NCBI GenBank assembly: GCA_965655095.1
Contig: OZ296656.1
Location: 10,540,001 to 10,604,000, forward strand
Direction of reading: 5' to 3'
Source: Haplodiscus bocki
Taxonomy: Eukaryota
Length of the DNA stretch: 64,000 nt
In this document: piece after piece, positions 1-64,000 of the stretch
How positions within the stretch are numbered: the stretch's first letter is position 1
Layout: the number at the start of each line of letters is the position of its first letter
The notes under the pieces: model-generated
What the model saw: only the letters and a program-made list of their open reading frames with translations
What the model was told of the DNA's origin: nothing
The model's database searches: none
Translations under genes and position numbers: made by a program

Positions 1-1282
1 GGATTTTGTAGCTTAGTTGAGAATTAATATTTAACTGACCGAAGAGAACTTGCTCCGAAGTTCGATATTTTAATCAGCAATCCTTTATGCTAGAGCATGC
101 AGGCAAAGTTTCAGTCAGGTAGAGTTTTGAAACCAAGATTGCTGAAAGCTCAAGGACAGCATTAAAGTTGTGGAAAACTTCGATCTTAGAAATAGCCAAA
201 GTGGGAGCTATTTCAACCAAGCAAGAAATACAGTCTTTTCAAAACCTATTGGATGGACGAATGCCGGTGTAAAGTATAAGAATAGAATGTTCTTGTACAG
301 ACGTTACATAATTTTTGGCGATTAAAATTTTGTTGTTGATTTGGTGTCAAACCCTTAGTTTTGGTTGATTCGAGCTTGCTTTTGATAGCTTTGCTTGAAT
401 TTGGCCAACGTAGTTGTTATTGCAGTTTTTTCAAATCTTTCGACTTTTAGAACTCCGGCGTTTGCACATGAAACTTCGAAGTTTATCAAAAATCTATTGC
501 AGGGACTTCTGATGAAGTTATCGTTTATATGTTTATTTGGCAAAGATCAGTGCCAACCAAGCCTATGTGCTTGAAATGCATGCAAAAAAGTGCGTTGCGA
601 TGTTGTGTTTAAGTTTTCTGCGCCGCCGTTTCACGTTTGCTAAAAAAAACATACATGCAATTATAAACTATCTGTGTTTATCCTGGAATATTTCAAATTA
701 TTTATAATTTTTGAGTACAATCGCTCATTCAGCCCTCCCTGGGAACATCCTCGCCAAAAATGGCTGTTTTTTCGCTTGATTTTTTTCTGCTCGCCCAGTT
801 GCGGTCGAAAACACATACATGGAAACATCATCGCAGACTGATGTGATTGTGCTAAACGAAGTCGAGCATCTGTCGATTCATGAGAGAGGAGCTTCAGCGA
901 CGTATAGTGAAACAGTATCAGGTGAGTGATAAGAACAGAGCAAGCCAAGCAGCATTAACATATTGCCTAAACAACCGGAAGAAAAATGTAACCAGGCAGC
1001 AATGAATATCTTTTGAGAGTTTTTCGAACCACGTCTCATATCCGCAAAGCACTATCCTACTGACTACGACAAGACTTTTAAGAAATGAACGTGATTAATA
1101 ATTTATTTCAGGATAACTTGGTGGAAATTAAATAAAACAAAACAGCCATCACACACCATGGGTTTCACTTTCGCGACAGCTGCTTCTTTGAGACAAGCCT
1201 AGAAAATTCGACGTTTAATTTTTTCTTATACTATATCGTATGTTTTTAGGTACATTTTGGCAGCATCTCTGCAGAATAAGAA

Positions 1283-1900
1283 TTGAAACTGTTATCAGAT
1301 CACTTTGTTCTAGCTCTGTGTTGGCACCATAGGGATCCAGTTGTCTTATCGGTCTCGCTTCTTCCAGCCTGCAACACAAATCTGATGAACACATTTGGGA
1401 TCATTGGAATGTATATCGAAATTTCTGTAGAATACGAAATCACAATACTACTCGAGACCTCGTTTTTCAAATATGCAAGATTGCTAATCTTACATCGAGG
1501 CTGGAAGCTTCATTTCTAATGGATTCGCGGCAACGCCCAAGAGACATTGTGCCCCCAGTTTGCCCTGTTGCTATAGCCTTGCTATGTGAGTATAGTGTCA
1601 GCTCTCCAAACATCCTTGTTTGGCAACGCTCCAGAGGTAAACAGCTATGCAGTAAAGCTTGCGAAAGAAAAATCTGCAAATGGAACATTTTGTCGAAACT
1701 CTTGTCTGGTTTTTCAACCAGTCGGTTTCGAAAGAAGTATCTTCCTCGTTGCCTTCTTGAAATAACTTCTGTTGAGCTGCGTATATGTTTCTTTTCAGCC
1801 TCGGTCCCAAGTCAGAAAAGAATCCTTTCAGAAGTGCAGTACTTTGGCCATCGAGTCAACCCAAACATTACCAATTGCAGATCACCCTCTGAACATGGAT
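1283..1900 (+). mobile_element. Degenerate 3' end of an RLE-encoding (CRE/R2-type) non-LTR retrotransposon: zinc knuckle plus restriction-like endonuclease, frameshifted
   Basis: Joining + frames gives PACNTNLMNTFG/DH...RIRNHNTTRDLVFQICKIANLTSRLEASFLMDSRQRPRDI...LQTSLFGNAPEVNSYAVKLAKEK...FCRNSCLVFQPVGFE. This matches the CxxC..D.FGDH..C..RH..RD....E.....RP.D...LQ....A....K..K...C...F.P..FE pattern of CRE-clade elements. Ends approximate. Confidence 0.6.
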
Positions 1901-4582
1901 CCCACCGAATCTTTGCCCCTGAACTGTCCAAAAGCAATTTTCTTTTCCAACCCACTCAATTGTTAGCTCATCAGTTCGAAGCAAAACCTTTCTGAATCAA
2001 TTCGGGTAAAGGCATCAATTCAAGCAACAAGCACGATAACCACCAGGAGCAATACTTTCACCTACCCGCCCCTCAACCATTTCAACCTACACTGCAGATT
2101 CTTTTACAGCGCTCTGCCTCGATAGAACCCCTTTTGCTTTTCCCAACGATGCTGATGTTACTGGAGCTGTGACGGTACTGCTGACCAGGAAAGAATCATA
2201 CGTCACACCGTCACCCGGAGCAAATACATATTTTTGTGCTTCAATTGGTAGCCTCAACCAAATTTTTTCCGCAACGGCGATATACAACCGCACCGACGGC
2301 AGCAAACAACAAACGTCTTGAATTTAACAGTTTTATCTGACCTAAAACTTCCCAATATTTCCCGCAGAGTTTCTTGCAGGTCGTTCCTGGTTACAACATC
2401 TCAATTTTTAAATGACCAAAACTATTGTGTTTTCTGGACCGTTTGCCTGATCAAACGTGTCTAAGTTGCTGCTTCGAAGTATTTTCACTGATGACATATT
2501 CCTGAGTGTGCTTGGGCCAATTGCCAAGAATGTGCTCACTTTAAAACGAATCTGCAGAAGAATATCTTGCCTACGAAACCTACATGTGCTAAGAGAAAAA
2601 AGCATGAGCTCGGTATCCGGTTCGCGAGATGCATTTTCGCTATGAAACATTCCCTTGACCTGTCAACTCGCTTCCCAAGTTTTGCAATGTTGATCGTTCT
2701 TCAATTGATTAACGCATTCTTAAAAATTCATTTCGTAATTTAATTCCAAAATTCAGCTAAACAGCCATTAATTGCCAACAATCAAATACAAGTATTTGGT
2801 AATTGATGTCAGTTTGACGAATGATATTGAATTCAGTTGTATCTAATCGTCCTCAGTCGGCATTCAGATCTGAAAGATTTTTACGCAGAGCACAATTTCG
2901 TTGAACAGAGCTGTAACAATACTTGTTTTTGTCCGTTGTACTAGTGAAGGAAGGACGGACTGTAGTCACACTCGCATAAATTGTTGGTATACAGTGTCAA
3001 CAAAAGGGTCAAAAGCAGAGTTTTGCTGCGCAAAAAGATCCCCAGCACTTGTACGTCATGACTGCGAGCAAGCATGTTGTTGTGGCCCGTTTGGATAGAA
3101 ATGCCGAGTCCCTGACAAGGATTCGAAGCGGATGTTACTCAGCATTAGCCAATGCTGTCGGCATTGGTATATTTCAAAATTAATCAATTTTTTGATTGCA
3201 ACTACATAAAGTAACAATGAAAGTAAGCTATCAATTCCTAAAATCGCTGCAATGGAAATTTTCATTTCCTAAAGCAAACTGTGACACAAAAGTCGCCCAC
3301 CTTAACAGAAAATTAAACAGCTGGCAGAATTCAAACTTAATCTTAACCTTCGGTTTTTGTAAGTTCAAAAAAGTTGACAACTGATCGACAATTCAAAAAG
3401 ACTGTTAGAATGGCAAATGGCTAATGTATATTTACGCATGGTCGTAGATTGCCCTAGGGAGACTTTGCCTGACAATCATGCAAGAGTATTATTTTGAAGC
3501 GAATTGTCGCCGGATCATTTTTGTAAACAAGATTTATTTCACTTTGTACTTCCTCATCCCTTTAGCCTGGGCAGTAGTCTGTAGTCATCAACTACGCTCA
3601 TTGTTTTTTTTCATGTAGATTATCGAAGATGGCCCAGAACATCAAATGAGGACCAGTTTGTTGATGATTTCTAATTATGGGACTTCCAATTTTTCAAGAG
3701 AATCGATTCCTACGGAATCAAGTCTATTGAAGTCAGCTAGGGTTGAGAACCAGTTGTCGGTGGGCAGGAACTGAATCATAGAAGCTGCTATGAATGAATG
3801 GTTGCAAAATTTCACCAATTAGTTTAAAGTTTGTTAGTGCCGTGTTCAAACCGGCGAAGGAGATTTGTGCTCCGAATCTAGCGCACGGAATGTCTTCGTT
3901 ACGCTCAAATCCCCTCGGGGATGTTCAAAACCAGGCACTTACAAAATTTACTGACGGATCAAATTTAAACAGGTTTCCATCCAATTCTGTAGCATTGTGC
4001 GTTCTTAAAAATTCCAAAAAACTCCGACATGATTGGTTTTCCAAAGTGGTCACAAAAAAATGAGAAATTGAAATAATGACGGTGAAAATTTAACTGTAAT
4101 TATTCTCCAGTTCAGTCGAATTTTCAAATTTAGTGGTAAAACTTTTCAAAGTCGAATCGAACTGTTAGTGATTTGTGAAACTTCAAGCCGACTGTCCTAA
4201 TTCTATAAAAGACGATAAATTTGGAACCGTAGTGAGCGTTGCATGAAATTTTTGTAGACCGCATTATTGGCAAAAAAGTTAGACATTTAGCAAACATGTT
4301 TTTTGAAAGTTTTCAGTGCTGCATTGGCAGAAAGTTTAAGTTTCCAAATATGTATAAACAATAATATACAGTAGTGTCAGAAAAGAATGGAATCTTTATT
4401 TGTGATTTAAGACTGGAACGCTACATATCCTTGCATAATACTTGAAAACAACTGAAAATTAGAAGTTATGCTCGAAACAACAAAAGTTTCTTAGAATTAT
4501 ATCTAGTTCACAATGATGTTTGTTTGAAACTTCTAGGATCATTATTATAGAAGTAAGGAGATTTTGCGTCTCTATGTATTAA

Positions 4583-4963
4583 AATGGGAGGTTGATTTTT
4601 TATCACTACTTTCGATGTTTTCAGTACCTTCTACTCCGTTTTTGTTTACATTTGATATACTGTCAATATGCCTTCCATCTACTGATTACACTCAGAAGTT
4701 GGCAGCTCCCTAGTGTTTACACTATCAAAGTTCGGAGACATGTCTTGCGAAAAAGTAGTCATTCACAATGTTAATACGTTGTAAAGGGTGTCATTTTTTT
4801 TAGAATGTCTCCGCATTTTGATAGTGTAAACACTGGAGAGCTGCCAACTTCTGAGAGTAATCAGTAGATGAGGGGCACCTTGACAGTATATGAAATGTAA
4901 ACAAAAACGGAGTAGAAGTTACTTAAAACATCGAAAGTTGTGATGCAAAATCAACCTCCTATC
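4583..4963. mobile_element. Palindromic MITE with ~160-bp inverted arms, flanked by TTAA (Kolobok/Sola3/piggyBac-type target site)
   Basis: 4583-4741 is the reverse complement of 4805-4963 (e.g. ggaggttgatttt / aaaatcaacctcc; cagaagttggcagctc / gagctgccaacttctg). TTAA at 4579-4582 and 4964-4967. Confidence 0.8.
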
Positions 4964-4974
4964 TTAATTAAGTA

Positions 4975-5744
4975 CAGTAGTGATTTTAAGTAACGCGACT
5001 AGACGTTAATAAAACGTCAACTTTAAACACGAATAACTTCGGGAATAATGATTTTGGACAAAAGTACCAGAAACAAAATATTCTTATAATTTCAGGAGAT
5101 TATAATGGTGTTTGTTTGAAAAATTTCCAACGAATAAGGCAAAAACTAGAAAATGCATTTTCGGCCAAACTTTCCATTCTTTTGAGAATTTCGTAACTCT
5201 AAAAAAATTAATAATGGAATTTGATTTCTTCAATAGATGCATCTGATGTTTCTGCAACGGCTGATATCATTTGTCGGCGGAAAAGTTTTCAAAAACTACT
5301 TGAAAACTTATCTTGAATGTATTAAATTTGAAAATCAATGTATTAAGATAGGTTGTTAAAATTATACTTTTACTTTTTGCAATTTCTTCTGAAAATTCAA
5401 AGTTGTGAAGAAAGTGTTAAAAATAAAAGCTCGGGAGCTAAAACTAACAAATTATGTAATTCGTCTCTGGCTATCTTGTGTCATTGTCAAGATTTCTTAT
5501 GAAAACTACCAAAATTATTCGTTATTCGCAATGCTTGCATAGTTTATTTACTCAACTTTGGGACGCAATTTTCTACCCTGTTGAAGTACTTGCTTCCGCA
5601 AATAAAACAACCATGTCGTAGTCCTTTTAATGAGCTTTCTCAGAGTACCATTGTTTACTCTGATCTCCTAATATTTACTTCCCCTCTTTGGTTTTTGTAA
5701 AGCGTATCAAAATTGCGGAGTCGCGTTACTTAAAATCACTACTG
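4975..5744. mobile_element. Tc1/mariner-type non-autonomous element (MITE)
   Basis: Perfect 26-bp TIR cagtagtgattttaagtaacgcgact / agtcgcgttacttaaaatcactactg. TA dinucleotides at 4973-4974 and 5745-5746. No ORF. Confidence 0.88.
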
Positions 5745-6198
5745 TACAACAAAAACGTTGTATGCGCCTTTCTGGCCTGTAATCATGGTCCTGAAATCAA
5801 TGTGCGCCTAAAAAGTTCACTGAAAAGTTTGAACAATTAGTCGTGTCGGAGTGGAAAAGGAAAAACAAAAGCCACTTTAATGGTCGCGCACTTTCAGTAA
5901 AAGCGCCGACTAAAAACAGTCGATCCTACCGAAGTGCTGACTTTTCAAAATTGACGTTTAAGTAGCAAAAAATTTTTCTGTTTGGATGAGCTACTCCATT
6001 TATTGTATAGATAACACGGAATGATTCATTCGTTCATTGAAAAAAGTGCCAAACCACTTTTCCGTTGATAAATTAGTTCTGACAGTGTGCAAATTTCAAA
6101 CTTTAAATCCACGATTATCTCGTAAAAACTTTATCAACTCAAAATGTAGTCAAATGTCTCAAACTTATGATGCATGACCTCCAGTATCTGTCAGCTCC

Positions 6199-6290
6199 AT
6201 GAGAATTAAGTTTCGTCATGGCTTGTTATTCTTGGCGTTTATAGCGATATCTGTCATTTTGTACAACGCACCCTCTGAAAACGAAGGAAG
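6199..6290 (+). CDS. GT61 glycosyltransferase, exon 1 (short cytoplasmic tail and signal-anchor)
   Basis: MRIKFRHGLLFLAFIAISVILYNAPSENEG: basic N-terminus then a hydrophobic helix, typical of Golgi type II glycosyltransferases. Donor AAG|GTCGGC at 6291, phase 2, matches the acceptor tttcag at 6518. Confidence 0.65.
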
Positions 6291-6518
6291 GTCGGCAGCT
6301 TATCTTTTTCCCACATTTTTTGGAAGAAAAGTTTTAAACCCAAATTTTTCATATTTCCAAGCAAAACCAACAGTTGAGATGCAACAATCATTTTTTCACT
6401 TCTTCCTAATGAACTGCAAAAAACTTCATCCCATTCCTCATTTTTAGTGCAGTTTTCAAAATATTTTTTAATAGTATTTTTGTCCATTTTTCTAATTTGT
6501 GGGGGAAGGAAGTTTCAG

Positions 6519-6697
6519 ACAGGGTTATACAGAGCGCTTGTTGCCTGCTACTCGCAAGCTAGCTACAACAAATTCAACAACTTTGAAGTTAAAATCTTGT
6601 ATTGTGATAAATAAAGAAGTGATCCCAAAAGTGACTCCTGTGGCCTTGTTCAGAAATGCGATGATAATACAAAACAATGCAACTATCAGTGCCAGAG
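6519..6697 (+). CDS. GT61 glycosyltransferase, exon 2 (stem region; 3' boundary uncertain, 6697 or 6714)
   Basis: Phase-2 acceptor; reads RQGYTERLL...KVTPVALFRNAMIIQNNATISAR(GTGENE). Donor G|GTACAG (6698) is phase 1 and fits exon 3; the alternative donor GAG|GTAGAA (6715) is phase 0. Confidence 0.55.
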
Positions 6698-6841
6698 GTA
6701 CAGGAGAAAACGAGGTAGAATAATATTCCTTTTTTATCATGACCCCCCCCCCCCCTTTGTAAGACAGGAAAATTTTTGCTCCCCGCTATCAATTTTTTTA
6801 CACTTAATGGAAGGTTGCTTTTATAATCATTTTCATGGCTA

Positions 6842-7139
6842 CCCTAGATGAACCTCCAGAGATTTCTTGCAAAGATCTTGCAAGAATCTTACACGAGCGG
6901 CGTTATCTTGGAATTACAGAAACATATTGCAAGTTTCTTGAAAGAACCTTGCAATGAAACGTCTGATCTACTTAACAGACATTTCTTCCAAGAAAAATGC
7001 ACAAATGAGAAGTCTCTAGCAAGAATCTTCCACTAATCTTGCATTTCTTGCACTTTTTGCAAGATTCTTGCAATTTTCTGCAAGTCTTGCTGAAACCTCC
7101 AAGGATCTTGCAAGTTTTGTCTGACAGATTAATTACGGT
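6842..7139. mobile_element. Degenerate MITE-like element rich in the palindrome TCTTGCAAGA (intron 2)
   Basis: Many tcttgcaag / cttgcaaga units. Imperfect inverted ends taccctagatgaacctccagaga / tctgacagattaattacggta. Confidence 0.45.
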
Positions 7140-7336
7140 ATAAATAACATTTTTCCGGGAATTCTGGGGCTATAGTTTATTGAAGGTGGTGGGAGTGGCT
7201 GTAACCTCTTCAAAGAGTTTTTCATAATCAAAAATATAGACTTTCCATGAACTTTTTGCATCTATCATGATATTTTTTAAATCCTCGATCTCAAAACCTA
7301 TTTTCAAATATTATGAACTTGTACCTCTGCTCTCAG

Positions 7337-7633
7337 CAGAAAAGAAAGACAGCAAAAGCGAAAAGAAATGGAAATTCGAGCATGGATTTATCAAAGTCAT
7401 TTGCCCCATCTTCAAGTTTTCACAACAGTTTATGGATCAAGTGAGGAGAATACATGATAATCTATTGACCAATGTTCCCATGGTGTATACCAACAGTAGT
7501 CTTGTTTCTGTCAAACCCCTCGAACAGTGGACTAAACTGGATTCAGTCGTGTTGGTCATCCGGGAGGAGTACGCAAACCCCTACTGGGTACTAATTGATC
7601 TCATTGACATCTATCTGGCTCTCAACCAATCAA
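7337..7633 (+). CDS. GT61 glycosyltransferase, exon 3
   Basis: Acceptor tctcagcag (NAGNAG, phase 1). Reads ...WKFEHGFIKVIC...VVLVIREEYANPYWVLIDLIDIYLALNQS, matching the GT61 R-x-EYANxxH..D motif. Donor A|GTAAGA at 7634, phase 1. Confidence 0.8.
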
Positions 7634-7813
7634 GTAAGACTAACTGGCTTTTTTCCTCCTTCCCATACAAGATATTTTTTCTCATTTTCAATAATTTTTT
7701 TTCTAATGGATTATTTTTGGCACTACTATTCAATATTTCTTAAATATGTGAAAAAAGGCTGGGAAAGTTTGTCGTTATTCATTTGAAATGAAATTTGAAT
7801 TAAAATCTGGCAT

Positions 7814-7817
<4 letters not shown>

Positions 7818-7859
<42 letters not shown>

Positions 7860-7871
7860 TGTGTGTGTGTG
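7818..7871. repeat. (TG)n microsatellite followed by a G-rich tract
   Basis: About 27 TG units, then ggtggggaggaggggtgggggtggtgggg. Confidence 0.95.
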
Positions 7872-8822
7872 GTGGGGAGGAGGGGTGGGGGTGGTGGGGA
7901 AGGGAGGAAAAAGTCTGGTCTGAACAATCTGAAGAGCGTCGTTATAGCATGGAGTGAAGATTGAAGCCACGATAACAGACGAGCTTATTATATAAATAAT
8001 TCTAGGGGAAAGGGAAAAAGATCAGATCACTTTCAGCCGAAATACAAAGTTCTTGAAAGTGTGGTGTTCATTTTTTCTATTGTGAAACTGCAATTGAATT
8101 TGGAACATTGAGAGGTTTTCATGATTTCAGCATTGCAATACGAATAGTGCACCAACGAAATTTGCGATGTTAAGAGTCTAAGAAGATCTTGAAAGTTCTC
8201 AGGCTTACACTTCATAAAATTTCCCATTTTATCGCGTTACACATAACGCTTAAACATCAAATAATTAGAACATGATTAATTAGTTAGAGCTAACCTTTTG
8301 TGAAGGGCCGCGTGTCCATATAAAAAGAATAAAAAAGCCGCTTGAATAAATAAACCGTTGGAGTTGCACTAATAATTTTTTACAAAAAAAATTCTAACGG
8401 GAGCTATTTTCCTATTGGCTCCTGCTGCTAACATGTTTGGTACAAGCCAATTTCTTATTGGTTGCATGAAATGGCAGCATGCTTTTTGTGGAGTCGAAAC
8501 GGACTCGATCAAAATTTTCCCTCCCGATTAACGGACGGGACTCCTCAGTCCTCTTCTGACTTGCTTTACTCTTCTCTTCTCCCTTTTACTTGGACAAACT
8601 ATTCTAAGTCCAACTCCCTTTCTCCCTTTTACTCTCTTGGACAAAATTATTCTCAGTCCAATTCCTCTTCTCTTCCGACAAAAAAGTTCTAAGTCGAAAT
8701 TCGCTCTTCTCTTTGCTCTTCGCGGTCTAAAAACTCTGAGTCCAGTTCCAAATCAGCAAAAATATCAAAAGTCAAACTTTCTTTCTGACTAAAAAAATTC
8801 CCTCTTTTTGCTTACACATTCC

Positions 8823-9075
8823 ATACTCTTGCCACTGGAGTCTAAACAGTGTCCACTAACGCTGGCTTTGGTTTCATCTTGTGCCGATTCCGTGGACGAA
8901 CCTCGGTTCTGACACAAGAGTGAATCTCAAATTGCACAACTTCTTACTTATTCTATACTCTTGCCGCTGGAGTCGAAACAGTGTCCACTAACGCTAGCTT
9001 CGGTATTAGCGTGTGAGGATTCTGTTGACGAGCTCCGGATCTGAAGCAAGAGCGAACTTTAAATTCCACAACTCT
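8823..9075. repeat. Diverged tandem duplication, ~133-bp unit x2
   Basis: atactcttgccactggagtctaaacagtgtccactaacgct at ~8823 recurs as atactcttgccgctggagtcgaaacagtgtccactaacgct at ~8956. Confidence 0.8.
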
Positions 9076-11996
9076 CACGACGTTCCTAGAAAGAGAATTG
9101 TCGTTACATAGATCGAATCTCACCTCGTCTGCTGCCGTGGTAAATTAGAATTTATTCTAAATTCCTAGATGCGGATTAAATATGCAGAAACCGTCCCTTT
9201 TGAAAATAATATAAAATAATTTCACTCTTTGCATTGATTCGGAATTCCCCATTCCATTCCATTGCAAGTCAAATTTATAAGAGTAGAGTCCCGGAGCAAC
9301 ACACAGATCATCCAACTCCATCAGCGGTATCCGTTAGTTAGAAAATTTTCTAGTCCAGAATGGGTACACCTCTCTGGTCCATTCTAATGCGTTTTGAATA
9401 AATTCCCCCCGTAACATCCGCTAGACAGTGATCTCAGTTGGAGAAAGAAAGGATTAAGAGAACATCACCAGGTTGCCGCTAGAAGAGAGCTTTTACCTGA
9501 GTCCTAGACAAAAACCTAAAATAAATCAAACCTCGCCAATAATTCCGGAGATTTATTCACGGTTTGGAAAATTAGTGGAATCTAGGCTACTCCGACCAGT
9601 TGCTATGGTAACGCAAGTACTGAGTGTAAGTAAAAGACTGAAAGAACACAAATTCTAAAATGGAACTCATTTAAATCTTTCGTCAACGGCTCACGCCAGC
9701 CCAAAAGAGGATATCTAGGTTCCAACCAGTAGACGGCGAACTTCCTGTTACTGAGTGTAGTCAAAAGGCTAGAAGTTTATATATGAATTAACATTAACAA
9801 ATAAAACGTGAACCTTACAAAAAACTACCACCAAAAAGGACAGTGCTAGAAAAGTCGGAGAATAAAGTCTCATTCCTAGCCCCAAACAAAAAAAATATAT
9901 TCACCCGTATTACTCAACCTCACTCAAAAGAACTCCAAGTGATTTTTTTCGAAGGTTTTTTAGCATTTAAATTTTGTCCTTTGGTTTCTGAGTTCAATTC
10001 ATGAGATAAGTTTCTACTGGTTTTCGGACTTTTATATCGTTTGTTTTTTGAATAAATTTGATTCTTTTTGACGATTTTGTAAAATTTTATGATTAATTTT
10101 CAGTCAAGTTATCGTTATTATCTTTTTGCATAGGATTTTCTACAAGTTAGGTAATTCTACAAGTTAGGTAATAGGAACGAGAAGCCTAGTTGAAATTTGA
10201 GATCGAACAGAGAATTTTCGTGAAGGGATGAATTTTGTGTTTGTAACGATTTAATATTTTTCAAAACTGCTGTTCGTAATTTAAGGGAATAGAGCATAAT
10301 TCCTCCCTAGTTCCCACTTTTATCGCTTGCAGTCATACATGGCTCAGAACCCAAATTGCGCTGTTTCCCTTTGATTTCACTTGTGTTTGTATCCCTCGAT
10401 AGACTGATTAATTGATTATTTCATTTTCTAATTTCCTTTCATCGCTCTTAAAGTCCTTGCTTTTGAACTTACGCAATCTGTGTTCGCGGAGCCTGCAAGG
10501 CAACAAAAATAGAGACATGAAAGCTCTAGAGATTTGTTCCGTTTATTAACAAAACAATCCAAACACGGCTGTCGCTGCTTTAATGGAGTCTTAGTCACGC
10601 ACCGCTTAGAGCTAGCTGAAGATTTGAACCAAATAATATTCGCAATGTCAACATCTATCTTCTAACTACACATGCTTTTGCGACATTTTTTAAATTAAAA
10701 AATCAAAAGCTAGTTTTTACCTAGCGGTCCGTTTTGAAATCTCAGAAATTTGGGGCTTGACTGACCATTTTTGTATTTCTGCTTAGTTGGTGTTTCTACA
10801 CGCTGTTTTTGGCTGGTAGATTCGATGCTTGGTTGAGAAATTTTTCGATGGAATTTTTATCTCGCCTTTGATTTCTTAATCCGTCACAATTTCAACAAGT
10901 CTTAAGAAAGGTTGTCTACCCGATGTTTCTGCCCGGTTGCAATTTCGGATCTTTTGACGTTTTTTCTCCATAGCGAATTGTCTTCACAGCGAAGTTCAAA
11001 TGGTAATGAGCTGAGTCATAGCTTCCTGAATAAATGAATTGAATGAGTATTGATTTTCTATATTGTTGTCATTAGCTCATTAGGAGTAGGTTTGGGTGGA
11101 TGGCATACTGGAATATCCCGCAATTTCTGTCTAGTTAATTACTCTGTTCGTAATGAGAATTTTTTTTATCGCAATTCTATCACGTTTCCAATTTCTCAAG
11201 ATCATCTATCTGGTAGAATTGAAGAATTAAATTTGAAAGTCTCATATCCCTGAACACTTCTTAAGTAATCATGTGAAACTCCGGTGAAAATCTCAAATAA
11301 GTCAGGGCTAATGCTCAAATTCGTCAGAAGCTACATGTTACCAAAATATTTCACACCTGTTTCATTCAGTAAAACCCCACTTACGAAGAAAATGAAATCA
11401 GATTGGCAAGTTGAGAACGGTTGATTCAAATTGTTCAATAAAAAACTTGTCCCGGAACAAATTTGCATCAACGCTACCAACTTTGCTTAGTGGAAGCCCG
11501 GTTTCAACTAAACGCAGTTGTTACTTATGCCTTTTGATACAATTTCAGTGTATTCTGAAACTTCTGAAGTTTCCCAAAGCTAAACAGGCGTGTGAAGCAA
11601 CCACTCCTGACAGAGTTTCCGACAATACACAGCTCTCTGTTGGAACTTTAAGACTGAAAGAAGCGCGATAGAATCTATAGCTTTCAAAAGTCATCTAAGG
11701 TGGACACTATCAACAAAAGTCCAAAAGCACGCACGGTGAATAATTAGCAAATTAGACTTCCCAGATGGAGAACGGAGGAATGTTTGCAATCAGCTGGAGG
11801 ATGTTGATTGAGAGCCTATTTAAAATTGTCTTCTACGCGTTGAAAACAACCTTGAAAGACAAAACCCTTGTCTGCTGGCATTCACGTTAGATGACTGTAT
11901 TTTTCAACGATAATCTTGAATGCCGAATCGGCTCCATTTTATGTTCAATATTTTTCACATGTTCCATTTTCGTTTTATATTTTTGCTATAAACAAT

Positions 11997-12101
11997 TGAA
12001 CATGGGTAATGGAAGCCCGAGGGCATTGCACCACTTCCTTGAGGGCCTATAGGTCACTCAGCTAAGCTTCCATTCCCTGGGGCTTCCCATGCCCATGTTC
12101 A
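11997..12101. repeat. Short inverted-repeat element (mini-MITE)
   Basis: tgaacatgggtaatggaagccc ... gggcttcccatgcccatgttca: 22-bp imperfect TIRs. Confidence 0.55.
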
Positions 12102-12799
12102 GATATTAACTCGGATGTCACGCGATTGCTCGCAAATATTTCTCACTAGTTCTGGAAAAGTTTGAATTGAAAATTATTAAAAATAAAAAAAATGGGGAAA
12201 ATAGAAGCTTTCATATCGCGGAATCCGCCACAAACCTTTAAAAGGAAAAAAACAAGGATAAAATGTTACAAAACAAACGCAGTAGTTAGTCCCATCATCA
12301 TTTTGATGTTTGCCGTTGTTTATTTGGACGCACATCATATGGAAGGTTTTTGATTGCTGAATAATGTTAGCTGCAGGAGATGCTGATGCAAACTTTAATG
12401 AAAGAGAGCCCTAAATAGCAAACTCTATTTGGAACCGTTTGGAAACGGCCCCTGAAGATATTTGCAAACCTAGGGTTCTTCGTTGTCTTCAACCAGTCAC
12501 AAATACCTGCTGATCTACCAAACGAGATTTTTTGAGAAATCGACAAACTTTGAATGCAAATTCATTTGGCTCACGTTTTAATCATAATTCCCCAACCATT
12601 TTCTGAAGCCGTCGATGCTTGCCGTAGAACATGCTGAGCCATGGAAAGCTTTCGGTGATCTTTCCATGACCATGGAAACGCTTCCACGGCTTTTCTGTAC
12701 CATGGCAATCACACCATGGCTTGGATCACTCGGTACATTGAGACAAACAGTTGCTATGGGCTATGAATATAAGTTGAAGCATGCCGAAATATAAGCAGA

Positions 12800-13310
12800 T
12801 GTGCGATTTTCCCCGAGAAAAAGATTGTCCAGAAATAATTTATACAAAAACCAATTTTGTGATAACTAAGATTTATTCAAACTTTTAATGTAGATAGTGA
12901 AAAGTCCGATTGCACTGTACCTGGTGACTTCGTTGAAGTAAGCGCCTTACTGGTATTTCAAAAGTCGAAATGACCTTTTACCAAAATGGAGAACGCATGG
13001 ACGGGTTAAATGCAAATAACCTTAGCGGATCCCCAGATCTTCTGTTGTGATATGAAGGTGTTTTTCAAGATTTTCAAAGCTGTTGTAAATGAGTCATTAC
13101 TTTGCATCAATTTTATAATCATTCAAGTGAACGTTTTTGTTCTTCAGTAGATCTATATTAGATGTTATCACATGGCACCCGGCATTCACAGGAGATATTA
13201 CAATGCTCTAAGACATTACCTGTCCTCTTGTCAGGGCATCAATTCTATCGGGCTGACAAGTGTCTGTTCTAATCTAAGACAAAATTGATTCGGTATCAAA
13301 CTTTAACTTC
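12800..13310 (-). mobile_element. Highly decayed LINE-type reverse transcriptase fragment
   Basis: Minus frames give ..FTTA(F)..LGIR.G....RSFR....PGTVQS/GLFTIYIKSL, resembling the AFD...GI.G...R.F.V...GVPQGTVLGPLLFxIYINDL region of CR1/L2/Jockey-group RTs. Many stops and frameshifts. Confidence 0.4.
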
Positions 13311-13599
13311 ACTTTTTGGTTGACTGTATCGCATAGTATTGGTCATATGAATGACACTTCGGTGAACAATATGTAAAAGTTTACAAACAACCAGTTCTTC
13401 GTTAGGCAGGTATTTAACGTTTCGGTAAGCTTCTACTCAACTATGTAACACTAGGCTACAGCATTTTTCCTCTATCAACGCTGTTATTTCAGTAGGAAAC
13501 CTTGGAGTTACAGTTAGCATCGGATTCTTTTCGGATTTGCGGGTTTTTTTTCTTGATAGTCCTGACAATATCACAAACCAAATTATATAAGTTTTTTGA

Positions 13600-16500
13600 A
13601 GCATTTATTTTTCTCAAAACCATGGTACGCTACCCAATTATCCAATAGCTTACGTTTATACCGAGAAGACGTTCGTATATCAAAATTTTCTGACATGTTC
13701 TGCTCAACGTTATTGATTACTTTGGCCTCTTCGGTTTTTCCGGGTAAGAGTACTAATTTATCAGTAGAATAGTTGGTTTTGAGTTTTTTAATATCAACTC
13801 ACACCGGCTTCCCGTCAGCCTGATTATAGCATTCGAACTCATTTTCTTTATCCAAGTTATCTCCCTGACTTCCTGCGGCTTCGGTTCTCCGATTTTCAAA
13901 CTAAGGTATTTTCCGTCTAGTCAGTCCTCTGATATTCTGTTTGTTAGCTGTGGGTATTTTGTTTTTCTGTCGGCGGGACCACTGAAATCAATCCCGCTGT
14001 GAAATTTCATTTTTGATGGTGATTACGGTGGGTTCCGTACCTGCAATCGCAGCTTGTAGTTTTTGCGGAAGCTACTTTTTGTGGATTTTTGTTCTGTCTC
14101 AGTTCATTGAACTTATAGCTTCTCTTTAATAACCTCAGTGTATGGTTTTTGGGTGACTTCGTGTTTGAACAACACGCTTTCTTCTTTTCTGGCCTTGATT
14201 TATTCACCGACTTCATTTGGTATTCGTTTTGGGTAAAACAGTAGGGTTATCCGGTTCGATAATTAAGGTCTTCCATCTTCTAAATTACTTGAGAGTTAGT
14301 TTGTGTTTTTCCTACCGTGGTGTAGTTCAATTGCGGATTTACGTAGACCGGTAGGTACCATGCATCTCATCACCGTAGTGCTATGCTCACACATCCGCCT
14401 AATCCGATTTTGTGAGCTAGGTTCGCATAAATTGATTTTTTTGTCTATACTGCCCGCTCCGTTCAAGTATGTAGTCTTGTCTTATTGTATTCTATCTTAA
14501 ATTTCTTTTATTTTGCAATACCGTTTTTTCAGTGGTTGTAGAACCGCTGCCATGGTGGGTTTTGATTTTCTCCCGTCTCCGTGTAACTTTTCGAAACTGC
14601 TCGAGAATTTTTTTACTGCTGACAGGCTATCTGCTGCTTGATCTATCTGGATATGTTGATATTGTATTAGTATCGTAATCCCGACAATCCGAAAATGGAA
14701 AGTTGTGCGCTTTTACCGCCTCGCTTTCTTCTCTCAGAATTTGTTTCTTTTTGGTTTCTTTGTTCAGTTTTGATCGTTTTCTTCCTTTTCTTCGTTTCTT
14801 CTTTGCGTGTATCCGCATGCTCATTTGTTCGAGTCGTTGTTTCCAAAAAGGTAGCTCAACGTTTATTTTAGCAACATAAGATGGCTCTTTTGTCTGGTTT
14901 TCTGGGCACCCTTACTTTTCTTCCCACCTTCAACTCATAGTTCAACCACTTTTTTCTCGGTTTTGTTATCACCTCTCTCTTTTCCATTAAGAATCTACCT
15001 GGAAAAGAAGTTAGTCGAGCTGATTGATCAACTTCTTTCCGCCGGAATGTGATTATCTTGGCTGGTTTTACTTGCGTCCTGAGTTATTTTTTGCTCGACC
15101 TCTGGCGAAGTGTGGAAAGCTGGAACTTTTGGTGATCAGTTTTTTGATTTCAGCAGAGCCATTTTTTTTGCTGTCCCACATCCATTCCGTATTGTTTCTC
15201 AGGAGTTGTCTCAGTGTGTTTGTTTTCTCTTATAGTTTCGGTGGAACTTTTGCGATATAATCCATTGCGCCGGGGAATGTTTTCCATTCGTCTGTTGAAG
15301 TTGGTGGTTTTATTCCTAAGGTTGGTATATCCAATTTATCCGGATTTATCCCGTTTTCATCGAGTTCATTTCCCAAGGATTTTGTTTTTTTTTTTACAAG
15401 GGTTTCGAATTTATTTTTGCTAGCATTGCCTCCTGCTTCTTCCACTTTCTACAAAATTTTCTTTAGTCTTTGTATGTTTGAGTTTTTTGTTATTTTTCGT
15501 TATCCGAGCAAACTGGTGGTTCATATTCTAAGGTTCAATCTTTTTTTCCTGAAAAGTGGTGGGTATACCACTTCATAAGTGGACTCGTTTTTCCAATCTG
15601 CAATAAAAGTTTATATTTCCCCGAATGTCTTCAGAGTTTCAGCGTCGGCCTAATTCTTCGGATATTTTCAATTGTCCGTGTGCGTACTCTAAATTGAGTT
15701 GAGAGATTCATATTGGTTCTTTTGTCTTTTGATGTTGGGGGTTTTCATTGTAGATTTTCTCCATCTTCAGTATGTTTTGTTGCATGTTTACAAAGCTTTT
15801 TTGAAAATTCTCGTAAGCCGAATATAATTTCCACGAATTTTTTTTTCTTATGGTAATTACCACGGGAGATGCAAACAGTCCTCCTCGACATTTTGTACTT
15901 GATCCAGATCTCAGGGTTTTGTCTAAGTGTTTTTTGTACGTTTTTTGTAAGTGACATGAAATCGGTCTAGTTATTTGCTTCATCGGGAAATGAGTGAGTT
16001 TTAGTTGATTTTCAATTTCAAGTTCTTTAAGTACTTTAATCATCTTGAAATATTTTACAAATTGGTCGGTTATGGTTCTCTCTTCTGATTCGACAACATT
16101 CGTTGTGATAATTTTTTTCATCAAATAAATATCTTCCAGCCAGTCCATACTGATGAGCGGCTTCACTTTTTCGCTCGGTAATTATTATCGGAGATAATTT
16201 TCTCTGAGGTTTTTTCCGCAAATTTTCATCCTTCCGATGAAGTTCACTTCTTTTCAGTTCATATGCTGATAATTGGTTGTGATTTTCTGTATTTGTTTTG
16301 TCACGATTTTCTCGTTCGTTGGTTTGATGGTCGCCAGTTATTCCGTATTGATATGAAATTTTGTTTCGTAACTGTCGACCTTTGGTTTCAAAATAAGGGC
16401 GTTTCCATTTTCCTCAACCCCATTGGTTTGTCTAATCAAGTTTATTGATTGTTCGAATCGCTTGCTGCCGAGGAATGGTTTTCATCCAGCTAGGTAGTTT

Positions 16501-16990
16501 GTTGTTTTTCTGTTTGCTAGAGAAATGCTTCTGCGAAATTCTCGTTTCACAGTTCTGGCATGTTGCTTCTCTTTGCCGGCTTTTGTGGTTTGGATTCCAA
16601 TTCGGTACATTGCAAAATCTATATTTTCGGTTTTTGTTTCCCTCTCTTGCGGTTTTATACTGTAGCTGTTTTTCTGGGAAGTTCTTTGTGCTCGTTCTTC
16701 TTGGATTTTTATTTTATGGTTTGTATTATTTGGCCGGGAATTTCTTTTTTTTTGCAGTCGTATGTGATTTGCTGAATATGCTTTAAAGCTTTTAGTTTGT
16801 CTTTCGTGAGCTTGACCCGTATCTTTCTGTCGGTTTTTGATGCTTTGTTTTTTGTGATTAATAACTCTGCTCTGAGGTTTGGAAATTCGGTTTCTCTCTC
16901 TAAAGCTAGTGTTTTCCCTCTGATGTTCCAGTGTCTGCGTATCCGTTTGTTTTCATCAGTTTGTAGCGTCGCTTTCTGGAAATGAATCTA
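13600..16990 (-). mobile_element. Decayed Ty3/Gypsy LTR retrotransposon gag-pol remnant
   Basis: 15708-16166: PLISMDWL...MKQITRPISCHLQK...FASPVVITIRKK (protease end and RT N-terminus). 15230-15445: LGNELDENGINPDK...KTFPGAMDYIAKVPPKL, matching the RT thumb GHxIDxxGIxP...SFLGAIQYxAKFLPKL. Many stops; no LTR pair seen; outer limits approximate. Confidence 0.8.
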
Positions 16991-17049
16991 TTTTTATTCA
17001 CCTTTTCGTCATCATGCAGTCGCAAAAACATCTTACCACTGTAAAACAT

Positions 17050-19471
17050 TACTTTTTTTTCCGTTACACCCAAAGTCTGTCTGAAAATGCGGTGTGTTGA
17101 TATTTCGTCTCAGAAAGTTTATTCTACACATTGGGCGTCCACTAAACAAGAATGTACAATATCTTAAGGTACCAGCAATCCCAAAGCCGTATTGGGAAAC
17201 AATTGATCCGCACCCTCATTTTGTATAAAATGAAACTTCCGTCAGAAAACGCCATGCTTTGGCAAAAGCCTAACCGAAAAAGTGTTTCTAGTCGTCCGAA
17301 CTAAACTAAATATTTTTTGTAGTCTAGCAAGAGGCCAAAAAGTAAATTGGAAGCATTGAAAGGATACTCTTGATTTACGACAAATACAAATGTGTCTGAA
17401 ATTGCTTTTGTTTGCAAATTTATATCGAAAGATCGTTCTAGAGCTCGGGCTTTTACGTGAACAATTGACCCACAAGTCTGAATGGGCCCAAAAACCATAA
17501 TGGAAAATAATTTAGCTCAACTCCAAGAAGTCGGAAAATCAAAGTCCTGAAAATCGTGCGTTTTTTGAAATCATTTCAAGAACGCGATTTAGTTCGAATC
17601 AATCGTTTATTTTACAAGTCGGGGTGATCTCAAAACCATGTTATGAATCACTAACGATAGTCTCATGCTACCTTAAATGCAAAGTCCTTCCCAAATTGCC
17701 GCACCCCACGCATTTTGAAGGAAAATTGGTTACAGTCCTGCTAGCGCAACTAATGATTTCAGGTAATTTTTTAGGCCAGTCGGAAACCACGTTGGGCAAG
17801 CAATTGGACGTGAACTGAGCATATCAACTTAAGACACAAGGTTTCTTTAAAAAATGCAAATCCATGAAATTGATATGAAAATTTCGAACTCAAATATCTA
17901 TTTCTAATTGAAATAAGGTACTGCCTTATCGATTGAGCCCGAAATGTACAGTGACAACAGTCCAAGGTTTGTTTCACGTCAGCTGAAAGCTGGATTTTCT
18001 GCAAAATCCATTCTGTTTCAAAGTCACATCAAAAATTGTTTCAGGTTTTTGAACTGTAATAACCTTTAATGTTCAGCAGCCCATCAATCTGTTCCAAAAC
18101 AGTGAAAGGTTCACTGATAAGGTTCACTGCAAGTCATTCATGAAGTGCCTTTGTTTTTTTAAACGACATCAAAAACGGTGGCTGTATACAACCGTTATCA
18201 ACTGTAAATTTGATGTGAAAAACAGTGCGAGTTCGAAAACAAAACGTCAAACAACGAAATGATTTTTTTACCTAGCCAACTTTCGTTCAGACATCTTTTC
18301 CCGAAAAAGTTTACCATCTTCGAAAAATAAAATTTAGGAAGTGATGTTTGAATCTAAGAATCGAAGAGCAGAAATCCCATCCAAATCTACTCTACTTTTT
18401 GCAAAAACTTGAGCTTCTCGGCCCAGTTTCATTCTATTGACGACAGTGTGTTCAGGACGAACTATCATAAAAGTGGGAAGAGGCCTAGAAAACGTTTTTC
18501 AAACAGCTCCAAAACGAAAAAGAGACATGAACGAGTTTTTTTCTACGAGGCAATGTTTTTCAGCGGTTAGGAAGAATCAATGTCCAAAAAGCGGTTTCCT
18601 GGAAATTTAGCTTTTACATTCCCAACACATTACGAGTGTAAAAATTAGGTGCGTGGAAACAAAATTGCATACTGCTGCTATAGAAGCAAACTTCTGTTTT
18701 AATTTGATCAGCGGGAAATTTGACGAAGCTGAATTGTGTGAAACTGACAAAAAACGTCCACTTGAACTGTGTGAATACAAGAAACAGCGCTGTTCGAACT
18801 TCTGAATGTTCGCCCGCTTTGTTTGAAAATTTATATCGAACCAATCAAATTTCTAATAAAATAAGGGATCCACCAGCTTAAGTTCAAAATTTGAAACTGT
18901 TGATGCGTTGAAATTAAACACTTGAACAAAATTTTCTAGCTGTCGAAAGCAATCATTGTCCAAACAGTGGTTTTCTTGAAAATTAGCCCTACCATTCCCA
19001 ACGCTATTCCAATGTGAAAATTAAGTGCTTCAAAACAGTATTGATTACTGTTGCCACAGAAGCAAGCTGTTGTTTCATTTCGATCTTTGGATTTTTCGAT
19101 GAAAATCAAATGTGTGATGCTAACAACGTTCACTTGATCTGTGAGAATACAAGAAACAGCTTTGTTTGGATTTCCGAAACTTTGCCCATACTGTTTGAAT
19201 TGTCAAATCAGGATAATCAATTATTCAATTTGAATAATTGATCGACAATTGTCAGTTCAGAACCTGAAACTGTTGATGCGTTGAAACAAAATACTGAAAA
19301 AGCTTTGGAAGAGTTTTTGTCAGCTATTTAGTTCTAAGAATTTATTGTGTTTGTTGGCCTTTTTCTACATTCACCTCTAATCTTTCACATCGAAGCTCAT
19401 CAAAAAAAGAGCAGACTTGAATTTTTTGGTTCTGAATGGCGATTTAAGGAATGAAAATTAAGAGACACTTG
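17050..19471. repeat. Outer palindrome X, left arm part A
   Basis: Reverse complement of ~36790-39330 at roughly 85-90% identity, e.g. caatcccaaagccgtattgggaaacaattgatccgcaccctca (17176) vs tgagggtgcggatcaattgtttcccaatacggctttgggattg (39164). Mirrored ORFs 18614- / 37417+, 19014+ / 37025- and 17301- / 38887+. Confidence 0.92.
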
Positions 19472-19589
19472 AGTAGTAGAGTAGTGGGCAGAGCTGACGG
19501 GGGTAGTTGAAGACCCTATGTATTAAGGTAGGCCATAGCGAGCCGAGTCGATCCGAGAGCCGAGAAGGGTCTTCAACCGTAGCCGAGAG

Positions 19590-19782
19590 CTCTCGGGTGA
19601 CGTAATACTCGATTCTGATGGGCTGACGACTCGTGTTACGTATTACTCGAATTTGATTGACTGCCGAGTAATGTAATACTCGATTCTGATTGGCTGACGA
19701 CTCGGGTGACGTAACACTCGATTCTGAATAGCTGACGAAGTTGAGGGGCCTTTTCGTGCTCGATTTTGATTGGCTGACGACT
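19590..19782. repeat. Subterminal ~38-bp repeats containing CCAAT and CRE/ATF-like motifs (mirror copy at 33298-33490)
   Basis: 4-5 units of ctcgggTGACGTAAtactcgattctgATTGGctgacga. Confidence 0.8.
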
Positions 19783-19811
19783 CGAACTGCCGAAATCCGA
19801 GTGTATTCGGC

Positions 19812-21185
19812 TCAATGTATTAAGATGGGGTATAGATCGGCAATGTATTAATATAGGGTGTAATTCGGCTCAATGTATTCACATAGGGAATAGTTCGGCT
19901 CAATGTATTTAGATAGGGTATAGATCGGCAATTTATTAAGATAGGGTGTAATTCGGCTCAGTGTATTAAGATAGGCTATAGTTCGGCTCAAGGTCTTAAG
20001 ATAGGGTATACTTCGTCAATGTATTAAGATAGGGTATAGTTCGGCTCAATGTATTAGGATAGGGTATAGTTGGGCAATGTATTAAGCTGGCAATGCATGT
20101 ATTTAAGATATGGAGCCGAAAGCGGACTCAATGTATTAAGATAGGCAATTCATGTATTAAGATATGGAGCCGACTCAATGTATTAAGATAGGAAATGCAT
20201 GGTGTCGAAAGCCGAATCAATGTATTAAACTAGGTAATGCATGTATCAAGATGGGGATGCATGTATTAAGATAGGCAATAGCATTTTGTAATGTATAAGC
20301 ATAAGCTAGGGCTCGCCTCAATGCTTAAATATATGGAATGACTCATTTTCGGCACTGTGAGACTTTTTCGAGAAATTTTTTTTGAACTTTTTTTCCAGGG
20401 GCCTGCGCGTATAATTATGACGGCACACACTAATTATGACGCCTGAAGTTGATTTTTGTGCCCGCGGATAGTGTTTTGACTTAATGCAATGTGAAAGTGC
20501 ACTTCGGCAGTGTATTAAGATAGGTATATTTTAGTATTGTTTTAAGATGGGGTTTAGTTCGTTAATGTATTAAGATTGGTTATATTTCGGTAACGTATTA
20601 AGATAGGCTATAGTTCGGTAAGGTATCGGGATAGGGTATAGTTCGGATCCATGTATTAAGATAGGGTATAGTTCTGTAATGTATTAAGATTGGTTTTTGT
20701 TCGGTAATGTTTTGAGATAGGGTATAGTTCGGTAATGTATTGAGATAGGGTATAGTTCGGTAATGTATTAAGGTTGAGTAAAGTTCGGGTCAATGTTTTG
20801 AGCAGGGGATAGTTCGGTAATGTATTAAGATTATATACAGTTCGGTAATGTAACAAGATAGGGTATAGTTCGGTAATGTTTTAAGATAGAGTATAGTTCG
20901 GTAATGTATTAAGATAGGGTGTAATTCGGTTCAATGTATTAAGATAGGGTATAGTTCGCTAATGTATTAGGATTGTTTTACACTTCGGTAATGTAATATG
21001 ATAGGGTATAATTCTGTAATGTATTAAGATAGGGTTTATTTCGTCAATGTTTTAAGATAGGGTATAGTTCGGTAATGTATTATGATAGGGTACATTTCGA
21101 CTCAATATTTTAAGATAGGGTATAGTTCGGTAATGTATTAAGATAGGGTATAGTTCGGTAACGTATTAAAATAGGTTATAGCTCG
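19812..21185. repeat. Subterminal 28/30-bp tandem arrays (aatgtattaagatagggtatagttcgg[t/ctc]), left arm: ~19812-20280 and ~20505-21185
   Basis: Dozens of adjacent diverged units with no unique spacers. Confidence 0.95.
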
Positions 21186-24100
21186 GTGACGCCTGCGGAA
21201 CAGTAATTTCGCAGGAAAATCTCAAACAAACGTAAAGATTATAGCAACTTGACTGAGGCAACGGAAATAGAAAAATGGCGAAGAGACTGTAGCCTGTGTT
21301 GTCTATTACAAAAAACCCTATATGGAAAGACAATAAAAGGAAAGACCACCCATGAAAGGAAAGACTAACCATAAAACGAAAAACCGCACGCGCTGTCAAT
21401 CACTCTCTGTTGCGCCCGCGGACACTGTTTTGACCTAATTCTATGTGGAAAGGTTGATTTTATTTTCCAAAATGTTAGTTAGCGAGAGCAAATGCAAACA
21501 AAAGCATTGGATATCCTGCACATTTACATTGATGCAGACTACAAAACGGATGATTTTTCACGCTTACGCCTGTATTGTGCGCCTGCAGGTACTCATTTGC
21601 TATGTCAACACATGTTTGCAACATATTATTAGGAGATTTTGCTAAAAAATTGCGGGTTTGACTGTTGTTTCTTATCCGCGCAAGGTATTGAGAGACAAGC
21701 AAGGACGTCTGTTCATGTAGAAACGTGGGTTTTTACTCCGTTCAATGTAAAATGACGGAGTTTTATAGATAAAGTTTTGTACTGCAACAATTTACGTTCA
21801 ATTAATGTCGCATTTTTTGAACTAGAAAAAGCAATGTACACCGTCGCAACTCCTGTTCCGGTGTTGACTATCATCACTCCTGGTCGTTATACTCACAGTA
21901 AACAATCAGAGATTTTTCATGCTAAATTTAACTTGAAGGTGAATTGTGAGAAAAAATGCGCTACAGCAAGACTTTAAAGCTGTACTTTTGCGTCGAAGAG
22001 TCGCTCAGCTAACAAAAAATGGTTTGAACGCACAGCAACAGAGTCTGCATGACTGTAAGATACCACAACAAATTTGTGAAAGTTGATAAATAACCTGTGT
22101 TTTGAGGCTTTCTTTGGGTTTGTCTACACAAATCATGGAGTTTGAGTACAAGCAAGCATACAAAATGATTGAAACAGGAGTCTTAATTTGAAAATCACAG
22201 ATTATGATGCCATATCAACCTTTTTTGTTTTACTTTGGTAGCAATATGCTTAAAACTGAATGATGAACTCATGTGTCTTACGACTCAATGTCAAAAAATG
22301 CCGAGTGTAAATGCAAGAAGGTGGGCAAAAAGTTGAGGAGACCGGCTCTACACGCTTTCATAATACATTGTGGATCAAAATCGACTTGGATCGCACCACC
22401 TAATACATTGACGGACTCATACATTCGGTTTTTGTTGAAAACTCAATTTTTATCTCAATTTTATGACTCAGACGCCCAAATCCAAACCATATTTTATTAC
22501 TTTACCGAAGTATACCGTCTTAATACATTCGTCGGTAGTCTAGGCTATCTTATTACTTTGCTGAAGTACACCCTGCTTTAATACATTGTTGAACTAAACA
22601 CCAACGAAATCACATTGCTGAGCTATTGCCTATCCTAACACCTTGTTGAGGTACATCCGATCTTATTACATTGCTAAGCAATTCCCAATTTCAAAACATT
22701 GCTGATCTTTACCCAATCCTAACCCATTGTTGGGGATATAGCCAACATTAATACATTGCTGAGCTATAACCTGTTTTAGTACATTGTCGAACTATAATCG
22801 ATCTTAGTGTACTGCTGTCAGCTTTCGCGAAACGTTGTCAACAGCCAATCAGAATCGAGTATTACCTCACCCAATAGCACAATCAAAAATCAACCTAACT
22901 ATATTACAAACAGGCAACCTAATACCTACATGTATGTATTTGGACACAAATTTAAAATCATTGCCATCAAGGGAAGTCCTGTAGACCAATCATCATGCAA
23001 TAGTTTTAGCGAGCTGATTGACGAGTATCAAGTATAAAAAACAGTTCCGTAAGTGGTTGGAAGCGAGAACCGATCAACATACAGCGAGAAAAGCGTGGAG
23101 TGACTACATCGTTATTTGTTTTTTAAATAAATTTAACTTGACCTAGGACAGGAAGCTGCTTCCATATATAGATATTAACCCGACCTACTTGAATTACAGA
23201 GGTAAAGAGTAGTACATTATGTGTCTTACCGGGCATAGTTGTAGAGTCCGGGCACTCAATAGAAGCTACAAAGATTAATGGGTAGATAAAAAGATAACTA
23301 GGGTGAAAATTGCATGAAGGGTGCTCTGTAACTTGTTTTTTGCAGGAGAGTAATTTCCGGCTTTCCAGAGTGGTTAATTGTTCAAAACCACCTGAATGTT
23401 GTAAGCGAAAAGTGCAGTCATGTTTCACCGGTCAATTGAGAAAACTAAAGAAGGAAACCTAGCTAGGTCTGGGAAGTTGTTGAGAAATTGGGACATTGAG
23501 TAAAATGAAGCGTCCCAGTTGAACATCTCGTATACCGTCAGAAAATGCTTCTTCTAGTTTGTGTTCCACAATTTATTCAAGTGATTTTTTTCGTTGCGTT
23601 TGACGGAAGATATTTGAGTAATAGTCGTATAAGAGAAGTTTCTGAAATCGACGTAAAAATTGTAGCAACTTGACTAAAGCAATGAAAAAGAAATAATGGG
23701 GAAAATATGTAGCAGGTGTTACTCATTACTTTATATCAGATATGGATTGTCCAAAAAAGGAAAGACCAACCATGAGAAGAGCTGTCAATCATTTTCTTTC
23801 ATTTTAAAAACGGACTATTTACATTTAAAAACTGGCTAAAAAGATGAAAGTGCTTGTCTATGAAACAACTCAAGTGGAACAAGTTCCCCTTGTATGGTGA
23901 CAGACTGTCTGGGAAAATTATTCACCGGATTAACATCGCATACAGAGTGTCTGAGAAAATGACTTAAGAGGAACAAAGTCCCCTGATAAGGCGACAGGTT
24001 GTCTGGAGAAATTACTCTGAACAAATGACTGAAAAACAAAATAGTGTTAAAACTTGCACCAAGTCTCCAAATAAGGAATCACCTTCCATGTATGGAAATC

Positions 24101-24349
24101 GTTGTAGCTTTGACCAAAAAAAAGGTTGTCCATATAAAGCAGGTATGAATCGGTTAAAATCAAATAAAAGCAGCTACTTGCCACTCTGCAAAATCATTTT
24201 CTGAATATCGTTTCCAACAACAGCAACTCGCTTTTCCAGCGACGAACGTACCCAAACAGTGGTGAAATTTCTCATCAATACCTGCTTATGATCAGAATTC
24301 AGTGCTCGAATTTGTCGAAATTGAATAACTGTTCCCTTTACAAGAAGTG

Positions 24350-25024
24350 ATGTGCAGCTACAATAAAACCCAAGTCTCTCCTTATGATCCTACAAAGCTT
24401 GCAATTCATTCTATTTGGCGTGCAGAAGATGATCTTATATCAAATTGTGGCCAGATTTTAAAAAAGACTGTTTCTTTCGATGACAATGTGCGCTTCATTA
24501 ATGAGGAGGACATCGTAACCTATGGAGATTTTGATTGTGGTTTTACTTTCAACCCTGAAACTCCTACGAAAATCAGAGAGACCAACCGAGAACGGAATTA
24601 CATTTCCAGATCCTCTTAAAAATCCAACTGCATTCCCAGTAACGATCGGCATAACTGTTTTATTGATGAGCAGCAGGACTCTAATATCTTTCTGAACCCG
24701 TACAATTTATGGGACATGGTTCCAGCAGCTCTTATGTCATTCAATCTTACTAATGATAGATACTCTATGTCCAATCAGTAGCCTCAACCAATAACTCACC
24801 AACCTAGAACAGACTCATATCCGGTGTTCTCTTCATTGCGAAGGATGGACAGTCAAAAGAAGGGATTGCGCGTCAGCTTTGCATTCTTTCAACGAAAATA
24901 CCTACCAGACGGACGAGTGAACGAAACTGTTAATACGATTGAAGAGTTGAGTGATATCTGGAAACGCGGAGCGAGGGATGGAGTTTCGCCGTTTGTGATG
25001 AACTGTAATTGTATTTAAGTGTAG
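24350..25024 (+). pseudogene. Disrupted copy of a 224-aa ORF of unknown function (left arm of Y)
   Basis: ATG at 24350; in-frame stops at 24617, 24779 and 25016; terminal TAG at 25022. The mirror copy has sense codons at all three positions. Confidence 0.65.
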
Positions 25025-25770
25025 CCATTTGTTTCACTTGTTTGATTTCTATTGTTTGCTTGTGGAATATTTTTTTTTCAAAAAATTACTTTTTTTTGTT
25101 CCCTTTGATGACTTTGAGTGAGAAGTAAAACTTCATCGATAACTTCTATGTAAGGTAACATTCCCTTAGGCAGCCGAAGCCGCAACCCATCTTAGTACAT
25201 TGCAGAAGTTCACCCTAGCGTAATACATAGATGCACACCCTCCTCGCCCACCACTCTCTATAACCTACTTCAATACTTGATCAGTTCGGTTCTCTGCCTG
25301 ATCATAGGACATCACGTCATCATAAATGAGTCACTGAAATCAGACTACTTTTCTCTGTACGTTGCAAACCTCATAGTCGCTAGTTGAACCTTGTTAAATA
25401 GCATTCCTTATCTACGTAAATCGATGAACCAACTCGGATCGGATTGGCTGTCTTAATACGTCTTGTTACGTTGATCACAGTTGGGGTACACAAAGCCTAT
25501 CCTAACAGAATAACTTGACTGATTGAACCCAAACCATACATCAAAACAGTACCGAAACATGCCCTCTTTTGATGAAGGAAAATTTGGCAAACTGCAGAAG
25601 AAGTACACTCAAAATCTGACACGTTGTCAAATTTTGAACTCAAAATCTGACGCGTTGTATTTTTTTAAATTCAAAATCTGACGCGTTGTATCTTTTTCAA
25701 TTCAAAATCATGCTTTTTAAAAAAGCAGGAAAAATGCAAAATATGTCGTTGTCACGAAGTAAAAAGAACC

Positions 25771-26530
25771 TACACTCTGTATTAAGATAGGGTATGGTTC
25801 GATTCAATGTATTATTATAGACCATAGTTCAACAATGTACTAAGGTAGGGTATAGCTCAGCCATGTAATAGCAGAGGGTATACGTTAGCAATGTTATAAG
25901 ATGGGGAACAGCTCACCAATATAACAAGATAGGTAATACGTCAGCAATGTTTCAAAATTGGGAGCTTTTCAGCATTGTAATGAGACAAGGTTTACGTCAG
26001 CAATGTTTCAAGATTGGGAACATCTCAGCAATGTAAAAAGACAAGGTGTACGTCACGAAAGTTTTAAGATTGGGAATAGCTCGGCAATGTAATAAGACAG
26101 AGTGCACCTCAACAATGTGTTAAGATTAGGTATGGCTCACCGATGCAAAAAAAGTTGGAATTACTCCGCAAGGTAATAAGATTGGAATTGCCTCAACAAT
26201 GTGTTAGGATTGGGCATAGCCATGCAATGTTTTAAGGTAGACTATACCACAACAATGTATTAATGCTGGGTAAAGCTCAACAGGGTAATAATGTAGCGTA
26301 TACCTCAGCAAAGTGATAAGATTGCGTACACTCCCCATCAGTGTATTAAGACAGGGTATGTTTCCACAATGTAACAATGTATGGTATGGATTTGCGTTCC
26401 CGAGTCCTTAACTTGAGATAAGTTTAAGCTTTCGGCAAAAACCGAGTGCATAAGACCGTCAAGGTATTATGATGTGCGATCCGAGCTGGTTTTGTTCGGA
26501 AATGCATTGTGATAGCGTGTAGAGCCAGAC
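25771..26530. repeat. Older, diverged relic of the same subterminal array family inside the Y spacer
   Basis: Degenerate aatgtattaagatagggtatagctcagc units, then a unique block (26380-26525, atggatttgcgttcccgagtc...agcgtgtagagcc) about 70% similar to 30650-30795. Confidence 0.7.
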
Positions 26531-27149
26531 CGTGCAGACACCAAAAAACGGTGAAACATCCTTGAAGCTGAGAAGGTCGTACACTTATGCATCAAAGTAT
26601 GCTTTAATTCAGCAGTTCAAGGGACCACTACGCATTTAAGGTATGTTTTAAGCCACACATGTCTTGAAATTCGATTTTCGATGAAGCATTGTTAGTTTTG
26701 ATAAGTGTCAAGATTGTGGTAGGTAAAGTCCCGCAGCCAATAATGGGTAGATGCTCTGTAGGTGACAGTTTCTTTCAATCGCTCTCCTTCTTGTTGCTCA
26801 CACAAAAACATTGGAAAAAATGGAGGGAATTCGAACTAAAGAGCGTTATCTTTTGTTTTCACAAAAGTGTATTCTGAGAAACACTGCTGATTTGGTATAT
26901 TTTATGCTCCACAGTGTTCTGTCTGTAACTTCTGTGAAAATTGTGTGTCGTCATAATGCTACTCCTCACACATTGAGAGACGAATTGACATGTGGCAGCT
27001 TCCATTTGTCGATCTGGCGACTAACTCTATACCACGCATTGTCTTTTAATTCCCCTCTTTAAACTAATTTGGTAACAAAGTTGACAGAAGATATCATCAT
27101 TCATTCAGAAACTGAAAAACAAGATAAAAATCAGATTTGGGAGAAATAG

Positions 27150-27522
27150 TTTTAAAACTTGTCAGATTTTGAATTGAAATTTTTACAACGCGTCAGATTT
27201 TGATTTGAAGTTTATACAACGCGTCAGATTTTGGATTGGAAAAAAATACAACGCGTTAGATTCTGAATAGAAAATTTTTCGACATGTCAGATTTTGAAAA
27301 AATTTTGCATCCAAAAAAATCACGTTTTTGGTTCTTTTTACTTCGTGAAAACGACATATTTTGCATTTTTCGTGCTTTTTTAAAAAGCACGATTTTGAAT
27401 TTAAGAAAATACAACGCGTCAGATTTTGAATTTGAAAAAATACAGCGCGTCAGATTTTGAATTTAAAAAAATACAACGCATCATGTTTTGAATTTCAAAA
27501 AATACAACGCGTCAGATTTTGA
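27150..27522. repeat. ~31-bp tandem repeat (tacaacgcgtcagattttgaatttaaaaaaa); truncated mirror copy at 25608-25770
   Basis: Repeated units are visible directly. The inner breakpoint of the Y arms (27330) lies inside this block. Confidence 0.85.
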
Positions 27523-28112
27523 GTGTACTTCTTCTGCAGTTTGCCAAATTTTCCTTCATTCACCAAAAGAGGGCATGTTTCGGTAATGTTTTGATGTATG
27601 GTCTGCATTCAATCAGTCAAGATATTCTGTTAGGATAGGCTTTGTGTACCCCAACTGTGATCAACGTAACAAGACGTATTAAGACAGCCAATCCGATCCG
27701 AGTTGGTTCATCGATTTACGTAGATAAGGAATGCTATTTAACAAGGTTCAACTAGCGACTATGAGGTTTGCAACGTACAGAGAAAAGTAGTCTGATTTCA
27801 GTGACTCATTTATGATGACGTGATGTCCTATGATCAGGCAGAGAACCGAACTGATCAAGTATTGAAGTAGGTTATAGAGAGTGGTGGACGAGGAGGGTGT
27901 GCACCTATGTATTACGCTAGGGTGAACTTCTGCAATGTACTAAGATAGGTTGCGGCATCGGCTGCCTAAGGGACTGTTACCTTACATAGAAGTTATCGAT
28001 GAAGTTTTAATTCTCACTCAGAGTCATCAAAGGGAACAAAAAAGTATTTTTTTGGAAAAAAAACAAATATTCCACAAGCAAACAATAGAAATCAAACAAG
28101 TGAAACAAATGG

Positions 28113-28787
28113 CTACACTTGAATACAATTACAGTTCATCACAAACGGCGGAACTACATCCATCGCTCCGGGTTTCCACATATCACTCAACTCTTCAATC
28201 GTATTAACAGTTTCGTTCACTCGTCCGTCTGGTAGGTAATTTCGTTGAAAGAATGCAAAGCTGACGCGCAATCCCTTCTTTTGACTGTCCATCCTTCGCA
28301 ATGAAGAGAACACCGGATATGAGTCTGTTCTAGGTTTGTGAGTTATTGGTTCAGGGTACTGATTGGACATAGAGTATCTATCATTAGTAAGGTTGAATGA
28401 CATAAGAGCTGCTGGAACCATGTCCCAAAAATTGTACGGGTTCAGAAAGATGTTAGAGTTATGCTGCTCATCAATAAAACAGTTATGCTGATCGTTACTG
28501 GGAATGCAATTGGATTTTTCACAGGATCTGGAAATGTAATTCCGTTCTCGGTTGGTCTCTCTGATTTTCGTAGGAGTTTCAGGGTTGAAAGTAAAACCAC
28601 AATCAAAATCTCCATAGGTTACGATGTCCTCCTCATTAATGAAGCGCACATTGTCATCGAAAGAAACAGTCTTTTTTAAATTCTGGCCACAATTTCATAT
28701 AAGATCATCTTCTGCACGCAAAATAGAATGAATTGCAAGCTTTGTAGGATCATAAGGAGAGACTTGGGTTTTTTTGTAGCTGCACAT
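28113..28787 (-). pseudogene. Second copy of the 224-aa ORF (right arm of Y), single stop at codon 31
   Basis: ATG at 28787. TGA at 28697-28695 where the left copy has TCA. The rest is open to the TAG at 28113 (track ORF 28113..28649). Confidence 0.65.
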
Positions 28788-31700
28788 CACTTCTTGTAAA
28801 GGGAACAGTTATTCAATTTCGACAAGTTCGAGCACTGAATTCTGATCGTAAGCAGATATTGATGAGAAACTTCACCACTGTTTGGGTACGTTCGTAGCTG
28901 GAAAAGCGAGTTGCTGTTGTTGGGAACGATATTCAAAGAATGATTTTGCAGAGTACTAAGTTGCTGCTTTTACATGATTTTAACCGATTCATAACTGCTT
29001 TATATGGACAACCTTTCCTTTTTTGGTCAAAGCTACAACGCTTTCCATACATGGAAGGTGATTCCTTATTTGGGGACTTGGTGCAAGTTTTAACACTATT
29101 TTGTTTTTCAGTCATTTGTTCAGAGTAATTTATCCAGACAACCTGTCGCCTTATCAGGGGACTTTGTTCCTCTTAAGTCATTTTCTCAGACACTCTGTAT
29201 GCGATGTTAATCCCGTGAATAATTTTCCCAGACAGTCTGTCACCATAAAAGGGGAACTTGTTCCACTTGAGTTGTTTCACAGACAAGCACTTTCATCTTT
29301 ATAGCCAGTTTTTAAATGTAAATAGTCCGTTTTTAAAATGAAAGAAAACGACTGACAGCTCTTCTCATGGTTGGTCTTTCCTTTTTTGGACATTCCATAT
29401 CTGATATAAAGTAATGAGTAACACCTGCTACATATTTTCCCCATTATTTCTTTTTCATTGCTTTAGTCAAGTTGCTACAATTTTTACGTCGATTTCAGAA
29501 ACTTCTCTTATACGACTATTACTCAAATATCTTCCGTCAAACGCAACGAAAAAATCACTTGAATAAATTGTGGAACACAAACTAGAAGAAGCATTTTCTG
29601 ACGGTATACGAGATGTTCAACTGGGACGCTTCATTTTACTCAATGTCCCAATTTCTCAACAACTTCCCAGACCTAGCTAGGTTTCCTTCTTTAGTTTTCT
29701 CAATTGACCGGTGAAACATGACTGCACTTTTCGCTTACAACATTCAGGTGGTTTTGAACAATTAACCACTCTGGAAAGCCGGAAATTACTCTCCTGCAAA
29801 AAACAAGTTACAGAGCACCCTTCATGCAATTTTCACCCTAGTTATCTTTTTATCTACCCATTAATCTTTGTAGCTTCTATTGAGTGCCCGGACTCTACAA
29901 CTATGCCCGGTAAGACACATAATGTACTACTCTTTACCTCTGTAATTCAAGTAGGTCGGGTTAATATCTATATATGGAAGCAGCTTCCTGTCCTAGGTCA
30001 AGTTAAATTTATTTAAAAAACAAATAACGATGTAGTCACTCCACGCTTTTCTCGCTGTATGTTGATCGGTTCTCGCTTCCAACCACTTACGGAACTGTTT
30101 TTTATACTTGATACTCGTCAATCAGCTCGCTAAAACTATTGCATGATGATTGGTCTACAGGACTTCCCTTGATGGCAATGATTTTAAATTTGTGTCCAAA
30201 TACATACATGTAGGTATTAGGTTGCCTGTTTGTAATATAGTTAGGTTGATTTTTGATTGTGCTATTGGGTGAGGTAATACTCGATTCTGATTGGCTGTTG
30301 ACAACGTTTCGCGAAAGCTGACAGCAGTACACTAAGATCGATTATAGTTCGACAATGTACTAAAACAGGTTATAGCTCAGCAATGTATTAATGTTGGCTA
30401 TATCCCCAACAATGGGTTAGGATTGGGTAAAGATCAGCAATGTTTTGAAATTGGGAATTGCTTAGCAATGTAATAAGATCGGGTGCACCTCAACAAGGTG
30501 TTAGGATAGGCAATAGCTCAGCAATGTGATTTCGTTGGTGTTTAGTTCAACAATGTATTAAAGCAGGGTGTACTTCAGCAAAGTAATAAGATAGCCTAGA
30601 CTACCCACGAATGTATTAAGACGGTATACTTCGGTAATGTAATAAAATATGGTTTGGATTTGGGCGTCTGAGTCATAAAATTGAGATAAAAATTGAGTTT
30701 TCAACAAAAACCGAATGTATGAGTCAGTCAATGTATTAGGAGGTGCGATCCAAGTCGATTTTGATCCACAATGTATTATGAAAGCGTGTAGAGCCGGTCT
30801 CCTCAACTTTTTGCCCACCTTCTTGCATTTACACTCGGCATTTTTTGACAATGAGTCGTAAGACACATGAGTTCATCATTCAGTTTTAAGCATATTGCTA
30901 CCAAAGTAAAACAAAAAAGGTTGATATGGCATCATAATCTGTGATTTTCAAATTAAGACTCCTGTTTCAATCATTTTGTATGCTTGCTTGTACTCAAACT
31001 CCATGATTTGTGTAGACAAACCCAAAGAAAGCCTCAAAACACAGGTTATTTATCAACTTTCACAAATTTGTTGTGGTATCTTACAGTCATGCAGACTCTG
31101 TTGCTGTGCGTTCAAACCATTTTTTGTTAGCTGAGCGACTCTTCGACGCAAAAGTACAGCTTTAAAGTCTTGCTGTAGCGCATTTTTTCTCACAATTCAC
31201 CTTCAAGTTAAATTCAGCATGAAAAATCTCTGATTGTTTACTGTGAGTATAACGACCAGGAGTGATGATAGTCAACACCGGAACAGGAGTTGCGACGGTG
31301 TACATTGCTTTTTCTAGTTCAAAAAATGCGACATTAATTAAACGTAAATTGTTGCAGTACAAAACTTTATCTATAAAACTCCGTCATTTTACATTGAACG
31401 GAGTAAAAACCCACGTTTCTACATGAACAGACGTCCTTGCTTGTCTCTCAATACCTTGCGCGGATAAGAAACAACAGTCAAACCCGGAATTTTTTTAGCA
31501 AAATCTCTTAATAATATGTTGCAAACATGTGTTGACATAGCAAATGAGTACCTGCAGGCGCACAATACAGGCGTAAGCGTGAAAAATCATCCGTTTTGTA
31601 GTCTGCATCAATGTAAATGTGCAGGATATACAATGCTTTTGTTTGCATTTGCTCTCGCTAACTAACATTTTGGAAAATAAAATCAACCTTTCCACCTAGA

Positions 31701-31954
31701 ATTAGGTCAAAACAGTGTCCGCGGGCGCAACAGAGAGTGATTGACAGCGCGTGCGGTTTTTCGTTTTATGGTTAGTCTTTCCTTTCATGGGTGGTCTTTC
31801 CTTTTATTGTCTTTCCACATAGGGTTTTTTGTAATAGACAACACAGGCTACAGTCTCTTCGCCATTTTTCTATTTCCGTTGCCTCAGTCAAGTTGCTATA
31901 ATCTTTACGTTTGTTTGAGATTTTCCTGCGAAATTACTGTTCCGCAGGCGTCAC

Positions 31955-33275
31955 CGAGCTATAACCTATTTTAATACGTTACCGAACTATACCCTATCTT
32001 AATACATTACCGAACTATACCCTATCTTAATACATTACCGAACTATACCCTATCTTAAAATATTGAGTCGAAATGTACCCTATCTTAATACATTACCGAA
32101 CTATACCCTATCTTAAAACATTGACGAAATATACCGTATCTTATTACATTACCGAATTATACCCTATCATTTTACATTACCGAAGTGTAAAACAATCCTA
32201 ATACATTACCGAACTATACCCTATCTTAATACATTGAACCGAATTACACCCTATATTAATACATTACCTAACTATACCTTATCTTAATACATTACCGAAC
32301 TATACCCTATCTTGTTACATTACCGAACTGTTTATAATCTTAATACATTAACGAACTATCCTCTGCTCAATACATTAACCCGAACTATGCCCAACCTTAA
32401 TACATTTCCGAACTATACCCTATCTCAATACATTACCGAACTATACCCTATCTCAATACCTTACCGAACAATAACCAATCTCAATACATTACAGAACTAT
32501 ACCCTATCTTAATACAGGGATCCGAACTATACCCTATCCTGATACCTTATCGAACTATAGCCTATCTTAATACATTATCGAATTATAACCAATCCTAATA
32601 CATTAACGAACTAAACCCTATCTTAAAACAATACTAAATTATACCCTATCTTAATACACTGTCGAAGTGCATTTTCACATTGCATTAAGTCAAAACACTA
32701 TCCGCGGGCACAAAAATTAACTGCAGGCGTCATAATTAGTGTGTGCCGTCATAATTATACGCGCAGGCCCCTGGAAAAAAAGTTCAAAAAAATTTTCTCG
32801 AAAAAGTCTTACAGTGCCGAAAATGAGTCATTCCATATCTTTATGCATTGAGACGAGCCCTAGCCTATGCTTATACATTACAAAATGCTATTGCCTATCT
32901 TAATACATGCATCCCCATCTTAATACATGCATTACCTATTTTAATACATTGATTCGGCTTTCGACACCATGCATTTCCTATCTTAATACATTGAGTCGGC
33001 TCCATATCTTAATACATGAATTGCCTATCTTATTACATTGAGTCGGCTTTCGGCTCCATGTCTTAAATACATGCATTGCCAGCTTAATACATTGCGCAAC
33101 TATACCCTATCCTAATACATTGAGCCGAACTATACCCTATCTTGATACATTGACGAAGTATACCCTATCTTCATTATTTAAGCCGAACTATAGCCTATCT
33201 TAATACATTGAGCCGAATTACACCCTATCTTAATACATTGCCGATCTATACCCTATCTTAATACATTGAGCCGAA
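31955..33275. repeat. Subterminal 28/30-bp tandem arrays, right arm of Y (ccgaactataccctatcttaatacatt)
   Basis: Mirror of 19812-21185 with copy-number differences. Confidence 0.95.
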
Positions 33276-33615
33276 TACACTCGGATTTCGGCAGTCCGAG
33301 TCGTCAGCCAAATAAAAGCGAGCACGAAAAGGCCCTTCAACTTCGTCAGCCAATCAGAATCGAGTGTTACGTCACCCGAGTCGTCAGCCAATCAGAAGCG
33401 AGTATTACATCACTCGGCAGCCAATCAAATTCGAGTATTACGTAACACGAGTCGTCAGCCAATCAGAATCGAGTATTACGTCACCCGAGAGCTCTCGGAT
33501 ACGGTTGAAGACCCTTCTCGGCTCTCGGATCGACTCGGCTCGCTATAGCCTATCTTAATACATAGGGTCTTCAACTAACCCCGTCAGCTCTGCTCACTAC
33601 TCTACTACTCACCTG

Positions 33616-34307
33616 GCTTCGAGAAACCATAAATCAAGAAATTTAAAAAACCCGCTCCAGTTAAAACGCTGCTTATTGATACTTTACGTTAAGTGTTTGT
33701 CTGGATGCTTCAATCAACAGAATTTCAAGCTTCACTTGGAACAATGAACTGTCTGGACTGTCCCGTTTGTTTTCTGCTCTCCAATACCAAATGAAAGGAG
33801 GCTTCTTGATTCTGTTTGGGATTTGAGTCCGCAGTTGTATCTGAACTGAAAAACTCTTCAAAGTTTCTAAAGGTAGTGTATTTCAGCGGGTAAGAAAGCA
33901 ATGAACCATGCAAATTTTGGGCAAGGCAGCAAGTGTATGCCATAGCGCTTAGTTTGGGACGCTCTTTGCAAACCTCTCAACTTTCGTAGCGTGCAGAGAA
34001 GAATGTGTAGACTTGCACTGGCAACCATCCACTCTAGCCTACTTCTGCGTCGCCAACTTGGCTGAGGTAGATTTTTCCCATGCAATATTAGCATTCGCAG
34101 TAACGCAGCAGGCAAATTTTGGGTTTTCTTCTTAAATACATATTCGCGCAAGTTTTAACACGTTTTACATTGCGCATCACAGATTCATTCTTTTGAAAAT
34201 GAACTAAAAGTCAGTTTGAACTGAGCGGGCAGAATAAAGCGTGACTAAATGATTGTTTTTTCTGCAGACGCTAGTTGTCTTTTTCAGGAACTTTCGATTC
34301 AAGTCTG
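33616..34307. repeat. Outer palindrome X, left arm part B (continuation after the Y insertion)
   Basis: Reverse complement of 36100-36785. Mirrored ORFs 33867- / 36257+ and 33725- / 36465+. Arm symmetry ends at ...gattcaagtctg (34307) / cagacttgaatc (36100). Confidence 0.92.
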
Positions 34308-36099
34308 ACGGTTTTTCATTTGGACAGAAACAATATGAACAGATACTTGTTCACCGAGCCAAAGTTCAACACTCCGGAAATAAGGGATCCTCTCATGCCA
34401 GCTACATAATTGGCTTTACTGAGATTGAAACACTGTTTCTTGTTTTTAATCCAAGATGATTTCGTTGCTTGAAACCAGGTAGATAGTCAGGCATAAGTGC
34501 TTATGATTACAAAGAGTGTCCCTCAGTTCTATAGCCTGACGCTCCTTAAAATCACTTGCGTTTCATTGCCATTTTTTCTCATATTCAAGGTTTCTGTTCT
34601 GTGGGAAAATTTTAGCAACTAAGCAAAGTTGGAAACAGCCATTGCTCGTTATATTTTTTGTTGTCAGGCACATTTGCCCCACTCTTTTCCAGTTACCTCA
34701 CAAGATGAGTCAGATCGAGGATCGGGATTGTGCAATGTTTGTTTTTCAACATTGCTCAGCTAACATCAAAGCGTCTGCACAGGGCTCAAGTTGAAAATTC
34801 AAGGAATCACCTTCACGAAATCAGTGTTTGTAGTGGAAGCACGTAAACAAAATTTTTCAACCGCTCGACTGACGGAAGTTTTGATTGGATCAATCCATTG
34901 GAATGATCCTCAATTGATTTCGCTTTGAAAACATTTCAAAATTATGGCAATTGAACAACTGCAAATCGTTCCAATTTGTTGAAAAAGATTTTCAACAATA
35001 CTTCATCTTGACTATTCCGTACTGAAGAAGGACCTTCTACATTAAGCACACTACTTCTCTTTGCCCACAATATATAATGTATTCAAATGTAGATCTTTGT
35101 TCCTGCAATTGCTAAAGGTGGCATTTTTCAGCAGGCAAATGTCACAAATGTCACTAAGCAATTCTATTCACTCTGCTATCGATAATACGTTGAGGATCGC
35201 TTCCAAGGCGTTCACTTTGTGGTCGTTCAAGAGTGCTGCAGTCAAAATTTTGCCGTTCCAATCAGCCATATTTGCACAAAGTGATGCAAAGTCATCAAGA
35301 CGCTGACAATCGTTGACGCCTCCTACAGCAATCACTTTTTGAAAAGCTCTGATCAAAACTTCATCAAATCAAAAATTATTAATTCTTTCATTCACTAGAA
35401 ATCTCTAATCAATGTTTCTTGCAATCAGCATTGCGCATCTCCGCTTCTTGATTGTGCAGGTTTCCTGTTGTGATGGCCGGAAGTTGTTACCCATCATCTT
35501 TTGCTACAGAGTCAGCTTTGAATCGCCAATCGGATGAGTACTTGATCAAGAGAAGTGGAACCAGCAGCTCTTACCAGTTACAAAAGAGTCGAAATCAGTC
35601 TCGATGTTTTCCTGCTGAACTTGGGTCCCGTGAAAAACAACGCCACCGAATATTCCACTTTTTATGTGCTAACAGCAAGACGCTCAATTTCAGGCTCCGC
35701 ATTGGCAAAATGAACCAACTGATAGTGATTCTAGAATCAAACCGAGCATTTTGGTTCCATGAGTCTACATTAAACAACGCTGTCAGATAGGTATCGATTG
35801 TTATTGGATAGATTGGGGAAACTTCTCACATAATATGTGATGTGGCAAAATTCTCGAAACATTTTTTCCTCTATTCGTTCTACCGTAGTTGTTTTTGATT
35901 TCTCAGAAGCTTGTGTTGTTTCGGGAAATTGTAAAACTGTTCACATAGTCTAATTTTGTACAAATGCTTGTGGTATCAGTGAAATCCGTCGAGACCAATC
36001 ACACACAATGCTCCACTCAAAGCTCAATTCACGTTTTCTTTCGGTCGTGGGAACATAAAGCAATGAACTTGAATTGCCGTAATCACTCATAGTGGGGCC

Positions 36100-39000
36100 C
36101 AGACTTGAATCGGAATTTACTGAAAAAGACAACCAGCGTCAGCAGTAAAAACCACCATTTAAACAGGCTTTGTTTCACCAGCTAAGTTCAAACTGGATTT
36201 TAGTTCATTTTCAAAAGAATAAAACTATGATGCGCAATTTAAAAAGGTGTTAAACGTTGCGCGAATATGTATTGAAAAAGAAAACCAAAAATTTGCCTGC
36301 TGCGTTACTGCGAATGCTAATATTGCATGGGACAAATCTACCTCAGCCAAGTTGGCGACGCAGAACTAGGCTGGAGTGGATGGTTGCCAGTGCAAGTCTA
36401 CACATTCTTCTCTGCACGCTACTAAAGTTGAGAGGTTTGCAAAGAGCGTCGTAAACTAAGCGCTATGGGATACACTTGCTGCCTTGCCCAAAATTTGCAT
36501 GGTTCATTGCTTTGTTACCCGCTGAAATACACTACCTTTAGAAACTTTGAAGAGTTTTTCAGTTCAGATACAACTACGGACTCAACTCCCAGACAGAATC
36601 AAGAAGCCTCCTTTCATTTGGTATTGGAGAGCAGAAAACAAACGGTACAGTCCAGACAGTTCTTTGTTCCAAGTGAAGCTTGAAATTCTGGTGATTGAAG
36701 CATCCGAACAAACACTTAACGCATAGTATCAATATGGAGCGTTTTAACTGGAGCGGGTTTTTTCTGAATTATGGTTTCTCGAATCCAAGGGTCTCGTAAT
36801 TTGCAATCCTTAAATCGCCGTTCAACGCCAAAAAATTCAGGTCTGCTCTTTATTTTGAAGAACTTTGATGTGAAAGATCATAGGTTAATGTAAAGAATGG
36901 CCGAAGAACACAATAAATTCTTAACTCTGAGTTGCTGACAATAACTCTTCCGCAGCTTTTTCAGTATTTTGTTTCAACGCATGAACAGTTTCAGGTTCTG
37001 AACTGACAATTGTCGATCCATTATTCAAATTGAAGATTTGAGTTTTCTGATTCGACAATTGAAACAGTATGGGCAATTTTTCCTGAAAATACAAACAATG
37101 CTAATTCTTGTATTCACACAGATCAAGTCGACGTTGTTGGCATCATACATTTTACTTTCATCGAAAAAGCCAAAGATCAAATTGAAACAACAGCTTGCTT
37201 CGATGGCAACAGTATTCAATACTGTTTTCAGGCACCTAATTTTCACTTACGAAGAGTGTTGGGAATGGTAGAGCTAAATTTCAAGAAGACCACTGTTTGG
37301 ACATTGATTGCTTTTAACAGCTGGAAAATTTTGTTCAGGTGTTTAATTTCAACGCATCAACAGTTTGAAAATTTGATTTTTAGCTGGTGGATCCCTTATT
37401 TCAATGGAAAGTTTGATTGATTCGATATAATTTTTCAAACAAAGTGGGCGAACATTCAGAAGTTCGAACAGCGCTGTTTCTTGTATTCACACAGTTCAAG
37501 TGGACGTTTTTTGTCAGTTTCACACAATTCAGCTTCGTCAAATTTTCCGCTGATCACATTAAAACAGAAGTTTGCTTCTATAGCAGCAGTATGCAACTTT
37601 GTTTTCACGCACCTAATTTTTACACTCGTAATGTGTTGGGAATGTAAAAGCTAAATTTCCAGGAAACCGCTTTTTGGACAATGATTCTTCCTAACCGCTG
37701 AAAAACATTGCCTCGTAGAAAAAAATTCGTTCAAGTCTCTTTTTCGTTTCGGAGCTGTTTGAAAAACGTTTTCTAGGCCTCTTCCCACTTTTATGATAGT
37801 TCGTTCTGAACACACTGTCATCAATAGAATGAAACTGGGCCGAGAAGCTCAAGTTTTTGCGAAAAGTCAAAGTAGATTTGGATGGGATTTCTGCTCTTCG
37901 ATTCTTAGATGCAAACATCACTTCCTAAATTTTATCTTTCGGTGATGGTGAACTTTTCCGCAAAAAGATGTCCGAGCGAGAGTTGGCTAAGTAAAAAAAT
38001 CGTTTCGTTGTTTGACGTTTTGTTTTCGAACTCGCACTGTTTTTCACATCAAATTTACAGTTGATAACGGTTGTATACAGCCACCGTTTTTGATGTCGTT
38101 TAAAAAAACAAAGGCACTTCATGAATGACTTGCAGTGAACCTTATCAGTGAACCTTTCACTGTTTTGGAACAGATTGATTTGATAACGGATGTTTAGAGC
38201 TACCGTTCTTGATGTCGTTTTACAGAACAAAGGCACCATATGAATGATTCATGAGTTTGCAGTGAACCTTTTGGCTGTTTTGAAACTGATTGCTGGACTG
38301 CTGAAGATTTGAACATTAAACGTTTCTACAGTTGGAGAACCTGAAATACGTTTTTGATGTGAGTTTGCAACAGAATGGCTTTTTCAGAAAATCTAGCTTT
38401 CAGCTGAGGTGAAACAAGCTTTGGACTGGTGTGACTGTGCTTTTCTGGCTCGATCGAGAAGGCAGTACCCTATTTCCTCCATGATTTGATATTTGATTTT
38501 GAAATTTTGATATCAATTTTATGGTTTTGCATTTTTTTCAGAAAGTCTTTTGTCTTAAGTTGATTCTCAGTTCACGCCCAATTGCTTCCCCAACATGGTT
38601 TAGGACTGGCCCAAAACCTAACCGGAAAACTTTAGTTGCGCTATTTGGACTATAACCAATTTTTCTTCAAGGCGCGTGCGGTGCGGCGTTTTGGGAAGGA
38701 CTTTGCAATTAAGGTAGCGTGAGACTATCATTAGTGTTTCATAACATGACTTTGAGATCACCCCGACTTGTGAAACAAACGTTTGATTCACACTAAATTG
38801 CGTTGTTGATATGATTTCAAAAAACGCACGATTTTCAGGACATTGATTTTCCGAGTTCTTGGAGTTGAGCCTGATTTTTTTCCATTATGGTTTGTGGGCT
38901 CGGTCAGTCTCGTGGGTCATTTGTTTACGTAAAAGTCAAAGCTCTAGAACGATCTTCTGATATAAATTTGCAAACAAAAGCAATTGCAGACACATTTGTA

Positions 39001-39330
39001 TGTTTCGTAAATCAAGACTATCTTTTCATTGCTTCCAAATTACTTTTTGGCCTCTTGCTAGACTACATAAAATATTTTGTTTAGTTCGGATGACTAGAAA
39101 CACCTCGGTTAGGATTTTGCGAAGGCATGGCGTTTTCTGAAAGTAGTTTGATTTTATACAAACTGAGGGTGCGGATCAATTGTTTCCCAATACGGCTTTG
39201 GGATTGCCGGTATTTTAACATATTGTACGTTCTTGTTTAGTGAACGCACAATGTGTAGATTAGACTTTCTGAGAAGAAATATCAACACACTGAATTTTCC
39301 GACACACTTTGGGTTTAACGGAAAAAAATG
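36100..39330. repeat. Outer palindrome X, uninterrupted right arm
   Basis: Continuous reverse complement of (17050-19471)+(33616-34307). Carries an extra ~115-130-bp tandem unit at ~38180-38300 that the left arm lacks. Confidence 0.92.
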
Positions 39331-42300
39331 TATTAATATTTAGTTACTTTGAAATCGATTTTGGGATGCCACAAGGCAACCAATCTTGTAGTACAATTCG
39401 AGGACTGAAGCCTCAGGTTGTCAGTAATTTGGCAAGGGAACGGCATTTTTAGATTTTTTTTGGTTTTGTGGAATGTGGTACCAACGCTGGGTTGTTGTTC
39501 AATGTAGTTTTTGGCTCATTTTGTCTAGTGCATGAAATATTCAGTTGAATATTTAATGTAACTGTCTGAAATCGCGTTTCTCATGTGAATTGTAAAATAA
39601 CTTTGCACTTTTCAACAACCATTTCGGTCATTGACATCGAGAGCTGCGTTGAAGTTTCTCAGAAGATGGCTTTTCAACTCACCAAGACTGGTATGTCAAA
39701 TGTTTATTTTCAGGTCTAGCACAACCGTTTTATCATGATTTTGTTAAGCAAGGAATTTTCTGAGACTTTTATTTTCCGTTTTCTAATAGTACTGTTTAAT
39801 TGCTACTGATTGGCATTTCAGTTTTTACAGTAAAAGTTTATTTGATTTCTGATTGTAATCTTTTTGCAGGTTTTGGACTCGCCCACAAACTTTTAAATGA
39901 GTTCGTTGTTTTAAAAGCAACTTTTAAATGTGAGTTTGTGAAAGAACAGCTTTTTAAGAAAATCTTTTGGTTTGTGGCGTTGCGACACTAACGTTTGAGT
40001 GTTTTTCCAATATGCTTTAGGACTCACTCACACCTATTTATAAAATGGCTAGTTTGGTTGGGCCTTTATAAATTCAGTTGGGAGTTTTCGGTTTTGAACT
40101 TCGTCAGACTCCCCTATAATAGTTTTACAGCATGGTTTTGGCGTCGCCCACAGTTATGCATTGAATGTTTAACAGAGTTCGGAGTTCCAGATTTATCTCG
40201 TCTGATATGAGTTTCTTAAAAAACGGTTTTTCAGAATGTCTTTGGTTTTAGGCATTGTAAAGATTGTAAATAACATCCAAGTGTTGCCCATCGCGATTTT
40301 TGGACTCGCTCAGACTTTTATTTTCCGCCCGAATATAATTATGGAAGAAAATCATCCATTAAGAACGCTGAGCTCGAACGTTTTCTTGCCAATTGATAAT
40401 GTCTGCCTTGGAACTAGTGTCCGGTTCTGACTTTAAAGGTTTTTGATTCGTAAATTGCGACTGAAACAGCAAGTTTTCTCAAAACGTACAAAACTTGGGT
40501 TCTTTGAAAAAAGTCGGGTTTTTATTCCGAAACTTGTATGATTTCTGTCAATGGAGAAACTTCTGTCATATAATGCTTAGCGGGCAAACAGTTTTCAAAA
40601 TTACTCAAGGGAACGTTTGTAGAAATGTCAAATCTACGCAGAAAATTTGGATTGTCAACGAATTTTGACAGTTGGTTCACTTACTGTGTACTTAGTCAAC
40701 AAAATTCAGTCTCGGTTGAATTTGTACGTTGACATTTTTGATTTAGAAATTTTTCGGTGTGGGAGTCAAAAACGGCCTTTGACCCTCCTTTCCTTACTAC
40801 TAAGAATTGTTTTTTTTTGAAAATTTGCGACATCTATTTAATTTCAAAATATTTATGCAATCGAAACATATCACAGGATTTGAGAAACTCGGGAATTTTT
40901 GTGGTACATATTTTCTCTAAATTTTTTTTCTGACTTGGTCAAACTTCAAAAAAAAACGACAGAGATTACTAAAATTGGCAAATATTAACCAATGAGATTG
41001 CGATTTCAGAGCGAATAACGAGATCCTATTGGCTGAAGAGCGTCTTTGAACGCTATTAAGCTCCATTTTTTTGAAACACTACTAGATAGTTTCGAATTTC
41101 ACTTGTGTAACTCCCAATGCATCGATGTATCCTTACAATACAGAAGGGAATCAAGAAACGGGAAAATGCATACAATCCTGATAAGCTATACGGTTCTGCA
41201 AGTTTTTTTGTGCAGCCGAGCGGCCAGTTTTTGAAAGTCGCGAAAAACAGGGCTGAAAAGAAAACGAGTAATTCAGTTCCCGGCTCACCAAATCAGTTTC
41301 CGCCAGCAATTCTTGATCTCATAAATGGTCGATGCAAACTTTACTGCGAAATTGAAAGTTTCATCCGTAGAAAGTAATATGTCAGCATACAGCCTGTTAC
41401 TTCTCTGTTCTAGTAAGTAGCCTTTTGCTGTTTCATTCACGGATGCAAAATAGAAACTGACGGTTTGTTCCAAAGCATGGTTTCTATAAAAATATTTTTG
41501 CAACCGAATTTCGTCATTTTTAAACTCTTTCATTCAGGGTTTGCCAGTTTCTTGTTCTTATTAAGCGATATACTGATTAGGTTAGTCGATTTTTTCTGCG
41601 ATTGTTAAATTGTAATACCGTAAGAAACCAAGCGAAATATGGAAATTCAAAAACACCAGCATTGCAAAAACAATTAAAAAGCATAAACACGTTGAAATTT
41701 GATCACAACTCTTGGTCGGACTGAACACTTTCAGTTGTTGGGTTAAATTAGCATATAAAATTCCGGCTGAATGCTAAAAACTTTCTGATATTCGAAGTGA
41801 CAGAGGCTTTGCTGGTGCGTGTAGCTCTGTGACGTTTGAAAGAATCAAAAGCTTCAATTCCTTCCATTTTTCCAGTAAATTTAAAAAATTAGAATGATTG
41901 TCAGAAAGCAATGTCATTGAAGATTTGAACCTTACTAAAATGAATAATGCTAATGTTTTATTCGCAAAAAATGAATAAGCGATACTAATTCCAATGGAGT
42001 GCTGGCCGTAGACAACATGTATTAGTATACACCATGAGCTTGCTCATGCCGGAGGTTATTTTCCTTGGAAGGAGAGGTTTGGTCATTTGGCCGAAAAATG
42101 TTCAGGACATGAGGTTTGTCATTTTCATTTCCAAATTGCTTCAGATCATTCTGGTTTGAAGCGGCAGAGTGGGGAATTTCGGGAGTTTTCCCTGCCAAAT
42201 CACCGATTCCATTTTGTTTTTTTTTCAGTATTACTGGAAAATCCATATAGGTTAGATTTACGCACGTTTCAACTCAAGGAACAATGGTCATTTACCGCTG

Positions 42301-42716
42301 CTACTATAGAATTTTGCACTTTTTCGTTTAGTATAGAGACCATATCATAAGTTTCTTTTTGGTTTGTGTTCAGATTTGTCTTCTTCTATGACTCGAGAGT
42401 TAATATCGTAAGTGCCAATAGGAGCAAAGCACCGTTGTCTTGAGTTTCTTCAGGTGAAATTCCCCATCCCTAGCTATCTTTTTAGCTTATGTTTGCGTTT
42501 GCGAGTAGAAACATTTTCGTGATTGAATCTTGAATTAAACCGAACATTGTCAAAATCATTTTGTATGTTATTAGAACTTTACATTCTGGTTCCACAGCAT
42601 ACGTTTCAGTGCTATAATGACTGAATATTATCTGCGTTTTCGACTCTCATGTTACGGGAAAAATTCACTTTCAATTACAACTTAGATAGCAACTTCAATG
42701 CAAAGTGGTTACGCTT

Positions 42717-44444
42717 GGATACGAGACAAAACCGCCGATTTTAGAGTGGGACAAAACAGCCGATTTCGAAAACGGGGCAAAATCGCCGTTTTGATAATGA
42801 GACAAAACCGCCGATTTTAAAGTGGGACAAAACCGCTGATTTGTAAAAATACAGATCGGTAGTCTTTGCAAAGATAAAAGTTGTTCAAGATAAAAGCGTC
42901 TTGGCCTAATTACGGATAATTAGCAATTAAATTACCAATAGACTAATGAAATAATTTTACTCCAAAATAGCAAACCCAAAATAATCAAGCCCAAAACACC
43001 GAAAATTTGAATTTTTGTAAAAAGCCAAAGTTAAAATATCTGGACGGCCACGAACAGAAAATTATGAAAATTTTGAATCCCAATATCTGCAAAACTAATT
43101 TTTCTGCCACCTAATAAAATGCTCATGAAACTGAAAAACTGCTACTAAAAACAAGCTATTATAATTTTTGAGCAATATAGTTTTCTGATTTTTCTTGATA
43201 CCCTATTACCTGAACCGAAAATATCTGAAAAGACCATTTCTTAATATTTTGCTAAAGGCGCTTTTAGTTCATTCGGGAAAATTTTTACTTATTCAAAGGA
43301 GATTTGTACACAAAACATAGGGGATGGGTACTACAAATTTAAGTTGAATGGAAGCGAAGGTTTTAATAAAATTTTTGGTGTTAGCATTTTCGAAAATTTA
43401 TTAGCCGCAAAAATTGAAGGAAATTGCATTTAGTGGTATTTCAATTTCTATTAGTAATTGGTAATGTAATTGCTTATTATCGATAATTAGGCCAAAACGC
43501 TTTTATGACGGCCGCAGTTTTGATGGCTTTTTGTTCCCTTTTCCAAAATCGGCGCCTTTGTCCCACTTTGGAATCGGCGCTTTTGTCCCACTTTGGAATC
43601 GGCGCTTTTGTCCCACTTTGGAATCGGCGCTTTTGTCCCACTTTGGAATCGGCGCTTTTGTCCCACTTTGGAATCGGCGCTTTTGTCCCACTTTGGAATC
43701 GGCGCTTTTGTCCCACTTTGGAATCGGCGCTTTTGTCCCACTTTGGAATCGGCGCTTTTGTCCCACTTTGGAATCGGCGCTTTTGTCCCACTTTGGAGTC
43801 GGCGCTTTTGTCCCACTTTGGAATCGGCGCTTTTGTCCCACTTTGGAATCGGTGCTTTTGTCCCACTTTGGAATTGGGGCTTTTGTCCCACTTTGGAATC
43901 GGCGCTTTTGTCCCACTTTGGAATCGGCGCTTTTGTCCCACTTTGGAATCGGCGCTTTTGTCCCACTTTGGAATCGGCGCATTTGTCCCACCTTGGAATC
44001 GGCGCTTTTGTCCCAATTTGGAATCGGCGCTTTTGTCCCACTTTGGAATCGGCGCTTTTGTCCCACTTTGGAATCGGCGCTTTTGTCCCACTTTGGAATC
44101 GGCGCTTTTGTCCCACTTTGGAATCGGCGCTTTTGTCCCACTTTGGAATCGGCGCTTTTGTCCCACTTTGGAATCGGCGCTTTTGTCCCACTTTGGAATC
44201 GGCGCTCTTGTCCCACTTTGGAATCGGCGCTTTTGTCCCACTTTGGAATCGGCGCTTTTGTCCCACTTTGGAATCGGCGCTTTTGTCCCACTTTGGAATC
44301 GGCGCTTTTGTCCCACTTTGGAATCGGCGCTTTTGTCCCACTTTGGAATCGGCGCTTTTGTCCCACTTTGGAATCGGCGCTTTTGTCCCACTTTGGAATC
44401 GGTGATTTTGTCTCATTTAAAATCGGCTGTTTTGTCCTGCCCCC
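42717..44444. mobile_element. Foldback/Mutator-like non-autonomous element with modular TIRs
   Basis: Perfect 10-bp TSD GGTTACGCTT (42707-42716, 44445-44454). Termini ggatacgagacaaaaccgccgatttt / aaaatcggctgttttgtcctgccccc. Inner TIR domain 42893-42950 mirrors 43447-43503. Confidence 0.85.
43545..44410. repeat. Homogeneous 25-bp tandem satellite (ttggaatcggcgcttttgtcccact), ~34 copies
   Basis: Near-perfect head-to-tail units. About 5 diverged units in the opposite orientation at 42720-42840. Confidence 0.98.
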
Positions 44445-45340
44445 GGTTACGCTTTATGATTAATATGACCACTACTTTAATTGCAACTAGAACCACAACT
44501 ATAGTTTTTACACAGTCAAGCAAATTGTAACTTCAGAAGGTAAAATATCGCGTATTCGTTTTTCAGTCAGAAGGTTGAGGAAAAGGTAGAAACACATAAT
44601 TTCATTAAAAATTTAAATCATGTAAGGCCACACTTATTGTTGTCATGAAATTACTGTGCTTCTCAAGAAAATTTAATACTGTTATTAGCAAGGAAACATT
44701 CTGTTTTCTGTCCTTTATTTCAAGCATCTCTGTTTTAAGTCATTCAAAAGGGGACAATTTCCTTTCTTAGCTGAACATATTGAGTTGAATAAATAATCAA
44801 TCAGCGTTAAGTGTTCAGTTCGGGCAAGGATTGTTTAATTATAAATGCAATCAACCAATCAGGTTAGAACACAGTTTAAGTCCGAAATCGCGTTCAATTA
44901 TTATTTGACATTAGTCCTTTAACCGTTTAACTTTAATTTCTTACTATCATTTTGAAAGTTATACAAACTTTTAATTATAGTTGGATTTACATCTATTAGT
45001 TCTAGCTGAAAAGTAATAAAACAATTCTAAGTTTCTCAAACATTTTCAAAACCTAAACTTGAATTAGTTAGAAGAAGATAGGGCTTAAGCGTCATGCCTG
45101 GGCAATTACCTTTTGTCAGTTCTTAGATTGTTCCATCAAATGCGGCCGCCTGCGATAGTTGGTTAATCAAAGTATTTTGACAAGGTGTACTGGCAGGCCA
45201 ATTCAAAAGTTTTATAACGCATGTTTTTTAATCATACCCGCGTTGAAAGGACTAACTAGGTTCAGGAAATATTCTTAAATGATACATGCATTTGTAACGT
45301 CAAGTTTGGAAGCCAATGAATGCAGTTGTTCTTGTTTCAG

Positions 45341-45906
45341 ATATAGAGCCTTCAGAAACTACAATTCTTTGGGTCGACAACCACACATCTTCTGTTACTG
45401 ATCAATTATGGGATACTGTGTTCAAAAACCACATTCAAGTATCCCCCCAACCTGAGAAACGATATCGCTTAATATTTGCAAGCAACCTGCTCTTAAGACC
45501 ACAACGAAAACTGAGTGTTGCCCTACAGCGGAGTTTTAGCAATCTTACCATTCTTCACGAGTTCAGACAACATGTTTACCGCAAACTCGGGATCGCGCCC
45601 AATCAGTTTAGCTGTGACGCAGTCCGAGTGCTTGTCGTGTGGAGACGAGATTACGTAAACCATCCAGGAAACCCAACAGGAAAGATTGACCGAAAGGTTG
45701 AAAATGAAAAAGAAGTGATTGCGACTATGAAAAGTTTGAATGACGTCACAGTTAATGAGGTGCAGTTAGATAAGTTATCGGTAGTGGACCAGATTAGACT
45801 AATGAGCGAGACGGATGTTTTCTGGGGAGTTCACGGTGCTGGTCATGCCATGTCCATATTCTTACCATCTGCTAGAGTGGTGGTTGAATTGGTGCCGAGT
45901 CAGAAG
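45341..45906 (+). CDS. GT61 glycosyltransferase, exon 4 (catalytic domain core, Glyco_transf_61/DUF563)
   Basis: ILWVDNH...DQLWDTVF...VLVVWRRDYVNHPGNPTGKIDRKVENEKEV...LDKLSVVDQIRLMSETDVFWGVHGAGHAMSIFLPSARVVVELVP contains the RRDYxxHP..R...NE.E and Q......D...G.HGAG....FLP...VVE motifs of GT61. Donor AAG|GTTAGT at 45907, phase 0. Confidence 0.9.
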
Positions 45907-46158
45907 GTTAGTTCACTTGTCCCCAATTTTCAACCCCCCCTTTTGTTGTATGCATTCGGTGAATTCGAGTAGTCTTTTCCCAGTGGGTTAGCTCTTTCTA
46001 GTGCTTAAAATATTGCGTGCTTTGCAAAAAACATCGTTTTCATATGCAATTCGTGAATGTAAATTGTCATAGGCTAAAATTGTTAACTTTTTCTCGATGT
46101 TTATTTACTGAGCAAATGAAACTGTTAATGGGTTATTTTTGAGCACTTTTCGTACATA

Positions 46159-46820
46159 CACTAGCCGACAAAAGTAACCGTCTGGTACGGTTCAGTAGTC
46201 AAATCTCAATATTCAAGTCTAAATTTCGTAGACATTTTTTACTTTGGAATAAAAATAGAGACAATATATTCTTAGAATTTAAAGTATTTTAGCTGGTTGG
46301 TGCTTTTTATTTGAAAATTCAACCAATATTCGATAATCTATAATATCCTAATTCTCACGCGTTTTCGACCAATTTTTGAAGTTTTGCCAAAAATCTCATT
46401 TTTGAACACGAGAATTGTCAAAATACCAACGGATGCTTTTTTGTAGCCATGGATTTCTAAAACTTTTAAACTCAACACTCTTCTGAGAAACAAAGTCCCA
46501 AAACAATTTGTTTCTCAAACGAGAGTTGAGGTTGAAAGTTTTGAGATCCACAATGGCCAAAAATCAACTGTACACGTTTTCATATTTCTACGCAATGAAT
46601 TTATTTGGCGAAAACGTCAAAAAATGGTCAAAAACACGTAAAAATTTAACTTCGAAAATGGTTTTTCAATTTTCAAACAAAAAGGACCAATGAAAAATGC
46701 CTGAAATACATTCGAAAAATGTTTCAATTTTGCAAGAGTTCACAGTGAAAAAATTTCTTTGAGATTTTGACTTGAAAATTGACTTCTACCGAACTGACGA
46801 CGGTTACTGTTGTCGCTAGT
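46159..46820. mobile_element. Non-autonomous TIR DNA transposon (MITE), TA-flanked
   Basis: Imperfect TIR cactagccgacaaaagtaaccgtc / gacggttactgttgtcgctagt; TA on both sides. Confidence 0.65.
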
Positions 46821-49800
46821 TAAGTACGCTAAAAATTGGTTGGTCGGTCACTCAAGCTCTGCTCGGTGTGAAACTCAAGTTTTTTTTGAGTCCCTCCTGG
46901 CCCAATTGAAACATCCAGACATATATTGTAATGAGAAACGTTTTAGGGAAATTTTAGAGCTTTATAAAGGATCTTGTCCGAGTATAATCTTGAGTTGGAA
47001 AACCAAAACCACACCTACTGTTCATTTCGATTGTATTGACATTGGCATTACTCTAGTCACACCTTTTCATCCGAAATCAATCTTTTTCAGCTTTCATTTT
47101 TGGGAAATCTGTTTAATACGAAATTTTAAGAACTGACAGGACTGCAAAATGAGAAAGAGATTGCTTACTTTCTGATTAGTTTTCATTCGTTTTCGTGAGG
47201 TGATCTAGGGTATGGTTTTTGAAGTTGTTAGAAGAAGAGGCCATAAAACTTAAATGCATTCCCAGAAAGCAGTCTGATATGTTGTTTCAACAATTTTTCC
47301 ATGCAAGGATACTTTTCAATGTTTTGAACAGCATTTTTTCAATAAGTTTATCAACTGGGTCTGTAAAATCACAGTATAAATAACCTATGTTGACCAACCA
47401 GCTTGAAACGTACTATACATATACAATGTGACTTTTTCAGAAGTCAATAAGCTATGAATGCAAAGCCTTTAAGCTCACCTTTTGATTAACCCTTTTTTCT
47501 ACATTGACACAATCCAACAGTCGCCGTGTGATCAGTATAGTGCGTTTCAAGTTAGCTGGTCAAGACAGTTTTTGAAACTGTGTTTTTAAATATTCGGTTG
47601 ATCATTTTTATGAAGAAGAAATTGTTCAAAACATTTTCAAAAAAGTAGCAAACAGTGCATTGAAAGTTAGGAAGAATGTGACATCAAATTGAAATTAGAG
47701 AACAAAAATTGATTTTAATGCTCGGGTCTCCTTACATTTTCACAAAATCGTCCCAAATTAAGTTCATTAGATGAATTTGGCCACTCATGAAAAAGTAAGC
47801 GGGCTTCTTCACACCATTTTTTAGACTGAATTCAGCTCTACATGTTTAGGCGAGCGGAGCGAAGGCCATTCGCACAAGGATACGTCAAAATGATTTCGTT
47901 TTTTTTCCCGTCCGTGACATCCCTCTGCGTTTCACCTCTTTGAATCTAATTTTCTCGGCACCTATTGTTCGGATTCATCCGATTTCTGTATAAACGCTAC
48001 GATGGGTTCACGATCTATCATATTCCAAACTTTCGGCCGTGGAAATTTTTTCGGCGAGTTTTCAGCAATAAAAATTTCAGTTTTCGGATTTTTCAAGTGG
48101 GCAAAACGTATATTTTCGAGTCCTGTCTTTACAGGAAGCTTTGAAATGCTAACGTTTTTGCATTAATCGGTGGAGCACTATTCAGTTGAGTGGCCTGCTG
48201 TTGTGGTTTTTGCCAATTTTTTTTCCAGCCATTTTTCATCAAAACAGATTCAACATTCCCCATTGCCCTCTGCTTTTCTTAAATTTGACGCTCATTTTCT
48301 ACAAAAGTTTTTACAGGAACCATTTGCTTAATCCTTAGCTGCATTGGCAACGTCGTAATTGACCGGGGCTGAAATTTTATGCTGCCGAAAATTTTCCGCC
48401 GGCGAGTTTTTGGCGAAAACATTTGAAAACCACGATTTTTTCAGAGGGCAAGTCTCACTTCGTTGTTCTTCTTTGGACTATTTTCCCATGCATGGCATCC
48501 GAATGGTGGCTAGACAATGGAATATGGAGCGTAAGTTCCATTTAGTATTTAGCCGAAAATGTTCTGATTTTTCCACAAGATTTTGTCCGAAAATTTTCTG
48601 AAAAAATTTGAGTTTTCAAATAAATTTCTGCATTATCTAAAGCGTGTCTCAAAGTGATGCGTATCACCGGAATTGAGAAGCAGACTAAGCAACGTGCACA
48701 TCAGTGCGTAATGATGCAAGTTTCGACTCGAAGCGAACTTATCTTATTGATTTTTTTGTCGAAAGTTGTCAAAACATAGGTTTTTTAAGACGTGTCAACT
48801 CTTCCAAACACTTTTCATCCTGTTGTACAAACAATGAAAGTAAACTGGGCTTCGTGACGTCCATTGGATTGCCTGGAGAAGCAGTCGCCAGCTTGTCGGG
48901 GTACGCTCGGTTGTAGATAGGTGGTGTGGCCGAGGTACTCCAGGTGTTTTTGCCCTTTGCGATAATTTTACTGCGGCTTCCATCAACTGGAAAATTGCTT
49001 CGAGCGTGTGTCTCTTAATAATTCTCAGCATCTCCTGACTACCCATGTGACCTTGGGGTTGCGTGAAAATTTTTTTAGTCGAGTATTCTGAGAATATTTA
49101 TCGAGTAGACATGGCTTTCGTAGAAGATTTTTTGTTTCCAGATTCGTGTTTTTTTAACGGCGAATTTGTCAACGTCTGGAACCTTGCTGCTCTGAGACGA
49201 CATTTGCCAAACAGTGGCTGGCTTTCACTGACTTCTGAGATAGCACAGTATTTTTTTGCTAAATATGTTTGAAGTTAGGATAGTTACGGTTGTTCTCTGC
49301 CTAATCTCTCCGGATTTTGGTACATGCTCTCCGGCGTTGCATAAGCATTTGGTCAGCGATGTAATCAAGAGGTTGAGTGCCTTCGCGAGCCTTGCGCTAA
49401 GCACCTTAGCTCCTATGCTTCCTTTTTTTGTTACAGTGCTCCGAAAATAGAACTCTCAAAAAGTTCATGACCAAAATATAGCAGGATTGCTTATGGCCAA
49501 TCTTGAAATATGTGAGAAATTAAGAGAGTGCAGTTTCAATTTTCCAACTGTACAAAGTATTCCTTCGAATTTCCTAGAGACCATTTAGAAATAGGCATTA
49601 TCTGAAATTTCCATTTACTGTCTTCTGTCTGGCTCTTTCGTCTTAGCCGGAATCGACTCCAAAAAACTCTGCTTTTACACCTTGTAGAGTTCGAACGATC
49701 AACTAATTTGAAGCGCACTGTTGACAAGTTGAAGCCTAAAATAAGATCAGCAGATTGGTGATTAGCGGGATAAAAGTTATTGTCCAGGTTATCCTTCCAA

Positions 49801-52581
49801 GCAAACACAAAATTTGAAATTTAAGAGTCTTTTTGGGAGTTTGTTGATTTATTCAAACGGGTAATCTGGAAGATACGTATATAACTGCAAATCAATGTAG
49901 CGGCACCGTATCTGGTGTCTTTGAAAACCGAAGCCCTCAACTCCACTTGAAAATTGCAAGCGAGCCACTGCCGGCGTGGAAGACGTTTTCACAAGATAGC
50001 TTCACAAAATCTTCGACGCTTTTCTGGGTTTTCACTTGTAATATGCAGTTGTTTTCGAGAATTTGACAACTTAAAAGGCTATGAAGGTGTACATTATCAA
50101 CAATTTTGTCATTGATTGAATGCCATTGTTTCAAGACTACCCTTACCTGATTCTGAAAAGTACCGTATGCTAACATGTACTTGTGAAACCCTATATTTTG
50201 TTTAAAATCCTGGTTGCTTAATTCAATGCTAAATTGAACCCATAATGTACACAGTATTGCCGCAATTATCTACCATGAGAAAAAGATTTATCCCACTTTC
50301 AAAGTTTAGTTGCTACAGCTTTGTATGATTTGCGTTCTTTGTTTTGGTAGAGTACGGTGTAACTGGAACCATACGCAGATAAGATATATTATGAAATTCG
50401 CGTTGTATCAACTCGGTGGTCTTGGAAAAGACGCATCAACAAGAAACAGCTGTTAGAAGAGCGAATATTCGTTAGCAAATAAGGCTTAGCGGCCGAAAGC
50501 AAGTCTTTATAATGCTACATCAGCGTATCATGTCTATTAGTATTTAGTCTTCTTGATTTTCAATCTCACTTCTCTCCTTGACTGCTTGCTTGACTTCTAT
50601 GAGTGTCGCAATCGACAGTTTTAAACTTTTAGAAGGGCGTTATACACCAAGCTCTTGGATGATTCTCATTGCTTAGGACTTCTGAGGGACAGAAATGGTT
50701 ATAAATGCCATTGCTTTTGGAATTTCTTGATTTTCGAACTTTTTTTTTCCAATTCTACGCATTCGATCTCTGCCATCAGTTTGTCTTCCTACAATTTTCT
50801 ACATGTTAAAGTGTATTCTGCAATTAACTGTCATTATTTGTTATTTGCAGCGGAACTGTTATAGGCTTAATAGCCCAAAAAGTGCCCTTCTATTAATTTT
50901 GCTTGATTTCCATGCACAATTTCCTCAAAACCCAAAAGCAACCCTTGGATTGCTTCCATGAAGGTATTAATCGACCGCACTCTGATCGTAGTAAGTCACT
51001 GGGTACTAAAATTTTGAGTATGTTCAGTCCTTGGAACTCTGAGGGTGGTCACAGCAAAAACTGCAACTTGTAAGTCTTTTCTGAAATCAAAAACTTTTAC
51101 TCCAGCAGTATCAACTTTTCGCATCAAGGAATGTTTTGACAACTCTTTTACAAAGTCATTTGGTAAAGATTTTTTTTTGGTTTTGAATCGAAACACTGAT
51201 AAAGCGAAAATTCCAAATCACGCTGGTGGTTGAAAAATTGTTTTTAGGGAAGTGCAGGTATTTTGTCTAAATTTTGAGATGTTTTTTTGATTATTTTTTT
51301 GAGTTGTCCAGGGAAATTTAACAGTCGTTTGTCATTATCTAACAAAAGTGACGTTTTTGTGTATTCATCAGCTGGGACGTTTTGAGTGTCTCAGCCAAAA
51401 GCACCAGATTTTTCATGTAAATTACCTAAGGAAAAATTTCAAAGTACGGCTCTTTTATAAATTTCCATAGATTTAGCTAGATAGATTACGGTGGAAGTAG
51501 GATGATTTATTGGGAATAGCCCTCGGGTTGCACTCTTCAATTTTCACTTGGCAGTATTATTTTGGGCAGGGTTGCTTCAGTGGCATTGACAGGAAACTTT
51601 CCAAGAGCACGAGTCCAGTTCGTTGTATTTGTTTTAGAGAAGAACATTATGACTGAGCTCTTTCTACACACCGACATTTGAATTGATACGCAGAAGCGAC
51701 GCGGAGGCTTCGCAACACATACTGACCAGGAAAGTCATGTGATCCAAAGTCACAAATTTTCAAGGATGTGTTTTTCAATAAAAAAACGGAAATTCTGGAA
51801 ATTATTTTATAACACGATGACGGACAAAATTGACCTTTTTAGACTTAAGGGAACAACTGCCAGTTAAGTGTTTATTCGCAAAAAACTGTAGCAACACTAT
51901 AGGACCCAAAGAACGATACAAGGTTTAAATTTCAATTCTCAAAAATGCTAAGATTAGTAAACACGACGTCAGAATGGTTGAGAAATGTCCTGTCTCACTT
52001 GTCGATCATCTGACATGACGGCGATAATCTCACACATCAAACCAAAGGCTGCATTTTTTGGGTCAAATGCGTCTAGAAAACTTTCATATTTTGAGCTTAA
52101 AGTGATCATTTCAACACTTTCATCAGATTTGGAAGCGTTAATTCTGATTAATTACACACAAGATAGAATGACTCGAAAGAAGTTGCACCGCCTCGTTTAC
52201 CAACCGCAGAAGTTTTAGGAGCTTCAATTTTAAAACGTGTATCGGTTTGTTTGGGTCACCAAGTAGGTCACCGATGAAATACAACTATGTTTCTGTTTTC
52301 AATTTGCAGTTCCAAAACTTGCTGATGGTAATAAAAAAACATGTGAAAATGCTTCAGAAAGTTTTTGCCTTGCTTTTCAATCATTCAGAAGTATGAAAAT
52401 TGCTTCAAAAATTAAATTCAAAAGTGCAATATTCCAATGAAATAATATGTCGATGTAACTTTCGTTATTCGATATCAAAGTGATGATACTTTCACACTTT
52501 TATTAGATCTGGATTTATCAATTCTGTTGATTGCCAGGTAAGATATGTGATTCGAAAGTTTCAACTACTAGTTCAATAATA

Positions 52582-55010
52582 CTAGCAAACCCGTCCCGAT
52601 TACGGCGGGATAACCAAACATATTTTGTAAATGTTAGGTAGCAGGACAGCTTGGTTCACAAAACGGGGGCAATTATCGACATCGATGAAGTTGGTAGGAT
52701 TATTGATCCCGATAATCCGTCCAATATACCGGCTGTATCAGTAAAAGGAAGGGTCCGTCCAATATCTTATTTGGATCATTCATCTCGCAGATCCATTCAG
52801 TATCGCAGTGGGATCAATGATGCCGAAGTTCTGTCCAAGATCTCGCGGATTCATTCATGATCTTAATAGCATCAGTGGTCTCAAACATCCGTCCAATATC
52901 GTGGTCGGATCAATAACATTGAAGGTCCGTTCAAGATTATGCTGGGATCAGTCATCTCGAAGGTTTAACTGAGTTTTTGACGGGATCGGTGGCATCGCAG
53001 ATCTCTCCAAAATCATGGTTGGATCAGTTATCTCAAAGATCGAACCAAGATCGTAGGAGGTTTAGTAAACTCGAAAATTAGTGCAGGATCTTATTAGAAT
53101 AAGTTATGTCGAAGCTTTTGGTAAGATCGGAGATCTTGAACATCCGTCCTAAGTTGAAGTAAGATCGGTGGCATCAAAGATTCGTCCAAAACCTTGGGTG
53201 TATCTGCGTGCTATTATATCCGTCCAAGAACTTGTAAAAATGATCAAAAATATCCGTTGCAAAACCTTGTGGGGTCAATGCTCTCGCATATCAGTCCAGG
53301 GTTTTAGTGGGATACATGATAGCGAAGATCCGTTCAAATCATGACTATATTAGTGATATCAAAGGTCCAGCCAAAATCATGGTAGGATTTATGCCTTCAA
53401 ATTCCGTACAAGAGCTTGGTGTGATCATTGACCTCGAAGGTCTGCCTACTTCAGTGATATCTGAGATCTGTCCAAAGTCGTAAGATCAGGGACCTGGAAG
53501 ATCCTTCATGATATCGGCTGGCACAGTTTTTTCCAAGATCATATTGAGATGAGTTATCCCGATTGTCCGTCCAAGATCTATGTAGTATCAATGATTTCCG
53601 TGGTCTCAGCTGGATGAGTGGTTTCGAAGATCAGCTCAAGTCGTTGCTGGCTCAGTGGAATCGGTGAATTGTCCACAATTTTGGTTGGATTATCAGTCGC
53701 GAGGATCTTCCCAAGGTCTTGGAAAACCTTGGAAGGATCCGGGCACTCTATGATATGTCCGTCCAAGAACTTGGTAGGATCAATCATCTCAAAAATTCGT
53801 CCCAGAGCTTCGTAGGATCAATGTTTTTAATGCTCTATCTAAAACCTTGCTGCATGAGCGACACTCGGTGAGTCCAAAATTTTTGCTGGGTCAATCATCT
53901 TGAGGGTCGGTCCAATTTCATAGTAGGAGCAGTGATCTCGAGCATCCATCCCAATTTTTGGTTGGGTCAATGATATCAAAGGTCAATGTAAGCACTTGGC
54001 AGGATCCTTGCACTCATAGATCTGTCCCAGAACTTGGTAGGATCAATGATCTGGAAGATTGTCAAAAAACTTGGCGGGATCCTTGTTTGCGTAGGTCTGC
54101 CCAGTGTCTTAGCTGGTGAATTGATATTGAAGGTCAGCGCATTTCATGGCTAACTTAGTGATATAAAATATCTTCCCAAAATCTTGCTGAGATCCGTACA
54201 GTCAAAGTTTTGTGCAAGAACTTGGTGGAACCATTGATCTTGAAGATCTGTCCAACATTTAGGGTAGGATCAGTGACCTCCCTGGTACGTCGACGATCTT
54301 CACTCGACGTCACAGATTCTTCCAATACCTGGGATATGTCTGCGTGCTTTCTTATCCGTACAAGAACTTTTAATGAAAAATGATCAAGAATATTCGTTGC
54401 AAAACCTTGTGGGGTCAATGATCTCGCCCCTCCGTCCAGGGTCTTAGCTGGATTCGTGATAGCGAAGATACGTCCAATGTATGGCTAAATTTCTGATATC
54501 AATGATCCGGCCAAAATCTTGCTTAGATCCGTGCTCTTAAAGTTACAAGAAGTTGGTGGGACCATTGACCCCAAAGAAGAGCCTAAAATCTTGCTAGCGT
54601 CTATGATCATGAATGTCCATCCATCGGATCAGTGATCTCAAAGTTCCGTCGTAAAATTTGGTAGGATCAATGATCTTGACGATGCGTCCCAAATAATTTT
54701 ACAATTGGTGATCTCGAAGTCCGGTCGAAGAACTTGCAAGGGTTGGTCATCTCAAAAAAACGTCAGAGGTATGCTTGGGGCCTATGATCTCGAAGATCCG
54801 GTCAAGAACCTGGTAAGACCAGCAGTCTTTAAGGTGACTCTAAGATATTAGTGAATTGGTGATCTCGAATGTCCATGCAAGATTGACAAGGACAGTCATT
54901 TTGAAGCTCGTGCCAAGATTGTGTTAGGATCTGTGATCTGGTAAAGCTGTCGGGTATCATAAGAAAGTCTATAATCTGGAAGATATGTCTAAGATTGTTG
55001 TGGGGTCAGT
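52582..55010 (-). repeat. Degenerate ~38-bp minisatellite tract attached to a Helitron-like 3' end
   Basis: Units of gatcagtgatctcgaagatccgtccaagatcttggtag from ~52660 to ~55010. On the minus strand a GC hairpin (52590-52610) precedes CTAG|T at 52585-52581. The array is clear; the Helitron call is tentative. Confidence 0.6.
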
Positions 55011-58000
55011 GTACGGTGAAATTTACAAAATGCACAATAGTTGGTTGAAAAATTAGTCAAGTATTAAAAATATTTGATTCGCTTCCTTACTTGAAAGTTA
55101 TGTAAACCAAACTTGATAGTGTTTCGAAAGATGAATGCGACGGTCGGGTGCCATTCAATTAGGCGACGGCGGATTTTACCGACTGCTCTTCGAAGACCAT
55201 GCTTTGAGTTTGCATAGGTTCTGTTCAAATGCTCAGAATTTTTACGTATGCGAGTCACTGTTGTTACTCAGTCAAAAATGTTTGAGAAAACTTGAAATCG
55301 TGTCAGCAAACAATCGGTTCAATGAGCAGTCGGTTGATTGGTACGCACTCACCGCGTTAGCTTGAGTTAATGATGCTATGTTGATGAGGTAATCAGACTT
55401 CGATACTTCTTTTGATTGAGTTCAAAATCAGTAATTTTCATGTGAAATCAAATTCTAACGCGGCAGTGACGTCAACAACCGAGAAAGAGTTCCACGTCTC
55501 CGTTATGTCGATGTTAATGTAAATGTTTAAGAACTTCTCTTTCGAGCAGCGAGTCGTTAAAGCATTGCGGAAGTGCGAAACTCAATGCAATGGCGAGATG
55601 CTCCAAAAGCAGTTTTTGAAAAAGTTAACGCAAATGCTGCTGCAAGGTCATGAAAAGCGGCCCAAAAGTTTTCAATTCAAAATCAAAAAACGGCAACAAT
55701 AAGAGATACTTCGAACTTGATATTTTTTTGATAAAATATGTCAACATGTGTACACGTGTGCAGACACGAAGTTTCCTCAGTTATTCAATCTACCCTCTGA
55801 CTTCAATTTCCACGAATGATTGATGAATTTCAAAATATTTTGAAATTCGCTGACAAATGTTCACCCACAGTGATTTTTCATCTGTCTTTGATAACCTATC
55901 AGTGCAAAGATCTTTACAATTATCCAATAAAAGTCAAATTACTGCACAAACGTCCATACTGGTAGACCTTGCACTGCAGTGTTTTAAGTTATAGATTAGC
56001 TATTTTGGGTCACCCAGTAGAGAAAATTTGAAGTACCTGCAACACTATCTCACTCAAAAACTTGACCTGTCAATCATGACTTTTTGAGTCCCGCCTTTGT
56101 AGAGCCTAATTTTTGAAAGAAGCACTCACTTTAGAATGCAAAAATAACGAATACCTGCCACATGTCTCCAAAAGACCATTTTTGACCGTGTACACCACAC
56201 CACAAAAATCTTTGATGACATTAGAGATTGCAAATTTTGAGCGAGAAAAATAAACCTTCGTTACACGTTCTAATACGCCGTGCTCTTTGTATTAACATAT
56301 AGTAGCGCTCATGTCTTCGTGGATGGTGGTCAATCTGGGCGGGAAGTCTAGTTTCTAAATTTGCTAAATTGTGTTCTAGGCTTCAAACTGGCACATGAGC
56401 CATTTATCGAAATTGGCAGGTCACAGACACATCACAGCTAAAGTGCAAAAATCATTCCCGCTGAAAGACAACACATACTACACAGTGTCGCCTCAAACAG
56501 TGAAAGAAACTTTGAAACATGCTAGAGATTATCTCTGCTCCTGATTGAAAGTGTTACCCTGAACGATTTTTTCAGTTGGTTTATGGAGTGATACGTGCCG
56601 ACATCTGATTGGATGGAAGAGAGTCTGAGGACGATATATTTATATAAATCTAACTTTGATTCTGAAATGTTTTGCTTTTTTGCTCATTCATCTCTAATTG
56701 GAGGTTTATTAGTTTATTTTCAAATTAGGCTCCAAATCCCTGTTGGAATGTAACAAATTTAAGTTCTATGAATATATTTGTCGTTTTGGTTGATTGCCAT
56801 CCCTGAACATGTTCAAGAAATAAAAAATTAAACTTACTAACAGAAATTTTTGATTTCCGATGACAAAACCTTTGGGATTAAAAAGAATGTTTGCAAAATT
56901 AAAAAGATTCACAACTCAAAAATAATAACAGACCACTCGCACGCGTGTGCGTGACGTCCAAAAACCAAAACAACAGGTCGATATCGGACGAGGTACCGTC
57001 TGAGCAAATCTTGAATAGGTACTCCCCGTTGGGAGTGAATTTGACGGATTAGCTTCAGTCAACCCTTGGATCTGCCTAGTCAAGTCCTCGTACTGTTTAC
57101 GCATCCCGGCAATGTTATTCCTAATTTGTTCTTGAGTCAAAACGTAATTTTCGGGTTCACAGTCGGAAGCATTCCTATGCTCGTACTGGATATCGACATT
57201 CTCTTGTTAATCTGAGTCAATCTACTGTACGTTGAACTAGTGTAGCTTTTCCCATTTCTAAGCTCTCAATGTGTAGTCAAAGCTGGCATGCAGGTGATGA
57301 GGACCCAAAGTTTTGGTATGTGATAATTTTACATGAATTTCTGTCGATTACAAAAGTATAAAGAAAAAGTTGGAGCTAAAGTACTGTATCGCACGGAGTG
57401 AAGCAAGTTGACTGATTGAGCTAAATTTATGCTGGAGGTCGGTGGATTTGGTGAGACGCATTTGTTACCATCGGCCAACTGTAATTGAGTCGTTAGTTGT
57501 AACACTGATTAACAACTGGACAAAATGACGCAATTCCACCTTAAAGTGTAACGGCTACTCTCAGGTAACGAGCGATTTGATGCAAATTTAGCAGAGCCAA
57601 TTCTTATGAGCATAAAATAGCGTATTTCAACAACTACAACGGCAAAACATGAGTAATAGCTGCACCAAATGGTTTTCTGGGTAAGATTTCGATAAGTATG
57701 AATTGTTTCCTCAAAGTTTTGCTGGTAATCATTGGGTGTACTGAATCTATTTCGAGAACTTCTATTTTCCAGCAAGATTCATTGGTCCGATCTTTTTTGC
57801 TCAATTTGTGCTTGGGTTTTTTCATGTCAATAGCTTGTGTTTCTGGACTTGCAATGATGTTTACCCGATAATCTAGCCCCGTCACTTCACTTGTAGAATA
57901 TAAAACTCTGGACCGACAGTTAAAAGTTATCATTTTCTAAATCTTTTCAGCGTCTCGTTGAGTAGTTACGAACTCTGAATTAATTGTTCAGAGAACTGGT

Positions 58001-58276
58001 TGCGATTATCATTGCTTGGATGAAAACCGGTGACTTTCTAAACTGCGTCATGAACAGTGAGAACGATTTCCATCCTTCGGATAGAAACCGATGAAATTCT
58101 TAGTCACCGTAAAAAACACCAGAGGATGTTTTCCTCAATTGGGTGGAAACCAATGAAGTTATAAGTGTCAACTACAACAAAGGCAGTGGCTCACAACACT
58201 TGGATAAAAACCGATGAGGTCTGTATTGGCTATTTAGCTAATCTGCCCCTGTCAGTCTATAAATGTGTTTTTTTTT

Positions 58277-59473
58277 ATCCCGCGAAAAGCGGGATATTGC
58301 AATCACCTTCGTGTGTTTGTTTGTCTGTTTGTTTGTTAGCAGGATTTCTAATAAACTACTGGTCGAATTTTGATGAAATTTGGTGAGTAGGGAGGTAATG
58401 ATCATAGGAAGACCGAGTTCAAAGTTGGGCGTGATCCGGATTGAAATCCGGATCTGAGATCTGGATCAATGTTTCTCAAACTACAGGTCGGATTTTGAAA
58501 ATCTGAGGTCCGGATCAATGTTTCTCATAAAGTACTTGTCGGATCTTGATGAAATTTGGTGAGTAGGGAGGCAATGATCATAGCAAGAACGAGTTCAAAG
58601 TTGGGCGTGGTCCGGGTTGAAATCCTGATCTGAGATCCGGATCAATATCGGGGGTTAAACATAACACAGCCGTAAAAGCTTCCATTCACGGCTAATTTAA
58701 AAGATCACGAGAGAAAATGCTCTTCCTTAACTTACCGGGTAATCAATGTCAAAACTGTGATACTGGATCAATGTGGTTTTCGGGGGGTGATTGCGTTTTG
58801 GTGATCCAGAAGGCAGCTTTTTCCTTTGTTCAGAGATCGAGACTAATCCGATATGAAATGTGCGTGGGAATGACTATGGCGGAAGTGCTTTTATGTATTG
58901 CATTATGTATTTAATCAAGTATGAAAGCCTGCAAGCATGATTACGAAATACGGATTTATGACATCGGTCCCAAGTCAGCCCTTGTACACAAATGTTATAA
59001 AGATCATTAGGACACTATTTACATTCCTGATATTTTCGGACCTGTCGCCATCACCTAAGGACTAAAACTGCAAGCTTTTTTCATGGAGTAACATTTCTTG
59101 ACACCACAAAACAACTTACATCCTATCATACATCCATGTACTGGCATTTTACTAGTTTTTAGAAGCCGGACTAAAAGTGCTGACTAAGTTGTTGGATGGC
59201 TCAGGCATGATTATTTCTGGCATCACAAAAAATGCGAACATCCTGATTACTGATTTTGACGTGTCATGAAATTTCAGGTTGCAGGTATGAACTGCTGATG
59301 TCAGCAAAAACCCGATGACTATACAATACTGTAGCAATGGAAATGATCGTCTTGTTTAATATTCCACCTTTTTGCTCCCTAAACAGTTTTGCTAGTCATT
59401 TATTTCGCGTTTTTGTTCATTTGAACACAATCAAGAAACAAGGGCTTTCGCGGGATCTGCGCTCTCCGAGTGC
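58277..59473 (+). mobile_element. Helentron-associated non-autonomous element (HINE / DINE-1-like)
   Basis: 5' subTIR atcccgcgaaa (58277-87) with an adjacent short inverted copy, a (tgtt/tgtc)n microsatellite and internal ~180-bp tandem repeats. 3' subTIR tttcgcgggat (59446-56), then hairpin gcgctc-tcc-gagtgc. T runs on both flanks. Confidence 0.82.
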
Positions 59474-62117
59474 TTTTTTTGCCTTGTTCTTGGTAATAGT
59501 TTTAGATAGAATAGATCGACGGTAAAAAAAATTGAACAGATGTTTCCCAATGAAATTGTGTTCCGACTCATTCATGATTGTGTCTTACTTCAGTTCGTCG
59601 GGTCAACACAGGGGCCTTGAAGTGGCTATTAGTGTACCGGTTGGAACTTACGGGTGTCTTTTGTTTTTACTAGGTTATTCTAACACCTTGGAGGTCTCAT
59701 CGCATTGTCATTTTCATCGACAACTGTTTCAGCGCCTTGGTGTTCGATGGGCGAAGACACCTTTTGAAAACTTGTTCGTCATAACAAATATGGTTGTTCA
59801 TACAATACATAACCTCTTTATGACGGGGAGGGGAAATTTCAGTTCCTATCTGGGTTTATACGTTCATGCGATTTAAACGCGCATAAGTTGTAGTAAATTC
59901 TTACTAATGATAATAGTTCGATACTTATATAACATAGCGTAAGTTTAGGGATGTGTAGATGTCTTGTATTTCCCTCAAGCGGTCATGGCACTCGGTGAAT
60001 TGAAAATGGGAGCTAAAAACTCTTCGTATCTGCCATTTCGAGTGCTTGTTGTTTTTTTGTTTTGGGATTGGCAAACACCCAATGAGACTGATTTGAATCC
60101 CGGACCCTCGATCGTGCAGTGGAAGTTTTTGAGCAAAAGGTGGTAATGAAACTGTCAATGCATGTGTATCGAGGTATCAAAATAGCAATGTATTCACTGA
60201 TGCTGGTTTTGAAGTTATTTGTTTTTTTTAGGTCGATTGATGTCCTTCAGTTGCTTTACACTCAACTGTACAGAAACGGAAATATCCTTTGATTTCTGCA
60301 CTGTTAAGTCTAACCAAGCTGAGAACAACACAGAGGCGGCTCTGCACATGTATCGGGCGCGAAAGTTTCGGTTAACCATTGAAGTGTATTACTAAAAGAA
60401 TGTCGGAAACTTTTTGTCGTACGCTACCCAAAAAACTAACGAGGGGTTCTTTTTGGTTTTCCTCAATTTTTTTAATATCGAGAAACTTTATACAGAAGAA
60501 AGTATCACAAACTTTTGCCGATTTTTTCGTCTCATCGTACTGAATATATCCGTAGAAGGGAACTTTTGGTGTTTTGGGACATTTTCCCGTGCTTTCCATG
60601 GACTGTACTTGCATGCTTTGAAATCAAGTTTTTTAAAAATAAATTTACAGTTTAATTGAAATAGGAAAAAAGCCGACAAATTGTCGTGAATTTGAAAAAA
60701 GTAACCAGAAGGATCGGTGTTTTACTAAACAAAGCTCCGACAGAAAACAGACTGAAGATGGTGTCAAACAGACATTTCACAGTTTAACGGACAGTTTCTG
60801 AACAGTTAGCGCGGCAAAAACGAAGGAGTTTTCAGTTTCTACTATGTGTCTCAAATTTTTGTGACGTTATTAGAGCTATCAAAAAATATATGGTTATATG
60901 TACTATATGTAAAAACTTTCAAGTTTTCGATAGCGCTGTTATTAGCCAGCAAAACGTCATTACTGTTTCAGAAGTTTCTAATCTCACTTATGAACCATGA
61001 GGACTTGACTCTTGACTAAAACATCAAAATGAAAATTGCATAATTTTACGGAGGTAATTTTAAGCAAATTCCATAGTGTGAACCTAAAATCAGCAGAGGA
61101 CCTTGGGTGACCGCAAAAAAATGAAGGATTGACACAAAAATTATTAAAATTTCTTGGGAGGCTGTTTCTGAACTCAATGCGTTGTCTCAAATGGTAACCG
61201 TATGTGCAGCTCGGTCACTTCCCATCTCGATGCACATGTTCTACCAGTTTCTACTGCGCTTATTGTTCACGGACCTTCTCTTTTTGTCTGATATGAGTAA
61301 TGGAGATGTACATACAGCTGAATAAAATTGTCATGTTGTTCAGTGGCTAAATTTTATGCCTTGTTGGACGTAGGTTTTGAAATATGTTCTAAATGCATTT
61401 TCTGACTACCTTGAAATTTTTCCTCAGGCAAATTACATTATTTGAATACAAAATTAGCCGATACGAAAAAAATTCTTCTCTACTTCGTGCTCTGAATTGA
61501 ATTTTCTGTATAAACACTTCAAAGAAAGTCACTCTTTCCGATCAGGGTCTGATTAGTTTAAAATCCATTTCTGTGAACGACATACTAAAGTATAATTTTG
61601 TGTAGAAATAACCTAAACTAACTTTTGAGGGCTGCTATTGAGTCAAAAGGTTTCACAATTTTGCCGTTTTTGCCCAAGGTTGAAGTTATTGTATTCTTTT
61701 AAAAACACCATCAGAGATAGGTTAAATTTATTCACCTGAATTTTTCTCAGCTAATTCAAACTGCACATAGAAATTACCTGAGGACTCTGGGAAACTCCTT
61801 GATTACCTGAGAGGGCTTATGTTAAAATTAGCATCTTCAGTACAAGCATGGTAAGATACCCGGTGAATCTGATAGAATCCGCCTAGAATACAAACATGCA
61901 ATCAGAAAGGAATTAATGGGCATATTGAGGAAAAAAATTTGAAAAATTTAGCGCAAAGTTGCGCCCTATTTCCGGCAAACGAAAGATATGTTTATCTTTT
62001 GTCACAACAAAAATAGTACACCATAAATATTCAAATTTTCAGAGCTAATAACTTCAATACACTTTAAAATGCTTTAGTAAAAACTGCCATTGGCGGCTGC
62101 AGGTAAAAGGTACGTAG

Positions 62118-62195
62118 TATCGCGTTACGCATAACGCTCAAACGTTAATTAATTAAAATATGACTAATCGTTTGAGCGTTATGCGTAACGCGATA
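62118..62195. mobile_element. 78-bp hairpin element with perfect 27-bp inverted arms
   Basis: tatcgcgttacgcataacgctcaaacg ... cgtttgagcgttatgcgtaacgcgata. Flanking direct repeat GTAG (or TAGTA if the ends are taken 2 bp further in). A related single end lies at ~8230-8290. Confidence 0.75.
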
Positions 62196-62786
62196 GTAGA
62201 TAATATTGCCAGAGGATGGAAGTAAACTTCTCCGCGAGTGTTGTTTGCCAATCTACTTTGGTAGGTAATCCGCGGAACCTTACGGTCACAGAATCTTGTT
62301 CACCGCAGCGCCTCTCTGAAAATTTACAACAACATAGTCCAGGCTGCTAGGCGATCTTGTTTGCAGCCAAAAACGCTCACTGTCTCTTCATTTTTTCCTA
62401 ATTTCAATACGGAGAATTTCATCTAGGTTGACTATATATTGTAGATAATGCCTGCTGAAGTGCATAAAAAGTCAATTTCTCCGAAAACTTCGGCATGAAA
62501 ATGTCATTCTATTGAGTTCAATGCTTTTATGCTTTAGTCTCGTTTTTCTTCTCTTTGCTTTTTGCTTCAGAAGTTGTTCAAAATTTTTCATCTTTCGGAG
62601 TTAAGATGAGCATCACACTCTGAAAGTTGTTATAAAAGAATAGATTCAGTGTGACTCGTCACGTCTTACAATATATTAGAGAGACTATTTTTTCGAAACG
62701 ACTATTAGCGAGAACTTTATCCGATGTCTATGGAGAACTTCAACCGCAGCTGTCGGTAAAATTGCATGCGACTCTTAGGCAATTTC

Positions 62787-63013
62787 ACTAGCAAACTTAC
62801 CGCATTTAAAATTACCTGTTCATCTCATGTTGACTTTGCCGCGGATTAACAAGTGAATTTATTTGCTATTAATTGTACTGCAAGTTACAATTGCACTAGC
62901 AAAGGTAAGTCTGCACTAGCAAACTTACCTCATTTAAAATTACCTGTTCATCTCATATTGACTTTGCCGCGGATTATAAAGTGAATTTATTTGCTGTTAA
63001 TTGTACTGCAAGT
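62787..63013. repeat. Tandem duplication, 128-bp period x2
   Basis: cactagcaaacttacc...ttgactttgccgcggatta...aattgtactgcaagt at 62787 and 62915. Confidence 0.85.
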
Positions 63014-64000
63014 AAACTGCATTTGTGGCCGAAATACATGCCAGACGCAGGTAAAGTTATCTGCTTTTTCATGGAAATTTACTCGCACCGCGTTCGTAGT
63101 GTATCTTGAGCAGAGAATCTCCAGATCTGAATTTTGACGCTCAATGCTGCAAAACCTTTTTGCAGAGAATCACAGACTTTACCGACTGAAAAACGATACA
63201 AACTGAATGTGTTTGTAGTTTTTTTTTCAAGTTAAGTTTTTCTATGGTAAAGTTTTGTCGCGCGTGATAGGGGTATAAAACCTATTTAATTGATTTCAAC
63301 CAATTCGTATTCAAAGTTGTTGCTGACAGAAGTTTTCAACTTCGTGGTGTGCGGCCGTTAATGATTAAACAAATTTAAGTCTCAAAATTGCCTTGCCGAC
63401 CGGCGTGAACAAAGTAGAGCGTGAATTCGCTAGCAAGGACTTGGTGTGCGGCTAAATGAGTGTTTTAAGAACTCTTCAGGAATTTATTCAATAGAAGCAT
63501 TTTATTAATAAAACTTGAGAAAGTTATAGTTTTAGTATAATGATCATAAATCAAACTTGCAATTTAAAAAATTAGCTTATTTAAAAAAAGGATAGCGCTG
63601 GATTGATCGGCAAAAGCTTTGGTGTTGAATTCATTACATTCCAGTACAAGTCAAAGTAAGAACATCAATTGTTTCACAATTCAACACTATTTTACTAATT
63701 TTTTTTGACACTCAAAGTTGACCCCAGAGTTATCGACACTAAATTTTCAGATTAAAAGTCAAAAATATCATTTTTGCACGCGTTTTTGTTGATACTAAAT
63801 TGGAGTATGCCAACAATGGTAGCTCCAGTAATAATCAATAGGTAAATTTTTTCTCACCATTTAGAAGTTGAGATGCTTTTGAGCGCCACCGATTTGCCGT
63901 TTTGTTTTGTTTAATTTTGCACTAAGACGGAGAGTACAATCGTCCAATTTTTCTAGCAGGTTATTGGAAAAGTAATTAACTAAGTCTGTTTTAGCTAGGT

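Follow-up and report, generated by a model that had tools for sequence, protein, structure and literature searches.

Nested long-armed elements with Polinton ends in Haplodiscus bocki belong to two dispersed families without intact genes

Results

The window analysed here is a stretch of 64,000 nt from Haplodiscus bocki (assembly GCA_965655095.1, contig OZ296656.1, forward strand 10,540,001-10,604,000), and all coordinates are window positions. It contains two palindromic elements, X and Y; the left arm of X is interrupted by Y (19472-33609). Y measures 14.1 kb, has long arms, AGTAGT ends and no genes, and its end sequence is common to 18.5-kb gene-bearing Polintons. Its left arm (19472-25770, forward strand) carries arrays of 28-30-bp subrepeats at 19806-21187 and is separated from the right arm (27330-33609, reverse strand) by an unpaired part of 1559 bp (25771-27329), whose sequence, in other copies, either leads on into an array of terminal repeats or forms part of an arm. 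On the forward strand, Y is flanked by the target duplication CACTTG (19466-19471) and CACCTG (33610-33615), with 5 of the 6 letters matching.

Y splits the forward-strand left arm of X into an outer part (17050-19465, mirror of 39332-36792) and an inner part (33616-34307, mirror of 36787-36100). A reading of the sequence alone had proposed that excision of Y leaves a left arm of about 3.1 kb mirroring the right arm; this was confirmed, as 17050-19471 plus 33616-34307 make 3114 bp that mirror 36100-39332 on the reverse strand, the latter containing an extra repeat of ~120 bp at 38180-38298. The arm alignment and the empty site of Y, present in the right arm of X, show that the nest is real. 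The unpaired parts, given by the same reading as 1.8 kb for X and 1.6 kb for Y, measure 1792 bp (34308-36099) and 1559 bp. Within the former lies what is left of a thymidine kinase gene, decayed and interrupted by stop codons (35030-35392, reverse strand; PF00265, E 4e-11).

The sequence-only reading saw no termini in X. Family homology, however, continues for 1.47 kb past the right boundary it had set and closes with an AGTAGT end at 40801. This outer part of the right arm (39333-40801, reverse strand), of which the left partner is lost, ends in a terminal repeat of ~162 bp (40640-40801, reverse strand) that is 85-88% identical to gene-bearing Polintons. It is adjoined by AAGAAT (40802-40807, forward strand), a candidate right target duplication of X judging from the behaviour of the family, its left partner being lost. 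At the other side X is broken off at about 17044-17050, and ~1.47 kb including the left terminus is gone: relatives of X extend outward past the break, this copy has no match left of 17044, and the left terminus was not found in the window or in the 30 kb upstream of it, where nothing matched X at all. The left neighbour of X is single copy and without Pfam match.

BLAST identities between the arms of X are 85.1%, 91.7% and 91.5% (87.0%, 92.1% and 92.4% counting substitutions only), and between those of Y 94.2% (97.4% by substitutions). X is thus more diverged than Y, as had been noted, but over a range of 85-92% by BLAST instead of 85-90%. Y is the younger element and inserted after the arms of X existed.

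In all three public runs, contigs bridged both spacer-arm joints of X, showing that X is not an assembly fold-back; the runs cover two samples of one study, possibly the source of the assembly itself, and the bridging concerns the spacer-arm joints only. That X is an assembly artefact, or arose from a dispersed repeat inserting twice, independently and in opposite orientation, is very improbable, even though the left end and target duplication of this copy are lost from view. The two arms are 87-92% alike, versus 76-84% for the best other copies, and relatives share the layout, complete with target duplications. The earlier view of X as one element therefore stands. In five of five copies with both arms, the two arms differed less from each other (0.5-13%) than from any other copy; on this arm-versus-copy comparison, inherited differences between left and right arms were rejected.

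Genome-wide, a first look gave 556 candidates for an arm piece of X and 979 for its end. A 6-bp target duplication was present in 15 of 18 complete copies of the X family or its sister family (12 perfect, 3 with one mismatch), with arms of up to 7.2 kb at 98.6% identity. All six sister-family copies had arms of 3.5-7.2 kb with 98.6-99.8% identity, ending at the target duplication. Short-armed copies of both X and Y also exist. The (AGT)2...(ACT)2 termini are found at both ends of Y and, in X, at the right end at 40801, the left end being lost. X and Y are members of dispersed families, so neither formed at this site. Two events of different age had been proposed here; the age difference holds, the local origin does not. 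That long palindromes recur was borne out, since several families were found.

Thirteen elements were picked by the X end alone, a set free of selection for the region near the centre. Three were gene-bearing Polintons of 14-15 kb, and ten were gene-less X copies, eight of which reach inward to 35940-36099. The three Polintons encode DNA_pol_B_2, rve and Pox_A32, and share with X only the terminal repeat of ~162 bp at 85-88% identity. This repeat confirms the suggested link of X to Polintons. X had also been taken for an eroded Polinton interior, which is contradicted by the comparison with two gene-bearing families: in the copies examined, blastn and tblastx matched nothing of X outside the terminal repeat, and the X interior had no protein match to the interiors of either family.

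Y shares its first ~210-230 bp (87-93% identity) with the 18.5-kb elements, in which Pfam and PDB searches recognised an integrase and an ATPase but no polymerase. Short non-coding and gene-start pieces of the gene-bearing Polinton interior also match Y, and tblastn with the natural ORFs of gene-bearing copies gave a single short match in Y, near 23454-23703. Six-frame Pfam scans found no polymerase or integrase gene in X or in Y 21190-27330, and no packaging ATPase or capsid gene was found in X or Y. X and Y encode no intact protein. To judge from the shared ends and the target duplications, gene-bearing Polintons of this genome likely supply in trans the functions that copy and insert both families.

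Although X had been described as packed with decayed ORFs, Pfam recognised among its ORF-like segments only the thymidine kinase remnant. The remnant has 27-39% amino acid identity to the intron-bearing gene of the host and no nucleotide match to it. Its best PDB matches were two 177-residue kinases (E 8e-10 and 1e-9), one of which we take to be that of vaccinia; the cytosolic enzyme followed at E 3.5e-7. These scores are too close to decide on the origin of the remnant. A protein search with the remnant gave two matches, and there was no intact intron-less kinase copy among the 150 scored of 478 candidates.

Other X copies are near-perfect palindromes centred on a GC-rich hairpin of predicted T shape, which lies ~35-110 bp beyond 36099. 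The hairpin centre has 11 matches genome-wide, 5 of them with both stems, and z values of -13 and -10.7. Depending on the copy, the long arm is joined to either side of this centre, an arrangement that only a symmetric ancestor would give, and the point at which the second arm resumes varies. A fixed fold-back site was considered and dropped, the true centre lying just beyond 36099. From these comparisons, the 1.8-kb 'spacer' of X is taken to be left-over arm, of which the mirror copy is absent here together with the central hairpin of the family. Unpaired lengths ranged from 0 to 6.1 kb over 24 X-family joints, mostly from loci chosen for holding 35800-36099 and thus biased to copies that keep the region near the centre. 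With such a range, the similar spacer sizes of X (1.8 kb) and Y (1.6 kb) that had been noted are a coincidence.

Compensatory change was seen in 0 of 17 pairs of the T-hairpin, with only 6 distinct rows, and the paired share, 94.7%, was not above shuffles. The hairpin is missing from most copies, young ones included, so it is not needed for transposition. It had no match in Rfam or to phages, and a Pfam scan found no Rep gene in X; the resemblance to an AAV end is one of shape only.

Arm divergence was patchy in seven of seven elements (p at most 0.001). In a copy at C7:4.19 Mb, a mirror image of the arm plus 1315 bp of flank lies internal to the original right end, which keeps its target duplication at 6 of 6 letters; in three further copies, 230-980 bp of flank are mirrored but no terminus is. 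Arms are thus equalised copy by copy, sometimes in place, and chromosome repair alone can make and equalise them. X and Y could accordingly be ordinary short-ended non-autonomous Polintons, with long arms that arise, and stay alike, solely through events in the chromosome after insertion (break repair, or conversion between the two ends) and play no role in replication. The patchy identity and the short-armed copies of X and Y fit this account as well, yet we consider it rather unlikely. Unrelated loci share the hairpin centre, with arms running to the termini, so the palindrome travelled as such; the sister copies keep their long arms right up to the target duplication; and the breakpoints of short-armed copies differ, as those of deletions would.

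To judge the nesting, random tiles were scored for Polinton-related DNA, which was present in 166 of 1194 (13.9%; bootstrap 7-22%) and in 16 of 60 random regions. Only 2 of 22 Y-type elements lay within such DNA (3 if a match 700 bp away is counted; p 0.76-1.0), the sample being small (upper 95% limit 29%) and the Polinton library incomplete. None of 28 X-type ends (24 elements) did. Multi-layer nests were seen at five loci (C2:14.70 Mb, C1:13.33 Mb, C11:6.38 Mb, C9:52.49 Mb and C12:61.18 Mb). Two more nests of Y-type elements in X-type copies were found, one with its joint ~40 bp from the site homologous to that of Y, so there may be a weak preference. A general preference of Polintons in this genome for inserting into each other, with X perhaps a hot spot, nevertheless seems quite improbable: the counts, from small samples, are not above background, 0 of 28 other X loci had a Y-type end at the homologous site, and target hexamers vary freely. 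Self-targeting, as suggested before, and an X hot spot are not supported. Since Polinton-related DNA fills about a seventh of the genome, Y probably landed in X by chance.

Discussion

Our favoured reading, which we hold with reasonable confidence, is that X and Y are likely snap-back satellites of Polintons. They represent two dispersed families of long hairpins with Polinton ends and no intact protein, for which gene-bearing Polintons likely provide copying and insertion in trans, and Y came to lie in X probably by chance. This reading builds on observed ends, 6-bp target duplications, dispersal, a terminal repeat shared with the partners, the order of insertion and the lack of excess nesting. 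The ~162-bp end may serve as origin for the protein-primed polymerase of the partner and as the site at which its integrase attaches. Once displaced as a single strand, the palindrome would snap back and restore a double-stranded origin; long arms would thereby be favoured and kept equal. In its ancestral form, X may have been a near-perfect palindrome around the T-shaped hairpin, from which separate asymmetric deletions of the centre would leave unpaired 'spacers' of any length, here 1.8 kb. After insertion, each arm would serve in patches as template for the other while in the chromosome, and the left end of the present X would have been lost later.

Non-autonomous Polinton families in repeat libraries are gene-less, have Polinton ends and are mobilised in trans. 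We know of no account of such elements with a conserved hairpin centre, its serial loss or embedded mirrored termini. Our search found no published description of long-armed non-autonomous Polintons; repeat libraries and supplements, which lay outside it, may hold such families. Two papers describe Polintons/Mavericks with an (AGT)2 end motif, a 6-bp target duplication and terminal repeats of 46-1447 bp (vertebrate Mavericks) or 100-1500 bp (PMC8097293, PMC10748475). The ends and duplications of the X and Y families agree with this, and gene-bearing partners in this genome encode a protein-primed polymerase, an integrase and a packaging ATPase. In contrast, X and Y have no intact gene and arms of 3-7 kb, and the sequence that X has in common with its partner amounts to just ~162 bp, the interior of X being foreign with a thymidine kinase remnant.

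Snap-back genomes of AAV, symmetric or asymmetric, are described in PMC8235507 as self-complementary, helper-dependent subgenomes with a terminal origin and variable loop size. X and Y are likewise self-complementary, with variable loops, a putative terminal origin and a probable dependence on helper elements. AAV differs in using rolling-hairpin replication instead of protein priming, in not integrating with target duplications and in making these genomes from the virus's own genes.

A further comparison is with derivatives of linear replicons that use protein priming. The yeast hairpin plasmid of Kikuchi (1985) is reportedly a hairpin derivative of such a replicon, and end-rewritten derivatives, with terminal repeats embedded, arise from another by adenovirus panhandle repair. 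Unlike X and Y, both are extrachromosomal and without integrase. A more far-reaching and speculative possibility is that the X family is a snap-back satellite multiplying extrachromosomally, as a molecule that has a protein-primed Polinton end on one side and is closed by a T-hairpin on the other, which would have borrowed only its 162-bp origin, the kinase remnant stemming from another virus. The same end-copying may have grafted old termini onto gene-bearing Polintons, so that Polinton ends in this genome would be rewritten modularly, as happens in adenovirus panhandle repair. If true, the replication intermediate that has been proposed for Polintons would here have left its first record in a genome.

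As a nest, the arrangement is ordinary, and the families behind it matter more. Patchy arm identity makes the arms of such elements a poor clock, and their centres cause assembly gaps. Polinton replication has so far been inferred, not observed. Hundreds to thousands of long-armed satellites, which have a fixed centre subject to serial deletion, arms equalised copy by copy and termini embedded in mirror image, form a natural record for testing the strand-displacement/panhandle model.

Architecture and order of the nest

Self-comparison of the window showed two nested inverted repeats, as the sequence-only reading had described. The left arm of the older palindrome X (17050-19471 plus 33616-34307) is mirrored by 36100-39332 at 85.1, 91.7 and 91.5% (87.0, 92.1 and 92.4%, substitutions only). 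Y, the gene-less element within this arm, runs from 19472 to 33609; it has AGTAGT/ACTACT ends and lies between CACTTG and CACCTG. Since the X right arm holds the Y target site once and empty, Y was inserted later than both X arms. Contigs from all three public runs (two samples, one study, perhaps the source of the assembly) bridged both spacer-arm joints of X; that X represents two insertions, or an artefact, is hardly credible.

X had been described as lacking visible termini. Its arm relatives (556 first-look candidates, 40 scored) extend outward beyond 17050 and match the window right arm up to 40801, where a Polinton-type end was found. The left 1.47 kb of X was found neither in the window nor in the 30 kb upstream, and the left break is adjoined by a single-copy, strand-biased stretch. 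This stretch (about 13500-17043, minus strand) is A-rich, decayed and coding-like, without a Pfam match; it contains motif fragments which we take to resemble a Gypsy-type pol gene. Among 18 complete copies of the X family or its sister families (hairpin elements akin to X), 15 had a target duplication of 6 bp, exact in 12 and with a single mismatch in 3; in the remaining 3 copies the flanks were mirrored. Arms of up to 7.2 kb occur in these families; passages of PMC8097293 and PMC10748475 give Maverick terminal repeats of 46-1447 bp and 100-1500 bp, respectively.

Elsewhere, window 1-308 and fetched locus L050 (2695-9100) contain a repeat pair and pol-like ORFs, which suggests an LTR retrotransposon ending at the window start. 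A 25-bp tandem array at 43547-44437 (35.7 copies, 97%), matched in inverted orientation by a degenerate partner at 42725-42848, is part of a dispersed repeat also present in L193 and L252.

Gene content and gene-bearing partners

Three of the 13 elements retrieved with the X end as sole query are Polintons of 14-15 kb; they encode DNA_pol_B_2, rve and Pox_A32 domains and have target duplications of their own. X shares window 40640-40801 with these three (85-88%) and nothing beyond it by blastn or tblastx. The Y end forms the outer terminus of elements of 18.5 kb that encode an integrase and an A32 ATPase; their long ORF had no polymerase match in Pfam or PDB, and their interiors had no match to X. 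In six-frame scans of X and of Y 21190-27330 no Polinton genes were detected, the sole match being a decayed thymidine kinase in the X spacer (E 4e-11). This remnant occurs throughout the X family and is 27-39% identical to the host thymidine kinase gene, with no nucleotide match. The host gene (G000:C9:11597471-11598336, G000 being this genome and C9 one of its sequences; L342, L343) is intron-bearing and lies about 1 Mb from the window. The kinase remnant is also carried by every unit (~2 kb, about 70 in all) of a tandem array at G000:C2:135560000-135708000 (L344-L371); shorter X-derived arrays lie at C94:44-52 kb and C1:187.16 Mb.

With only the end in common and no interior match in the families examined, X is not the eroded Polinton interior proposed earlier. 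It would work like a satellite borrowing only the end from Polintons.

The X spacer and the family centre

At 29 other loci containing 35800-36099, homology ends at one common place and the second-arm restart point differs nearly every time, because the family centre lies just beyond the shared stop near 36099. This centre, a GC-rich two-armed hairpin within a stem (z -13.1 and -10.7), has 11 matches genome-wide, 5 of them with both stems, and the long arm is joined to either side of it. Long palindromes are known to lose their centres by deletion, and we infer a symmetric ancestor whose centre was lost by separate asymmetric deletions, explaining both the variable restart and the either-side arm. 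The 1.8-kb spacer of X is thus left-over arm. Unpaired lengths in the X family range from 0 to 6070 bp (24 joints), so the similarity in spacer size between X (1.8 kb) and Y (1.6 kb), earlier read as a signal, carries no information. Among the 10 gene-less copies picked by their end, 8 reach inward to 35940-36099 and none continues into a longer unique interior.

No function is demonstrated for the hairpin, as compensatory change was seen in 0 of 17 pairs (6 distinct rows) and most X-family copies lack it. It is common to several families, since the same T shape occurs in elements with arms unlike X (L173/L174, L163, L169). The Y family (3410 candidates) likewise includes short-armed copies of about 8 kb as well as palindromic ones, which lack this hairpin. 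Runs of 200 N, representing either gaps in the assembly or withheld sequence, often lie at palindrome centres (L032, L105, L120, L122, L128 and others), so intact centres may be undercounted.

Rewriting of arms and ends

In all five copies with both arms, each arm resembled its partner more than it did any other copy. Divergence between arms was patchy in X, in Y and in 5 further elements (p <= 0.001). At C7:4.19 Mb (L177/L178, G000:C7:4190900-4205370) an arm plus 1315 bp of flank stands as a copy internal to the original right end; beyond the copied 1.3 kb that end still has its target duplication, a layout that suggests copying in situ. Mirrored flank of 230-980 bp is found in three further copies (L181/L182, L096/L095, L196/L193). 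The 18.5-kb gene-bearing Polintons (L081-L089, L097-L099; for example G000:C4:96346724-96365297) have composite ends, with a terminus of another type 370-800 bp inside the outer Y-type terminus and the target duplication outside the latter; the second terminus is mirrored inside both ends in 5/5 Y-ended copies fetched. The nest at C2:14.70 Mb, made up of an X-type shell, a Y-type end and a gene-bearing Polinton, repeats each of its joints in mirror image.

Arm equalisation therefore occurs partly in the chromosome. Of the two events of different age proposed earlier, the order stands by the nesting; the X-Y age gap is consequently not precisely readable from arm identity. That chromosomal repair alone made the arms is unlikely. 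Most likely, X and Y would be mobilised in trans through the end common to gene-bearing Polintons, and long arms would be favoured because a displaced strand that snaps back restores a duplex origin. Protein-primed plasmids have hairpin derivatives, to which the proposed snap-back can be likened. It can equally be likened to AAV snap-back genomes (PMC8235507).

Nesting and self-targeting

Sixty random 6-kb regions (L221-L280) were compared with the library of elements collected here, giving a Polinton-related background of 166/1194 tiles in 16/60 regions (bootstrap 7-22%). About 14% (7-22%) of the genome thus matches Polinton-related DNA of the few families collected, far above the vertebrate copy numbers in the relevant passages of PMC8097293. 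With the window left out, Polinton-related DNA harboured 2 of the 22 Y-type elements (28 ends) and none of the 28 X-type ends; one further X-type locus lacked a locatable end. Set against the background tiles, these counts speak against the self-targeted insertion suggested earlier, which we consider improbable. At the position homologous to the Y insertion, none of 28 other X loci carried a Y-type end. Two more Y-type-in-X nests were found, one with a joint about 40 bp from that position; at a rough density of one Y-type element per Mb, the approximately 0.6 Mb of X sequence inspected would be expected to hold about 0.6, so two are no clear excess. Y-type elements may have a weak preference for X. 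The nest of Y in X is ordinary.

Nests of three layers, in which an X-type shell is combined with a Y-type end and a gene-bearing Polinton, were seen at G000:C2:14697482-14729051 (L046-L049), with inner joints mirrored, not duplicated, and at G000:C1:13.33-13.35 Mb (L096/L094/L095). At G000:C12:61.176-61.202 Mb (L376-L378) an X copy contains, close to its centre, a gene-bearing Polinton whose ends are of yet another type.

Non-autonomous Polintons as such are already known. The literature yielded no account of multi-kb hairpin forms, key older papers and repeat libraries lying outside coverage; such forms are absent from the available portions of PMC8097293, PMC10748475, PMC3014272, PMC6431247, PMC7805219 and 10.1101/2024.01.15.575659. 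It is the hairpin families behind the nest that are worth study.

What the first reader, a model, noticed from the sequence alone, without database searches (positions are those of the whole stretch)
19472..33609. 14-kb 'snap-back' Polinton/Maverick derivative: almost entirely palindromic, with 6.3-kb inverted arms and no core genes
Seen: AGTAGT...ACTACT termini, a 6-bp TSD (CACTTG/CACCTG), arms 19472-25770 and 27330-33609, and a 1.56-kb spacer. The empty target site survives in the paralogous X arm. Established: AG/AGT-repeat termini with 6-bp TSDs are the signature of Polintons, whose TIRs are usually hundreds of bp to ~1 kb and which replicate by protein priming through panhandle intermediates. 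Inference: this is a defective genome analogous to copy-back/snap-back defective-interfering virus genomes. One end would have been recopied far into the interior by template switching, and the product integrated using a helper's integrase. This would be a class of non-autonomous, DI-like Polinton parasites that keeps only origins and accessory DNA.
Basis: partly seen in the sequence, partly recalled or inferred. Interest (0 to 1): 0.88.

Follow-up and report, generated by a model that had tools for sequence, protein, structure and literature searches.

The report
Palindromic non-autonomous Maverick/Polinton copy
This 14-kb insertion is an almost perfect inverted repeat of one end of a virus-like Maverick/Polinton transposon, and it is one old, dead copy of a large family in the same genome in which this two-armed layout is the rule, which leaves a sequence trace of how such elements may copy themselves.

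Summary
Window 19472-33609 is a 14.1-kb near-palindrome with arms 97.4% alike. It has AGTAGTAG tips, a 6-bp target duplication (CACTTG/CACCTG) and a surviving empty site (CCCTTG, 36786-36791).

The Maverick/Polinton assignment is supported. The end motif and duplication length fit published vertebrate Mavericks. In the same assembly, homologous tips lie beside a packaging-ATPase gene (Pfam Pox_A32) and beside an ORF that reads like a family-B polymerase.

The palindrome is not a one-off. Six of eleven related copies are palindromes, five sit on contigs that end near the centre, and none is a monomer. Every fully seen centre differs. The window's "spacer" is the inner part of the longer right arm and ends in a degenerate remnant of the element's other end. 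Each arm carries a conserved 222-aa ORF (over 1,100 variants, dN/dS about 0.4). Both window copies are broken by stops.

Arm-to-arm divergence roughly equals copy-to-copy divergence. This favours insertion as a palindrome during one burst, followed by central deletion and gene conversion.

The copy-back origin remains an inference. One relative (L002) shows a palindrome that formed in the chromosome.

Verdict: a new variant of a known kind, of moderately high interest.

The parts
19466..19471 (.). Left copy of the 6-bp target-site duplication (CACTTG)
   Evidence: The empty paralogous site has one CCCTTG.
19472..33609 (.). Whole element, 14,138 bp: a non-autonomous Maverick/Polinton-family inverted dimer
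19472..25770 (+). Left (short) arm, 6,299 bp, read from the tip inward
   Evidence: One search shows it leaves the family sequence exactly after 25770.
25771..33609 (-). Right (long) arm, 7,839 bp, read from the tip at 33609 inward. It includes what the finding called the spacer.
   Evidence: Window 26407-27328 is arm sequence in L001 (both arms), L002, L004 and L005. Window 25778-26400 matches the inner arrays of L002, L005, L009 and L010.
25771..27329 (-). The 'spacer': the unduplicated inner part of the long arm. 25778-26400 is a degenerate 28/56-bp array whose 14-nt motif points opposite to the right arm's subterminal arrays, and is a remnant of the element's second end. 26407-27329 is unique arm sequence with 31-bp repeats.
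19472..19502 (+). Left tip (starts AGTAGTAG)
   Evidence: The tip is conserved in L001, L003, L006, L007, L008, L009 and L012.
33579..33609 (-). Right tip, 1 mismatch to the left tip
19506..19577 (+). Conserved 12-bp stem (element positions 35-46 and 95-106) enclosing the first copy of the 14-nt motif. The mirror copy is at 33504-33575.
   Evidence: 93.6% of cells paired, 4 pairs with compensatory changes, 0 of 500 shuffles reach this, slid controls give 39-57%.
19592..21187 (+). Left subterminal repeat region: 38-bp repeats, then 30-, 21- and 28-bp arrays. It holds 23 of the 24 same-orientation copies of TGTATTAAGATAGG (1 mismatch allowed) in the left arm's outer 1.7 kb; the first, at 19519, lies inside the terminal stem.
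31953..33489 (-). Right subterminal repeat region, mirror of the left (23 of that arm's 24 motif copies; the other, at 33549, lies inside the terminal stem)
24350..25018 (+). Left copy of the family's 222-aa ORF, a pseudogene: 2 premature stops, no frameshift
   Evidence: counts and outer bounds only.
28119..28787 (-). Right copy of the 222-aa ORF, a pseudogene: 1 premature stop, no frameshift. The 178-aa ORF at 28113-28649 is its longest open stretch.
21243..23641 (.). Tract where the two arms are 99-100% alike (partner 29499-31897), read as arm-to-arm gene conversion
33610..33615 (.). Right copy of the target-site duplication (CACCTG)
36786..36791 (-). Empty target site (CCCTTG on the minus strand) in the uninterrupted right arm of the older inverted repeat X
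17050..39332 (.). Host structure X. It is an older inverted repeat with arms 17050-19471 plus 33614-34307 against 36100-39332 (85-92% alike) and a spacer at 34308-36099. The element sits in its left arm.

Best explanation
This is an old, inactive copy of an abundant non-autonomous Maverick/Polinton-family element.

The integrating unit is an inverted dimer of one element end. Two identical functional tips (T1: AGTAGTAG, a conserved 12-bp stem, then about 1.7 kb of motif arrays) face outward. Each arm carries one 222-aa ORF. The degenerate remnant of the other end (T2) lies at the centre.

Shown:
- The copy entered the left arm of an older inverted repeat as one unit bounded by two T1 tips, with a 6-bp duplication.
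- It has no replication or integration genes.
- Relatives with the same tips carry a Pox_A32-type packaging ATPase ORF.
- The palindromic layout is the rule for the gene-poor members.
- In the burst subfamily, arms are about as diverged from each other as separate copies are from each other.

Inferred:
- Integration was done in trans by the integrase of a gene-bearing relative.
- The palindromic architecture arose when a roughly 8-kb internal-deletion derivative with a defective T2 end folded back, or was copied back, at that end. This gave a molecule with two good T1 ends.
- After insertion, the unstable centre lost the inner 1.5 kb of the left arm plus the outer part of the T2 remnant. This created the 25770|25771 junction.
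- Arm-to-arm conversion then re-homogenised 21243-23641.
- Point decay put stops in both ORF copies.
For: Unit insertion:
- Tips, target duplication and empty site.
- A second palindromic copy, L008, has a 5/6 matching 6-bp duplication, CCTTGG/TCTTGG.

Family assignment:
- The end motif and 6-bp duplication are as published for vertebrate Mavericks (PMC8097293).
- In L006, a homologous tip and the first 5.6 kb of the arm (including the 222-aa ORF) are followed 3.5 kb later by a Pox_A32 ORF. It scores E=3e-9, 37 bits, above the 22.8-bit cut-off.
- In L003, a near-identical tip is followed after about 700 bp by the end of a called 745-aa ORF. Its tail shows the three palm motifs of family-B polymerases in order (read from memory of the motifs).

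Palindrome is family-wide:
- Palindromic copies: window, L001, L002, L008, L009, L012.
- Contigs that end 2.0-2.9 kb after the ORF: L004, L005, L007, L010, L011.
- No monomer with flank after the inner end was seen.

Centre is a T2 remnant: the inner ends of L002 and L009 align with T1 positions of about 93-170 and are followed by arrays in inverse orientation.

Short arm is a copy right to the tip: the window's two tips are 94.7% alike. The central arrays are only 65-73% like the T1 arrays.

Timing: p-distances in three segments show a star-like pattern.
- L001 arm-to-arm: 4.5-5.8%.
- L001 to L008 or to the window: 3.5-6.7%.
- Window arm-to-arm: 0-4.1%.
This dates the palindromes to the insertion burst.

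The ORF is real: 7 of 7 fetched full-length copies are intact, dN/dS is 0.19-0.77, and there are 1112 homologues.
Against: - No second locus with the window's own junction was found. The closest ORF relatives (the 90% cluster of P0001: L001, L008, L009) all have other centres.
- L002 is palindromic for 695 bp beyond its tips, and its flanking hexamers are inverted rather than direct. This can only have arisen in the chromosome or in the assembly.
- L001 has no target duplication.
- L009's arms belong to different subfamilies over part of their length (15.9% apart). Recombination among copies therefore blurs the history.
- No integrase was seen in any relative.
- The polymerase reading has no profile support. 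Pfam and PDB sequence searches were blank.
- The full gene-bearing element and its two ends were never seen whole.
- The 222-aa protein has no recognisable family or fold.
Confidence: 0.55

Rival explanations
1. Strict copy-back reading. Every palindromic copy is a fresh defective genome. It is made when the strand-displacing protein-primed polymerase, or a resected free end, switched back on its own product at a copy-specific point. The product was then integrated. On this view 25770|25771 is the original switch junction and the 1.56-kb loop is primary.
For: - Five fully seen copies have five different turnarounds, with loops of 13, 42, 1029, 1169 and 1559 nt. This holds even among copies of one burst.
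- L001 turns round exactly at a short natural hairpin that occurs once in the window near 26407-26437.
- A phage polymerase of the same protein-primed, strand-displacing kind makes mostly 'inverted sequences with intervening deletions' in vitro (PMC1855051).
Against: - A palindromic template should hand its centre on to its progeny, yet no shared centre was seen.
- Long perfect palindromes are expected to lose their centres after insertion, which gives the same picture.
- Nearly symmetric central loss, as in L001, can also come from hairpin bypass during host replication.
- There is no evidence here for any extrachromosomal form.
Confidence: 0.22
2. In-situ origin. An ordinary monomer with short terminal repeats inserted here. 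The long arms then grew in the chromosome by fold-back or break-induced copying from one end, primed by the terminal repeat.
For: - L002 proves that chromosomal (or assembly-level) inverted duplication happens in this family, because its palindrome includes 695 bp of flank on each side at 99.5% identity.
- The window's junction is unique so far.
- The host region is itself an inverted repeat (X), so this genome tolerates or makes such structures.
Against: - The left arm matches the right arm at 94-96% right to the tip. The T2-type sequence that should have stayed at that end is only 65-85% like T1.
- Arm divergence matches copy-to-copy divergence instead of being younger.
- No monomer was seen among 11 copies.
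- Both target-duplication copies and precise tips are intact in the window and in L008.
Confidence: 0.15
3. It is not a Maverick/Polinton at all. It is a Foldback-like or other cut-and-paste transposon with long repeat-rich terminal inverted repeats, and its likeness to Polinton ends is coincidental.
For: - Long arms rich in short tandem repeats recall Foldback elements (from memory).
- There is no polymerase, integrase or capsid gene in the element.
- The polymerase-like ORF in L003 has no profile hit.
Against: - A 6-bp duplication together with the (AGT)2 end motif is the published Maverick signature.
- A Pox_A32-type ATPase ORF follows the shared 5.6 kb of arm in L006.
- No transposase domain was found in any ORF of the arms.
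Confidence: 0.05
4. Assembly artefact: a fold-back chimeric read or a mis-join created the palindrome.
For: Five related contigs end near palindrome centres, which shows the assembler struggles with these structures.
Against: - The arms differ by 163 substitutions and 11 indels.
- The loop is asymmetric.
- There is a target duplication and an empty paralogous site.
- The element lies mid-contig in a 277-kb contig.
Confidence: 0.02

Closest known systems
Maverick/Polinton elements, vertebrate type with (AGT)2//(ACT)2 ends (PMC8097293; Kapitonov and Jurka 2006 as cited there)
   Same: The end motif, the 6-bp target duplication and terminal inverted repeats are shared. Relatives in the same genome carry a Pox_A32-type packaging ATPase and a polymerase-like ORF next to homologous tips.
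   Different: Published intact vertebrate elements are 12.7-24.6 kb with terminal repeats of 46-1,447 bp and eight core genes. This copy has 6.3-kb arms (about 8 kb in the fullest relative, L009), no core gene, and both ends derived from one end.
Ordinary non-autonomous (internal-deletion) Polinton derivatives as catalogued in repeat libraries (from memory)
   Same: Tips and subterminal DNA are kept and core genes are lost. Helper enzymes are presumed to act on it.
   Different: Those keep two short ends around a deletion. Here the unit is an inverted dimer, and the second end is reduced to a central remnant.
Snap-back / long-inverted-repeat defective genomes of adenovirus incomplete particles (Daniell 1976, cited in PMC12090768, not read here), and palindromic or hairpin deletion derivatives of protein-primed linear yeast plasmids (from memory)
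   Same: One genome end, with its repeated cis signals, is present at both termini of a shortened, gene-poor molecule. The parent replicon is protein-primed and has inverted terminal repeats.
   Different: Those are extrachromosomal molecules seen in particles or cells. This is an integrated genomic family with target duplications. No free form, packaging or interference has been shown.
Inverted chimeras made by the strand-displacing phage phi29 polymerase (PMC1855051)
   Same: The product type is the same: an inverted copy joined to its template with an intervening deletion. That matches loops of 13-1559 nt.
   Different: That is an in-vitro artefact of a phage enzyme. It is only a mechanistic precedent.
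Foldback (FB) transposons of Drosophila and similar long-inverted-repeat elements (from memory)
   Same: Very long inverted arms partly built of short tandem repeats, with little or no coding capacity.
   Different: FB elements make 9-bp duplications and are tied to a Mutator-like transposase (from memory). Here the duplication is 6 bp, the ends are Maverick-type, and most of each arm is unique sequence with an ORF.
Large chromosomal palindromes kept alike by arm-to-arm gene conversion (e.g. sex-chromosome palindromes; from memory)
   Same: Patchy near-identity between arms (21243-23641 at 99-100% against 95-96% elsewhere). The centre is asymmetric.
   Different: Those are host segments without tips or target duplications and are not mobile.

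Membership tests
Maverick/Polinton | 6-bp target-site duplication | tested here: met
   CACTTG/CACCTG against the empty site CCCTTG. L008 has CCTTGG/TCTTGG. L001 lacks one and L002 has inverted flanks.
Maverick/Polinton | 5'-AG...CT-3' ends, here the (AGT)2//(ACT)2 motif | tested here: met
   The motif is as described in PMC8097293.
Maverick/Polinton | Terminal inverted repeats | tested here: met
   Present but extreme: 6.3-kb arms against 46-1,447 bp in published intact vertebrate elements.
Maverick/Polinton | [quoted passage not shown] | tested here: inconclusive
   Absent from the window element and from the whole window (local tblastn). In relative L003, an ORF tail next to a homologous tip shows the three palm motifs in order by my reading. 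Pfam and PDB sequence searches found nothing.
Maverick/Polinton | Retroviral-type (rve) integrase | tested here: not met
   None in the element or in the parts of relatives that were visible. The only rve hit (L006 3081-3923) lies outside the element and has the LTR-retrotransposon domain set. Full-length relatives were not seen, so this speaks to this copy and not to the family.
Maverick/Polinton | FtsK/A32-type packaging ATPase | tested here: met
   Not in the window copy. It is present in relative L006 at 14140-14901, with Pox_A32 E=3.2e-9 and 37.1 bits against a cut-off of 22.8. L006 shares the tip and 5.6 kb of arm.
Maverick/Polinton | Jelly-roll capsid proteins and adenain-type protease | tested here: not met
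   No hit in any ORF scanned. The 222-aa protein could not be folded (pLDDT 33), so a small capsid-like fold cannot be excluded.
Copy-back / snap-back defective genome | Both termini derive from the same end of the parent | tested here: met
   Both tips are T1. A remnant of the other end lies at the centre.
Copy-back / snap-back defective genome | Large inverted duplication around a unique loop, with replication genes missing | tested here: met
Copy-back / snap-back defective genome | Arises repeatedly with different switch points | tested here: inconclusive
   Five copies have five centres. Central decay after insertion would give the same result.
Copy-back / snap-back defective genome | Replicates only with a helper and interferes with it | not testable with these tools
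   No sequence-based test exists.
Foldback (FB) transposons | 9-bp target duplication and arms made almost wholly of tandem repeats | tested here: not met
   The duplication is 6 bp. Only the outer 1.7 kb of each arm is repeat arrays.

The most novel reading that the evidence does not exclude
Maverick/Polinton elements of this host pass through a free linear, protein-primed replicative stage. In that stage, copy-back or end fold-back repeatedly produces one-end inverted dimers. These defective genomes, which keep two good ends, the motif arrays and one small gene, are then integrated by a helper's integrase. They have out-multiplied ordinary monomeric derivatives. This would make them a class of integrated, defective-interfering-like parasites of a virus-like transposon, and their centres would be fossil records of individual template switches.
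Probability: 0.3. Interest if true: 0.8.

Novelty: new variant of a known kind. Interest (0 to 1): 0.6.

Why it matters
How Mavericks/Polintons replicate in animal cells has only been inferred from their gene content. Here a large family appears to have a successful form that is an inverted dimer of one end, with a remnant of the other end at the centre. A linear, end-initiated replicon would leave this kind of by-product, and no cut-and-paste transposon is expected to.

If a genome-wide census confirms it, the family gives a purely sequence-based handle on that question. The switch points, arm ages and target sites of hundreds of copies could all be read.

It also matters practically:
- These roughly 14-16-kb near-perfect palindromes break long-read contigs.
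- They can seed chromosomal inverted duplications, as in L002.
- They would be mis-annotated by tools that expect short terminal repeats.

The conserved 12-bp terminal stem with compensatory changes, and the roughly 24 same-orientation 14-nt motifs per arm, are candidate cis signals.

Tried and rejected
Searches that found nothing:
1. Pfam scans found no domain in 36 ORFs of the arm and spacer, in 20 other window ORFs (apart from one GT61 host ORF), or in small ORFs of the relatives.
2. Rfam and tRNA scans of the window were blank.
3. The function of the 222-aa protein could not be found. Pfam, PHROGs and a PDB profile search were blank. The AlphaFold model from 42 sequences has pLDDT 33 and is unusable, so no fold search was run. 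The search of 1.84 billion representatives gave 475 clusters, all short and unannotated.
4. The 132-aa ORF called in several relatives has dN/dS of 0.55-1.3, so I do not count it as a gene.
5. A local tblastn of the polymerase-like tail against the window and five loci found nothing.
6. The flanks of L002/L003 and the window's X arms match no other fetched locus, so there is no shared target element.

A PDB sequence search with it had gone out in the same batch and found nothing.
8. Daniell 1976 could not be read.
9. Literature searches found no description of palindromic Polinton derivatives. This is absence in the held library only.

Deliberately not done:
10. I did not scan the viral or metagenome collections with the tip pattern, because of the bar on fetching animal viruses by pattern.

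Ideas dropped:
- That the spacer is foreign DNA. It is arm sequence in the relatives.
- That the L006 unit is a head-to-tail concatemer of a complete element. It has no second tip, and the repeat boundary lies in flank DNA.
Full report
**1. The observation**

The window holds a real 14,138-bp near-palindrome at 19472-33609.
- A chain of inverted pairs runs from the tips to 25770 and 27330, with 1559 nt between.
- Aligned end to end, the arms show 6045 matches, 163 mismatches and 11 indel events, i.e. 97.4% identity.
- Identity is uneven. It is 94-96% over the outer 1.7 kb and inner 2 kb, and 99-100% over 21243-23641.
- The 31-nt tip that starts AGTAGTAG occurs only at the two ends of the element.
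- The flanking hexamers are CACTTG and CACCTG.
- The element interrupts the left arm of an older inverted repeat, X. Its arms are 17050-19471 plus 33614-34307 against 36100-39332, 85-92% alike.
- The uninterrupted right arm of X reads through the site with a single CCCTTG at 36786-36791.

So a discrete unit bounded by two identical tips entered here and duplicated 6 bp. An assembly fold-back is excluded by the arm differences, the asymmetric centre and the mid-contig position.

**2. Where the window comes from**

The host ORF at 45316-45972 (Glyco_transf_61) is found, residue for residue, on ENA ERZ26859043 contig ctg87285_77.90x_l, which is 276,979 bp long. Every relative described below comes from the same assembly, so the comparisons are within one data set and probably one genome. 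I could not name the host. Flanks of relatives carry an EGF_CA ORF and LTR-retrotransposon genes.

**3. Content of the element**

Thirty-six ORFs of 45 aa or more from one arm plus the centre give no Pfam hit of note. There is no Rfam family or tRNA.

Cis features of each arm, outermost first:
- The tip.
- A 12-bp stem at element positions 35-46 and 95-106, enclosing one copy of the 14-nt motif TGTATTAAGATAGG.
- 38-bp repeats.
- Arrays of 30-, 21- and 28-bp units that bring the motif count to 24 per arm, all in one orientation relative to the tip.

Across 12 tips from 9 loci the stem is paired in 93.6% of cells. Four pairs carry compensatory double changes. None of 500 shuffles reaches this, and slid controls give 39-57%. 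These sequences are related, so the changes may stem from only about three events.

**4. A conserved gene after all**

The 178-aa ORF at 28113-28649 has 1112 homologues. Most are 222 aa long, 74-90% identical, and all come from this ENA sample.
- Seven of seven full-length copies read from fetched loci are intact.
- Pairwise dN/dS is 0.19-0.77, mostly about 0.4, at dS up to 0.32.
- A full HMMER pass over 1.84 billion representatives finds 475 clusters down to about 37% identity. All are short and none is annotated.
- Pfam, PHROGs, a PDB profile search and AlphaFold (pLDDT 33) say nothing about function.

In the window the gene is broken in both arms. The left copy (24350-25018) has two premature stops. 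The right copy (28119-28787) has one. Neither has a frameshift.

**5. Family assignment**

The end motif and 6-bp duplication are those reported for vertebrate Mavericks. Their intact members are 12.7-24.6 kb with terminal repeats of 46-1,447 bp (PMC8097293).

In the same assembly:
- **L006** carries a homologous tip and the first 5.6 kb of the arm, including the 222-aa ORF. It then diverges into a region with a Pox_A32-type packaging ATPase ORF, above Pfam's cut-off.
- **L003** has a near-identical tip at position 1785. About 700 bp later comes the end of a called 745-aa ORF. Its visible 355-aa tail shows, in order, what I recognise from memory as motif B, motif C and the KxY motif of family-B polymerases.

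The polymerase reading is a lead and not a test. No integrase, capsid or protease gene was seen in the parts of relatives that I could reach.

**6. The palindrome is the family's normal state**

Eleven gene-poor copies were reached through the ORF. Six are palindromic:

| Copy | Arms | Loop / spacer | Notes |
|---|---|---|---|
| Window | 6.3 kb | 1559 nt | |
| L001 | about 6.9 kb | 13 nt | Placed on a short natural hairpin that occurs once in the window near 26407-26437 |
| L002 | about 7 kb | 1169 nt | |
| L008 | about 4.9 kb | 1029 nt | 6-bp duplication CCTTGG/TCTTGG |
| L009 | about 8.0 kb | 42 nt | |
| L012 | 78-91% alike | about 2.9 kb | Lineage only 50% identical in the ORF |

Five more copies (L004, L005, L007, L010, L011) sit on contigs that stop 2.0-2.9 kb after the ORF, inside or next to the central repeat arrays. 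That is what near-perfect palindromes do to an assembler. None of the eleven is a monomer that runs from an inner end into host flank.

**7. What the 'spacer' is**

Window 26407-27328 is ordinary arm sequence in L001 (both arms), L002, L004 and L005. Window 25778-26400 corresponds to the inner arrays of L002, L005, L009 and L010. The left arm leaves the family sequence exactly after 25770.

So the right arm is the long arm (33609 back to 25771) and the left arm is a truncated copy.

The inner end of the long arm is a degenerate second end. Its arrays carry the 14-nt motif in the opposite orientation. In L002 and L009 they are followed by a stretch that aligns with T1 positions of about 93-170, but the outermost 90 nt or so are missing.

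The fullest form (L009) therefore reads: T1, body, T2 remnant, short loop, T2 remnant, body, T1. This is an inverted dimer of a roughly 8-kb internal-deletion derivative.

**8. When and where the palindromes formed**

In three segments the window, L001 and L008 form a star.
- L001's arms differ by 4.5-5.8%.
- L001 differs from L008 and from the window by 3.5-6.7%.
- The window's arms differ by 0-4.1%. The zero lies in the tract I read as gene conversion.

Arms as old as the burst argue that the copies were palindromic when they inserted.

A second argument concerns the window's left tip region. It is 94.7% like the right one, whereas T2-type sequence is only 65-85% like T1. The short arm is therefore a copy of the long arm right to its tip, and is not an original second end extended inward.

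Against a purely extrachromosomal story:
- L002's palindrome continues 695 bp into both flanks at 99.5% identity, with inverted flanking hexamers.
- L001 has no duplication.
- L009's arms belong to different subfamilies over part of their length.

Chromosomal rearrangement and recombination among copies clearly also act on this family.

**9. Mechanism, with its status**

Shown:
- Unit insertion with a 6-bp duplication.
- Two T1 ends.
- A central T2 remnant.
- A family-wide palindromic layout.
- Burst-age arms.
- A conserved ORF.
- An ATPase-bearing relative.

Inferred:
- A helper integrase acted in trans.
- The inverted dimer arose by fold-back or copy-back at the defective T2 end of a linear form. 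This restored two working ends.

That inference has two precedents. One is the behaviour of a protein-primed, strand-displacing phage polymerase in vitro, where over 85% of chimeras are inverted sequences with intervening deletions (PMC1855051). The other, recalled from memory, is the adenovirus incomplete-particle genomes and palindromic derivatives of linear yeast plasmids. PMC12090768 cites the Daniell 1976 adenovirus paper, which I could not read.

I cannot tell whether each copy's centre is a primary switch point or a later central deletion. Both predict copy-specific centres.

For the window, I favour insertion as a palindrome followed by central loss, conversion of 21243-23641 and point decay.

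**10. Comparison and novelty**

It works like a one-end, snap-back defective genome, and it sits in the Maverick/Polinton family by its ends, duplication length and relatives. It lacks every core gene, and its arms are about four times longer than the longest published terminal repeats.

I found no description of palindromic Polinton derivatives in the held literature. That is not proof of absence.

I rate it a new variant of a known kind.

Noticed in passing
window 17050-19471 + 33614-34307 versus 36100-39332 (spacer 34308-36099): The host site is itself an older inverted repeat, X. It has about 3.2-kb arms that are 85-92% alike, and both outer ends start with a similar T-rich sequence. No matching flanking duplication and no protein-domain hit were found.
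   Followed up: partly
window 43397-44530: A long tandem array of a 25-bp unit, with more than 36 copies at 97-99% identity. It creates spurious ORFs of 270-341 aa in all six frames.
   Followed up: no
window 45316-45972 (+): A single open 218-aa stretch with a Glyco_transf_61 domain (E=1e-14), probably a host exon. Its exact match placed the window on ENA ERZ26859043 contig ctg87285_77.90x_l.
   Followed up: yes
window 5339-5352: One isolated perfect copy of the 14-nt subterminal motif TGTATTAAGATAGG lies far outside the element. It may be a fragment of another family member or a chance match.
   Followed up: no
element tips: window 19506-19517/19566-19577, and the same positions in L001, L002, L003, L006-L009 and L012: A 12-bp stem just inside the tip is kept through compensatory changes in at least three sequence variants. 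It is a candidate DNA hairpin or dimeric binding site.
   Followed up: yes
L002 4762-5456 and L003 4669-5359 (both flanks of one element on ctg82319): The palindrome runs 695 bp beyond the element tips into host DNA at 99.5% identity. The flanking hexamers are inverted (TTGCCT / AGGCAA) and not direct. This is a chromosomal inverted duplication or an assembly effect.
   Followed up: partly
L006 4017-16426 and 16427-20669: A 12.41-kb tandem duplication contains 1.2 kb of flank plus the left 11.2 kb of an ATPase-bearing relative. A Ty3/gypsy-type integrase ORF set (Integrase_H2C2, rve, SH3_Tf2-1) lies just upstream at 1956-3923.
   Followed up: partly
L009 8969-10401 versus 16479-17942: The two arms of this palindrome differ by 12-16% here and group with different subfamilies. 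Elsewhere they are 99-100% alike. This mosaic implies recombination or ectopic conversion among copies.
   Followed up: partly
contig ends of L004, L005, L007, L010, L011 (and L012): Five contigs stop 2.0-2.9 kb after the 222-aa ORF, in or near the central arrays, and L012's contig stops inside its right arm. Coverage tags in contig names fall mostly at about 29-48x, with two (L004's contig and the window's) at about 78-80x. This hints at haplotigs against collapsed regions.
   Followed up: no
L011 11005-12660: A 1.65-kb insertion inside the arm carries a 225-aa ORF with no domain on record.
   Followed up: no
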